Shown: piece by piece, positions 1 to 32,000 of the stretch
Layout of the letters: the number at the start of each line of letters is the position of its first letter
How positions within the stretch are numbered: position 1 is the stretch's first letter
NCBI RefSeq assembly: GCF_900232105.1
Contig: NZ_LT934425.1
Span: 2,850,001-2,882,000 of the forward strand
Direction of reading: 5' to 3'
Length of the DNA stretch: 32,000 bases
From: Candidatus Kuenenia stuttgartensis
Lineage (GTDB): Bacteria > Planctomycetota > Brocadiia > Brocadiales > Brocadiaceae
Notes under the pieces: generated by a model
What the model was told of the DNA's origin: nothing
The model's input: the letters and a program-made list of their open reading frames with translations, nothing else
Databases searched by the model: none
Position numbers and translations under genes: made by a program

Positions 1-382
1 GAATATCCTGAATAAGGGCGCCCCCGCAAACAACATTTATCAACTGAATGCCATAGCATATAGCAAAAACGGGGATCTTTAATTGAAGGGCATGATGTAA
101 AAGGGCAATATCTGAAACTTCTTTGTCAGGATGGATGCATGTCGTGTTTTTATGCCTTGTTTCACCGTACAATTCAGGGGAAATATCATCCCCGCCGGTA
201 AGAAGAAGTCCGTGCATTTTTTCTAAAAGAGAAACAACCTCCTCTTTTTCTCTCGGCACAGGCAATAAAACAGGTATGCCTCCCCCCATGATTATCGCAT
301 CGCAATACTCTCTGTATACAAAAGAATGAGGCCGGGTTTTTTCCCAGCGATAATCACAATTTACCGCAATGATTGGCTTCAT
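1..382 (-). CDS. Class I glutamine amidotransferase / gamma-glutamyl-GABA hydrolase-like (peptidase C26) protein, N-terminal part only (gene runs off the left edge)
   Basis: Absent from the ORF track because it has no stop inside the window. Reverse-strand ATG at 382-380 gives MKPIIAVNCDYRWEKTRPHSFVYREYCDAIIMGGGIPVLLPVPREKEEVVSLLEKMHGLLLTGGDDISPELYGE...IPVFAICYGIQLINVVCGGALIQDI. The LLLTGGxDIxPxxYG and ICxGxQxxNV (nucleophile Cys) motifs are typical of the C26/PuuD-like family. Confidence 0.8.
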   Translation of the reverse strand, partial: MKPIIAVNCDYRWEKTRPHSFVYREYCDAIIMGGGIPVLLPVPREKEEVVSLLEKMHGLLLTGGDDISPELYGETRHKNTTCIHPDKEVSDIALLHHALQLKIPVFAICYGIQLINVVCGGALIQDI

Positions 383-597
383 AACCTTAAGCAACTATCG
401 TAAAGGTTTTGACGAAACAGCAAGGCTCGTTTTTATAGTAATGGGATTAAGGAGAGGGGCATTATAGGCGGGAAACATACGTTGGATGATACAGCGGGAA
501 TATTCCTGAAGTGGTTGGAGTATTAATAATGATGGCCGAAATACATTAAACGAAATAAGTTTTCTTTTTTCGCGTACGTTTGTCTCTTATTCATTTT

Positions 598-1992
598 TTA
601 CAATATATACCGGCTAAGATCTTCGTCTTTGACAATTGCCTGCAATTTATCATTAACATACTTATCGTCAATAATCACTTCCTTACCCCCTTCCATATCA
701 GGTGCATCAAAGGAGGCGTCCTCCAGCAGTTTTTCCAAAACAGTATGCAGCCTCCTTGCTCCAATGTTCTGAGTACGTTTATTTACCTGCACGGCAATTT
801 CCGTAATAGTTTCAATGGCTTCCTTTTTAAAATGAACCTTTATCCCTTCTGTCTCAAGAAGTGATTTATATTGTTTGAGTAACGCATTTTTTGGCTCTGT
901 TAAAATACGTAAAAACTCTTCCTTCCCCAAATCTTCCAGTTCAACACGAATAGGGAATCTCCCCTGCAGCTCAGGAATTAAATCCGAAGGTTTTGAGACA
1001 TGAAACGCTCCTGCTGCAACAAAAAGAATACGGTCTGTTTTGACAATTCCGTATCGGGTATTAACGGTGGTGCCCTCTACAATCGGCAAGAGGTCTCTTT
1101 GCACCCCTTCGCGGGACACATCAGGGCCTCTGCTTGTTTCGCGCCCCGCAATTTTATCAATTTCATCAAGGAAAATAATCCCAAACTGTTCTGTCCTGCG
1201 AATCGCCTCCTGTATTGCCTTTTCCTTATCAATAAGTTTTTCCGCTTCTTCCTGTATTAAAATCCTCTTTGCCTCGGCAACCGGCGCCTTTCTGACCTGT
1301 GCCCGCGGCGGGATCATTTTTTCCATCATGTTCTGAAAATCTATCCCCATATCTTCCACACCGGCGACAAATCCCTGCAACACATATGACTTTTCATGTA
1401 CGGTAAGCTCCACCGTGCGGTTAGCAAGAGCGCCATCCCGCAATTTTTTCCTGAGTTTTTCCCTTGTTTTTATCCGCTGGTCTTCTTTTGCCACCTCTTT
1501 TTCCTTATCCATTTTCTCAGAATTCTTTGGAGTCGGCGGCAATAGCAGGTCAAGAAGGCGTTCTTCCGCCAACTCTTCTGCTTTGCCCTGAACATCTTTC
1601 ACCATCTCTGCCTTTACCATATTAACGCCAATTTCGGTAATATCGCGTATCATAGATTCAACATCACGTCCGTGATATCCAACCTCTGTGTACTTGGATG
1701 CTTCGATTTTAAGAAAGGGCGCCTTTACCATAGATGCCATGCGGCGTGCTATTTCAGTCTTTCCCACGCCGGTAGGCCCTATCATTATTATGTTTTTTGG
1801 TAAAATTTCTTCACGTAATTCCTCAGAAAGCTGATGCCTGCGCCAGCGGTTTCGTATCGCAATCGCCACGGCGCGCTTGGCGCTTTTCTGCCCAATAACA
1901 TATTTATCAAGCTCCTCAACAATCTTTCGAGGCGTCAATTCCTCCACTTCTATACTTCCTCCACTTTGATATTTTTGTTGGTATAGACACAA
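598..1992 (-). CDS. hslU: ATP-dependent protease ATPase subunit HslU
   Basis: [17 protein letters not shown], Walker [24 protein letters not shown], and SRYIL at the C-terminus. The true start is probably the in-frame GTG at 1947, which has GGAGGA 9 nt upstream and sits 2 nt after the hslV stop. That start gives MEELTPRK. The track ATG at 1992 overlaps hslV by 43 nt. Confidence 0.95.
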
Positions 1993-2486
1993 ATATCCGC
2001 CGCAATATTCAACGATTCCGCAACAATTTCTTTCACAGACAACGGAGTGTGTTTTGCCAAAGCGCGGGCAGCAGCAACCGCATACGAACCTCCCGATCCA
2101 ATGCCAATGATACCGTCATCCGGTTCAATCACATCGCCGCTTCCGGAGATCAGAAAAGAATGCTGTTTATCTACCACCACCAGGAGGGACTCTAGTCTTC
2201 TTAATACCTTATCTGTTCTCCACTCCCTTGCCAGTTCATGTGCGCTCCGCAACACGTTACCCTGGTATTGTTCCAGCTTTGCATCAAAACGCTCCATAAG
2301 CGCGAAAGAATCCGCCGACGAACCGGCAAACCCGACCAGTACCTTATCATGATACAACCGTCGAATCTTTTTAGCATCATGCTTCACCACCGTGGCTTGC
2401 ATAGTAACCTGCCCATCGCCGCCTATGGCAACATGTCCGCCCTTTCTCACTGATAAAATTGTTGTGGATGAAATAAACGGTTTCAA
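1950..2486 (-). CDS. hslV: ATP-dependent protease peptidase subunit HslV
   Basis: [21 protein letters not shown] and [14 protein letters not shown] motifs. It lies directly upstream of hslU on the same strand. Confidence 0.95.
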
Positions 2487-2736
2487 AATAAATTCCTCAA
2501 TGTTTTACCCTAAAATAATTTAAGTTCAAATGGTATCAACAAAACTAAGAGTTATCAAGGGTTTTTCTCTTATGCGACACATTCCCCTTTGCCGGCATTT
2601 TACACATAAAAAATGATTGTATGATTTTGTAAAACTAAAGTGTTACATGATTTTTGAAAAGACTTTCGTACAGAATTTGTTATATAATGAAAAAGTTATT
2701 TTAAGGTTTTTATCTTTTATAAAGGAGGAGAGAATT

Positions 2737-3135
2737 ATGCTTGCAAAAGATGTTATGAATAAGATAGTTGTTGCGGCAAAAAGAAACACCCTTGGCAGGG
2801 ATTTAACGGTAAAACTTCTATCAGGCATGTATAGCGGAGTACCCGTGGTGGACGAAAAAGGAAGGGTTATTGGTGTTGTAAGCGAATTCGATCTTCTCAA
2901 AGTGATTCAGGCGGGAAAAAAACTGGAACAGGTAACGGCTGAAGAAATTATGACAAAAACCCCTGTATGCGTAAAAGAAGATTCCTCCATAGAGGAAATT
3001 ATCGACCTTATGACAAAGCACAATATTATCAGGGTCCCAGTAGTAAGGAACGATATGCTTGTCGGGATTATTTCACGGTGCGATATCCTTAGCAGTATGG
3101 TAGAACCTGAGTTTGTAACCGTTTGCTACGAATAA
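2737..3135 (+). CDS. Stand-alone CBS-pair domain protein
   Basis: Two CBS repeats (DVMNKIVVAAKRNT...VPVVDEKGRVIGVVSEFDLL and EIMTKTPVCVKEDSSIEEIIDLMTKHNIIRVPVVRNDMLVGIISRCDIL). I prefer the ATG at 2737 (MLAKDVM), which is preceded by AAAGGAGGAG at 2721-2730, over the track start at 2617. Confidence 0.8.
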   Translation: MLAKDVMNKIVVAAKRNTLGRDLTVKLLSGMYSGVPVVDEKGRVIGVVSEFDLLKVIQAGKKLEQVTAEEIMTKTPVCVKEDSSIEEIIDLMTKHNIIRVPVVRNDMLVGIISRCDILSSMVEPEFVTVCYE

Positions 3136-3177
3136 GATTGTTCGCAATACACCAGACTCAGCAATCCGCAACCCAAA

Positions 3178-3209
3178 AAGTAGAGAAGCATGGCCATGCT
3201 TCTCTACTT
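3178..3209 (+). terminator. Rho-independent-type hairpin after the CBS gene
   Basis: AAGTAGAGAAGCATG / CATGCTTCTCTACTT form a perfect 15-bp stem around GC. An A-run lies on the left and ATTT on the right, so it could act on either strand. Confidence 0.6.
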
Positions 3210-3250
3210 ATTTAAAAAAGTTTTTACAGGTAATACCATAGGAAGGCAAA

Positions 3251-4348
3251 ATGGCTGAACAGACTATTAAATTTGATATTTCCGGCATGCATCGCGTTAA
3301 CTGTGCCGCTACTATTGAGCGAAGGCTGCGTGAAGTAAAAGGTATTACATCGGTACGAGTAAATTTCTCCACGGCATCCTGCCTGGTCAGCTATGATACA
3401 CATGCTATAAACAAAAGTAGTATCGCAAGATGCATAAAAAGCATTGGTTATACTGCAAAAGAAAGGATGCGAATGGACCAATCATCAAAAGGGTCCGTTC
3501 AGATAGCATGGCTGATTTATAGCATTGCAGCTTCCATTGTAATGATGGTAATCATGTATGTTCCTTTTCCAGGACTGGATAATAAGCACCTTTCCTTCCT
3601 GCAGATGGGAATCGCAACAATCACCATTCTTGGTTCCGGTATGGACTTTTTTATCAGCGCCTATAAATCCATTAAAAATCTTTTTGCCAACATGGATGTT
3701 CTCGTCTCCATAGGAGTTTTGTCTGCCTTTCTCTACAGCGTCTTTGCCGTTTTCGGCATTTTTGGCGCTTCAGGCCACGCATTTTTCGAAACATCCGTAA
3801 TGCTGATTGCCTTCATCCGCATCGGAAAGTATCTGGAAGAACGCGCAAAAGGCAGGGCAGGCAAGGCGCTGCAAAAACTCATAACACTACAGGCAGACAA
3901 AGCGCATTTGTTGTCCCCTGAAGGAAAGGAAACGAAAGTAAACGCCTCCATACTTAAGGTGGGAGATACGGTTATTGTACGGCCCGGTGAAATTATTCCG
4001 GTGGATGGTGAAATAACAGAGGGAACGGCAACAATTGATGAATCCATGGTAACTGGCGAATCAATGCCGGTTGTAAAGAAAAAAGGCGACAGCGTTATTG
4101 GGTCAACCATTAACAAAACGGGAGTCCTCATTATAAAAACCTTGCGGGTAGGCGAGAAAACCGTTTTATCTCAGATTATTACTATGGTAGAAGACGCCCA
4201 GATGGACAAGGCTCCCATACAGCGGTTTGCGGATAAAGTGTCCAATGTCTTTGTTCCAATCGTTGTCGCTATTTCCATAATAACGTTTTTCTGCTGGTAT
4301 CTCATATTTTATGACGTCACTCCCACCCTCCCTTTGTATGGGCTTTAA
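3251..4348 (+). CDS. copA: Cu(I)-type P1B heavy-metal ATPase, N-terminal fragment (frameshifted gene, part 1)
   Basis: HMA-fold N-terminus, TM helices, and an actuator domain with TGESMPV. It ends prematurely at 4348, just before the CPC helix. Confidence 0.85.
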
Positions 4349-5451
4349 AAACGGCGGTAGCAGTCCTGGTAATAGCGTGTCCCTGCGCCCTTGGGCTTGC
4401 TACGCCAACTGCCATTATGGTGGGGAGCGGCATTGGACTCAACAATTCAATACTCATAAAAAAAGCCAGCGCCCTTGAACAGATTGCGCGTATAGACACT
4501 ATCGTATTTGATAAAACAGGCACTATTACCGAAGGAAGGTTTGGGGTGACAAGCATCTTCCCGTCGGGAAAAATAAATGATAATGAACTGCTCACCCTCA
4601 CCGCCGCAGGCTGCGCCTTTTCTAATCATCCCCTTTCCCTTTCAGTTGTTGACGAAGCAAAGGCAAGAAATTTTACATGGGATACAGTTCAGGACTTCGA
4701 AGAACGTGCCGGCAGCGGGATACTTTGCAAATACAGGGATAAAGCACTGATGATAGGCAATGAGTCGCTTATGACATCAAACAATATCAATATTGAAGAC
4801 TTACGAAACAAAGCAGGGGAGTTGGAATATAGGGGAGAATCCATTCTCTACGTCTCTTACGACAATGTCTGCAAGGGCATGCTGGGGCTTGCGGATACAA
4901 TAAAACAAAACGCAAAGGACGTGGTAGCGTCATTACAAAAAATGAATATACGTGCCGTAATGATTACAGGAGATAACGAGCCTGCGGCAAATGCCGTCTC
5001 TTCCGCGGTAAACATAAAAGAATACCATTCGAAAGTTTTGCCGGGAGAAAAAAGGGACATTGTAAAAAACTATCAGGAACGGGGAATGAAGGTGGGAATG
5101 GTAGGCGACGGCATAAATGATGCGCCGGCCCTGGCGCAGGCGGATGTAGGCATTGCCATTGGCGCGGGAACAGACGTTGCAAAGGAGGCAGGCGACATAA
5201 TACTTATGAAAAATGATATTATGGACATTGTGCGGGCTATCCGGTTAGGGAAAAAAACACTGGCAAAGATACGGCAAAATTTGTTCTGGGCATTTTTTTA
5301 TAACTCCATTGGAATCCCGGTTGCCGCCGGCGCCCTGTATCCTTTCTTTGGCATCAGCCTTAAACCTGAATATGCCGGACTTGCAATGGCGCTTTCTTCC
5401 GTATCCGTAGTAACAAACTCCCTGCTCTTAAAACGGATGTCCTTCCGCTGA
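4315..5451 (+). CDS. copA: Cu(I)-type P1B heavy-metal ATPase, C-terminal fragment (frameshifted gene, part 2)
   Basis: The frame is open from 4315 and reads [33 protein letters not shown], with CPC at 4378-4386, upstream of the first ATG at 4417. Then come [25 protein letters not shown] (FFYNSIGIP) and MALSSVSV. The CPC / YN / MxxSS combination is the P1B-1 Cu/Ag signature. Confidence 0.85.
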
Positions 5452-5580
5452 CGTGTATGATAAATCTTCCTGACCGCTTATTTTCGGAATATTTGCCAAT
5501 GCTGACTGTTTCATAGCGAGGCGCAGCAGTAACCAGGAAAAGTTACTTAGTTCTGAATAATAAATACTGTTGTTTTTTTG

Positions 5581-5712
5581 ACAAATTCGAAACTCGAATA
5601 TCGAAATCCGAAAGAAATTCTAATATCAAATTAAAGAAATTAAAAACGAGGTTTGGAACATTTGAATTTGTAATTTTGAAATCGTTTCGGATTTCGTGCT
5701 TCGGACTTTGTC
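5581..5712. repeat. CGAAAT-rich hairpin repeat, copy A (between convergent copA and the FAD oxidoreductase gene)
   Basis: CGAAATCCGAAA at 5602-5613 is the perfect reverse complement of TTTCGGATTTCG at 5685-5696. Further pairing: CGAA 5595-5598 with TTCG 5700-5703, and AAATTC 5615-5620 with GAATTT 5664-5669. The element contains the reverse complement of an AAATTCAAATGTTCCAAACC box at 5650-5669. Confidence 0.7.
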
Positions 5713-5787
5713 GTAAGCTCAATCGAACGATTTAGCAATCTTCAATAAACAAAAACCTACAAAAAAAGATGTTTTTACGGAGTAATA

Positions 5788-6843
5788 TTATAGAGGCATA
5801 AGATCCCTTCCTGCTATTTTTGCCCCTAATTTCCACGATACCGAAGTCTGTCTTCTTTCCTTCTTTGTCAATTCCGTATACGCAGAAATCACATCTTCGC
5901 CCGATTTAATACAGGCGCATATCGCTTCCGCAGCAAAAAGCCCCGACGACAATGCACATGAAATCCCTTCTCCAAAGGCATTCAAAAACCCCGCGGCTTC
6001 CCCCACCAGAAGGATATTGCCCTTCCCCAGAGAAAAATTCCCCGAAGCGCACATAGTATTTCCCAGGCAGCTTGTCTTTCGCACCAATTTTTTCAATGCC
6101 AGCCCATGTTCTTTCTCCAACATTTCGTGAAATGCATTTAGACAAGGAAGGATTTTAGCCCCCTTTCTTACGGATGTGCCAAACACCTGCAAATCATCCT
6201 TTACACTGAACCATGCATACACTTCGCCATATTTTTGGTCAAGGAATCCATGATAAAAATATGGGTCTAAACTGGACTGCCCTTCATAATAATTTTGATA
6301 TGCAATAAACCATTTCACATTACGCTCAAATGCTGGTGAAAGCATTGCCCTGATACAAGAAACACTTCCCTCGGCGCTTATCAAATACCTGCATTTTGCC
6401 TGGCGGATTTTATTTTCTCTGGCATCATAATAATGAACAACAACCGCATTCCCCTCCGTTTCAAACCCTTTAAACACAGCACAATCCATCACTTCTGCCC
6501 CGGAATTGCTGATAAGCCAGTAATCGTATTCCGAACGCCATACATTCGGCGCCCCCTCACTATCCTTTGAAAACGGCCAGTCTGAATAATTCCCAAGATC
6601 ACTCCAGAACCTTACCCCTTTTAACAGCTTTGGCTGTACATAAACGGCATCGGGAATCCTGCCAAAATAGCGTTCGGTGATCTCCTGGGATTTTTTAAAA
6701 ATAATGCCTGAACATATCTTATATCGGGGAAGTTTCTTTTTCTCCAATACCAGTACCCGGAGTCCCTCGCCGGTCAGCCTTTTTGCAGCAGCAGCGCCCG
6801 AAGGGCCTGAACCTACCACTACGGCATCATATATCGCATTCAT
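5788..6843 (-). CDS. FAD-dependent oxidoreductase, geranylgeranyl-reductase-like family
   Basis: N-terminal dinucleotide fold YDAVVVGSGPSGAAAAKRLTGEGLRVLVLEKK, then KICSG, and a late LLVGEAAGF motif typical of this flavoprotein family. Confidence 0.8.
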   Translation of the reverse strand: MNAIYDAVVVGSGPSGAAAAKRLTGEGLRVLVLEKKKLPRYKICSGIIFKKSQEITERYFGRIPDAVYVQPKLLKGVRFWSDLGNYSDWPFSKDSEGAPNVWRSEYDYWLISNSGAEVMDCAVFKGFETEGNAVVVHYYDARENKIRQAKCRYLISAEGSVSCIRAMLSPAFERNVKWFIAYQNYYEGQSSLDPYFYHGFLDQKYGEVYAWFSVKDDLQVFGTSVRKGAKILPCLNAFHEMLEKEHGLALKKLVRKTSCLGNTMCASGNFSLGKGNILLVGEAAGFLNAFGEGISCALSSGLFAAEAICACIKSGEDVISAYTELTKKERRQTSVSWKLGAKIAGRDLMPL

Positions 6844-7145
6844 CTTATACTCGCTTTCTCCAAATAAGTTTCCGGGAAACGATAGTTAACTTTTCCCATC
6901 AAAAAAACGTATTTGCCGGAACAGACTTTCAAAGGTAAAATGAAAACAGTTGTTTATCAATTATATATTACATTATGTACTGGCAATAATAAAAAACACT
7001 TTGGTTGCGGAATGTGCTTTTTATGGGGAATGTGCCCCTGATTTTCCATTTCTCCAAAAGTCTGAATTGTTACCATAGCATAGCAAAGCCGCAACCGAAA
7101 AGAGTTTAACCACAAAGGGCTTGGCGCGGCCTTTGGCCGCAACCA

Positions 7146-7210
7146 AATTCAAAATACGAATATCGAAATACGAAACAAATTCAAATGACAAAAAACCCAA
7201 TGCTCCAAAC
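7146..7210. repeat. CGAAAT-rich repeat, copy B (left-arm-only half copy)
   Basis: AAATTCAAAATACGAATATCGAAATACGAAACAAATTCAAATGACAAAAAACC matches the left arms of copies A and C and carries the AAATTCAAATG box at 7177-7187. I found no matching right arm nearby. Confidence 0.55.
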
Positions 7211-7373
7211 TTTACGTAATCCTCATCTAATCAATGCCTTACGGTTATGCATTTTGAAAAACGAGCATAAAAAACAAGAAGTTGATGGATAGTAGTACAA
7301 AGAAAAACTTACAAAAAAAGAAGTTTTTACATGGTAATACCATATCTTACAACTCATTCCGGAGGGAACAAAA

Positions 7374-7991
7374 ATGAAAAAGACGTTCCTTGTATATCGA
7401 TTAGCGCTTATACCATTTATTTTATTTACATTCTGTAGCGTTATTAACAGTAAGGAGGCACATGCCATGCAGTCAATAAAAGGAAAAAAGGTTGTAATAA
7501 TTATCGCAAAAAATAATTTCAGGGACGAAGAATTGCTGGAACCAAAGGCAATTCTGGAAAAAAACGGTGCGGCGGTAACAATCGCTTCTTCTTCATTAAA
7601 AGAATCAAAGGGGATGTTAGGGGCAAAAGTATCTCCGGATATCCTTTTTACGGATATCGCTGTTGGCGATTATGACGCAGTAATATTTGTGGGGGGGACA
7701 GGGTCAAGCGAATACTGGGACAACCCTACGGCGCATACGATTGCCAAAGAGGCAAACAAGGTAAACAAAATAGTGGGAGCAATTTGCATAGCGCCGGTGA
7801 CGCTTGCAAAAGCCGGATTGCTTAAAGGGAAAAAAGCCACAACATATTCCTCCACCGTAAATGATATCAAATCCGAAGGGGCAAATTACACCGGCGAGGG
7901 CGTTGAAAGAGACGGGAATATAATAACGGCAGACGGACCTGCATCGGCAAAGAAGTTCGGCGAGGCCATTGTAAAGGCGCTTCAGAAATAA
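7374..7991 (+). CDS. DJ-1/PfpI family protein with N-terminal Sec-type signal peptide
   Basis: The core KKVVIIIAKNNFRDEELLEPKAILEKNGAAVTIAS...DAVIFVGGTG...GAICIAPVTLAKAGLLKGKKATTY has the nucleophile-elbow Cys in AICIAP. The N-terminus MKKTFLVYRLALIPFILFTFCSVINSKEAHA looks like a signal peptide with an AHA cleavage site. Confidence 0.85.
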   Translation: MKKTFLVYRLALIPFILFTFCSVINSKEAHAMQSIKGKKVVIIIAKNNFRDEELLEPKAILEKNGAAVTIASSSLKESKGMLGAKVSPDILFTDIAVGDYDAVIFVGGTGSSEYWDNPTAHTIAKEANKVNKIVGAICIAPVTLAKAGLLKGKKATTYSSTVNDIKSEGANYTGEGVERDGNIITADGPASAKKFGEAIVKALQK

Positions 7992-8059
7992 AAAATATAT
8001 CCATTTAGGCGATTAGCGCCTCAACATCGACAAAATTTTGTCGATATATCAAAGCGTCT

Positions 8060-8204
8060 AAATACGAAAGTCGAATGTCGAAATTCGAAACAATACCGAA
8101 ACTCAAAATTCAAATGTTCAAAACCAAGACCATGAGATGTGTCCGTTTGCTGTGGCCATAAAACCTGCCTGTTTCGTATTTCGTGCTTAGTATTTCGGAT
8201 TTCC
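8060..8204. repeat. CGAAAT-rich hairpin repeat, copy C (downstream of the DJ-1 gene)
   Basis: AAATACGAAA at 8060-8069 is the reverse complement of TTTCGTATTT at 8172-8181. The left arm CGAATGTCGAAATTCGAAAC and right arm GTTTCGTATTTCGTGCTTAGTATTTCGGATTTCC resemble copy A. The AAATTCAAATGTTCAAAACC box is at 8106-8125. Confidence 0.65.
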
Positions 8205-8230
8205 TTTTCGCAGCACTGTCTGCGAAAAGG
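8203..8230 (+). other. Perfect 11-bp-stem hairpin abutting repeat copy C
   Basis: CCTTTTCGCAG cactgt CTGCGAAAAGG, followed by TTT. No ORF ends nearby, so its role (terminator, sRNA end or part of the repeat) is open. Confidence 0.4.
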
Positions 8231-8300
8231 TTTAGCACCTTATAAGTAATTTCTTTGCACTTTCTGGCAAATAAAGTAGGCCTTTGGTTGCTTTCTCAAT

Positions 8301-8327
8301 GTAGAGCGACGAGCCTCGTCGCTCTAC
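8301..8327 (+). other. Perfect 13-nt-arm palindromic hairpin in a gene-free gap
   Basis: GTAGAGCGACGAG c CTCGTCGCTCTAC. AACGGCAACTTTTAAAAAA follows. Confidence 0.4.
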
Positions 8328-8594
8328 AACGGCAACTTTTAAAAAATCACAATCTGTGAACCCGTAATGTATAATGTAGAGACCCATTGAAGAAGGCTTT
8401 GGAAAAGGATTATTTGTAGTAATTTCAGCGGAAGCAACGAAATGAAAATATGTATGTGAAGGGCAGGGAGGAATATGTGGCCTTTTGTTTCCTTTAACAA
8501 ATTAGTTGATTATATTAGCCAAAAGTCTTAAATTGTCGCAGAATATAAGGGATGCAAAACAGATAATGGCTTTTTCAGATAAGGAGAAACGAAT

Positions 8595-8837
8595 ATGAAT
8601 CCGCTTTTACAACGTATTACCATCGATCAGGGTGTCTGCTTTGGCAAACCCTGCATTCGTGGCACTCGCATCTGGGTATCACTGATTCTTGATTTTCTGT
8701 CCAATGGGATGAGTATTGAGGAGATTCTTGCAGAATATCCTCAACTGACGGAGGAAGATGTTCGGGCTGCTCTTGCCTATGGAGCTGAGATGGCGCGAGA
8801 ACGATATGTTGAAATACCAACCGGGACGACAGGATGA
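8595..8837 (+). CDS. DUF433-family antitoxin-like protein
   Basis: IDQGVCFGKPCIRGTRIWVSLILDFLSNGMSIEEILAEYPQLTEEDVRAALAYG is the classic DUF433 pattern. It has a 4-nt ATGA overlap with the next gene. Confidence 0.8.
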   Translation: MNPLLQRITIDQGVCFGKPCIRGTRIWVSLILDFLSNGMSIEEILAEYPQLTEEDVRAALAYGAEMARERYVEIPTGTTG

Positions 8838-9205
8838 AGTTTAAATTAGATGAGAACTTTGGAACACGAACACAGGAAATTTTTCGTGCAGCGGGACATG
8901 ACATTCAAACAGTCCGTAGTCAGGAACTCCAGGGGTGTTTGGATCGAAATCTCTATGAGGTATGCTGTAAGGAACAACGTTGTCTGATAACGCTGGACTT
9001 GGATTTTGCGGATGTAATCAGCTTTCCACCATGTTCAGCAAGTGGCATAGTTGTCATTCGTATTCCCCGGAATCCAGGTTTTGCTTTGCTGGAACAACTG
9101 GTCCTGCAATTTCTACAATTACTCACTCAAATGCCCGTAGAGAAGAAGCTTTGGATTGTCGAGGTCGGCCGAATTCGGATTCATCAGTCAGAAGCAGGAA
9201 AATGA
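8834..9205 (+). CDS. DUF5615-family PIN-like (Mut7-C-like) putative toxin
   Basis: MKFKLDENFGTRTQEIFRAAGHDIQTV...CLITLDLDFAD is the usual partner pattern found next to DUF433 genes. Confidence 0.75.
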   Translation: MKFKLDENFGTRTQEIFRAAGHDIQTVRSQELQGCLDRNLYEVCCKEQRCLITLDLDFADVISFPPCSASGIVVIRIPRNPGFALLEQLVLQFLQLLTQMPVEKKLWIVEVGRIRIHQSEAGK

Positions 9206-9224
9206 CTGTGATAATCAAATAAAG

Positions 9225-9258
9225 GCGGGGCGGGGGTTTTAACATTTGCCCGCCCCGC
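9225..9258. terminator. GC-rich hairpin between convergent operons (candidate bidirectional terminator)
   Basis: GCGGGGCGGG at 9225-9234 pairs with CCCGCCCCGC at 9249-9258 across a 14-nt loop. On the reverse strand it is followed by a T-rich run (CCTTTATTTGATTAT). Confidence 0.5.
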
Positions 9259-9271
9259 GTTGGAGCTTGAG

Positions 9272-9378
9272 CTTAGGCGCTGTAAATAAATTAACGTCTC
9301 ACTTTGAAGCCTTGATTGCATGTTTCCAGAGCATGAAATTGATCTACTTGATACCTTTATTTATTTACAGTGCCTTAC
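9272..9378 (-). mobile_element. 99-bp MITE, copy A (107 bp identical to copy B, inverted)
   Basis: The element core is 9276-9374, flanked by TTA at 9273-9275 and 9375-9377. Terminal inverted repeats are GGCGCTGTAAATAAATTAACG and the reverse complement of GGCACTGTAAATAAATAAAGG. The reverse complement of 9272-9378 is identical at every base to 13694-13800. Confidence 0.8.
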
Positions 9379-9578
9379 TTGCCTTTAAGTTCCTGGATGC
9401 GTTCTGCTGCTCCTGCGAGCTCTTTCTTCAGTTGGTCACTGTACTCTTCCAACATTTCCTGTTCCTCTTTTGTGGATATGAAACGTCGGAAGAAAGGACG
9501 ACATCCACACCCGCAGCAGCCACAGCTACATCCCAAAACCCCCGTCATTCTTTGGCTTCCTCCTGGTTTGCAACACAT
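9375..9578 (-). CDS. Small Cys-rich protein with C-terminal coiled coil (DUF5320-like tail, metallothionein-like head)
   Basis: MCCKPGGSQRMTGVLGCSCGCCGCGCRPFFRRFISTKEEQEMLEEYSDQLKKELAGAAERIQELKGK has 8 Cys in 67 aa. GGAGGT lies 8-9 nt before the ATG at 9578. An alternative start at Met11 also has AGGAGG upstream. The gene is the second in an operon behind an ArsR gene. Confidence 0.6.
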   Translation of the reverse strand: MCCKPGGSQRMTGVLGCSCGCCGCGCRPFFRRFISTKEEQEMLEEYSDQLKKELAGAAERIQELKGK

Positions 9579-9647
9579 TTTTCATCACCTCCTTCCTATA
9601 AAATTCGATATTGTGCTGACCACGTCAGCAAACATATAAAGATAGTA

Positions 9648-9680
9648 GTTAGGTATTTAAGCATATACTTAATTATAAAA
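9648..9680 (-). promoter_or_regulatory. Operator-like box upstream of the Cys-rich gene
   Basis: GTTAGGTATTTAAGCATATACTTAATTATAAAA has arms TTAGGT (9649-9654) and ACTTAA (9667-9672) separated by 12 nt. The same architecture recurs at 10128-10160. Confidence 0.4.
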
Positions 9681-9694
9681 TTAAAAAAATTTAC

Positions 9695-10108
9695 CTACTT
9701 CTTTGGGGTTGCTATTTCTTTAATCCTTTCATGGACAGTTCTGATTTCATTTTGCAATTCCTTCTCATATTTCCTGAGTAATTCTAAACTTGCTCCACTC
9801 AGTTCTTTCTCTTTGAATTTGCCGGTTTCTGAGCATCCACATGTACAAACTTCGTTTAAAATCTGTCGGCAATTTTCTAACGCCTCTTCATCTATGGAAT
9901 ACGGTATCCAGTATCCCTTTCTTTCACTCCTGACAAGACCTGACTGCTTCAATATTTTTAGATGTTGTGATACCGCGGCTGGTGTTATGCCAACCAGTTC
10001 TGCAATATTTTTGACGCCAAGCGGCCCCTTGGACTTCAGGAGATCAATTATTCTAACCCGTGTTTCCACGGCTAATACCTTAAAAATTTCGGAAGGTACT
10101 AACTTCAT
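9695..10108 (-). CDS. ArsR/SmtB-family transcriptional regulator with C-terminal CxCGC plus coiled-coil extension
   Basis: The winged HTH is FKVLAVETRVRIIDLLKSKGPLGVKNIAELVGITPAAVSQHLKILKQSGLVRSERKG. The extra tail is VCTCGCSETGKFKEKELSGASLELLRKYEKELQNEIRTVHERIKEI. RBS AGGAGC precedes the ATG. Confidence 0.85.
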   Translation of the reverse strand: MKLVPSEIFKVLAVETRVRIIDLLKSKGPLGVKNIAELVGITPAAVSQHLKILKQSGLVRSERKGYWIPYSIDEEALENCRQILNEVCTCGCSETGKFKEKELSGASLELLRKYEKELQNEIRTVHERIKEIATPKK

Positions 10109-10127
10109 TTCTTTATGCTCCTATTCT

Positions 10128-10160
10128 GTTAAGTATTTTAGTAATAACTTAATTAAAATA
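10128..10160 (-). promoter_or_regulatory. Operator-like box upstream of the ArsR gene
   Basis: GTTAAGTATTTTAGTAATAACTTAATTAAAATA has arms TTAAGT (10129-10134) and ACTTAA (10147-10152) separated by 12 nt. Confidence 0.4.
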
Positions 10161-10390
10161 TTACAAAAGAGCGTGTTTGTCAAGCGCTTTTTTTACAGCA
10201 GCAATATTTTTATTTTGGATGCAGATACACGCAGATTATCAGGATTACATACAAAATTGCCAGTGTGTGTCTGAGAAAATCAGCGTCCTCTTTTGATGGA
10301 AATAAGTGCCTTTGAAGAAGGTTTCGGGAAGGGATTGTTTGTCATAATCGTTGCGAAGGTAATGAAATGAAATTCCTGTACGAATAAAAT

Positions 10391-10744
10391 TTATTTTCTC
10401 GTGGCTGTTTTTGTCTGTCTTCTTTCACTCTCCTTTCGAACTTCTTCGCATGAACGTCGTACAACAGGGTAATTTCCGGAAATAAACATAAATAGCGAAT
10501 CTGCCATTTTGGGGCGTGTGATGTAATAACAACGAAGCGCTCCATCCTCATAAAAATCAATTATCTTAAGCCTTCGCAATACCGAAAGATGTTGAGAGAG
10601 GTTGGACTGTTCAATGTCCAATAAATCCTGGATATCCGTTACACACTTAGCCCCTTCAGCAATCTCTTCCAATATCAACAATCTGGTTGGATGTCCCAGG
10701 ATCTTTAAAATTTCCGCTTTGTCTCTTATATCTAATTTATTCAT
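10391..10744 (-). CDS. ArsR-family transcriptional regulator (paralog 1 of a two-Cys subtype)
   Basis: ILKILGHPTRLLILEEIAEGAKCVTDIQDLLDIEQSNLSQHLSVLRRLKIIDFYEDGALRCYYITRPK. It is closely related to the product of 15186-15536. Confidence 0.85.
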   Translation of the reverse strand: MNKLDIRDKAEILKILGHPTRLLILEEIAEGAKCVTDIQDLLDIEQSNLSQHLSVLRRLKIIDFYEDGALRCYYITRPKMADSLFMFISGNYPVVRRSCEEVRKESERRQTKTATRK

Positions 10745-10772
10745 TTGTCATTCCTCTCTTTGTATATTTTAC

Positions 10773-10812
10773 TTGATTGAAATATAATATGATAATATTC
10801 TAATACAATCAA
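10773..10812. promoter_or_regulatory. AT-rich imperfect palindrome in the divergent ArsR/methyltransferase intergenic region
   Basis: TTGATTG (10773-10779) and CAATCAA (10806-10812) bracket the near-palindromic AATATGATAATATT. The position fits an ArsR operator. Confidence 0.35.
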
Positions 10813-10938
10813 TAATATTTTCAGGGGTTAGTTTTTTTACATCTGGAGGTTCAAGGGATACTTCAGGTGGCGGTATTTTAACTCAGATAACTTGCTAAAA
10901 TAAATGAAGAATGGCTTTAGATAAAAAGGGGGAAATTT

Positions 10939-11757
10939 ATGAGTGAAACCATTTCCGATATTGGCGTATTTAAATCCCGGCTCCAGGCGACCTGGGCAGC
11001 AGGAAATTTCGGAGAGATTGCAAAATCGTATGAAGATGGCGCAGCAGAATTTGTTGATAGACTGAAGGTCACTCCCGGCCTTAGAGTACTTGATGTTGCA
11101 TGCGGTACCGGTAATCTTACTTTGCCATGTGCGCGGGCCGGCGCATGTGTTACCGGAGTAGACATAGTTCCTAATCTCCTGGAACAAGGCAGAGATCGTG
11201 CGAAAACAGAGGGACTCCTGATCAAGCTTGATGAAGGCGATGTTGAAAACCTTCCCTATCCCGACCACACCTTTGATTTGGTGGTTACGATGTTTGGGGC
11301 AATGTTTGCCCCACACCCGGAAAAGACTGCGGCAGAGCTTGTCCGCGTATGCCGCCCTGGCGGACGTATCGCTATGGCCAACTGGGTGTCTTCCGGATTT
11401 ATTGGACAGGTATTCAAGACGACCACCAGTCGTGTTCCTCCACCGCCGGGAGTGCCATCTCCACTTCTTTGGGGAGACGAAGCCACGGTGCGTGAACGCC
11501 TGCAGAAAGGCACATCAGCATTAGAGTTTGCTCGATGCATTATATCCTTTAAGTTCCCGTTTGCTCCTGCAGAAGTGGTCGAGTTTTGGAGGCAGTTTTA
11601 TGGTCCGACACAGCGAGCGTTCGCTGCACTTGATGCCGATGGACAAGCCGCATTTCGCAAAGATCTCGAAGGGCTTTGGACCGCCCACAACAAAGGAAAT
11701 AGAGGCTCCACTCTCGTTGAGTCGGAATACCTGGTGGTGGTGGCGCTCCGGACATGA
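10939..11757 (+). CDS. Class I SAM-dependent methyltransferase (Methyltransf_11-like)
   Basis: VLDVACGTGNLTLPCARAGACVTGVDIVPNLLEQGR (motif I), DEGDVENLPYPDHTFDLVV and CRPGGRIAMANW. It is noticeably GC-richer than its neighbours; a 68-nt sample I counted was 41 G+C. Confidence 0.85.
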   Translation: MSETISDIGVFKSRLQATWAAGNFGEIAKSYEDGAAEFVDRLKVTPGLRVLDVACGTGNLTLPCARAGACVTGVDIVPNLLEQGRDRAKTEGLLIKLDEGDVENLPYPDHTFDLVVTMFGAMFAPHPEKTAAELVRVCRPGGRIAMANWVSSGFIGQVFKTTTSRVPPPPGVPSPLLWGDEATVRERLQKGTSALEFARCIISFKFPFAPAEVVEFWRQFYGPTQRAFAALDADGQAAFRKDLEGLWTAHNKGNRGSTLVESEYLVVVALRT

Positions 11758-11770
11758 TCATTTCAACCGC

Positions 11771-11799
11771 TTGACAACCCTTTTTCTGCCGGGAATATT
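11771..11799 (+). promoter_or_regulatory. Candidate sigma70-type promoter for the outer-membrane/cytochrome operon
   Basis: TTGACA at 11771-11776, a 17-nt spacer, then AATATT at 11794-11799, about 60 nt before the ATG at 11860. Confidence 0.3.
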
Positions 11800-11859
11800 G
11801 CTAACATTGTGTCACTCGTAAAACTCTTCTTGGTTTTCCTGAAAGGTGAAGGCAATAAA

Positions 11860-14004
11860 ATGAAACTGTGGTTATCTTTATTCTCTTTCTGTCTTATTAT
11901 TTTTATCGCCTTGCATGACGTAGCCTATGCAGATATCGAACAGGTTGGCACTAATGCCCCTGATTTTACACTTCCCAATATCAAAGATAAAAAAAAGACC
12001 GAAGATATAAGTGATAAATACCTCAGAGCCCCTTTGCTTGGGTTAGACATGGATAGGGTTGCCGATGCACTTCAAGAGATAAAGCCAGAATCCAACTGGT
12101 TCCAGACGAAACCCGAATCAGATAGATACAAAACCATTTTTAGTATTGAATCTATAGCAACGGGTATTGACGTTGACTTCAAAGACGCTACTGCAAAAAC
12201 TCAAGGCGCCTTTGATTATACGATGGGATTTCTCACACAGAGGATGCACAAGGAGTGGGAACCAACGTACACACTACCCCGGCCGTCGAATGTATTTTCC
12301 ATCGAAGAAGGTGCGGCAATAACGACAAGGGCAAGGGCGGGTGTTTATGCAGATATGTCAGAGGACTGGACTGTAGGCCTGGAGGTTGATGCATATGGAC
12401 TGGGAGGTGATGCCGGTACCGGAGATATATGGGGTGTTACCCTGCCGTATTTTTCCAATCCTTTTGCGGGACACTCGAATGACGTCTCACTCAACACGGC
12501 CTGGGCGCGGTACCAACCCTTAGATACCACTATGTCCGTAGGCGCCTTCACTCCGCTGCACGTGGGTGATTACGGAACCCAATCCGACCTTTTACGGACC
12601 AGACTATTTGCCCTTTTATGGAGTTAATGTTGTCAGGCGATTTTATAACCCCTTCGTTATTCCATCAACCCTGTACGAGGTATATTTTGCAGAATTACCG
12701 GAAGATTCAGATTCTACCAGTTGGGTGGGTGGATTCTACGTGGGAAGGGAATATGAAGATATGAAATTTGGTTTCAATTTTATGAGTCCGTTTAACAGGG
12801 GCGCATCAACATCTGAAACAGACTCACCCTTACAGGGTATGGTGGATGGTAATCCGGTACGATGGGAGTCTCCTTACAATAAAACAGGGAAACAGGACGC
12901 GTTTGTCCTCGGTGCAGAGTACTCGTATAATTTCCTGACGACCTATAAGGCATGGGTTGCCTATGCACATAGTATTTATCGACCGCAATGCGTTCTCTAT
13001 CTGCCATGTCTTTTTCTCTAGTTGCCTATGCACATAGTATTTATCGACCTATCGGAAGCGATGGAATCGATGTTCATGGAAATCTGTTTAATACGGGCAT
13101 CAGTGGCACAGTCGGGAGGGTAAGTTTTAACTTGGAAGGCATTTGGGTCGAACCGAAGTATGACCCCTTTGTGATAAAGATGGAAAGACCAGGCGATGTC
13201 CAATCTCCTGGTCTCTTTTATGAACTTCCCTATTTCACAACATATGCGGATAGTTGGCAACTCCACGACGCAAAGAAGTATCCGCAAAATAGAGAGGGAG
13301 TACGACTGCACCTTGACTATCCATTCCCTGGAATCCTTTCTTTTACAAGGCTTTTTGCAGACATGGATTACTTACGACAGATAGAAAGTTCAAAGGCAGG
13401 CAATGTTCAAGAGCCTGGTTTTATAGAGCCTTTCTTTGGTATCAGAACACAGGAAGGCACTGGAAAAAAGGGGAGTATATCTCACGGAGGAATAGGTGTT
13501 GCCTCTGATTTGCCTTACAATCATAAGGTCTCCCTGGTATATTCGCTGTATCAATACAGACGTAAAACGGATGATGCCAATAATATGGATTTTGATGTGA
13601 ATGCTATTTCCCTGACATACGGGATCCCAATACTTTATCGGCTCAGGTCTAAGATGTATTTTAATGTAGGGAATACCTTCTTAGCAGTTGATGGTAAGGC
13701 ACTGTAAATAAATAAAGGTATCAAGTAGATCAATTTCATGCTCTGGAAACATGCAATCAAGGCTTCAAAGTGAGACGTTAATTTATTTACAGCGCCTAAG
13801 TATTTCTCTGAATCGCATAATGCAGACTTCTTTCAATCAGCGCCGTTTATGGGAATTGATTATAAGTATCTACGATCGCCTGATACTGTCATATCGTTCT
13901 TTGTTAATTCAAGGTATCTTGTACAGAACGACAGAGCAAAGACACTACTCTTGGGTGATTATGATGCCTTTTTTACCAGCTTTGGTTTAAAAATCGAATT
14001 TTGA
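11860..14004 (+). pseudogene. Outer-membrane beta-barrel (porin-like) protein gene, disrupted three times
   Basis: The signal peptide is MKLWLSLFSFCLIIFIALHDVAYA, with RBS AGGTGA before the ATG at 11860. The body is split over track ORFs 11809-12627, 12566-13021 and 12988-13707. An untracked in-frame tail at 13801-14004 ends YDAFFTSFGLKIEF*, a typical beta-barrel C-terminus with terminal Phe. Lesions: a +1 frame change near 12542-12600, a 65-bp duplication at 12956-13049, and a 102-bp MITE insertion at 13695-13799. Confidence 0.6.
13694..13800 (+). mobile_element. 99-bp MITE, copy B (inside the outer-membrane gene)
   Basis: The element core is 13698-13796, flanked by TAA at 13695-13697 and 13797-13799. 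It brings in-frame stops at 13705, 13726 and within 13768-13773. Core plus one TAA is 102 bp, so the host frame is the same on both sides. Confidence 0.8.
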
Positions 14005-14012
14005 GCATAGAC

Positions 14013-15173
14013 ATGAACACCTTTAAAATAATTCTGTTTTTAACAGTTAGTATTATCGCCTCCCATGTTTTGTTGGGTAGTGATGCAGGTGTCACATTTA
14101 TTGGCCCATCAAATTATATTCCCCGGTTAGACTTGCCCCAAAATATTCCTTTACATAGCGCCGACTCATGTAAAGATTGTCACCGGGAAATTTATGACCA
14201 ATGGCGGGAGTCCTTGCACAGCAAATCATCGACAAACCCTGTATTTCAGGCATGCTGGACGGCAAGGAATAATCCTCCCTTCTGCTCTAATTGCCATTTT
14301 CCCATGCTGGAACAGAAGCCTAAAATATTACGGGGGTTTAAAGAAACTGGCCCTTCGCCTTTTGTCGCAATAAAAAACAAAGAATTTGATGCTATTCTTA
14401 TGAAAGAGGGCGTGACTTGTGTGGTTTGTCATTTGCGAAATAAAACCATTTATGGCCCCCGAAAGATAAAGGAAGGGGAAGCGCCGCACCCGGTTAAATA
14501 CGATCCGTCTTTTCAAAAGTCTGAGTTCTGTTATACCTGTCATTCCTGGGGCTTTCCACGGGCAAGGATTAAAAAGACATGCTATACCAGCGATGAGTAT
14601 AAAAGGTCGGGCAAAAAGGAGACCTGTCAGGATTGTCACATGGAGAGGAAAGAAGGGCTTGCCTCATTGGGAAAGCCAAGGCGTATTTACGGTATGCATG
14701 ACCAGAAAAGCTCTCGCAGTCCTGAGGAATTAAGAAAAGCGCTTAAAACAGAATTAAAAACGGAAAAGGATACCTCTAAACCGGGAGATAAGGTAAAGGC
14801 CGAAATAAGGGTCACCAACACCGGGGCCGGGCATTATGTGCCAACGGGTTGCCCGGTCAGGGCCATTGCTGCCCGCGTGGCGGTGCTGGATGAAAATGGA
14901 GAGGAAAAGGGATTAAAGGAATATTTCATTACAAGGACATTCGAGTTTCCCGGATACCCAACGGAGGTGAAAGATGGGAGATTGGCGCCTGGAGAGTGTA
15001 AATCATTTTATTACAAATACAAAATCCCACGTGATGCATCCTTTAAAAAGCTAACGTTGCGATTAGACATGATTGAATATTTAATATTCCCCAAGAAGGC
15101 TGATGAGGCGCCCATACCTTTCAGCAAGATTACCGTACCTTTTTATTCTACATCGGTGGAAATAATGAAATGA
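14013..15173 (+). CDS. Pentaheme c-type cytochrome with signal peptide and C-terminal beta-sandwich-like domain
   Basis: Five CxxCH motifs (CKDCH, CSNCH, CVVCH, CYTCH, CQDCH). The first sits in the CxxCHxxxxxxWxxSxH context common in multiheme reductase/c554-like families. The N-terminus MNTFKIILFLTVSIIASHVLLG is hydrophobic. The later TNTGAGHYVPTG motif is seen in many multiheme cytochrome families. The ATG at 14013 is preferred over the track TTG at 14001. Confidence 0.85.
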   Translation: MNTFKIILFLTVSIIASHVLLGSDAGVTFIGPSNYIPRLDLPQNIPLHSADSCKDCHREIYDQWRESLHSKSSTNPVFQACWTARNNPPFCSNCHFPMLEQKPKILRGFKETGPSPFVAIKNKEFDAILMKEGVTCVVCHLRNKTIYGPRKIKEGEAPHPVKYDPSFQKSEFCYTCHSWGFPRARIKKTCYTSDEYKRSGKKETCQDCHMERKEGLASLGKPRRIYGMHDQKSSRSPEELRKALKTELKTEKDTSKPGDKVKAEIRVTNTGAGHYVPTGCPVRAIAARVAVLDENGEEKGLKEYFITRTFEFPGYPTEVKDGRLAPGECKSFYYKYKIPRDASFKKLTLRLDMIEYLIFPKKADEAPIPFSKITVPFYSTSVEIMK

Positions 15174-15185
15174 GGAAGTTTGAAA

Positions 15186-15536
15186 TTGAAAAAACTTGAT
15201 TTAAGAAAAAAAGCTGATCGATTACGAATTCTTGCACACCCGACAAGGCTGGCAATCCTGGAAGAACTTTCCCGTGGAGCTAAATGTGTCACAGACATAC
15301 AGGATTTGCTTGATGTGCCTCAGTCAAACGTCTCACAGCATTTAACGGCTCTTCGTCATGAACAGATTGTCGATTATCATGAGGACGGCAAACTTAGGTG
15401 TTATTACATTACGCGCCCAAAGCTGGTTGAAAAATTGCTTGCATTCTTATCGGAGGAATATCCTGTGGAGAGACGTTCTCCGGAGTCAGTTCACGGAGAA
15501 GGAAAGAGTCGGGAAAAGGCGTGCTCTCTTCGGTAG
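15186..15536 (+). CDS. ArsR-family transcriptional regulator (paralog 2 of the two-Cys subtype)
   Basis: RLRILAHPTRLAILEELSRGAKCVTDIQDLLDVPQSNVSQHLTALRHEQIVDYHEDGKLRCYYITRPK. The TTG at 15186 has GAGGA 8 nt upstream and aligns with the start of paralog 1 (MNKLDIRDKA versus MKKLDLRKKA). The track start is 15180. Confidence 0.85.
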   Translation: MKKLDLRKKADRLRILAHPTRLAILEELSRGAKCVTDIQDLLDVPQSNVSQHLTALRHEQIVDYHEDGKLRCYYITRPKLVEKLLAFLSEEYPVERRSPESVHGEGKSREKACSLR

Positions 15537-15571
15537 AAAACTTTTATGCATTTTTAGGAGGTAGTTATTGG

Positions 15572-16732
15572 ATGGGTGAAGTGAAAGTTTACTTTGATAA
15601 TAATGCAAGCACTCCAATTGACCCAAACGTGATCGTTGAGATGGAGCCGTTTATCAGGCAATATTATGGCAATCCTTCCAGTGGCCATTGGTTTGGTAAG
15701 AAGGGAAGGGAGGCTGTTGATACGGCAAGAAGACAAGTAGCTGAATTAATCGGGGCGAGTCCTCATGAGATTATCTTTACGAGCGGCGGGAGCGAGTCTA
15801 ATAACCATGCATTAAAAGGTGTCGCTTTTGCCCTTAAAGGAAAGGGGAATCATATTGTTACTTCGGTTGTTGAGCATCCTGCAATAATCAATCCCTGCAA
15901 ATATCTTGAAACAAAGGGATTCAAGGTAACGTATGTTGGCGTGGATGAGTATGGCTGCGTCAATGCCGATGATATTGAAGAAGCGATAATTGATGAGACA
16001 GTTTTAGTTTCGGTGATGCATGCAAACAATGAAACCGGAACTATTCAGCCGATAGCGGAAATTAGCAAGATATGCAGAAAAAGAGGAATTTATTTTCATT
16101 CTGACACGGCACAGTCCGTTGGAAAAATACCAGTGGACGTGAACGAGCTAGGCGTCGATTTGTTGACCATTGCAGGCCATAAATTTCATGCACCCAAAGG
16201 AGTCGGGGCGTTATACATCCGTGAAGGTGTGGACGTGGAACCATTGATTCATGGCGCCAGCCACGAAATGGGCCTGCGGGCAGGGACAGAAAATGTTGCA
16301 GGGGTAGGAGGGCTGGGAAAAGCAAGTCTGATGTCTGCCGTGAGAATGGATGAGTACATTAAAAATATCCGGTATTTGAGAGATTTGCTGCATGAAAAAC
16401 TGAAGGGAATTGCAGCAGTGAAGTTAAACGGCCATCCCACGCAAAGACTTCCTAATACCCTGAATGTGAGTTTTGAGGGCATTGACAGCTCAGCATTGGT
16501 ATCCAAGCTGGAAGACGTCGCTCTCTCAACAGGATCTGCTTGCCATGATCAGGTGAGACGGCCTTCCACTGTACTAACCGCCATGAATATTCCGGCAGAA
16601 TTGGCAATGGGCGCAGTGAGGTTTAGTCTGGGGAGATTCAATACGGAAGATGAGGTAAATTACGTTGTTGATGAAATAAAAAGAGTTATGAGTGAAATAG
16701 GTATTAAAAAGATGAGGGGGGAAGATGTATGA
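15572..16732 (+). CDS. Cysteine desulfurase (NifS/IscS-type, class V aminotransferase)
   Basis: VYFDNNASTPIDP, FTSGGSESNNHALKG, the PLP lysine in AGHKFHAPKGVGALYIR, and the active-site loop STGSACHD. The ATG at 15572 follows AGGAGG. The track start at 15521 overlaps the ArsR gene. Confidence 0.9.
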   Translation: MGEVKVYFDNNASTPIDPNVIVEMEPFIRQYYGNPSSGHWFGKKGREAVDTARRQVAELIGASPHEIIFTSGGSESNNHALKGVAFALKGKGNHIVTSVVEHPAIINPCKYLETKGFKVTYVGVDEYGCVNADDIEEAIIDETVLVSVMHANNETGTIQPIAEISKICRKRGIYFHSDTAQSVGKIPVDVNELGVDLLTIAGHKFHAPKGVGALYIREGVDVEPLIHGASHEMGLRAGTENVAGVGGLGKASLMSAVRMDEYIKNIRYLRDLLHEKLKGIAAVKLNGHPTQRLPNTLNVSFEGIDSSALVSKLEDVALSTGSACHDQVRRPSTVLTAMNIPAELAMGAVRFSLGRFNTEDEVNYVVDEIKRVMSEIGIKKMRGEDV

Positions 16733-17049
16733 AGATTGGAGTTATTATTTCAAGTAATGATGCCGAAACTTGCTGGAATGCCTTACGTTTTGCAAACTTC
16801 TGCCTGTCCCGGGAAGACGCGGTCAAGATATTTTTTACAGGCAAAGGAGTTGATTATCAAAGGATAAGCACTGAGAAGTTCAATACGATTGAGCAGGCGG
16901 AAAAATTTGTGCAAAGCGGGGGAAGGGTTTATGCCTGTGGCACTTGCATCAGATTAAGAAACCAGGAAGGTTCTGAAATGTGTCCTGTTTCTACAATGAA
17001 AGACATGTACGAAATTGTAAAAGAGAGCGATAAAATCGTAACATTCTAG
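16729..17049 (+). CDS. DsrE/DsrF-like sulfur-relay family protein
   Basis: MKIGVIISSNDAETCWNALRFANF...GGRVYACGTCIRLR...CPVSTMKDMYEIVKESDKIVTF. It has a 4-nt ATGA overlap with the desulfurase gene. Confidence 0.75.
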   Translation: MKIGVIISSNDAETCWNALRFANFCLSREDAVKIFFTGKGVDYQRISTEKFNTIEQAEKFVQSGGRVYACGTCIRLRNQEGSEMCPVSTMKDMYEIVKESDKIVTF

Positions 17050-17058
17050 ACAAATTTC

Positions 17059-18775
17059 GTATCTATTCAGCGAAAATAATTTAGAATTTACTTGACAGAT
17101 AATGAGAAAAGCAGGCAGCAAGTATGGTTAGCGATATATAGGGTTGCAGATGCGGTCACTGCAGTCCATAGGAAGTCTTTACAAAGAGAGGCGTGAGGTC
17201 TGTTCAGTGATAGAAATTCGAGCCTTTGTGGTGTGTTATAGAGCGAAAGAAAAGGGTGAAAAAATCTGTGGTATAATAGATGCAGTAGATAATTTCAGGC
17301 TAATTATACAGGTATCATCCATTGACGATAGAGAATATAGACGTAGACGCAACACTCCGGAAAGTAGAGAAGCTACTTTCTGAAGAGAAAGGGCTGTCAC
17401 CGGCGGTGAGGTCAATGATAGAGTTGTTGGTATTATTGATAACACTGCTGGCAGGACGTCTGAACCGGAACAGCCGCAACAGCAGCAAGCCGCCCTCAAG
17501 TGATCCGAATCGCAAGAGAGAAAGCAAGGCGAAGGGTGAAAGGAAGGCAGGCGGGCAAAAGGGCCGTGATGGAGTAACGCTCAAAAAGGTAGACAATCCT
17601 GATGAGGTGGAAGTAATAAAAGTAGACCGGAGGAAGTATCCGCGCAGCAAATACAAGGTGGTAGGTTACGAAGCACGCCAGGTGTTTGATATAAAGATTT
17701 CGCGTGTAGTAACGGAGTATCGTGCAGAGGTAGTTGAGGATGCGAAAGGGAATCGGATTGTAGCGTCATTTCCGGAAGGGGTAACAAAGGCGGTGCAGTA
17801 TGGTCCGGATTTGAAAGCGCATGCAGTCTATATGTCGCAGTATCAATTGATACCCTACAAGAGGATACAGGAGTATTTTGAAGGGCAGATTGGTATACCG
17901 CTGAGTGAAGGTTCTATTTACAACTTTAACAGGGAAGCCTACGAGTCATTGGAACCCTTCGATGTGAGAGCCAGGGAAGAACTTACAAAATCAGAGGTGA
18001 TGCATGTGGATGAAACGGGCATCAACAAGAATGGAGACAGGTATTGGTTGCACAGTGCATCCAATAGTTTGTGGACGTACTTTTTCCCACATGAAAGGCG
18101 TGGAACAGAAGCGATAAATAGTATTGGTATATTACCTGAATTTAGGGGGATTCTTTGCCATGACCATTTGAAGTCGTATTACACCTATAGCAACTGTATG
18201 CATGCGTTGTGTAATGCGCACCACTTGAGGGAATTGGAGGGGGTGTGGGAAGATGATAATAAGCAGGAGTGGGCGAAAGAGATGAAAGCATTACTTAAAG
18301 AGATAAACCGTGCGACAAGCGATGCGGGGGGAATACTGGGAACCGATGAGTCTGAAAAATACCGGCAAAGGTATAGGACGATACTACAAAACGCAGAAGC
18401 CGAAAGCTCTCCTCCTGATGAAACGAACCGTAAGGGAAAAAGGGGTAGGGTAAGAAGGACAAAGGCCCGGAATCTTCTGGAACGATTGAGGAAGTATGAG
18501 GGTGATGTGCTGAGGTTTATGGACAATAAAAATGTCCCCTTTACGAACAATTTGGCAGAAAACGATATCAGGATGACGAAGGTTCAGCAGAAGATATCGG
18601 GCTGTTTTCGTTCTTTGGAGGGAGCGAAAATTTTCTGCCGCATTCGGAGTTATCTCTCGACCTGTCGAAAACAAGGGGTAAATTTGAGCCGGGCATTACA
18701 GATGCTATTCCGTGGTGAATTGCCTGATTTTGCCAGCTCGTAGCGACAGTGGATGAAAATACGCTGAATAGATAC
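17059..18775 (+). mobile_element. IS66-family insertion sequence (1717 bp, single transposase ORF)
   Basis: The terminal inverted repeats are GTATCTATTCAGCG at 17059-17072 and its reverse complement CGCTGAATAGATAC at 18762-18775. There is a perfect 8-bp direct duplication CAAATTTC at 17051-17058 and 18776-18783. An 8-bp TSD is the IS66-family norm. Confidence 0.9.
17322..18743 (+). CDS. IS66-family transposase (TnpC-type)
   Basis: HVDETGINKNGDRYWLH, ILCHDHLKSYY, HALCNAHHLREL and PFTNNLAENDIRMTKVQQKISGCFRS are hallmark IS66 TnpC blocks. It uses a TTG start per the track. Confidence 0.9.
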   Translation: MTIENIDVDATLRKVEKLLSEEKGLSPAVRSMIELLVLLITLLAGRLNRNSRNSSKPPSSDPNRKRESKAKGERKAGGQKGRDGVTLKKVDNPDEVEVIKVDRRKYPRSKYKVVGYEARQVFDIKISRVVTEYRAEVVEDAKGNRIVASFPEGVTKAVQYGPDLKAHAVYMSQYQLIPYKRIQEYFEGQIGIPLSEGSIYNFNREAYESLEPFDVRAREELTKSEVMHVDETGINKNGDRYWLHSASNSLWTYFFPHERRGTEAINSIGILPEFRGILCHDHLKSYYTYSNCMHALCNAHHLRELEGVWEDDNKQEWAKEMKALLKEINRATSDAGGILGTDESEKYRQRYRTILQNAEAESSPPDETNRKGKRGRVRRTKARNLLERLRKYEGDVLRFMDNKNVPFTNNLAENDIRMTKVQQKISGCFRSLEGAKIFCRIRSYLSTCRKQGVNLSRALQMLFRGELPDFASS

Positions 18776-18847
18776 CAAATTTCTGCTAAAACATTCTCAA
18801 AAGAATTATGATTATGAACAATACATTATATAGAGGGATGCAAAGCG

Positions 18848-19465
18848 ATGGACAGTAGCCGAAAGAAACATTGGGAAAATGTTTATGAACAAAAGAAACC
18901 GTCAGAGGTCAGTTGGTACCAGGTTAACCCTGCTGTGTCACTGGAGTTTATCACCTTGGCAAAACCAGACAATGCTGCAAAAATTATTGATGTGGGTGGC
19001 GGTGTGTCTGTCCTTGTGGATGAATTGCTGGAGAAGGGATATCGGGATTTAACCGTTCTGGATATTTCATCAAGAGCTATTCAATATGCTCGGGAGAGAC
19101 TGGGCAGGCGGGCTGAAAATGTATGCTGGATTGAGGCCGATGTAACAGAATATGTCGCGCCCTATCCGTTTGACCTTTGGCATGACAGGGCGGTGTTTCA
19201 TTTCCTGACCGATCCATCGGACAGAAAGAAATATGTTGAGGTATTACAAAATTCTTTGAAAAGGGGAGGGCATTTGATTATCGCCGCTTTTGCAATTGAC
19301 GGCCCAACAAGGTGCAGCGGTCTTGATATTGAACAATACGACGCGGAAAAATTACAAAATGAATTAGGAAGCGAATTCCTTCTGATGGAGGAAAAACAGG
19401 AAATTCATGTTACTCCAGCCAGCAAAGAGCAGAAATTTGGTTTTTTCCGGTTTATGAGAAAATAA
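18848..19465 (+). CDS. Class I SAM-dependent methyltransferase (small, TehB/TPMT-like architecture)
   Basis: HWENVYEQKKPSEVSWYQ, IIDVGGGVSVLVDELLEKGYRDLTVLDISSRAI, and WHDRAVFHFLTD. Confidence 0.8.
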   Translation: MDSSRKKHWENVYEQKKPSEVSWYQVNPAVSLEFITLAKPDNAAKIIDVGGGVSVLVDELLEKGYRDLTVLDISSRAIQYARERLGRRAENVCWIEADVTEYVAPYPFDLWHDRAVFHFLTDPSDRKKYVEVLQNSLKRGGHLIIAAFAIDGPTRCSGLDIEQYDAEKLQNELGSEFLLMEEKQEIHVTPASKEQKFGFFRFMRK

Positions 19466-19557
19466 TTAAATGGTATAGGAAGCAGAGAGGTGCATTCCTG
19501 TGCTGTATTATCAGCGATATCTATTATTTAAGGCCAATAACTATTTACATTTAACCT

Positions 19558-20394
19558 ATGCTCCTGGGAGTACATTGTTCAATAAAAGGCAGTTTGCATA
19601 ACGCCTTCAATGAAGCCGCGTCTTTGGGAATAGACACCTTTCAAATCTTTACGAAAAACCAACGCCAATGGAAAGAAAAAATCGTCGGTCCGGCGGAAAA
19701 AACAATTTTCAGAGAAACATTGCGGCAATCAAACATAAAAACAATTTTTTCACACGCATCCTATCTTATCAATCTTGCCACCAGCGATAGCAGAATTCAC
19801 GCACTTACCCACAATTCCCTCCTGGGAGAGATTCAACGATGTGATGACCTTGGCATTGCGTCTATTATTATACATCCCGGTTTCACAAAAAATACCGGCA
19901 AACAAACCGGCATGAAAAACGTAATCAAAATGATAAAATCAGTACTCAAAAAAACAAACAACTCTCCCGTAAAAATCCTGATGGAAAACACTGCCGGCCA
20001 GGGGTCAAGCATTGGTTATCATTTCAAGCAGTTACAGCAATTAATTGAGGGAATCGGTTCTGGAAGAATAGGCGTCTGTTTTGATACATGCCATGCTTTC
20101 GCAGCGGGCTATGATATAAGGACGAAGATCGGATTTGAAACAACGATGGAGGAATTGGATGCCACGGTAGGCCTCAACTCCCTTTATGCCATTCATTTAA
20201 ATGATTCGAAAGGGGCTTTGGGTAGTAAAATTGACCGGCACGAACATATCGGGCAAGGCGCTATAGGACTGGAACCCTTCAGACAGATTATGAATACAAT
20301 GAAACACATACCGAAAATACTGGAAACACCAAAAGAGGGCGGCATGGATGTGAAAAATTTAAATATTTTAAAAGGATTGGTTGAAAATCGTTGA
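19558..20394 (+). CDS. nfo: Deoxyribonuclease IV (endonuclease IV)
   Basis: LLGVHCSI, HASYLINLA, IIHPG, ENTAGQGSSIG, CFDTCHAFAAGYD, HLNDSK and DRHEHIGQGAIG are the metal-ligand blocks of Nfo. Confidence 0.9.
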   Translation: MLLGVHCSIKGSLHNAFNEAASLGIDTFQIFTKNQRQWKEKIVGPAEKTIFRETLRQSNIKTIFSHASYLINLATSDSRIHALTHNSLLGEIQRCDDLGIASIIIHPGFTKNTGKQTGMKNVIKMIKSVLKKTNNSPVKILMENTAGQGSSIGYHFKQLQQLIEGIGSGRIGVCFDTCHAFAAGYDIRTKIGFETTMEELDATVGLNSLYAIHLNDSKGALGSKIDRHEHIGQGAIGLEPFRQIMNTMKHIPKILETPKEGGMDVKNLNILKGLVENR

Positions 20395-20673
20395 TCCCAA
20401 AAAATCAAAGGGGATGTACACTGGTAAGAGAGAATATTTTTGCTTCATCACTTATCCTCCTCAAGACATTAATTCGCAACGAAAACCACACGTAAATATC
20501 GCTAGAATTCATAATATATTATTGTTAGACTAGATATCTTTAATAGCTACAGGCAAATGTAAATCTGGCTTTTCACAAATCCTTAGTAGTGCCATGCAAT
20601 CTTCCCCAACAAGTAGTGAATACATCGTATAAAAAACTTTCCTATTAATATTATGAAGAAGTAACGTTATCCA

Positions 20674-20886
20674 GTGGAAAAAAACAACGAAAAAAAACGA
20701 AAGGGAATAGTTCACATAAATCATAAATATTGCAAACGCTGCGGTATCTGCGTAAATCTTTGCCCGGTGAAGAATCTGGAAATTAAAAACAAAATATTAA
20801 TGGAATTGAATAAATGTATTGTCTGCAGAACCTGCCAGCGTTATTGCCCGGACATAGCCATTGAAATAGAGGAAATAAATGTCTAA
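20674..20886 (+). CDS. 2-oxoacid:ferredoxin oxidoreductase delta subunit (2x[4Fe-4S] ferredoxin)
   Basis: CKRCGICVNLCP and CIVCRTCQRYCP. GTG start. It overlaps the alpha gene by 8 nt. Confidence 0.8.
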   Translation: MEKNNEKKRKGIVHINHKYCKRCGICVNLCPVKNLEIKNKILMELNKCIVCRTCQRYCPDIAIEIEEINV

Positions 20887-21904
20887 ACAATTATTGCAGG
20901 GAAACCAGGCAATTGTGTTGGGATCTGAGGTTGCAGGCCTGACATTTTTTGCCGGCTACCCCATTACTCCGGCATCGGAAATAATCCACAACCTGGTGAG
21001 CAGGAAAAAAGTAAAAGTACTGCAGATGGAAGATGAAATTTCCTCATTAAGCGCCGTTATCGGTGCGTCACTCGCCGGCCTTAAATCAATGACAGCCACG
21101 TCCGGCCCTGGATTCTCTTTAATGCAGGAAAACATCGGTCTCGCACACATGATGGAAGTGCCTCTGGTGATTGTTAATGTACAAAGAGTAGGGCCCAGCA
21201 CCGGCATGCCTACCTTGCCCGCGCAGGGAGATGTTATGCAATGTATATATGGCAGCCACGGCGATTATTTTCCTATAGTATTTTATCCCAATTCCGTGAC
21301 GGAGCTTTATACTCATACGATAACGGCATTTAATGCCGCCGAAGAATCGTTAAGCCCTGTTATACTGCTTAGTGACGGCTACATAAGCCACCTCTCTGAG
21401 ACAATTGCCCCCCCTGTTAATTTTGTGATCAAAAATCGGGAACGGCTTCCGTTTGGCTGCGGGAATCGTCATTTCACCGGTTTATCACACTATGATTCTC
21501 AACCAAAAACCTCGGATGTTGACAATTACCGAAAACTTATTGCACGTCTGCATGAAAAACAATTACGCATTGCGGGGCAATATAACTATTACGAATACAT
21601 TGAATGCCCGAAGAAAACCGACACATTACTTATCTCTTATGGAGCTTTATCAAGGGTGGCGTATTATTTCAAAAATGATTTTTCATTATTCCGGCCAATA
21701 TTGATGTTTCCGGTTTTTGACGACCTTAAGCGCATCGCATCCCAATATAAAAAAATTATCGTTATGGAAATGAATACAGGCCAATATGCCCGTGAAATTG
21801 AACGTTTATTACACCGCGAAGTAACTTTGATCCCTATCCTCGGCGGGCGCATAAGCCTGGAAGAAATAAAGAGTGTACTCTCTGAAGTGATTAAAAAATG
21901 CTAA
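20879..21904 (+). CDS. 2-oxoacid:ferredoxin oxidoreductase alpha subunit
   Basis: LLQGNQAIVLGSEVAGLTFFAGYPITPASEI, TATSGPGFSLMQE and VQRVGPSTGMPT. Confidence 0.85.
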   Translation: MSKQLLQGNQAIVLGSEVAGLTFFAGYPITPASEIIHNLVSRKKVKVLQMEDEISSLSAVIGASLAGLKSMTATSGPGFSLMQENIGLAHMMEVPLVIVNVQRVGPSTGMPTLPAQGDVMQCIYGSHGDYFPIVFYPNSVTELYTHTITAFNAAEESLSPVILLSDGYISHLSETIAPPVNFVIKNRERLPFGCGNRHFTGLSHYDSQPKTSDVDNYRKLIARLHEKQLRIAGQYNYYEYIECPKKTDTLLISYGALSRVAYYFKNDFSLFRPILMFPVFDDLKRIASQYKKIIVMEMNTGQYAREIERLLHREVTLIPILGGRISLEEIKSVLSEVIKKC

Positions 21905-21926
21905 AAAACAAGGGTGTCGTTTTATC

Positions 21927-22697
21927 ATGGAAAACAATGCTATAAAAGACGTCCAGTTCAAACGTTATCTGAAACTCGAACTGCTGCCAACGCCATGGTG
22001 CGGGGGTTGCGGAAATGGTATTGTGCTGAAAACCATATGCCAGGCCTTTTATGAACTCAACTACCCTTTGCAAGGCACGGTAGTCGTTTCGGGGATTGGC
22101 TGCGCAGGGAGAAGTGCGGGATTTTTTAATCTTGATTCAGTACATACCACCCATGGCAGGGCAATTCCCGTAGCAGAAGGTATTAAATATGCGAACGAAA
22201 AGCTTAATGTGGTAGTCGTGAGCGGGGACGGCGACCTGATGGGTATTGGCGGCAACCATCTTTTGCATGCCATCCGGAGAAACACAAACATTACTGTTAT
22301 TTGTTATGCAAATGAAATCTATGGCATGACCGGCGGCCAGGTTTCTCCCATCACCCCAAGGGGTTGCGAGACGTTAACCACGCCGGGAGGAAATCCTGAT
22401 AATCCCATGGATATACAATATCTGTTTAAAGGCAACAAAAGTTTCTTTGCACGCACCACGGCATATCACCTCAGCCACATGAGAAAATGCATCGTGGCGG
22501 CCTTGCAATTTAACGGCTTTTCTTTTGTCGAAGCAAGAACCATGTGTCTCGTCAATTACGGACGCCGGTTAGGGTACAAAAACTCCAATGCAATGTTGAA
22601 CCACTATAAGGAATTTTACAAAATTAATGATAATGCTGAAGAACTGGCGTCAAATGAGATTGGTATATTACAACACCGCAATCGGCCTGATACATAA
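21927..22697 (+). CDS. 2-oxoacid:ferredoxin oxidoreductase beta subunit (TPP-binding)
   Basis: WCGGCGNGIV, SGIGCAGR, VVSGDGDLMGIGGNH and IYGMTGGQ. Confidence 0.85.
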   Translation: MENNAIKDVQFKRYLKLELLPTPWCGGCGNGIVLKTICQAFYELNYPLQGTVVVSGIGCAGRSAGFFNLDSVHTTHGRAIPVAEGIKYANEKLNVVVVSGDGDLMGIGGNHLLHAIRRNTNITVICYANEIYGMTGGQVSPITPRGCETLTTPGGNPDNPMDIQYLFKGNKSFFARTTAYHLSHMRKCIVAALQFNGFSFVEARTMCLVNYGRRLGYKNSNAMLNHYKEFYKINDNAEELASNEIGILQHRNRPDT

Positions 22698-22738
22698 TTA
22701 GTTGTCAACAAAAAATACTTCATCAAAAGTGGAATTTA

Positions 22739-23038
22739 TTACCACACTTTTCTCAGCGTCTTTAGGCTTTTCAAATAGTCTTCGTACTCCAGGTTTGCCT
22801 CGATTTTGTACTCTTTTAATATATCCATCATCTTTGCTATTGAGACACCTGCAATATGCGCAGCTTTTTCGAGAGATGCCTCTGATTTTTTATATTTTTC
22901 TATGGCAAGCATAACCCGCCCGAGGTCTACCAGCTCTCTTATTTTTTTTGAGACATCTTCATTTTCCTCTTTTGCCAGTGAGGAAAGAAATTTGTAATCA
23001 GTATCACCTATGCGGATACTCAAGGTCTTTGTTGCCAT
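22739..23038 (-). CDS. UPF0175-family antitoxin-like protein
   Basis: AIEKYKKSEASLEKAAHIAGVSIAKMMDILKEYKI matches the UPF0175 pattern (YxxGxxSLxKAAxxAGxS). The N-terminus MATKTLSIRIGDTDYKFL looks RHH-like. Its start lies 1 nt after the upstream gene's stop. Confidence 0.7.
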   Translation of the reverse strand: MATKTLSIRIGDTDYKFLSSLAKEENEDVSKKIRELVDLGRVMLAIEKYKKSEASLEKAAHIAGVSIAKMMDILKEYKIEANLEYEDYLKSLKTLRKVW

Positions 23039-23039
23039 T

Positions 23040-23540
23040 TTATGTACCTCCTCTTAATAGTTTTGTAGCATCGCGAATTATTTCTTTACTATATCGTCCT
23101 ATTAATTGTAATTTCTGTAATTTAAGAAGCGCTGTTTCGCTATCGATAAGCGTTTTTTCAAATGCTCTTATCAAAATAGTTATTGCAGTAACAAAATCTA
23201 ACTTGAGCATTTTGCATGCCCTTATCGCATTTCTATCATCGGTCGCCACCATGGATATCCCTTTCTCGATCGATAAAATAATTGCCTCTGCTTCCCCTCT
23301 ATCGATGCTAAAGTCTTCCATAATATTTTTTGTCTGTGCAATGCCTTTCACCTTAAAAACTTCGATTTTATGATCATTGATTAGTTTTTCTATAGCAGGT
23401 ACTTCAATTCTGCGATCTTCGCATACTTCCGTCATAACTGTTTCTGGAATCAAGACTTTACCTCTAAAATTAGAGACAACCATGTCGAGCATGTCTATTT
23501 TAGCGAGAAGTATTAATGTGGATGAATCAAATACTATCAT
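23040..23540 (-). CDS. DUF3368-family PIN-like putative toxin
   Basis: MIVFDSSTLILLAKIDMLDMVVSNFRGKVLIPETVMTEV is the usual N-terminus of the DUF3368/COG2405 PIN-like proteins that pair with UPF0175. Confidence 0.7.
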   Translation of the reverse strand: MIVFDSSTLILLAKIDMLDMVVSNFRGKVLIPETVMTEVCEDRRIEVPAIEKLINDHKIEVFKVKGIAQTKNIMEDFSIDRGEAEAIILSIEKGISMVATDDRNAIRACKMLKLDFVTAITILIRAFEKTLIDSETALLKLQKLQLIGRYSKEIIRDATKLLRGGT

Positions 23541-24004
23541 TCACTAATTGTATGACAAATGTAATACAAATGTCAATATTAGAGATAATTGATTTTGGTA
23601 TTCAATTTATTTGCCTGACAATCCATGCCGTGTAACATCTTGTGCGCCATGCCGGTTGACATAAATAAACAATAAGTATTACAAGAAATGAAATTGCACC
23701 CTCTCTCAACGACACGGCTTTTTTTAAAAGCCGGATTGCTACAATATTTCTTATAGTGAAACCAAAATTTTTAATAAATATTTTGAACTCTCATTGAAAA
23801 GAGGGTATAAACCAGATAACACGCTAGCGTTAAAATAGAGTTTTCATCCCCCCCCAAAAACAACATAACAATTGCATCAACCCGACCCTTACGGGTAGTG
23901 CGTTTTCTTAAAATTTGTAGTCCGCAGCGGGTGTTTGGGTTTATGAACGTACGCCCCCTTTTTCCCTGCTGCAGGTTATGTAAAACGTTAAAATCTGATT
24001 TATT

Positions 24005-26458
24005 ATGAATGCAACTGCAGTTTCAACCAAAATGCCGGGAAGCTGGAAATGGCAGGTAATCCCTGTTGCATTTATGGTTATATGGTCATGTATTATCTTT
24101 GTTAACACGTTGCGGAATAATTTTGTTTATGATGATTCTGTTACGATTGTTAATAACCATTTGATTAAGAATTGGGATAATTTCCGGACGTTGTTTTCCT
24201 TTCAGTATTTCATGCTTTCCGGAGAGATAAGCTATCGTCCTATGGTTACGTTTACCTATTTTCTTGACTATTCTCTTTGGGGAGAAAACCCATCGGGGTA
24301 TCACTTCACTAATCTCCTCTTTCATATTGCAAATGTAACAGTATTCTACTTTTTTATTAAAAAGATAACGCGGATACATTCATTGGCGTTTATTTCAGCA
24401 TTATTGTTTGCCACCCATCCCGTAATAACAGAAACAGTTAATTCTATCAGCTATCGCGAAGATATCCTTGCCGCCTTCTTTTATCTAATGACGTTTATCC
24501 TGTTCTTAAAAATCGACGATGGCTTGAAGAAGAAAGGCGCATTTTATCTGTGTTATTCCGGTTCTTTGACTTTCTATGCACTGTCGTTATTTTCAAAAGA
24601 GATGGCAGTAACTCTGCCGGTAATGCTCGTGATATATACATTCTTTTTTCCATCAAAAAATAATCCTTTTAAAGAGTGTGTTAAAAAAATGAAAGGCGTC
24701 TATATTGGATATTTTTTAGTCACGTGCTGCTATTTAATTATTCAGTTTTGGGTATTTAAGGATGTGTCTATTAATCTGAGCGAGTCCGGGCAAAGCATCT
24801 TTGTGATGTTTAAGGTACTTGCCTCGTATATAAAGCTTTTGTTCCTACCTTTTGACCTTAATGCTGATTATGTGATTCTGCCGGTATTGGCAGATGTGGT
24901 ATCGTTTTCAATCTCTGTCGTTTTGATAATTGTACTGATTATTGTTTTATTGCGTATAGGGAAAGGAAACAAATTATTCTGTTTTTTTGCAGTGTGGTTT
25001 TTTGTCACCCTTTCGCCGGTGTCAAATATAATCCCGTTAAGCAATATCATGTCAGAGCGTTACATGTATATTCCCCTCATGGGATTTTCGGGCGCTGTGG
25101 GTGTACTGTTCTGGAAGGGTGTTTCAGAGAATATTTTTGCGAAGATATGCTTTGGCGTGATTTTAATCGTTTTTGCCTTTATAAGTATTTCCCGGAATGT
25201 CGTATGGCATGATGAATTTGCTCTGTGGCATGATGCCCTGGCAAGAGAACCTGACAGTGCACGCGCACACCACAACCTTGGGGTGGTATATAATTCAAAA
25301 GGGATGTATGAAAAGGCGGAGTATGAGTATAAAAAGACCCTGGAAATAAAACCGAATGATGCCGGGGCGTATTATAATCTGGGGAATTTATACGAACGAA
25401 AGGAACTGATTGGCGATGCTATCGCAGCATATGAAAAGGCAATACAATCAAATCCCTACCATGCAGATGCATACAATAATATAGGAAATATTTATAAAAA
25501 AAAGAAACAGTATCCTGCGGCAGTGAAAATGTATGAAAAAGCGATCCGGTGCAATCCGTTCGATTTCCGCTATCACAGTAATTTAGGGCTTATCTATCTT
25601 GAAACAAAAAATTACCGTGAGTCTGTTGACGCCTTTCTGAAAGCATTAAAAATCGCACCCGATAAATCTTCAACGCACAATTCACTGGGAAATGTTCTTA
25701 AAGAAATGGGAGATTTTGATGGCGCGGAAGAGGCATACAAAACAGCGCTTCAATTAGACCCTGCCGATGCAAATATTCACAATAGTTTAGGGATGTTATA
25801 CACAAACATGAAACAATTTGATAAAGCAATGAGAGAGTTTGATACGGCGATCCGGCTCGACCCGAAAATGGCAAGCGCATATAACAATTTGGGAATTGCC
25901 TATGCAAATAAAGGCGACGGGGAAAAAGCGGCAGAGGCATTAAACACAGCGGTAGCCCTTGGATTTGACGGCGCGGATGTGCATAATAATCTGGCATGTG
26001 TGTACATGACAATGGGAATGACGGATAATGCCATCCGGGAACTTGACATCGTCCTGGAATATGACCAAACAGATTGCTATGCGCATTGCAATCTTGGCAT
26101 TGCCTATCTATCCAAAAAAAATGTTGATAAGGCTATTTCTGAGTTTGAAGAGGCTATTAAAATCAATGCGGATGACGCGGATTTTCACCATTACCTTGGC
26201 AATGCCCTTATGGAAAAAGGAAGATATGGAGAGGCAGTTGACGCATTTGCACGAGCAATAGAAATTAATCCTGAAAATTCCTCGGTGCACAAGGCGCTCG
26301 GCGTTGTGTATGCGAATTATTTCAACAACACCCGGAAAGCATTATTTCATTTAAAAGAAACACTGCGGTTAAATCCAAATCAGCCAATGGCAGGCGAAAT
26401 AGAAGCGGCTATCGTTACATTAAGCGGCGGTAGCGATGGCATGGCGCAAAAGCCATGA
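24005..26458 (+). CDS. TMTC-like polytopic membrane glycosyltransferase (GT-C/PMT_2-DUF1736-like) fused to about a dozen TPR repeats
   Basis: The N-terminal roughly 400 aa has many TM helices, with FVYDDSVTIVNNHLI, YRPMVTFTYFLDYSLWG and GYHFTNLLFHIANV. The C-terminal half is tandem TPRs (A..YNLGN.Y...G....A...Y..A....P). Confidence 0.8.
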   Translation: MNATAVSTKMPGSWKWQVIPVAFMVIWSCIIFVNTLRNNFVYDDSVTIVNNHLIKNWDNFRTLFSFQYFMLSGEISYRPMVTFTYFLDYSLWGENPSGYHFTNLLFHIANVTVFYFFIKKITRIHSLAFISALLFATHPVITETVNSISYREDILAAFFYLMTFILFLKIDDGLKKKGAFYLCYSGSLTFYALSLFSKEMAVTLPVMLVIYTFFFPSKNNPFKECVKKMKGVYIGYFLVTCCYLIIQFWVFKDVSINLSESGQSIFVMFKVLASYIKLLFLPFDLNADYVILPVLADVVSFSISVVLIIVLIIVLLRIGKGNKLFCFFAVWFFVTLSPVSNIIPLSNIMSERYMYIPLMGFSGAVGVLFWKGVSENIFAKICFGVILIVFAFISISRNVVWHDEFALWHDALAREPDSARAHHNLGVVYNSKGMYEKAEYEYKKTLEIKPNDAGAYYNLGNLYERKELIGDAIAAYEKAIQSNPYHADAYNNIGNIYKKKKQYPAAVKMYEKAIRCNPFDFRYHSNLGLIYLETKNYRESVDAFLKALKIAPDKSSTHNSLGNVLKEMGDFDGAEEAYKTALQLDPADANIHNSLGMLYTNMKQFDKAMREFDTAIRLDPKMASAYNNLGIAYANKGDGEKAAEALNTAVALGFDGADVHNNLACVYMTMGMTDNAIRELDIVLEYDQTDCYAHCNLGIAYLSKKNVDKAISEFEEAIKINADDADFHHYLGNALMEKGRYGEAVDAFARAIEINPENSSVHKALGVVYANYFNNTRKALFHLKETLRLNPNQPMAGEIEAAIVTLSGGSDGMAQKP

Positions 26459-27181
26459 TAGGCGAATAAGTAGTTCATGTCATATCAATTTAAAATTTCA
26501 TAACTCTTGATCTGGTGGAATTTGATTTGATACCAGATTAAATACAAGACGCAAATTTGTACATGGCAGGACGTGCGTATAGCCTGTCCAGTCTCCATGT
26601 TCCATTACAGGGTTTAAAAACAGGTGTCATGCCATTTCCCACTCAGCAATGGTGAAGCTTTTTAATCCTTGCCTATCCCACTGGAATTAATAGGCTTAGG
26701 TACTTTTTGACTAAAAAAAATACTTCAGAAGCTCTGAGAGTTGAGGCGAGATAGGTGGGCGCTTGCCATTTGGACAAAGACGGAGCATTTTTTTCGAAAT
26801 ATCCTTTTCAAGCGCACAGATTTTCTCTACAATATCGCACAGCGCCACATTTTTGTTTGGGAAAATGGGCTGGTGCGCGTGTTATTTACCCCAAAAATTG
26901 ATTATCCTGCCCTGTGATTTTATGGCCAGGGAAAATTTTACAAAAGCCCTATCAGTGCAATTTTGCATTCGGCACAGTCTATACATTACATTTAGGTACT
27001 TTTTGGCGAAAAAACACTTCGGGAGTTTTGAATTGCCGTTATTGCCGTTATTGATGTATAATGCTTAGTAATTTCGGAAATTCTTAAAAAAACTAAAACG
27101 GTTGTAAAATATCGTTTTTTACCGCAGTATAAGAGGTTTTAATGCGGCGTTAACATTGCACTGGCTGCAATGAAAATGTCC

Positions 27182-27209
27182 TTGACAAGATATTCTACCG
27201 CTGTATAAT
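27182..27209 (+). promoter_or_regulatory. Near-consensus sigma70-type promoter upstream of the HAO-like gene
   Basis: TTGACA at 27182-27187, a 16-nt spacer, then TATAAT at 27204-27209. This implies a leader of roughly 185 nt before the ATG at 27402. Confidence 0.45.
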
Positions 27210-27401
27210 GTTGAAAATTTTTATGCCTTGAAATTTTGCATGAAAATCTTTTAAAAATTTGTTTAATAAAGAACCTGGGAAGGGGGTGGTTAGGCTAAAG
27301 ATTATTTAATGTTCCTGCTTTTACCTGTGATTCTCGCTTGTGTCACTTAGGTAATAACCGTAGTTTTAAAAGTGTTTAAAGTAAAGAAAGGAGAAGATGT
27401 A

Positions 27402-29012
27402 ATGTTTGAAATTTTTAAGAAACCATTGTCCAGGATTGTAGGTGCGACGTTTGCCTTTGCAGGCGTAACCTTGCTAGCTTGCGCTATGGAAAATGGTGTT
27501 GCAATGGCTGAAGGACCAACTTTTCAGGACGTAGCATCACAGGTATTCGGCCAGCCAGTTGGCCCGGATAATGATGGCACCTTGTATATATTTGGGTTGA
27601 CCGCTAAATATACTGAACCTGAATATGTTGATGGACGTGGGCCATACAAGTCTTTTTTGAAGATGTTACCGTCGATTCGTTGGTACGATCCGGAGCATTA
27701 TTGGACAAATGGAAGCCAGACAGAAGGGGTATTCAAGAACGAAGAATGCGTATTGTGCCATACAGTACAAACTCCGACGATTGTGAACGATTGGAAGCAA
27801 AGTTCGCATGGCAGCAAGGACATAAGGAGAGGGATTGGCATAAAGAAGGATGGAAAACCGGTTGAAGATTTGGTTGGTTGTGCTGATTGTCATGGTAATA
27901 ACCACCAGAAGCTTGAAATGCCAACCTATAAGCTCTGTAACGACTGTCATCCAAAAGAAACAGCGGAACACAGGGCTGGCGGTTTGGGGTCTCATACTCA
28001 TGCATACACAGTTAACGTGTTGGAATTTTCATGGCACGTAGGGAAACCTGCTGAAGAGGTTACTGGCTGTGCGCATTGTCATGCTATTGCGGAAAACAGA
28101 TGTTCCGGTTGCCACACAAGGCACAAATTTGACCCGGCTGAGGCAAGAAAACCGACCGCTTGCAGGGTTTGTCATATGGGTATAGACCATGATGAATGGG
28201 CTATGTACAATACCTCTATCCATGGAGCATTGTATGAAGCAGAATCAGCCAGGATGGACTGGGGCAAGAAGTTGAAGAAGGGTAACTACAGGGTGCCGAC
28301 CTGTGCTTATTGCCATATGCAAAACGGCGATCACAATCCGCAGAGGTTTGGAACGATCTATAGCGATATGGGCATGTTCCAGGTAGACCGCGGGGCACCA
28401 AAACATAAAGCGAAAAGAGACTCTTGGATTAAGTTATGCCAGGACTGTCATTCGCCAAGGTTCGCAGCGGATAAACTCAAAGAAATGGACGCAGGTGTTA
28501 ATTTGAGTTTTACAAAGTGGAGAGAGGCAGCTGCGGTTATCGTGGGTTGTTATCTTGATGGTGTAGTTGACCCAATGCCTGAAGGATCAGCTCCTGATTG
28601 GTACGGTCATTATACTTTCAGCTTGTTACCAGGCGGAGATCCAAGGTTCTACGCGACTTCTAACTTAGAGCGTTTAGGGCTGGAAATGATTTGTTACCTG
28701 ACCGGTAACGTTTATAAGGCATATGCACATATGTCTATGTACAATCAAACGTACGGAAATGGAAGCGCCTTTGAGCAGGACAGAAAATTGGTTGAAATCA
28801 AAACCGAAGCAGCTAAGTTGAGAAGGTTTGCAGCTATTGAGAAAAAGATCGGTTTAGAACACAAATCTGCTGATTTCTGGAAACATGGTGAATATCTTGA
28901 TTTACTCCCAGGCTGGAAGAGAAAACCTGGCGACGTGGATGTTGAATGGTTCAAGAGAACTGATATTCCTCACCGTGCTAATGCAGATGCTGGTGTAGAA
29001 ATACATCACTAA
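27402..29012 (+). CDS. Octaheme hydroxylamine-oxidoreductase-like protein (HAO/HOX/HDH family, oxidising type)
   Basis: Eight CxxCH motifs (CVLCH, CADCH, CNDCH, CAHCH, CSGCH, CRVCH, CAYCH, CQDCH). The signal peptide is MFEIFKKPLSRIVGATFAFAGVTLLACAMENGVAMA. A late Tyr lies in NQTYGNG, residue 451 counted from the ATG at 27402. That ATG follows AAAGGAGAAG. The track GTG start at 27372 is less likely. Confidence 0.95.
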   Translation: MFEIFKKPLSRIVGATFAFAGVTLLACAMENGVAMAEGPTFQDVASQVFGQPVGPDNDGTLYIFGLTAKYTEPEYVDGRGPYKSFLKMLPSIRWYDPEHYWTNGSQTEGVFKNEECVLCHTVQTPTIVNDWKQSSHGSKDIRRGIGIKKDGKPVEDLVGCADCHGNNHQKLEMPTYKLCNDCHPKETAEHRAGGLGSHTHAYTVNVLEFSWHVGKPAEEVTGCAHCHAIAENRCSGCHTRHKFDPAEARKPTACRVCHMGIDHDEWAMYNTSIHGALYEAESARMDWGKKLKKGNYRVPTCAYCHMQNGDHNPQRFGTIYSDMGMFQVDRGAPKHKAKRDSWIKLCQDCHSPRFAADKLKEMDAGVNLSFTKWREAAAVIVGCYLDGVVDPMPEGSAPDWYGHYTFSLLPGGDPRFYATSNLERLGLEMICYLTGNVYKAYAHMSMYNQTYGNGSAFEQDRKLVEIKTEAAKLRRFAAIEKKIGLEHKSADFWKHGEYLDLLPGWKRKPGDVDVEWFKRTDIPHRANADAGVEIHH

Positions 29013-29057
29013 GTTTCATGTACCTGATTTAATTTTCAGGATATATATGTTGTCGAG

Positions 29058-29104
29058 CAATGAGGGTAGCAGAGGTCAATTTGCTACCCTCATTGTATTT
29101 ATTC
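29058..29104 (+). terminator. Strong rho-independent terminator after the HAO-like gene
   Basis: CAATGAGGGTAGCA at 29058-29071 pairs perfectly with TGCTACCCTCATTG at 29082-29095 (14 bp, 10-nt loop), followed by TATTTATT. Confidence 0.75.
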
Positions 29105-29311
29105 GGTACTTTTATGTGCGTTGTATCTTTATAAATGAGTTAGGTTTTTAGGGAAATTCAAGATAAACTACAGATTGTGCAGAGATAAATACATAATCTG
29201 TGTAATCCGTAGTTTCAATCCTTTTTTGCCTGTTTGAAACCTTGTATCTCCAGGCAATTAAGTATTAAGAGAAAATTACTTGTTTTAAAATGAAAGAAGG
29301 AGGTTTAAATT

Positions 29312-30559
29312 ATGAGCATCACTACTTCAAAAATAAGAACTCCTGCGTATGAAAAATTATCGGTGGCAGATGGTTTTTCTGCTAAAATGGGGCATTTTGG
29401 CCGCTTTGGCGGAAAGTTTGTGCCGGAAACGATTATGCCCTCTCTCGACCAATTGGAACAAGCATATAATGATGCGAAAAACGATCCGACATTCAATACA
29501 GAACTGGAATACTATTTGAGAGAGTATGTGGGGCGTCCTTCAACCCTTTATTATGCGGAAAGGCTGACAAAAAAACTTGGCGGCGCTAAAATATATCTCA
29601 AAAGGGAGGATTTAAATCATACCGGAGCACATAAAATTAATAATACGATTGGGCAAATATTGCTTGCTTTGAGGATGGGAAAAAAGCGCATTATTGCTGA
29701 AACTGGCGCTGGACAGCATGGCGTCGCCACGGCTACTGCTGCTGCAATGTTTGGTGTTCAATGTGATGTATATATGGGCGAAGAAGACATGAGACGTCAG
29801 TCGTTGAATGTTTTTAGAATGAAGCTGCTCGGAGCAAAGGTTATTCCCGTCGTCAGTGGTTCGAAAACATTAAAAGATGCTACAAATGAGGCTTTGAGGG
29901 ACTGGATGGGGTCGGTAAAACACACTCATTACATTATTGGTTCTGTTGTTGGTCCTCATCCTTACCCAACAATGGTAAGAGATTTCCAGTTAGTAATAGG
30001 ACGAGAAGCAAAAAAGCAGATATTGGAAAAGGAAAACCGGCTGCCGGATTATCTTATTGCCTGTGTTGGTGGCGGTAGTAATTCAATAGGATTGTTTCAT
30101 CCATTCATTGACGACAAAGAGGTAAAAATGATTGGCGTAGAAGCGGGAGGCACTGGCCCTGGAGTAGGCCAGCATGCATCGACTCTGACAAGCGGGAAAG
30201 TAGGTGTGTTGCATGGAAGTGTAAGCTATGTTCTTCAGGACGATGATGGGCAAACATTGCCGGTGCATTCAATTTCTGCCGGTTTGGACTATCCCGGCGT
30301 TGGTCCCGAGCACAGCTATTTGAAAGACATTGGAAGGGCTGATTATGTTTCGATAACTGACGAAGAAGCGGTAAGCGCCTTTCAGGAATGTGCCCGATTA
30401 GAAGGGATTATTCCAGCCCTTGAGGCCGCACATGCTATTGCGTATACAATGAAACTTGCTCCTGTTTTGAGTAAGGACAAATTGATTATTGTTTGTTTAT
30501 CCGGTACTGGAGATAAGGATTCCTTTGAAGTGGCAAAAAAACTAGGCTACGTCATCTAG
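29312..30559 (+). CDS. trpB: Tryptophan synthase beta chain
   Basis: [35 protein letters not shown] (PLP lysine) and [14 protein letters not shown] lies 8 nt before the ATG. Confidence 0.95.
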
Positions 30560-30668
30560 TGGAATACCACATATAAAATAATCGTAAGTAAATAAGGTAT
30601 TTAATTCGAAGTAAAGCACAGTCTCTATTTGATTTTTAGAGTAGAGAAATCGTTATAGTTTTGTTGAG

Positions 30669-31511
30669 ATGATTCCAATGAACAGGATTGATAAAAAATT
30701 TGAAGAATTAAAAAGAAAAAAGGAGCCTGCTTTTATTCCGTTTATTACGGCCGGAGACCCTGACATCGAAACAACAGAGGACTTGATTCTTGCTTTTGAG
30801 AAAAAAGGGGCAGATATTATTGAGCTTGGTGTACCATTTTCCGACCCTATTGCAGATGGGCCTGTTATTCAGGCATCATATCACAGGGCATTGGGAAAAG
30901 GGGTAAAGGTTGCGCAAATATTCGATATGATTTCGAGGCTTCGCAGTAAAACTCAAATACCTGTAGTCGGAATGATTTCTTATAGTATTGTGTACAAATT
31001 TGGAAGTAAAGCTTTTGTTGAAATGGCTTTAAAGGCAGGGTTTGACGGATTGACTATCCCAGACCTTCCCATTGAAGAAAATGAAGAAATATTTGAAATC
31101 TCATCCAAAAATGATTTAAAAATTGTTTGTTTTGTGGCCCCAACAACAACGAATCAACGAATGAACCTTATTACTCAAAGAACGCAGGGGTTTTTGTATT
31201 ATATTTCGGTGGTGGGGATTACCGGAGCAAGGGATATGTTGCCCGATGATATTGTACAAAATATTAATAAACTTAAACAGCTTACTAGTATTCCTATTGT
31301 AGTAGGTTTTGGGGTATCCACAGCCAAACAAGCAAGTATGGTCGGAAAGATCGCAGAAGGCGTAATTGTTGGCAGCGCTATTGTAAGAGAAATTGAAAAA
31401 TATGAACACGAACTTCATGAGAAGCGGATAGAAAATGTTGGTAATTTTGTTGAGGAGTTAGTTATTGGGACAAAGAATTTGCCGAAAACACCTTTGGTAA
31501 GCATTGGTTAG
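30669..31511 (+). CDS. trpA: Tryptophan synthase alpha chain
   Basis: FIPFITAGDPDIETT, IELGVPFSDPIADGPVIQ and VGFGVSTAKQ. The start may be the second ATG at 30678 (MNRIDKKF). Confidence 0.93.
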   Translation: MIPMNRIDKKFEELKRKKEPAFIPFITAGDPDIETTEDLILAFEKKGADIIELGVPFSDPIADGPVIQASYHRALGKGVKVAQIFDMISRLRSKTQIPVVGMISYSIVYKFGSKAFVEMALKAGFDGLTIPDLPIEENEEIFEISSKNDLKIVCFVAPTTTNQRMNLITQRTQGFLYYISVVGITGARDMLPDDIVQNINKLKQLTSIPIVVGFGVSTAKQASMVGKIAEGVIVGSAIVREIEKYEHELHEKRIENVGNFVEELVIGTKNLPKTPLVSIG

Positions 31512-31543
31512 TTGAAGTTTTATTTTTAATATCATTTAAAAAA

Positions 31544-31714
31544 AAGAAAAAACGTAACTATTCAGCGTGTTTGAGCAAAAAACATTATATGTGGTAGAGA
31601 ATGCTTGTTTTGTATTTTCAGACTATATGTGGTAGTACAACCTGTGGCTAAATTTTATGTTTTTAGTCATTTTATGCCATATATGGTAGTCGCAAAATCA
31701 CGCTGAATAGTTAC
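31544..31714. mobile_element. 171-bp MITE with IS66-like ends
   Basis: GTAACTATTCAGCGTG at 31544-31559 and its exact reverse complement CACGCTGAATAGTTAC at 31699-31714. 13 of the first 14 nt equal the IS66 terminus GTATCTATTCAGCG at 17059. The interior carries TATATGTGGTAG twice (31576-31587 and 31614-31625) and TATATGGTAG at 31680-31689. Confidence 0.6.
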
Positions 31715-31738
31715 AAGAAAGAAAAAACAGGATATATT

Positions 31739-32000
31739 TTGGATCAGAACAAAGAAAAAGGGTACACTCAATATCAAAAGAAGGTTATTAAGGGATTTTA
31801 TGAAAATAAAGACCTGCGACTAATACAAAACCTTGGAGAGCTGGTTTCTGATATGTACCTGATAACGGACGAAAAAAAGAAGGATTCCGGCTGGAAGAGA
31901 ATTAAGAAAATACTTGCCGATTTGAAGGTGCACCCTAACGAAGTGGAATATTTGACTAAAGAGAGAAACCTTGCGGTAATTTCAAAAAAAATAGAAGAAA
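31739..32000 (+). CDS. Hypothetical protein, N-terminal part (runs off the right edge)
   Basis: The frame is open from 31667 to the window end. A TTG at 31739 has AGGA 7 nt upstream and gives LDQNKEKGYTQYQKKVIKGFYENKDLRLIQNLGELVSDMYLITDEKKKDSGWKRIKKILADLKVHPNEVEYLTKERNLAVISKKIEE. I recognise no domain. Confidence 0.3.
   Translation, partial: MDQNKEKGYTQYQKKVIKGFYENKDLRLIQNLGELVSDMYLITDEKKKDSGWKRIKKILADLKVHPNEVEYLTKERNLAVISKKIEE

Follow-up and report, generated by a model that had tools for sequence, protein, structure and literature searches.

A tailed ArsR-family regulator and its cysteine-rich partner as a candidate stress cassette in Candidatus Kuenenia stuttgartensis

Two adjacent minus-strand genes, located in a 32,000-nucleotide stretch of the Candidatus Kuenenia stuttgartensis genome (hereafter the window), encode an ArsR/SmtB-family regulator and a 67-residue, cysteine-rich mini-protein (Table 1). 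An earlier reading made from the letters alone (the sequence-only reading) had proposed both ORFs at these positions and on this strand, and both are confirmed here. A 342-aa plus-strand ORF lying over both genes (9246-10274) was rejected as an antisense artefact; similar antisense ORFs opposite the regulator and mini-protein genes recur in 23 loci.

Table 1. Features of the two-gene unit, in order of transcription (positions refer to the window)
Feature	Position	Strand	Description
Sigma-70-like promoter of the regulator gene	10155..10183	minus	TTGACA-17-TATTTT, 10/12 matches
Operator 1	10129..10155	minus	TAATTAAGT-N12-ACTTAA, abutting the -10 element
ArsR/SmtB-family regulator gene	9695..10108	minus	ORF, 137 aa; winged helix-turn-helix and C-terminal putative sensor/coiled-coil tail
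Winged helix-turn-helix DNA-binding core	9926..10066	minus	Residues 15-61; Pfam HTH_5; AlphaFold2 pLDDT 82-94 over residues 11-70
Candidate sensory cysteine cluster	9833..9871	minus	C80 (ALENC) and C88-x-C90-G-C92 (VCTCGC), end of helix α5
Regulator tail helix	9713..9787	minus	Residues 108-132; AlphaFold2 helix 108-133; homologous to the mini-protein helix
Operator 2	9649..9675	minus	TAATTAAGT-N12-ACCTAA, perfect core TTAAGTATATGCTTAA, upstream of the mini-protein gene
Leader hairpin	9614..9630	minus	Perfect 7-bp hairpin TGCTGAC-GTG-GTCAGCA, leader of the mini-protein gene
Ribosome-binding site	9584..9592	minus	Strong; GGAGGTGAT, 5 nt before the mini-protein ATG
Mini-protein gene	9375..9578	minus	ORF, 67 aa; cysteine-rich divergent DUF5320 relative ("type 1" partner)
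Mini-protein cysteine cluster	9501..9530	minus	CSCGCCGCGC (C17-C26), disordered head
Mini-protein helix	9381..9473	minus	Single long helix, residues 36-66; AlphaFold2 pLDDT ~95
Likely terminator of the two-gene unit	9216..9258	minus	GC-rich hairpin GCGGGGCGGG...CCCCGCCCCGC and T-run, read by eye

The regulator possesses the HTH_5/ArsR-type winged helix-turn-helix of the ArsR/SmtB family, with Pfam HTH_5 covering residues 15-61 (E = 1.8e-13, 50.6 bits against a cut-off of 22) and the NCBIfam model HTH_metalloreg (NF033788) scoring 85.7 bits against a cut-off of 55. Its best matches among solved structures are CadC-like proteins, NmtR, CzrA and SmtB, and the match to solved ArsR structures is confined to residues 6-89; a structural search with the regulator model brought up nothing beyond generic winged-helix proteins, at weak scores. 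Neither classical ArsR sensory site (ELCVCDL in α3/α3N; Asp/His/Glu in α5) is present: the α3 region, PLGVKNIAELVG, contains no cysteine, and α5, EEALENCRQILNEV, lacks the His/Asp/Glu pattern. These sites are markers of canonical metal-sensing subgroups, not of the ArsR/SmtB family as a whole. The protein carries instead a C-terminal extension of 50 residues. Across 21 diverse homologues, C88, C90 and G91 are invariant, and conservation reaches at least 90% at C80 and C92. The cluster sits in a low-confidence loop (residues 87-99) of the AlphaFold2 model, and all structural statements on both proteins derive from AlphaFold2 monomer models of moderate confidence. The hydrophobic residues of the tail helix are spaced 3,3,4,4,3,4,3.

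The mini-protein, of which the peptide FISTKEEQEMLEEYSDQLK is a part, contains eight cysteines in its 67 residues (C2, 3, 17, 19, 21, 22, 24 and 26), the number counted by the sequence-only reading. In the AlphaFold2 model, pLDDT in its head averages under 52 over residues 1-30 and drops under 50 across residues 6-17; across the family, the heads keep the CxCGC core while the extra CGCGC is variable. A resemblance to DUF5320 (PF17253), proposed for its tail, may extend to the family, in which 25 of 33 members match at E ≤ 1 (best E = 1.7e-6), mainly through the C-terminal helix; the window protein itself, at 11.1 bits (E = 0.98), falls below the gathering threshold of 27. NCBI names one relative (P0150) a DUF5320 domain protein, and the DUF5320 helix is matched weakly by four of seven regulator tails (E 0.004-0.055); the mini-protein head, by comparison, is a cysteine cluster. 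No homologue of the regulator tail or of the mini-protein was found among solved structures. Small size, cysteine richness, CxC motifs and an ArsR operator upstream make the mini-protein metallothionein-like in a functional sense only; it matches no metallothionein family in Pfam or NCBIfam, an observation that runs against the main model proposed below.

Fifty-seven homologues of the mini-protein were found, and a threshold of E ≤ 1e-3 yields 859 cluster representatives, almost all of them stand-alone proteins of 45-85 aa. The gene evolves under purifying selection (median dN/dS about 0.18), with variability of 0.21/0.165/0.41 at the three codon positions, the third being about twice as variable as positions 1 and 2. 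Ahead of the gene, GGAGGTGAT followed by 5-7 nt and ATG is conserved across phyla. Judged from these patterns, the small ORF is a genuine coding gene, as the sequence-only reading had supposed. That it encodes no functional protein, and instead specifies a leader or attenuator peptide, represents a decaying duplicate of the regulator 3' end or gives the precursor of a modified-peptide natural product, is scarcely credible. The exact window sequence is absent from the protein collection searched, and a frameshifted variant (P0151) occurs in a Kuenenia genome bin, both of which would fit such a reading; the codon-level selection, the many stand-alone relatives and the conserved ribosome-binding site oppose it, and no modifying enzymes recur near the gene in the neighbourhoods surveyed. 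Nor is the mini-protein a decaying tail copy, because members of its family are present in archaea where the regulator is missing.

The regulator tail and the mini-protein have a common layout of CxCGC, linker and helix. BLASTP of the two window proteins gives 9 identities in 24 positions (E = 4e-4, as a single comparison); the hand count had been 10 in 25. Profile alignment of 37 tails with 37 mini-proteins by hhalign spans 49 columns, from VCxCGC to the end of the helix, with a probability of 97.8%, an E-value of 7.6e-13 and a score of 59.7, compared with 15.0 for reversed profiles and 19.5 for the best of 60 column shuffles. The shared module put forward earlier therefore withstands a proper alignment statistic. 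Family HMMs built for tail and mini-protein match only each other among 2591 ORFs, and both helices carry an unusual hydrophobic spacing with a 4-4 stutter. On these comparisons, the Cys-plus-helix module of the two proteins is of common descent. The two helices differ in conservation: mean pairwise identity across phyla is 68.5% for the mini-protein helix, which is kept at nearly every position, against 45.7% for the regulator tail helix, which conserves little beyond its hydrophobic core.

Archaeal PadR/HxlR-type regulators were considered as further carriers of the helix and rejected, with hhalign probabilities of 0.1% and 2.0% against the mini-protein family and no match to either HMM. One archaeal PadR-like ORF had looked similar by eye.

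The same box precedes both genes, as the sequence-only reading had noticed: TAATTAAGT-N12-ACYTAA occurs exactly twice in the 32 kb, where none is expected by chance. Over a 41-nt stretch that takes in operator 2 and its flank, identity to the operator 1 region is 78%. The conserved core consists of the palindrome TTAAG-N6-CTTAA and an extra CTTAA half-site, forming a predicted operator of the 7-2-7 type at the regulator promoter and again before the mini-protein gene. With at least 9 of 10 core positions matched, 30 of 37 loci, drawn from many phyla, have a site in the 120 bp upstream of the regulator and 22 of 37 have one upstream of the mini-protein gene, with ten sites elsewhere in 246 kb. 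Most related loci also repeat TTGACA-17-TAgTAT directly before the operator. The regulator and mini-protein genes are thereby supported, at the sequence level, as a co-regulated pair.

A promoter scan revealed no separate promoter for the mini-protein gene; a -10-like TATAAT was read by eye, and the want of a good -35 to accompany it is a further observation against the main model. The leader hairpin is common to the window and one related locus (L001), with relatives carrying a different hairpin in the same place, and the leader and intergenic region has no Rfam match at E ≤ 1. The likely terminator, missed by the scan, has a 12-nt loop, and equivalent GC hairpins lie 3' of the partner gene in relatives.

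A pairing conserved in other genomes had been predicted, and all 37 bacterial genomes found that carry the mini-protein gene and a complete upstream regulator gene, spread over many phyla, keep the pair; in a 38th, the regulator is cut by the contig end. Of 56 species-level loci, 37 have the tailed ArsR gene upstream in the same orientation, and in 28 of these the gap to the mini-protein gene is less than 250 bp. Hosts are mostly anaerobes, including anammox bacteria, sulfate reducers, Zixibacteria and Atribacterota, and the cassette is also present in Nitrospinota and others. Archaeal DUF5320-like mini-proteins adjoin PadR or HxlR regulators without such a tail.

Examination of 79 related regulators with the same tail revealed two partner types. 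The type 1 DUF5320-like mini-protein accompanies only 11 of them, and 59 precede a type 2 partner, a helix-less peptide of 24-38 aa composed of MAEKKNSCGCGCIPLK and a lysine-rich tail. Together, 70 of the 79 genes precede a small CxCGC peptide and three more precede variant motifs, bringing the helix-less share from 59 to 62 if these are included. Type 2 peptides are also under coding selection, and no metallothionein family appears among their matches. One type 2 variant of 54 aa, for which a database search gave only two relatives, contains CGCGCIPLK three times in tandem, a pattern expected of a ligand-binding repeat. Either partner type occurs beside regulators 93% identical to that of the window, and in one relative (L063), syntenic on both flanks, the mini-protein gene alone has been swapped. 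Because most tailed regulators pair with a helix-less peptide and the mini-protein gene is swapped in a close relative, CxCGC rather than the coiled coil is the constant shared element.

These partner counts bear directly on the hetero-coiled-coil titration or co-sensing suggested by the sequence-only reading, in which the mini-protein helix pairs with the tail helix, so that the repressor is titrated away from DNA or the two proteins create a joint cysteine site. The helices are homologous with a common 4-4 stutter, the genes are adjacent and co-regulated, and there is a precedent in SrnR, an ArsR regulator dependent on its metal-binding partner SrnQ (PMC11672702). As a general mechanism, titration is nonetheless not supported, given the helix-less partners of 59 of the 79 regulators, and the near-identical regulators with either partner type and the clean swap in L063 point the same way. 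Mutual co-adaptation would also predict comparable conservation, whereas the mini-protein helix is far more conserved than the tail helix, and the archaeal mini-proteins pair with regulators that have no tail. We regard this partner switch as improbable; the conservation contrast and partner interchangeability argue, indirectly, against an obligate regulator-partner complex, and hetero-oligomerisation is possible as an extra layer in the helix-bearing subset to which the window belongs. The exposed residues of the mini-protein helix are extremely conserved, which suggests a specific partner or a higher-order assembly beyond simple sequestration and in that respect speaks against the main model.

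No conserved third gene that would name the ligand was found in the neighbourhoods, which are heterogeneous; only two neighbours recur, an acyl-CoA-dehydrogenase-like flavoprotein (23 of 116 loci, the commonest third gene) and a CopD/DUF4149-like membrane protein 3' of the cassette (16 of 116). The latter weakly hints at copper as the ligand. The flavoprotein has no obvious metal link, and the rhodanese (including fusions), DsrE and DsbD-like neighbours of a few loci point to sulfur or redox chemistry.

Such neighbours, together with the anaerobic hosts, the frequent flavoprotein and the HxlR-type regulators adjoining the archaeal relatives, would suit a thiol-based redox, electrophile or sulfane-sulfur switch, in which the cluster is oxidised, alkylated or persulfidated and the mini-peptides serve as sacrificial thiol buffers or sulfur carriers. 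CyeR and the BigR/SqrR-type ArsR regulators exemplify thiol switches, and the HxlR family includes thiol-based sensors. The three-cysteine CxCxC spacing, however, is more typical of metal-thiolate sites than of disulfide switches, the tandem-repeat variant resembles a metallothionein expansion, CopD-like neighbours recur, and sulfur-related neighbours are few and inconsistent; we consider such a switch rather unlikely. Much less likely still is an iron-sulfur sensor, in which a cluster reporting oxygen, nitric oxide or iron status would be ligated by all four regulator cysteines and, in the mini-protein, by C2 and CxCGC. Each protein does have four conserved cysteines, and the hosts are anaerobic, but CxCxC is not a usual spacing for Fe-S ligands, only three cysteines are present in type 2 peptides, and no Fe-S assembly genes occur in the neighbourhoods surveyed.

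On balance, the two-gene unit probably constitutes a self-contained stress cassette, in which an autoregulated ArsR-type sensor controls a metallothionein-like cysteine peptide. The model builds on computed domain anatomy, tail-mini-protein homology, operator and pair conservation, coding selection and partner interchangeability, and from there we infer repression, ligand identity, oligomeric states and sequestration. A regulator dimer would bind the TTAAG-N6-CTTAA palindrome that directly follows the -10 element in its own promoter and also the second operator copy before the mini-protein gene, and because this second copy would be bound, we propose that both genes are repressed. The sensory site would be the four-cysteine cluster C80, C88, C90 and C92, not one of the classical ArsR sites, positioned at the junction of the dimerisation helix α5 and the added C-terminal helix, which most likely extends the homodimer and would bring two cysteine clusters together. 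The repressor would be released on binding a thiophilic ligand, for which a soft metal or metalloid is the most likely candidate, Cu(I) being weakly favoured, and a thiol-reactive oxidant or sulfur species a less likely one. Derepression would yield the metallothionein-like mini-protein, predicted to sequester the ligand by the same CxCGC chemistry, with the helix of the window mini-protein allowing oligomerisation. The sensor appears, from the homology, to have acquired a copy of an effector-type (DUF5320-like) module as its tail.

A broader reading, offered tentatively, is that widespread and largely unannotated ArsR-controlled micro-proteins (24-70 aa, CxCGC) act as inducible ligand buffers, the sensor having evolved by fusion of a copy of the effector module onto an ArsR winged helix. 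Ligand chemistry would then be common to both, with affinities matched by descent, and the helix-bearing subset including the window might exchange ligand or co-assemble. ArsR/SmtB repressors are a main model for bacterial sensing of metals and reactive sulfur, among which a Cys4 cluster with an added helix homologous to the regulated product would represent a new sensory architecture; the tail-target homology raises the question of how sensor set-points match buffer capacity. If correct, this broader reading would provide the first functional context for DUF5320 and a new class of sensory site in the ArsR family. In the literature searched, DUF5320 appears only in incidental mentions, and no description of the cassette was found among publications on ArsR with coiled-coil or small cysteine-rich proteins, or on Kuenenia and ArsR. 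The partner peptides, especially those of 24-38 aa, have no Pfam entry and scarcely figure in the protein collection searched, although they adjoin nearly every examined regulator of the subfamily, which suggests functional micro-proteins overlooked by annotation. Their hosts matter for wastewater treatment and sediment chemistry, with metal and sulfide stress.

SmtB/SmtA, cited by the sequence-only reading as a precedent, is of the right kind, ArsR repressors controlling metallothioneins being known. AzuR/NmtA is one such pair (PMC8790569). In SmtB/SmtA, BxmR/BmtA and AzuR/NmtA, as in the cassette, an ArsR-family repressor lies beside, and apparently controls, a small cysteine-rich protein, with a palindromic operator at the promoter and a regulator that is likely autoregulated. 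The window regulator departs from this type in lacking the classical α3N (CVC) and α5 His/Asp/Glu sites and in carrying the C-terminal Cys4 cluster with its added helix; the place of a BmtA/SmtA-type metallothionein is taken by a DUF5320-like target or a CGCGC peptide of 24-38 aa, and the putative sensory tail of the regulator is homologous to its target.

CopY/CopZ comprises a winged-helix copper repressor with a C-terminal CxCx4CxC at the dimer interface and a small cysteine-containing copper-binding protein encoded in the same operon. A C-terminal cluster of closely spaced cysteines as the sensory site would be common to CopY and the cassette, but CopY is a BlaI/MecI-family protein, CopZ, a chaperone with a ferredoxin fold, is unrelated in sequence to CopY, and the cassette has an ArsR regulator and no copper ATPase. 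In Acidithiobacillus ferrooxidans ArsR and in CmtR, the sensory thiolates are C-terminal rather than in α3 (PMC11672702). The window regulator would likewise place its sensory thiolates in the C-terminal region. The tails of A. ferrooxidans ArsR and CmtR are short and flexible, lack a coiled coil and share no homology with a co-encoded target. Phr (PDB 2p4w, a Pyrococcus heat-shock regulator) and PH1932 (1uly), which are among the sequence and fold matches of the window regulator, likewise join a longer C-terminal region to an ArsR-like winged helix; by sequence only the N-terminal domain is matched, the similarity in fold is weak (E = 2.4e-3, TM 0.35), and neither has a cysteine cluster or a co-encoded homologous mini-protein.

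In SrnR/SrnQ of Streptomyces griseus, an ArsR-family DNA binder works with a small partner encoded beside it (PMC11672702), and the winged-helix domain of SrnR matches the window regulator (E = 4.8e-6). SrnQ is a nickel binder on which SrnR depends, whereas the window regulator has a conserved cysteine cluster of its own and the partner type in the cassette is interchangeable.

The regulator, an ArsR/SmtB-family protein, is matched by Pfam HTH_5 at residues 15-61 (E 1.8e-13) and by NCBIfam HTH_metalloreg at 85.7 bits, against a cut-off of 55. Only residues 6-89 find a counterpart in solved ArsR structures, which leaves about 50 residues as an extension. The AlphaFold2 model (mean pLDDT 74), like all structure models here a monomer of moderate confidence, reveals the usual winged helix with α5 at residues 74-86, a low-confidence loop (residues 87-99) containing C88-x-C90-G-C92, and an added tail helix at residues 108-133. 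The classical α3 and α5 sensory sites are absent; the conserved cysteines, C80, C88, C90 and C92, lie between α5 and the added helix. The AlphaFold2 monomer model of the Cys-rich mini-protein encoded downstream has a disordered head (mean pLDDT <52 for residues 1-30) and a single long helix at residues 36-66 (pLDDT ~95).

Features of the cassette and its surroundings (window positions unless a locus is named)
Feature	Position	Strand	Basis or remark
ArsR/SmtB-family regulator, 137 aa	9695-10108	-	ORF and profile matches
Mini-protein, 67 aa, 8 cysteines	9375-9578	-	ORF
Operator 1	10129-10155		Directly after TTGACA-17-TATTTT promoter
Operator 2	9649-9675		Before mini-gene
Leader hairpin of mini-gene, perfect, 7 bp	9614-9630	-	
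27-nt inverted repeat	9275-9301 / 9349-9375		85% complementary, 47 nt apart
Antisense ORF, 342 aa	9246-10274	+	Rejected as gene
64-nt direct repeats	8384-8447 and 10309-10372	+	75% identical
DUF433 + DUF5615 (PIN-like) genes	8595-8837 / 8834-9205	+	Overlapping; convergent with mini-gene
DJ-1/PfpI-family protein	7374-7991	+	E 2.7e-42; N-terminal hydrophobic signal-like segment
Second ArsR-family gene, 117 aa	10391-10744	-	Ordinary; CVTD in α3 region
SAM-dependent methyltransferase gene	10939-11757	+	Divergent from second ArsR-family gene
Type 2 peptide, example	L058 3043-3144		Just after ArsR stop

The sequence-only reading had proposed that the regulator tail and the mini-protein share a cysteine-plus-helix module. 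Pairwise BLASTP of the two (9/24 identities, E 4e-4, a single comparison) is by itself suggestive only. When profiles of 37 such pairs, taken from other genomes, were compared with hhalign, 49 columns running from VCxCGC through the helix end aligned with a probability of 97.8%, an E value of 7.6e-13 and a score of 59.7, versus 15.0 for the reversed mini-protein alignment and 19.5 for the highest-scoring of 60 column shuffles. The HMM of either family, run against the 2591 ORFs of the loci, matched members of the two families only, and the tail and mini helices have in common a hydrophobic spacing with a 4-4 stutter. We conclude that the module is homologous in both proteins rather than a chance coiled-coil likeness.

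The mini-protein family comprises 859 cluster representatives (E<=1e-3, library of 1.84 billion proteins), nearly all stand-alone and 45-85 aa long. Of 33 members, 25 hit the DUF5320 profile at E<=1 (best 1.7e-6), although the window protein itself scores under threshold; by profile matching, the family appears to be a Cys-rich, divergent branch of DUF5320. Median dN/dS of the mini-gene is 0.18 (0.019/0.106 for the window gene against its closest relative), codon-position variability is 0.21/0.165/0.41, and a strong ribosome-binding site, GGAGGTGAT, is kept before it across phyla. The substitution patterns show coding selection, and the small ORF stands as a real gene. In a Candidatus Kuenenia stuttgartiensis genome bin (P0151), a 70-aa variant of the mini-protein reads its first 19 residues in a different frame and has a changed C-terminus, a pattern that points to indels in the repetitive TGY-GGN DNA of the cysteine cluster or to assembly errors. 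The antisense ORF opposite both genes, with similar ORFs in 23 related loci, was rejected as an artefact of the Lys/Glu-rich coding strand.

The mini-protein profile, run against a single genome for each species, found 56 loci. A complete tailed ArsR gene lies upstream on the same strand in 37 (gap <250 bp in 28), and in a 38th, L024, it is cut by the contig end; all 38 are bacterial. The pairing extends over many phyla, including Planctomycetota, Thermodesulfobacteriota, Zixibacteria, Atribacterota, Nitrospinota, Elusimicrobia, Gemmatimonadota, WOR-3 and Desantisbacteria. Two other loci (L037, L041) are cut just upstream of the mini-gene, and the remainder are archaeal, without a tailed regulator.

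A second kind of partner emerged when metagenomes were scanned from the regulator side, with an alignment of diverse ArsR sequences. Among the best 80 matches to the window regulator (67-94% identity), 79 carry the tail, and a DUF5320-like mini-protein (type 1) follows in only 11 of these; this type 1 to type 2 ratio rests on those 80 matches and may differ elsewhere. In other loci the ArsR stop is followed by the same operator and ribosome-binding site, then by a different, far smaller gene (type 2), called by our own rule of ribosome-binding site, start codon and CxCxC motif. Type 2 peptides, 24-38 aa long and lacking a helix, have the consensus M-A-E-K-K-N-S-CGCGC-I-P-L-K (MAEKKNSCGCGCIPLK) followed by a lysine-rich tail, and occur after 59/79 tailed ArsR genes (L058-L136). 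Three more loci have variant motifs, among them L102, where a 54-aa variant downstream of the ArsR gene carries three tandem CGCGCIPLK-like units, an arrangement reminiscent of repeat expansion in metal-binding peptides. Type 2 genes, too, show coding selection (codon-position variability 0.136/0.131/0.36, dN/dS 0.18); the peptides matched no Pfam family and are nearly absent from the protein collection searched. Type 1- and type 2-paired regulators are intermixed: identity to the window regulator is 94% for a neighbour of type 1 and 93% for one of type 2. In L063 both flanks are syntenic with the window, and the sole replaced segment is the one that holds the mini-gene. Judged from these swaps, what regulator and target invariably share is the CxCGC motif; the target can do without the coiled coil.

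The sequence-only reading had the mini helix pair with the tail helix, titrating the repressor or co-sensing. Such titration could operate in the type 1 subset, yet it cannot be how the system works in general: the helix-less partners and the L063 swap speak against it. The mini helix is moreover kept at nearly every position (68.5% mean pairwise identity), whereas the tail helix keeps little outside its hydrophobic core (45.7%), and archaeal DUF5320-like minis lie beside regulators without the tail. Surface positions of the mini helix are conserved to a very high degree, which hints that it forms a defined oligomer or meets a conserved partner in the cell. The archaeal genes (Nitrososphaera, Micrarchaeota, Bathyarchaeia, Methanohalophilus and others) are divergent from short PadR-type (L046-L056, L034, L042, L053) or HxlR-type (L017, L018, L031, L048) regulators, which have N-terminal cysteines and no coiled-coil tail.

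The box earlier noted before both genes has exactly two occurrences in the 32 kb, where chance would give none. What is conserved of it across the 37 loci is the palindromic core TTAAG-N6-CTTAA; a third CTTAA half-site often lies 3 bp beyond and accounts for the longer N12 box first drawn. Sites with >=9 of 10 core bases lie upstream of the regulator (within 120 bp) in 30/37 loci and of the mini-gene in 22/37, and elsewhere number only 10 in 246 kb; in L033, where another gene separates the pair, the box follows the regulator stop codon instead. No convincing -35 element was found before the mini-gene, whose transcription may therefore come from the regulator promoter by read-through; operator 2 would then be a second binding site. 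The mini-gene leader hairpin has no Rfam match. At the same leader position, L008, L058, L063, L064, L067 and L072 carry a different hairpin with arms CCUCU...AGAGG, a possible mimic or mask of the ribosome-binding site. The 27-nt inverted repeat sits right after the mini-gene stop, before a GC-rich terminator-like hairpin.

The cassette is laid out as would suit an ArsR-type repressor that regulates itself and controls a small cysteine peptide. SmtB controls SmtA. AzuR controls NmtA (PMC8790569). As in both systems, the window regulator is ArsR-type and its small cysteine peptide the presumed target; an ArsR repressor with a Cys-rich small protein is of an already known kind. We found no description in the literature of this tailed ArsR subfamily, DUF5320 function or type 2 peptides. 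Three elements are new: the regulator's putative sensory tail is homologous to its target, the micro-peptide partners are interchangeable, and the cassette is spread broadly among anaerobes.

Repression, ligand binding and oligomeric state are predicted. Since α5 is the dimerisation helix in the ArsR/SmtB family, the added helix probably extends the homodimer, which would set two cysteine clusters side by side. A ligand bound there would alter DNA affinity, and the induced peptide would bind the same ligand through the same motif. Copper is a weak first guess: CxC-rich peptides are typical of Cu(I) binding, and a CopD/DUF4149-like membrane protein follows the cassette in 16/116 loci, close window relatives among them. 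A redox or sulfur-species ligand instead of a metal is kept alive by an acyl-CoA-dehydrogenase-like flavoprotein after, or inserted in, the cassette (23/116 loci) and by rhodanese, DsrE or DsbD-like neighbours in a few loci.

The second ArsR-family gene lies directly upstream of the cassette on the same strand and also precedes it in L001 and L063. The DJ-1/PfpI-family gene lies elsewhere in the window. The 64-nt repeats bracket the DUF433/DUF5615 pair, mini-gene and regulator, and, by sequence, resemble the scar of a rearrangement or insertion. Their sequence codes for the C terminus of a methyltransferase-like protein (..PIEEGFGKGLFVV..); in L058, L061 and L062 a 222-aa methyltransferase next to the cassette has the same ending. 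The DUF433/DUF5615 pair, a probable toxin-antitoxin module, is missing from the corresponding position in L063.

Follow-up and report, generated by a model that had tools for sequence, protein, structure and literature searches.

Recent separate insertions of an ISAzo13-type MITE probably explain a pair of inverted repeats in Candidatus Kuenenia stuttgartiensis

Correia elements of Neisseria and the RUP elements of Streptococcus pneumoniae are families of bacterial repeats that are about 100 bp long, non-coding, bounded by terminal inverted repeats (TIRs), able to form a hairpin and present in multiple copies. RUP is linked to IS630-Spn1. In Acinetobacter and Enterobacter, pairs of MITEs flank integrons or resistance genes and constitute mobilisation units. 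ISAzo13 is a family recognised in ISfinder, a prokaryotic relative of the eukaryotic Zator superfamily, and has been little studied. The locus described here provides a clean, documented MITE example from this family, with target-site duplications, empty sites, a partner IS and population haplotypes. The Kuenenia MITE shares the features listed above for Correia and RUP.

The window analysed is a stretch of 32,000 nt from the ~4.4-Mb chromosome of Ca. Kuenenia stuttgartiensis MBR1, and coordinates refer to this window unless C1 is given. The MBR1 genome is a closed SMRT (long-read) assembly with a depth of at least 118x (PMC5854607). A repeat search of the window recovers two arms, 9272-9378 and 13694-13800, that are exact reverse complements over 107 nt (100%) and are spaced 4315 nt apart, just as the initial annotation had reported. 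This match is far beyond chance. Nine exact 99-bp copies exist in the genome, the assembly is closed at this depth, and both window copies are present again in independent assemblies from other projects. The 107 nt consist of a 99-bp element, a 3-bp target duplication on each side and one outer C on each side. The outermost C is a coincidental match, and the remaining seven genomic copies differ at those positions. With a probability of about 0.88, the window repeats are recent separate insertions of a 99-bp ISAzo13-type MITE that was likely moved in trans by the transposase of a resident IS.

The 99-bp element and its partner IS

The two TIRs of the element, GGCGCTGTAAATAAATTAA and GGCACTGTAAATAAATAAA, match at 17 of 19 positions; they comprise 16 nt with one mismatch and extend imperfectly to ~27 nt. 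The element has no coding capacity, as no ORF exceeds 33 codons, and reading frames running into it meet stops within 0-14 nt. It was originally described as a MITE with imperfect TIRs of ~20 bp, TTA/TAA flanks and a non-coding interior, and these data agree. The whole element folds, with a predicted hairpin for copy A of -30.5 kcal/mol (z = -5.9). All nine copies in the 4.4-Mb MBR1 genome are 99 bp long and 100% identical, and each lies between 3-bp direct repeats (TTA in six, TAA in three). The 4-bp CTTA/TAAG duplication once offered as an alternative is contradicted by the 3-bp TWA found in all nine copies and in the empty alleles. Plasmid and viral-contig searches found nothing relevant.

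In MBR1, six or more of the nine insertions fall within genes and truncate them. Besides the barrel gene interrupted by copy B, genes encoding Fic, CheW and two giant surface proteins are split by this MITE, which corrects reference anammox gene models, including that of the 662-aa barrel gene annotated as fragments. Five of the nine copies fall in two tight clusters, a degree of clustering above chance (P ~0.003), so the closeness of copies A and B may reflect local hopping.

A genome-wide TIR scan allowing up to 2 mismatches identifies a single other place with MITE ends, a 1,296-bp IS at G000 C1:2108166-2109461. This IS lies ~750 kb from the window, consistent with the earlier statement that no autonomous element is present there, and the proposed genome-wide search for copies and a parent IS thus yields nine copies and one ISAzo13-family IS with the same ends. 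The partner IS has perfect 23-bp TIRs and is flanked by a duplicated TTA; its single intact ORF encodes a 410-aa DDE transposase. In profile searches this protein scores as an ISAzo13-family transposase (NF033519, 5.7e-174, 578.7 bits, cut-off 200) and also matches PF07592 (8.8e-138, 458.9 bits, cut-off 26.9). MITE and IS agree at 26 of 27 positions at one end and at 15 of 16 at the other; the ends of ten other ISAzo13 paralogs are unrelated to the MITE. Judged by its sequence, the MITE evidently did not arise by simple, recent deletion from this IS copy, because TIR position 4 is T in the resident IS and G or A in the MITE, and the interior and left subterminal region of the MITE have no similarity to the IS.

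Matching ends and co-occurrence make mobilisation of the MITE in trans by the 410-aa transposase the most likely route. The IS-encoded enzyme would bind the ~27-bp MITE TIRs in trans, excise or copy the MITE, and insert it at TWA trinucleotides, which would be duplicated on insertion. The nine identical copies most likely stem from a recent burst within the Kuenenia stuttgartiensis lineage, and copies A and B are separate insertions, inverted and 4.3 kb apart by happenstance. In many samples the partner IS is found once, always at the same site, and therefore gives no independent sign of an active transposase. The zero divergence between the window copies had been attributed to very recent transposition or gene conversion; the former reading is supported, and the latter is not needed. 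Overall, the element is short (below ~300 bp) and non-coding, and has TIRs, a fixed-length duplication with empty sites, dispersed copies and ends common to a transposase-encoding element, the features by which MITEs are recognised.

The pairing of IS and MITE is also found in a Gallionella MAG, which holds both a 1,296-bp IS (transposase 84%, DNA 79% identical) and a homologous MITE (77%), with a common variant, GGAGCTG, at the ends of both. Sulfuricella, gammaproteobacterial and Brocadiaceae MAGs also contain the MITE. A matching transposase was not found in the MITE-bearing Sulfuricella and gammaproteobacterial MAGs, both of which are incomplete. This distribution shows that the IS-MITE pair has moved between phyla sharing groundwater and wastewater habitats.

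Table 1. Features of the locus in window coordinates
Feature	Position	Strand	Remarks
G+C-rich hairpin	9225..9258	.	Between convergent DUF5615 gene and 67-aa gene; GCGGGGCGGG ... CCCGCCCCGC read from sequence
Copy A left target-site duplication, TTA	9273..9275	.	Single TTA in empty alleles L021, L022, L025, L028
MITE copy A, 99 bp	9276..9374	+	GGCGCTG to CAGTGCC; no mismatch to the eight other copies in the genome
Copy A right target-site duplication, TTA	9375..9377	.	Also TAA stop codon (minus strand) of 67-aa gene
Cys-rich ORF, 67 aa	9375..9578	-	Unaltered by copy A
ArsR/SmtB-family regulator	9695..10108	-	Within bracketed block; PF01022 1.8e-13, NF033788 1.3e-24
Second ArsR/SmtB-family regulator	10391..10744	-	Within block; PF01022 1.3e-11, NF033788 1.6e-20
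Class I SAM-dependent methyltransferase	10939..11757	+	Within block; PF08241 1.2e-23
Outer-membrane beta-barrel-like gene	11860..14004	+	Pseudogene here, three frames; uninterrupted form 662 aa, end ...FGLKIEF
65-bp frameshifting insertion in barrel gene	12956..13020	+	29-nt duplication + 36 nt; in 6/11 haplotypes
Copy B left target-site duplication, TAA (+ strand)	13695..13697	.	Single TAA in empty alleles L021, L022, L025, L029
MITE copy B, 99 bp, inverted vs copy A	13698..13796	-	Cuts barrel gene short at ...AVDGKAL*
Copy B right target-site duplication, TAA	13797..13799	.	

Two insertions in a recombining population

An exact-protein look-up in conspecific assemblies, with the methyltransferase of the block as query, retrieved 10 conspecific loci. 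Three same-genus genomes lack the bracketed block at the DNA level and are uninformative for empty sites. Six of the nine MBR1 positions (A, B, 456279, 1033771, 1493353 and 3797450) are precisely empty in other assemblies of the species, each with a single TWA. Copy A is missing, with a precise empty site, from four of ten other assemblies, and all four A/B occupancy states are found among conspecific assemblies. The initial annotation had proposed a comparison with the empty site in orthologous genes, and the outcome bears it out: empty alleles carry a single TWA, and at the copy B site the 99 bp are absent from intact homologs.

Each MITE state is completely linked to its nearest SNP, and the A-B+ and A+B- states bear matching SNPs. 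Because this linkage extends to the mixed states, each window insertion arose once and was subsequently recombined, with the mixed states as recombinants. Homologous exchange is evident at the locus, where all four gametes occur in 33 of 153 site pairs and one haplotype (L028) contains a gene-conversion-like patch of <2.4 kb. An origin of the A-B+ state by MITE excision was rejected, since an SNP 240 nt away switches along with the MITE state. The empty allele at 1,033,771 reads TTA-GGCGCT-A-AGTGCC-TAA. An excision footprint was considered and rejected, as the motif is not in excess genome-wide (8 vs 1-23 for control motifs); 1,033,771 stands as a single case.

Copy A is inserted exactly in the TAA stop of the 67-aa gene, with the stop at offset 0 from the target-site duplication. 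Coding is unaffected by this insertion, since the duplication restores the stop codon on which it fell. The element had been placed at the end of the Cys-rich gene, which is correct, and was also thought to supply the last bases of that ORF, which is not the case: the product is 67 aa in filled and empty strains alike. In profile searches, the 67-aa ORF has no family match above a curated threshold. The G+C-rich hairpin nearby is likely a bidirectional terminator of the DUF5615 and 67-aa genes, a function suggested by its sequence and position. Copy A now intervenes between this hairpin and the 67-aa gene.

Copy B lies within an outer-membrane protein gene, as first proposed; the intact homologs P0001 and P0002 are collinear through the insertion site, reading AVDG[K/E][Y/F]FSE, and joining the empty site of strain CSTR1 yields 662 aa. 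The insertion removes the last 65 residues of the barrel protein, including the terminal aromatic beta-signal. In MBR1, the gene bears two further lesions, an 11-bp deletion and a 65-bp insertion; 36 nt of the latter have no other occurrence in the genome. A low-confidence, all-beta model of the barrel protein matches solely generic outer-membrane barrels (TM 0.23-0.38). A porin-cytochrome (Pcc/Mtr-like) reading of the barrel gene and a downstream cytochrome was rejected: the published Kuenenia Pcc cluster is found at another locus and has a cytochrome with 12-14 haems, and the fold matches are generic.

The barrel gene is intact in none of 11 haplotypes, which between them carry five or more distinct inactivating lesions: deletions of 11 bp and 5 bp, a nonsense change, the 65-bp insertion and the MITE. 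Its homologs in other Brocadiaceae are intact. It is conceivable, if rather doubtful, that the MITE insertion is one of several independent routes selected for envelope-protein loss in the mostly reactor-grown Kuenenia stuttgartiensis. If true, the MITE burst would be adaptive and not merely neutral, for example through escape from a phage or predator that uses the protein as a receptor, or through loss of a costly porin.

Alternative readings of the repeat pair

The inverted copies could also act as a substrate for RecA-type homologous recombination, leaving the population with the 4.3-kb block in either orientation. The inverted stretch would span both ArsR genes, the methyltransferase gene and the greater part of the barrel gene, and 99-107 bp of perfect inverted identity suffices for low-frequency homologous recombination. 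The four-gamete pairs and the L028 patch show that homologous exchange is clearly active at the locus, and a comparison of MBR1 with KUST, which counts in favour of block inversion, reports 29 inversions genome-wide (PMC5854607). However, all seven assemblies with both copies (including the window, L020, L023, L024, L026 and L027) are collinear, a result that describes the majority form only, as this is what assemblies report. A recombinant-junction scan of metagenome contigs returned 0 matches and carries no weight, because its control missed JGI Kuenenia contigs known to carry a MITE end. Profile searches found no dedicated site-specific recombinase domain in any gene within or beside the block. 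Inversion is considered improbable, and on the evidence of the assemblies the 4.3-kb block is neither mobile nor invertible as a unit.

Alternatively, the MITE might have been co-opted for a role at the RNA or DNA level, for instance as a terminator, an mRNA-stabilising hairpin or a regulatory site, and the conservation of its interior across phyla would then reflect that role. The hairpin is strong (z = -5.9), its fold is preserved in five taxa with three compensatory pairs, full-length MITEs align at 77-89% between phyla, and copy A is located within a 3' untranslated region, beside a putative terminator. However, a hairpin is expected of any element with long TIRs, and the Kuenenia and Gallionella interiors are just 58% identical. 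An Rfam search of the MITE gave no match, and a scan within it detected no promoter-like or terminator-like signal. The insertions are also polymorphic and very young, and at least six of the nine in MBR1 truncate genes, leaving co-option very improbable.

Assignment of the MITE to an IS5 or PIF/Harbinger-type transposon instead of ISAzo13 would fit its 3-bp duplication, as IS5-group and Harbinger elements classically duplicate TWA, but is most improbable: the TIR scan reveals only MITE ends and those of the single ISAzo13-family IS, the IS-MITE pairing is repeated in Gallionella with matching end variants, and ISAzo13 and Zator elements are likewise reported to produce 3-bp duplications (PMC10045372). 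The remaining proposal, that the MITEs and the genes between them arrived as one 4.5-kb composite transposon, draws on a cargo of regulators and a methyltransferase bracketed by two inverted copies, and is refuted by outer flanks that share no duplication (TTA left, TAA right, each copy having its own matched 3-bp repeat), by the identical position of the block in MITE-free strains and in strains with copy A only or copy B only, rather than its gain or loss as a unit, and by the contiguity of both halves of the gene around copy B in empty alleles.

Comparison with known systems

Separate recent insertion of a MITE makes the window pair well-documented but ordinary mobile DNA, not a functional unit, and the current understanding of MITE function is unchanged by these data. 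Relative to ISAzo13-family IS (NF033519, PF07592), the MITE has the TIRs of the resident member and the 3-bp duplication of the family, but it is 99 bp long without an ORF, has an unrelated interior and left subterminal region, and differs at TIR position 4.

MITE-bracketed mobilisation units exist in other bacteria, and the Kuenenia locus resembles those of Acinetobacter and Enterobacter in having two identical copies that flank a multi-gene block. Unlike in those units, each Kuenenia copy has its own duplication and empty allele, the block pre-exists in MITE-free strains, and the outer ends lack a common duplication, so that the block is not a unit that was mobilised. As with Correia and RUP, the Kuenenia MITE lies in or beside genes, is polymorphic among strains and probably relies on a DDE transposase supplied in trans. 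It differs from both in duplicating TWA (3 bp) rather than TA, in its ISAzo13-family partner, in its low copy number (nine) and zero divergence, and in its anammox planctomycete host.

The MITE and a matching insertion sequence

The inverted repeats in the window are copies of a real, recently active ISAzo13-type MITE. As initially annotated, the two 107-nt arms are 100% complementary, with 4,315 nt between them. A proposed search for copies elsewhere in the genome found nine copies of the 99-bp core (GGCGCTG to CAGTGCC), all nine mutually 100% identical. Each is surrounded by a 3-bp direct repeat (TTA at six copies, TAA at three). The 107 nt shared in the window thus represent 99 + 3 + 3 nt plus one C per side that matches by chance, so the 4-bp CTTA/TAAG duplication also considered in the initial annotation is wrong and the duplication is 3 bp. 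The MITE ends are imperfect inverted repeats, matching at 15 of 16 positions and reaching ~27 nt, and the entire element is computed to fold into a hairpin (-30.5 kcal/mol, z = -5.9). An Rfam search with the MITE gave no match.

The window is C1:2850001-2882000 of the chromosome, a single contig of 4,406,153 bp with 41.1% G+C. Because the Kuenenia stuttgartiensis MBR1 genome was closed by SMRT sequencing at a depth of at least 118x (PMC5854607), a collapsed or chimeric assembly, a concern raised at the outset, is very unlikely; both copies also recur in independent assemblies. The sole Kuenenia MITE variant seen across assemblies is a T-to-C change in the right terminal inverted repeat (TIR) of copy B, at the same site, on metagenome contig JAANMU010018106.1.

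Besides the MITE ends, a genome scan for the TIR with up to two mismatches finds a single pair of sites, 2,108,166 and 2,109,461, the ends of a 1,296-bp ISAzo13-family insertion sequence (IS) with perfect 23-bp TIRs (GGCTCTGTAAATAAATAAAGGTA) and a TTA duplication. Its only coding content is an intact 410-aa ORF matching NF033519 (ISAzo13-family transposase; 5.7e-174) and PF07592 (8.8e-138), with a weak IS630 match. The IS and MITE agree at 26 of 27 positions at one end and at 15 of 16 at the other, while their interiors are unrelated. Ten further ISAzo13-family paralogs in the genome, at 45-53% amino acid identity, have different ends. Duplications of 3 bp have been reported for ISAzo13 and its eukaryotic relative Zator (PMC10045372; PMC5718144). 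An identical transposase is present in 47 sample blocks, invariably in the context ParA-IS-TPR, and the IS remained single-copy while the MITE multiplied. The IS target is palindromic (ACGTAT-TTA-[IS]-TTA-ATACGT); the nine MITE targets contain no comparable palindrome, a footprint-like site at 1,033,771 excepted.

Insertion sites and interrupted genes

The nine MITE copies are clustered, with two gaps of at most 5.3 kb and a third of 21 kb; for nine positions placed at random, the probability of two or more gaps no longer than 5.5 kb is ~0.003. Such clustering is consistent with local hopping, or with regions that tolerate insertions. Six or more of the nine insertions cut genes short: those for the barrel protein, Fic, CheW and two giant proteins (SBBP/RCC1 and M23/TIG/PA14), and an unnamed gene at 1,857,211. 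Both giant-protein genes are split by a second inverted MITE pair at 3.82 Mb, 5.2 kb apart, and a third copy 21 kb upstream of it shortens CheW from 155 to 129 aa.

Copy A has convergent genes on either side and is situated just beyond a G+C-rich hairpin. Its target is the TAA stop of a Cys-rich ORF. The MITE had been thought to supply the last bases of this ORF; instead, the duplicated TAA serves as the stop, and the product has the same length, 67 aa, whether or not the MITE is present. In RecG (site 1,493,353), the duplication and the first G of the MITE together recreate the stop, and the protein has 686 aa in filled and empty alleles alike.

At site 1,033,771, five other strains have the empty allele TTA-GGCGCT-A-AGTGCC-TAA, which consists of a TWA (TTA/TAA), the 6 nt that open the MITE, a single A, the 6 nt that close it and a second TWA. 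By its sequence, this allele resembles a Tc1/mariner-style excision footprint, which may later have been re-used as a target; alternatively, it looks like possible targeting of end-like sequences. A genome-wide scan for footprint-like motifs revealed no excess. A separate dispersed intergenic repeat family, rich in TTCGAAAT/CGAATATCGAAA motifs, has a ~160-nt unit in 3-4 copies, and its 34-nt motif is found 20 times or more genome-wide.

Copy B does lie inside an outer-membrane-type gene. Restoring the empty site in the CSTR1 allele gives a reading frame of 662 aa, with a signal-peptide-like N-terminus and the C-terminus ...FGLKIEF. The suggested ortholog comparison bears out the interruption, as two intact homologs are uninterrupted at the insertion point: P0001 (649 aa, 91% identical) and P0002 (670 aa, from a Nitrospinae MAG, 46%), both ending in F. 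Intact 649-aa homologs occur in other Brocadiaceae, and distant relatives contain an SLH domain. A low-confidence model of P0001 (pLDDT 51, pTM 0.54) is all-beta with ~24 strands, and its best 50 PDB matches are all outer-membrane barrels, at TM values of just 0.23-0.38; the predicted fold supports a putative outer-membrane barrel at class level only. These generic fold matches include MtrB. After the barrel gene, on the same strand, lies the gene for a 390-aa cytochrome c, which has five CXXCH motifs and matches an MtrC/MtrF-like domain. The two genes are distinct from the Kuenenia porin-cytochrome cluster described in the literature, in which the cytochrome carries 12-14 haems.

The protein from the MITE-bearing allele stops at ...AVDGKAL and is missing its final 65 residues. 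The gene is broken in all 11 strain haplotypes, in differing ways, and no intact K. stuttgartiensis allele was found among them. The 65-bp frameshifting insertion comprises a 29-nt duplication of adjoining sequence and, after it, 36 nt found at no other place in the genome.

Coordinates of the features (C1, chromosome NZ_LT934425.1 of assembly G000; L numbers, locus handles)
Feature	Location	Remark
Inverted repeat arms	window 9272-9378 / 13694-13800
MITE copy A	window 9276-9374 (+)
G+C-rich hairpin	window 9225-9258
Cys-rich 67-aa gene	window 9375-9578 (-)
Barrel gene	window 11860-14004 (+)	pseudogene
Barrel gene and cytochrome c gene	window 11860-15173
Barrel-gene lesion	window ~12574	11-bp deletion
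Barrel-gene lesion	window ~12574	5-bp deletion, same place
Barrel-gene lesion	window ~12825	C-to-A nonsense change
Barrel-gene lesion	window 12956-13020	65-bp insertion
Barrel-gene lesion	window 13698-13796 (-)	MITE copy B
ISAzo13-family IS	C1:2,108,166-2,109,461	1,296 bp
IS with target	L012:1992-3305 = C1:2108157-2109470
IS transposase gene	L012:2024-3256 (-)	410 aa
Site 1,033,771	L008:1493-1611 = C1:1033762-1033880
Second inverted MITE pair	L069:8910-14268 = C1:3818910-3824268
Variant copy B	L067:1-140	JAANMU010018106.1
TTCGAAAT/CGAATATCGAAA repeat family	window 5582-8202; C1:1033897-1033976; C1:3703362-3703524
34-nt motif of this family	window 8170-8203
Firmicutes short elements	L034:1373-1469; L040:6371-6474; L044:4024-4118

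Empty sites, strain haplotypes and the status of the pair

The locus is present in ten further assemblies of the species (L020-L029); among these conspecific loci is CP049055 (strain CSTR1; PMC7709395). Both sites are filled in the window, L020 (CSTR1), L023, L024, L026 and L027, and both are empty in L021, L022 and L025; L028 has only copy B, and L029 only copy A. The exact empty alleles are GAGC-TTA-CTTG at site A and GATGG-TAA-GTAT at site B. Precise empty alleles also exist elsewhere for four more MBR1 sites (456,279, 1,033,771, 1,493,353 and 3,797,450), and the two 3.82-Mb sites are occupied in both of the assemblies compared there.

Very few SNPs are found in the 12.8 kb compared across strains. 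The strain patterns of MITE A and MITE B equal those of the SNPs at 9032 and 12919, respectively. In L028, a short MITE-free-type patch (<2.4 kb) interrupts a MITE-type background; in L029, the type changes downstream of ~12,900. Given this tracking of SNPs, together with the patch and the switch, the two mixed states are recombinants; excision or repeated insertion is rejected as their source, because the MITE states follow nearby SNPs. Each of the two insertions took place once. Of the two explanations first offered for the zero divergence, recent transposition holds, and gene conversion is not needed. Four gametes are present in 33 of 153 informative site pairs (window 5000-17800, L020-L029), and this mosaic locus indicates frequent homologous exchange among co-existing Kuenenia strains.

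The 4.3-kb block, for which the repeats had been proposed as a substrate for inversion, has a low probability of being inverted in a rare subpopulation. Gene order is collinear in every assembly with both copies (seven by count, six of them named above), and a domain search of genes in and beside the block found no recombinase. A composite transposon is rejected because the outer flanks differ (TTA versus TAA), the two copies are bounded by separate duplications, and MITE-free strains contain the block. The MITE pair is not a unit, and the inverted arrangement of its copies is incidental.

Related elements in other taxa

The MITE is absent from the three congeners searched. Outside the species, full-length homologs with a conserved interior occur at one copy per MAG, in a Brocadiaceae MAG (86%), a Sulfuricella MAG (89%, TTA flanks), a gammaproteobacterial MAG (81%, TAA flanks, flanking G+C 60%) and a Gallionella MAG (77-79%). 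The Gallionella MAG also carries a 1,296-bp IS (transposase 84%, DNA 79% identical), and its IS and MITE have in common a GGAGCTG end variant. From these homologs and the matching Gallionella pair, it follows that the IS-MITE pair has spread horizontally between phyla. Plasmid and viral-contig searches for a carrier found none.

Short elements with GGAACTGTAAATAAAT ends, TTA/TAA flanks and unrelated interiors are present in Firmicutes MAGs (Lachnospiraceae, Eubacterium). They point to an end core, CTGTAAATAAAT, and a TWA target common to a wider set of ISAzo13-type MITEs.

Neither Kuenenia genome paper (PMC5854607, PMC7709395) mentions a MITE, and literature searches found no paper combining Kuenenia and MITEs and no description of an ISAzo13-derived MITE. 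The MITE is documented unusually completely.

Follow-up and report, generated by a model that had tools for sequence, protein, structure and literature searches.

The hydroxylamine oxidase gene hox (kustc1061) of Candidatus Kuenenia stuttgartiensis, its flanking signals, and its linkage to trpBA

The window analyzed here is a 32,000-nt stretch of DNA from Candidatus Kuenenia stuttgartiensis (NZ_LT934425.1, positions 2,850,001 to 2,882,000), and all positions given below count from its first letter. It contains hox, an ORF on the plus strand at 27402..29012 that encodes 536 aa from an ATG at 27402, within a frame that the ORF list gives as open from a GTG at 27372 to the stop at 29012. An AGGAG ribosome-binding site (RBS) at 27389..27393 precedes this ATG with an 8-nt spacer, and the ATG start reproduces exactly the 536-aa protein held in the databases. 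The translation contains exactly eight CxxCH motifs (C116, C160, C179, C223, C234, C254, C301, and C346) and no variant haem motifs, and matches the Pfam families PF13447 (Multi-haem_cyto, E = 3e-38) and PF22142 (Hao_C, E = 2e-34). Its N-terminus, MFEIFKKPLSRIVGATFAFAGVTLLACAMENGVAMA, is built like a Sec signal peptide: the n-region is basic, the core is hydrophobic, and the last residues form A-x-A; the chain deposited as PDB 4N4J begins at E37 (EGPTF...), right after the A-x-A. The peptide AYAHMSMYNQTYGNG begins at residue 440 and holds the tyrosines Y441, Y447, and Y451. An earlier note on this DNA had described a protein with exactly eight CxxCH motifs, a Sec signal peptide, and a tyrosine at residue 451 of a 536-aa precursor; the translation bears out each of these points, and the numerical statements of that note were all correct. 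The features of hox and its surroundings are collected in Table 1.

Table 1. Features of the hox locus and its neighbors, in window coordinates.
Feature	Position	Strand	Basis
IS66 transposase, further upstream	17322..18743		
2-oxoacid:ferredoxin oxidoreductase, two subunits, further upstream	20879..21904 and 21927..22697		
TPR-rich membrane protein, 817 aa, upstream of hox	24005..26458		
Sigma-70-type promoter TTGACA-16 nt-TATAAT, 12/12 consensus	27182..27209	+	Sequence scan; conservation
Putative long 5′ untranslated leader, ~185 nt	27210..27401	+	Promoter position; contains GAAGGGGGTGG and RBS
Signal peptide, residues 1-36, ending VAMA	27402..27509	+	4N4J chain start at residue 37; sequence features
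Mature HOX (kustc1061), residues 37-536 and stop, eight CxxCH	27510..29012	+	500/500 against 4N4J_A; Pfam
Fourth CxxCH, C223-A-H-C-H227, catalytic haem 4 (P460)	28068..28082	+	Motif position and motif-order haem numbering
Asp262-His263, distal acid/base pair above catalytic haem	28185..28190	+	Alignment with NeHAO
Tyr451 codon TAC, cross-linking to haem 4 of neighboring subunit	28752..28754	+	Alignment with NeHAO and HDH
Terminator-like hairpin after hox, 17 pairs with G-U	29057..29096	+	Fold and conservation in 51 loci
trpB (tryptophan synthase beta)	29312..30559	+	TIGR00263, 634 bits (cutoff 392)
trpA (tryptophan synthase alpha)	30669..31511	+	TIGR00262, 272 bits (cutoff 102)

A PDB sequence search found residues 37-536 of the translation to be identical to residues 1-500 of 4N4J chain A (500/500), which is labeled 'hydroxylamine oxidoreductase' from Candidatus Kuenenia stuttgartiensis. 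By exact-sequence look-up, the whole 536-aa precursor is an entry in both NCBI and UniProt (HAO_KUEST, 'NO-producing hydroxylamine oxidase'). The same precursor is present on 152 contigs, complete genomes included, the longest of which is 4.4 Mb; among these HOX-encoding contigs are CP049055.1 (4.33 Mb) and GCA_900232175.1, with neighboring genes as in the window. Positions 17402..32000 of the window are 100.000% identical to GCA_900232175.1 over 14,599 nt; against three further K. stuttgartiensis assemblies the identity is 99.86-99.94% (CP049055.1 at 99.86%). In strain CSTR1, kustc1061 corresponds to KsCSTR_43280 (PMC11897245). Nothing was found against this identity, there being no mismatch to the deposited kustc1061 sequence, and the product of the gene is almost certainly HOX (kustc1061), the K. 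stuttgartiensis hydroxylamine oxidase. The earlier note had likened the gene to HOX/kustc1061 by the number of its Tyr and had taken it as a pointer to the organism; the first point agrees with the identity to the 4N4J mature chain and the exact HAO_KUEST match, and the second with the 14.6 kb of identity to a K. stuttgartiensis assembly.

This protein is among the best-characterized of anammox bacteria, and its gene, structure, and activity are already known; there are five PDB entries for it (4N4J-4N4M and 4RWM). The window shows no difference from the K. stuttgartiensis protein of these entries and of HAO_KUEST, nor from its flanking genes. The HOX of Brocadia fulgida (PDB 6T5E) is an ortholog that matches end to end at 1096 bits and has the same TYGNG tyrosine motif, but it is ~87% identical and carries one extra residue in the 139-150 loop. 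Brocadia orthologs also have the hox promoter, the hairpin, and the trpBA neighbors in common with the window.

Haems in this family are numbered in the order of their motifs, and by this rule the fourth CxxCH motif was assigned to haem 4, the active-site haem of HAO-family enzymes according to published papers. All eight motifs align with those of 4N4J, 6HIF, and 4FAS. In HMMER alignments, D262/H263 of the window protein (GIDHDEW) align with D267/H268 of Nitrosomonas europaea HAO (NeHAO; GVDHNNW), and in the structures of both kustc1061 and NeHAO the bound NH2OH is contacted by this Asp and a nearby His (PMC6457333). Y451 likewise pairs with Tyr467 of NeHAO (4FAS chain numbering; ...GGWTY) and with Tyr462 of hydrazine dehydrogenase (HDH; 6HIF), as counted by hand in HMMER alignments. 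A 2026 preprint gives the porphyrin-binding tyrosine as Tyr467 in N. europaea HAO and Tyr449 in the Brocadia fulgida enzyme. Because a literature search on Tyr451 with kustc1061 or P460 returned no relevant paper, the assignment of Tyr451 rests on the alignment to the 4FAS and 6HIF chains. Y451, D262, and H263 are invariant in 80/80 related loci from bacterial genomes, and 77 of these 80 retain eight CxxCH motifs, the exceptions being two that are cut at a contig end and one (L057) with seven.

NeHAO (PDB 1FGJ, 4FAS) and the window protein thus agree in their eight haems, in the Tyr cross-link of P460, and in the Asp/His pair, although the two are distant (E = 2e-49). Met323 of HOX was considered as a possible replacement of an active-site Tyr of NeHAO (Tyr334 in mature, Tyr358 in precursor numbering), but in the HMMER sequence alignment Y334 of NeHAO pairs with Y320, not M323, of the window protein, and no such replacement is claimed here. 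According to published papers, the tyrosine cross-link separates the oxidative from the reductive members of the HAO family. Since Tyr451 aligns with the cross-linking Tyr of both NeHAO and HDH, the assignment to the oxidizing, P460-type group made in the earlier note is correct, and an octahaem HAO-family enzyme of the Tyr-cross-link type is supported by the aligned and invariant residue. The number 451, which that note had given for the cross-linking Tyr of HOX, lands on the very residue aligned with Tyr467 and Tyr462, and the paralog that emerges from alignment with N. europaea HAO, Kuenenia HOX, and HDH is HOX.

Two other members of the family could be proposed in its place. HDH (kustc0694; 6HIF), which converts N2H4 to N2, has in common with HOX the octahaem HAO fold, the cross-linking Tyr, and the Asp/His pair; 6HIF is the closest distinct solved relative of the window protein (E = 8e-111), and the HDH model is its sole NCBIfam match. 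However, the score against that model (NF052343) is 412.8 bits where the equivalog cutoff is 900, HDH differs by its hydrazine substrate and by extra insertions in the alignment, and the sequence is identical to HOX, not HDH. The HDH assignment is refuted by this 100% match to kustc1061 and by the score below threshold, and it retains virtually no probability. A reductive HAO-like paralog that does not carry the cross-link, of the HAOr/kustc0458 or epsilonproteobacterial Hao type, would belong to the same family, and 6H5L, a Kuenenia paralog that does not have the Tyr, matches residues 77-309 with E = 9.5e-44. Published papers place His or Trp at the cross-link position of reductive HAO paralogs, whereas the window protein has Tyr451 there, aligned with the cross-linking Tyr, and its best homologues are the HOX proteins of Kuenenia and Brocadia rather than reductive or epsilonproteobacterial enzymes. 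The alignment of Tyr451 refutes this assignment too, and its likelihood is equally negligible.

A further alternative accepts the identity of the protein and concerns the direction in which it works, as the physiological role of HOX is debated. It holds that HOX runs mainly in reverse in vivo, turning NO2- into NO as the nitrite reductase that has long been sought in Kuenenia, and that it oxidizes hydroxylamine only on the side. In size-exclusion and ultrafiltration, nitrite-reducing activity comes off in the same fractions as HOX, HOX reduces nitrite at 0.18 U/mg with methyl viologen, and the enzyme is very abundant, conserved in all anammox genomes, and down-regulated when NO replaces nitrite as the reactor feed (PMC11897245). 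The same study, however, parted the nitrite-reducing activity from HOX in anion exchange (PMC11897245), while NirS correlates better with this activity and the P460 cofactor remains oxidized with mild, physiological reductants, which favors oxidation (PMC12485887). The invariant cross-linking Tyr of HOX, a family marker of oxidative tuning, also speaks against a mainly reductive role, and we consider such a role improbable.

In the account best supported, HOX is exported through its Sec signal peptide and cleaved after Ala36, its destination in anammox bacteria being the anammoxosome, and eight c-type haems are attached at the eight CxxCH motifs. Both the trimer and the Tyr-haem cross-link are described in published papers, and solved structures exist for the identical sequence. 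In the homotrimer known from this literature, Tyr451 of one subunit would be covalently bonded to haem 4 of the next, and this bond would create the P460 cofactor, favoring the removal of electrons from the substrate. Hydroxylamine would sit at haem 4 under Asp262/His263 and undergo three-electron oxidation to nitric oxide; NH2OH oxidation to NO by kustc1061 has been reported in published papers, including PMC11897245. Electrons would then exit via a 24-haem network to small soluble cytochromes such as kustc0563, whose gene lies elsewhere in the genome. The kustc1061 trimer is described with such a 24-haem relay, and kustc0563 takes its electrons efficiently, whereas the near-identical kustc0562 does not. 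The proposed role of kustc1061 is the return of hydroxylamine leaked from hydrazine synthase (published papers, including PMC11897245), which HOX would recycle to NO. In this account the trimer, the cross-link chemistry, the NO product, and the redox partner come from the literature, with the cross-link chemistry and kinetics of HOX taken second-hand from later papers; the identity, the motifs, the Tyr and Asp/His alignments, and the promoter and hairpin conservation come from the present analysis.

Among the window neighbors of hox there is no adjoining cytochrome gene; one has to go 13 kb, to 14001..15173, to reach another multihaem ORF. In nitrifiers, the hao gene sits with the c554/cM552 cytochrome genes. 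The window hox differs from Nitrosomonas hao in this respect, its neighbors being the gene for the TPR-rich protein and trpBA, and the earlier remark that no cytochrome partner lies next to it holds. That the redox partner kustc0563 is encoded elsewhere agrees with this arrangement.

The presence of HOX itself adds no new biology: the gene marks the window as Kuenenia stuttgartiensis and the organism as an anammox performer, and both facts are already published. No report of a hox-trpBA linkage was found in the searchable literature, where neighboring locus tags and anammox together with tryptophan synthase were sought. What appears unmatched in that literature is only the conserved regulatory shell of hox and its linkage to trpBA, and these may be of modest interest. 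The by-products of the analysis, namely a perfect promoter shared by all anammox genera examined, an invariant Shine-Dalgarno (SD)-like leader motif, a 3′ hairpin conserved in sequence, and a universal hox-trpBA linkage, could aid the study of very high catabolic cytochrome expression in anammox bacteria. For organisms so hard to manipulate genetically, they could also supply strong expression signals that are portable.

No site in the region other than the hox promoter, which the earlier note had called near-consensus, reaches 12/12. A perfect TTGACA-16-TATAAT lies upstream of hox in ~50 orthologous loci that span Kuenenia, Brocadia, Jettenia, Loosdrechtia, Scalindua, and deep-branching Brocadiales, and it persists down to Scalindua, whose HOX shares just 54-58% identity. 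In these ~50 loci, the end of the TATAAT is separated from the start codon by 83-250 nt, and an A-rich stretch stands before the -35 element. The recurrence of the perfect site upstream of hox lends strong comparative support to its being the real hox promoter. Moreover, HOX ranks third in abundance in the proteome (PMC11897245), as would fit a perfect and conserved promoter. Judging from the promoter position, transcription would start at ~27216. The promoter would thus be expected to drive an mRNA with a long leader and a strong hairpin after the stop codon, where transcription would terminate.

This leader contains the SD-like motif GAAGGGGGTGG at 27279..27289. In 28 aligned Brocadiaceae leaders, both the motif GAAGGGGG(G)TGG and the RBS block are invariant, and many Scalindua loci have GAAGGGAGGTGAT shortly after the -10 element. 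The leader motif resembles an extended Shine-Dalgarno sequence, and no conserved ORF follows it. In Bacillus, leader Shine-Dalgarno sequences known as STAB-SD elements stabilize the mRNA. By analogy, the leader motif could stabilize hox mRNA in a STAB-SD-like manner. A riboswitch-like structured leader was also considered and rejected, as RNAalifold on the 28 leaders yielded only a weak 5-pair hairpin of -1.3 kcal/mol. Rfam gave no match at the gathering threshold for the whole window, and none at E <= 1 for 26459..29320.

The hairpin after hox has perfect 14-nt arms (29058..29071 with 29082..29095), and the surrounding 108 nt (29013..29120) fold at -43 kcal/mol, with z = -7.3 against shuffles. 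It is found 22-65 nt past the hox stop in 51 distinct orthologous loci. Across these 51 loci, 93% of the cells of the 17-pair helix are paired, as opposed to 86% in column shuffles, and the covariation score, 0.253, is higher than in any of 500 shuffles or in any slid control. The core, GGGTAGC/GCTACCC, hardly varies; one locus shows a full compensatory change to GGGCAGC/GCTGCCC, and several show wobble intermediates. In 84 loci of anammox genomic DNA, each hox locus has a single copy of the hairpin pattern, which is absent from the rest of this DNA; the window has one copy, where zero are expected. The tail after the stem in the window is TATTTATTCGG, a weak T-run that passes a terminator scan but is no clean U-run, whereas in Scalindua orthologs the stem is immediately followed by T6-T8. 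Of the 14-bp-stem terminator described in the earlier note, therefore, the perfect stem stands and is conserved, while the T-run that should follow it is weak in the window.

The use of the hairpin sequence as an anammox-specific signal was considered and rejected, since the same stem lies on many contigs that carry neither hox nor trpB. When metagenomes were scanned for GAGGGTAGCA..TGCTACCCTC, more than 120 matches came up, and only 15 of them adjoin hox or trpB. Most of the matches are one identical hairpin with its flanks, on contigs of ~50% G+C that have no hox or trpB.

Downstream of the hairpin, every orthologous locus with downstream DNA has trpB and trpA next, on the strand of hox, while paralog loci do not have them. 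Between the hairpin core and the trpB ATG there are 21-29 nt in nearly all Scalindua-type loci (62 nt in one locus, measured to the first in-frame ATG), 18-49 nt in a group that is 64-65% identical, and 40-77 nt in most Brocadia loci, compared to 222 nt in the window. The short gaps hold only the T-run and an RBS, and therefore leave no room for a promoter. With trpB starting 21-29 nt past the hairpin in Scalindua, the hox promoter may thus also serve trpBA by read-through. Most simply, transcription of trpBA would have to pass the hairpin, at least in lineages with compact spacing, and within such a hox-trpBA unit the hairpin would then work as an attenuator or a leaky terminator. No plus-strand promoter-like site was found in the window between 29013 and 29311. 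K. stuttgartiensis has a second hairpin and T-run at 29165..29227, which together with its longer spacer leaves room for an unrecognized promoter. The description of hox as monocistronic in the earlier note is therefore not established, given the hox-hairpin-trpB-trpA order conserved across anammox lineages and the absence of a promoter-like site before trpB in the window.

These arrangements permit a broader proposal, which we offer only tentatively and on comparative evidence, with the balance of probability somewhat against it. In this proposal, hox would be the first gene of a hox-hairpin-trpB-trpA unit older than the split of the anammox families, and tryptophan synthase would be made by transcription that starts at the very strong promoter of hox and partly reads through the hairpin. 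The hairpin core and the SD-like leader motif would function at the RNA level, setting how stable the mRNA is and in what ratio hox and trpBA are expressed. On the other side of hox, beyond the upstream genes of Table 1, the window also carries a DUF3368/UPF0175 pair on the minus strand, a sugar-phosphate isomerase-like gene, and a methyltransferase.

In all orthologous loci whose sequence extends beyond the gene for hydroxylamine oxidase (hox, kustc1061), from Kuenenia to Scalindua (loci L001-L070), the next genes on that strand are trpB and trpA, encoding the beta and alpha subunits of tryptophan synthase. Among Scalindua-type and deep-branching lineages, only 18-49 nt separate the terminator-like hairpin 3′ of hox from the trpB ATG. 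This short gap, together with the universal same-strand order of the three genes, indicates that trpBA may be transcribed through read-through from the hox promoter.

The hairpin itself is highly conserved, with a stem core of GGGTAGC/GCTACCC that is nearly invariant across anammox families, including those in which HOX identity falls to 54%. Covariation is observed at the outer and inner pairs of the stem among the 51 distinct loci. The identical stem sequence is also found on contigs that carry neither hox nor trpB.

Upstream of hox, a promoter matching at 12 of 12 positions (TTGACA-16-TATAAT) is conserved in all anammox genera sampled, and is preceded by an A-rich stretch. Further downstream, a Shine-Dalgarno-like motif, GAAGGGGG(G)TGG, is invariant in 28 Brocadiaceae leaders, where it precedes the hox start by about 115 nt; Scalindua features a related GAAGGGAGGTGAT just downstream of the -10 element. 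No conserved ORF was found 3′ of the Brocadiaceae motif, which suggests that it may instead serve as an mRNA-stabilising element.

Features of the hox region, in window coordinates
Feature	Position	Strand	Observation
Multihaem cytochrome-like ORF, 390 aa	14001..15173		13 kb upstream of hox
Cysteine desulfurase-like gene	15521..16732		3′ of multihaem ORF
DsrE-like gene	16729..17049		follows desulfurase-like gene
IS66-family transposase	17322..18743		8.7 kb upstream of hox
2-oxoacid:ferredoxin oxidoreductase, two subunit genes	20879..22697		Kuenenia: 5 kb upstream of hox
UPF0175/DUF3368 gene pair	22739..23540	-	adjacent small genes
hox promoter TTGACA-16-TATAAT	27182..27209		about 50 orthologous loci
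Leader motif GAAGGGGG(G)TGG	27279..27289		28 Brocadiaceae leaders
hox, trpB and trpA genes	27402..31511	+	synteny, loci L001-L070
hox hairpin	29057..29096		positionally conserved across 51 distinct loci
Second imperfect hairpin, arms	29165..29183 and 29197..29215		between hox hairpin and trpB
Second hairpin element, whole span	29165..29227		CCTTTTTTGCC 3′ of hairpin

The second imperfect hairpin is part of the longer hox-trpB spacer of Kuenenia, and in Kuenenia sp. Bin_40 (L001) this spacer carries an extra insertion of ~160 nt. In many metagenome-assembled genomes (loci L005-L030), the contig that carries hox-trpBA is short, at 4.5-5 kb, and starts about 350-650 nt upstream of hox. Such contigs probably arise because assemblies break on either side of a stretch of DNA in which co-occurring strains are highly conserved.

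The wider neighbourhood includes the IS66-family transposase (DDE_Tnp_IS66 and DUF6444 domains), and further transposases flank the hox region in K. stuttgartiensis genomes; the DNA downstream of trpA differs between strains of this species. The multihaem ORF bears an MtrC/MtrF-like domain, a NapC/NirT signature, and paired CxxCH motifs. Between the oxidoreductase genes and the gene for an 817-aa TPR membrane protein, the UPF0175/DUF3368 pair looks like a toxin-antitoxin-type module. Homologues of the oxidoreductase subunits are also found in a Brocadia metagenome-assembled genome (L063, 11895..14388), where they come immediately after a HOX paralog with 56% identity that carries the Tyr.
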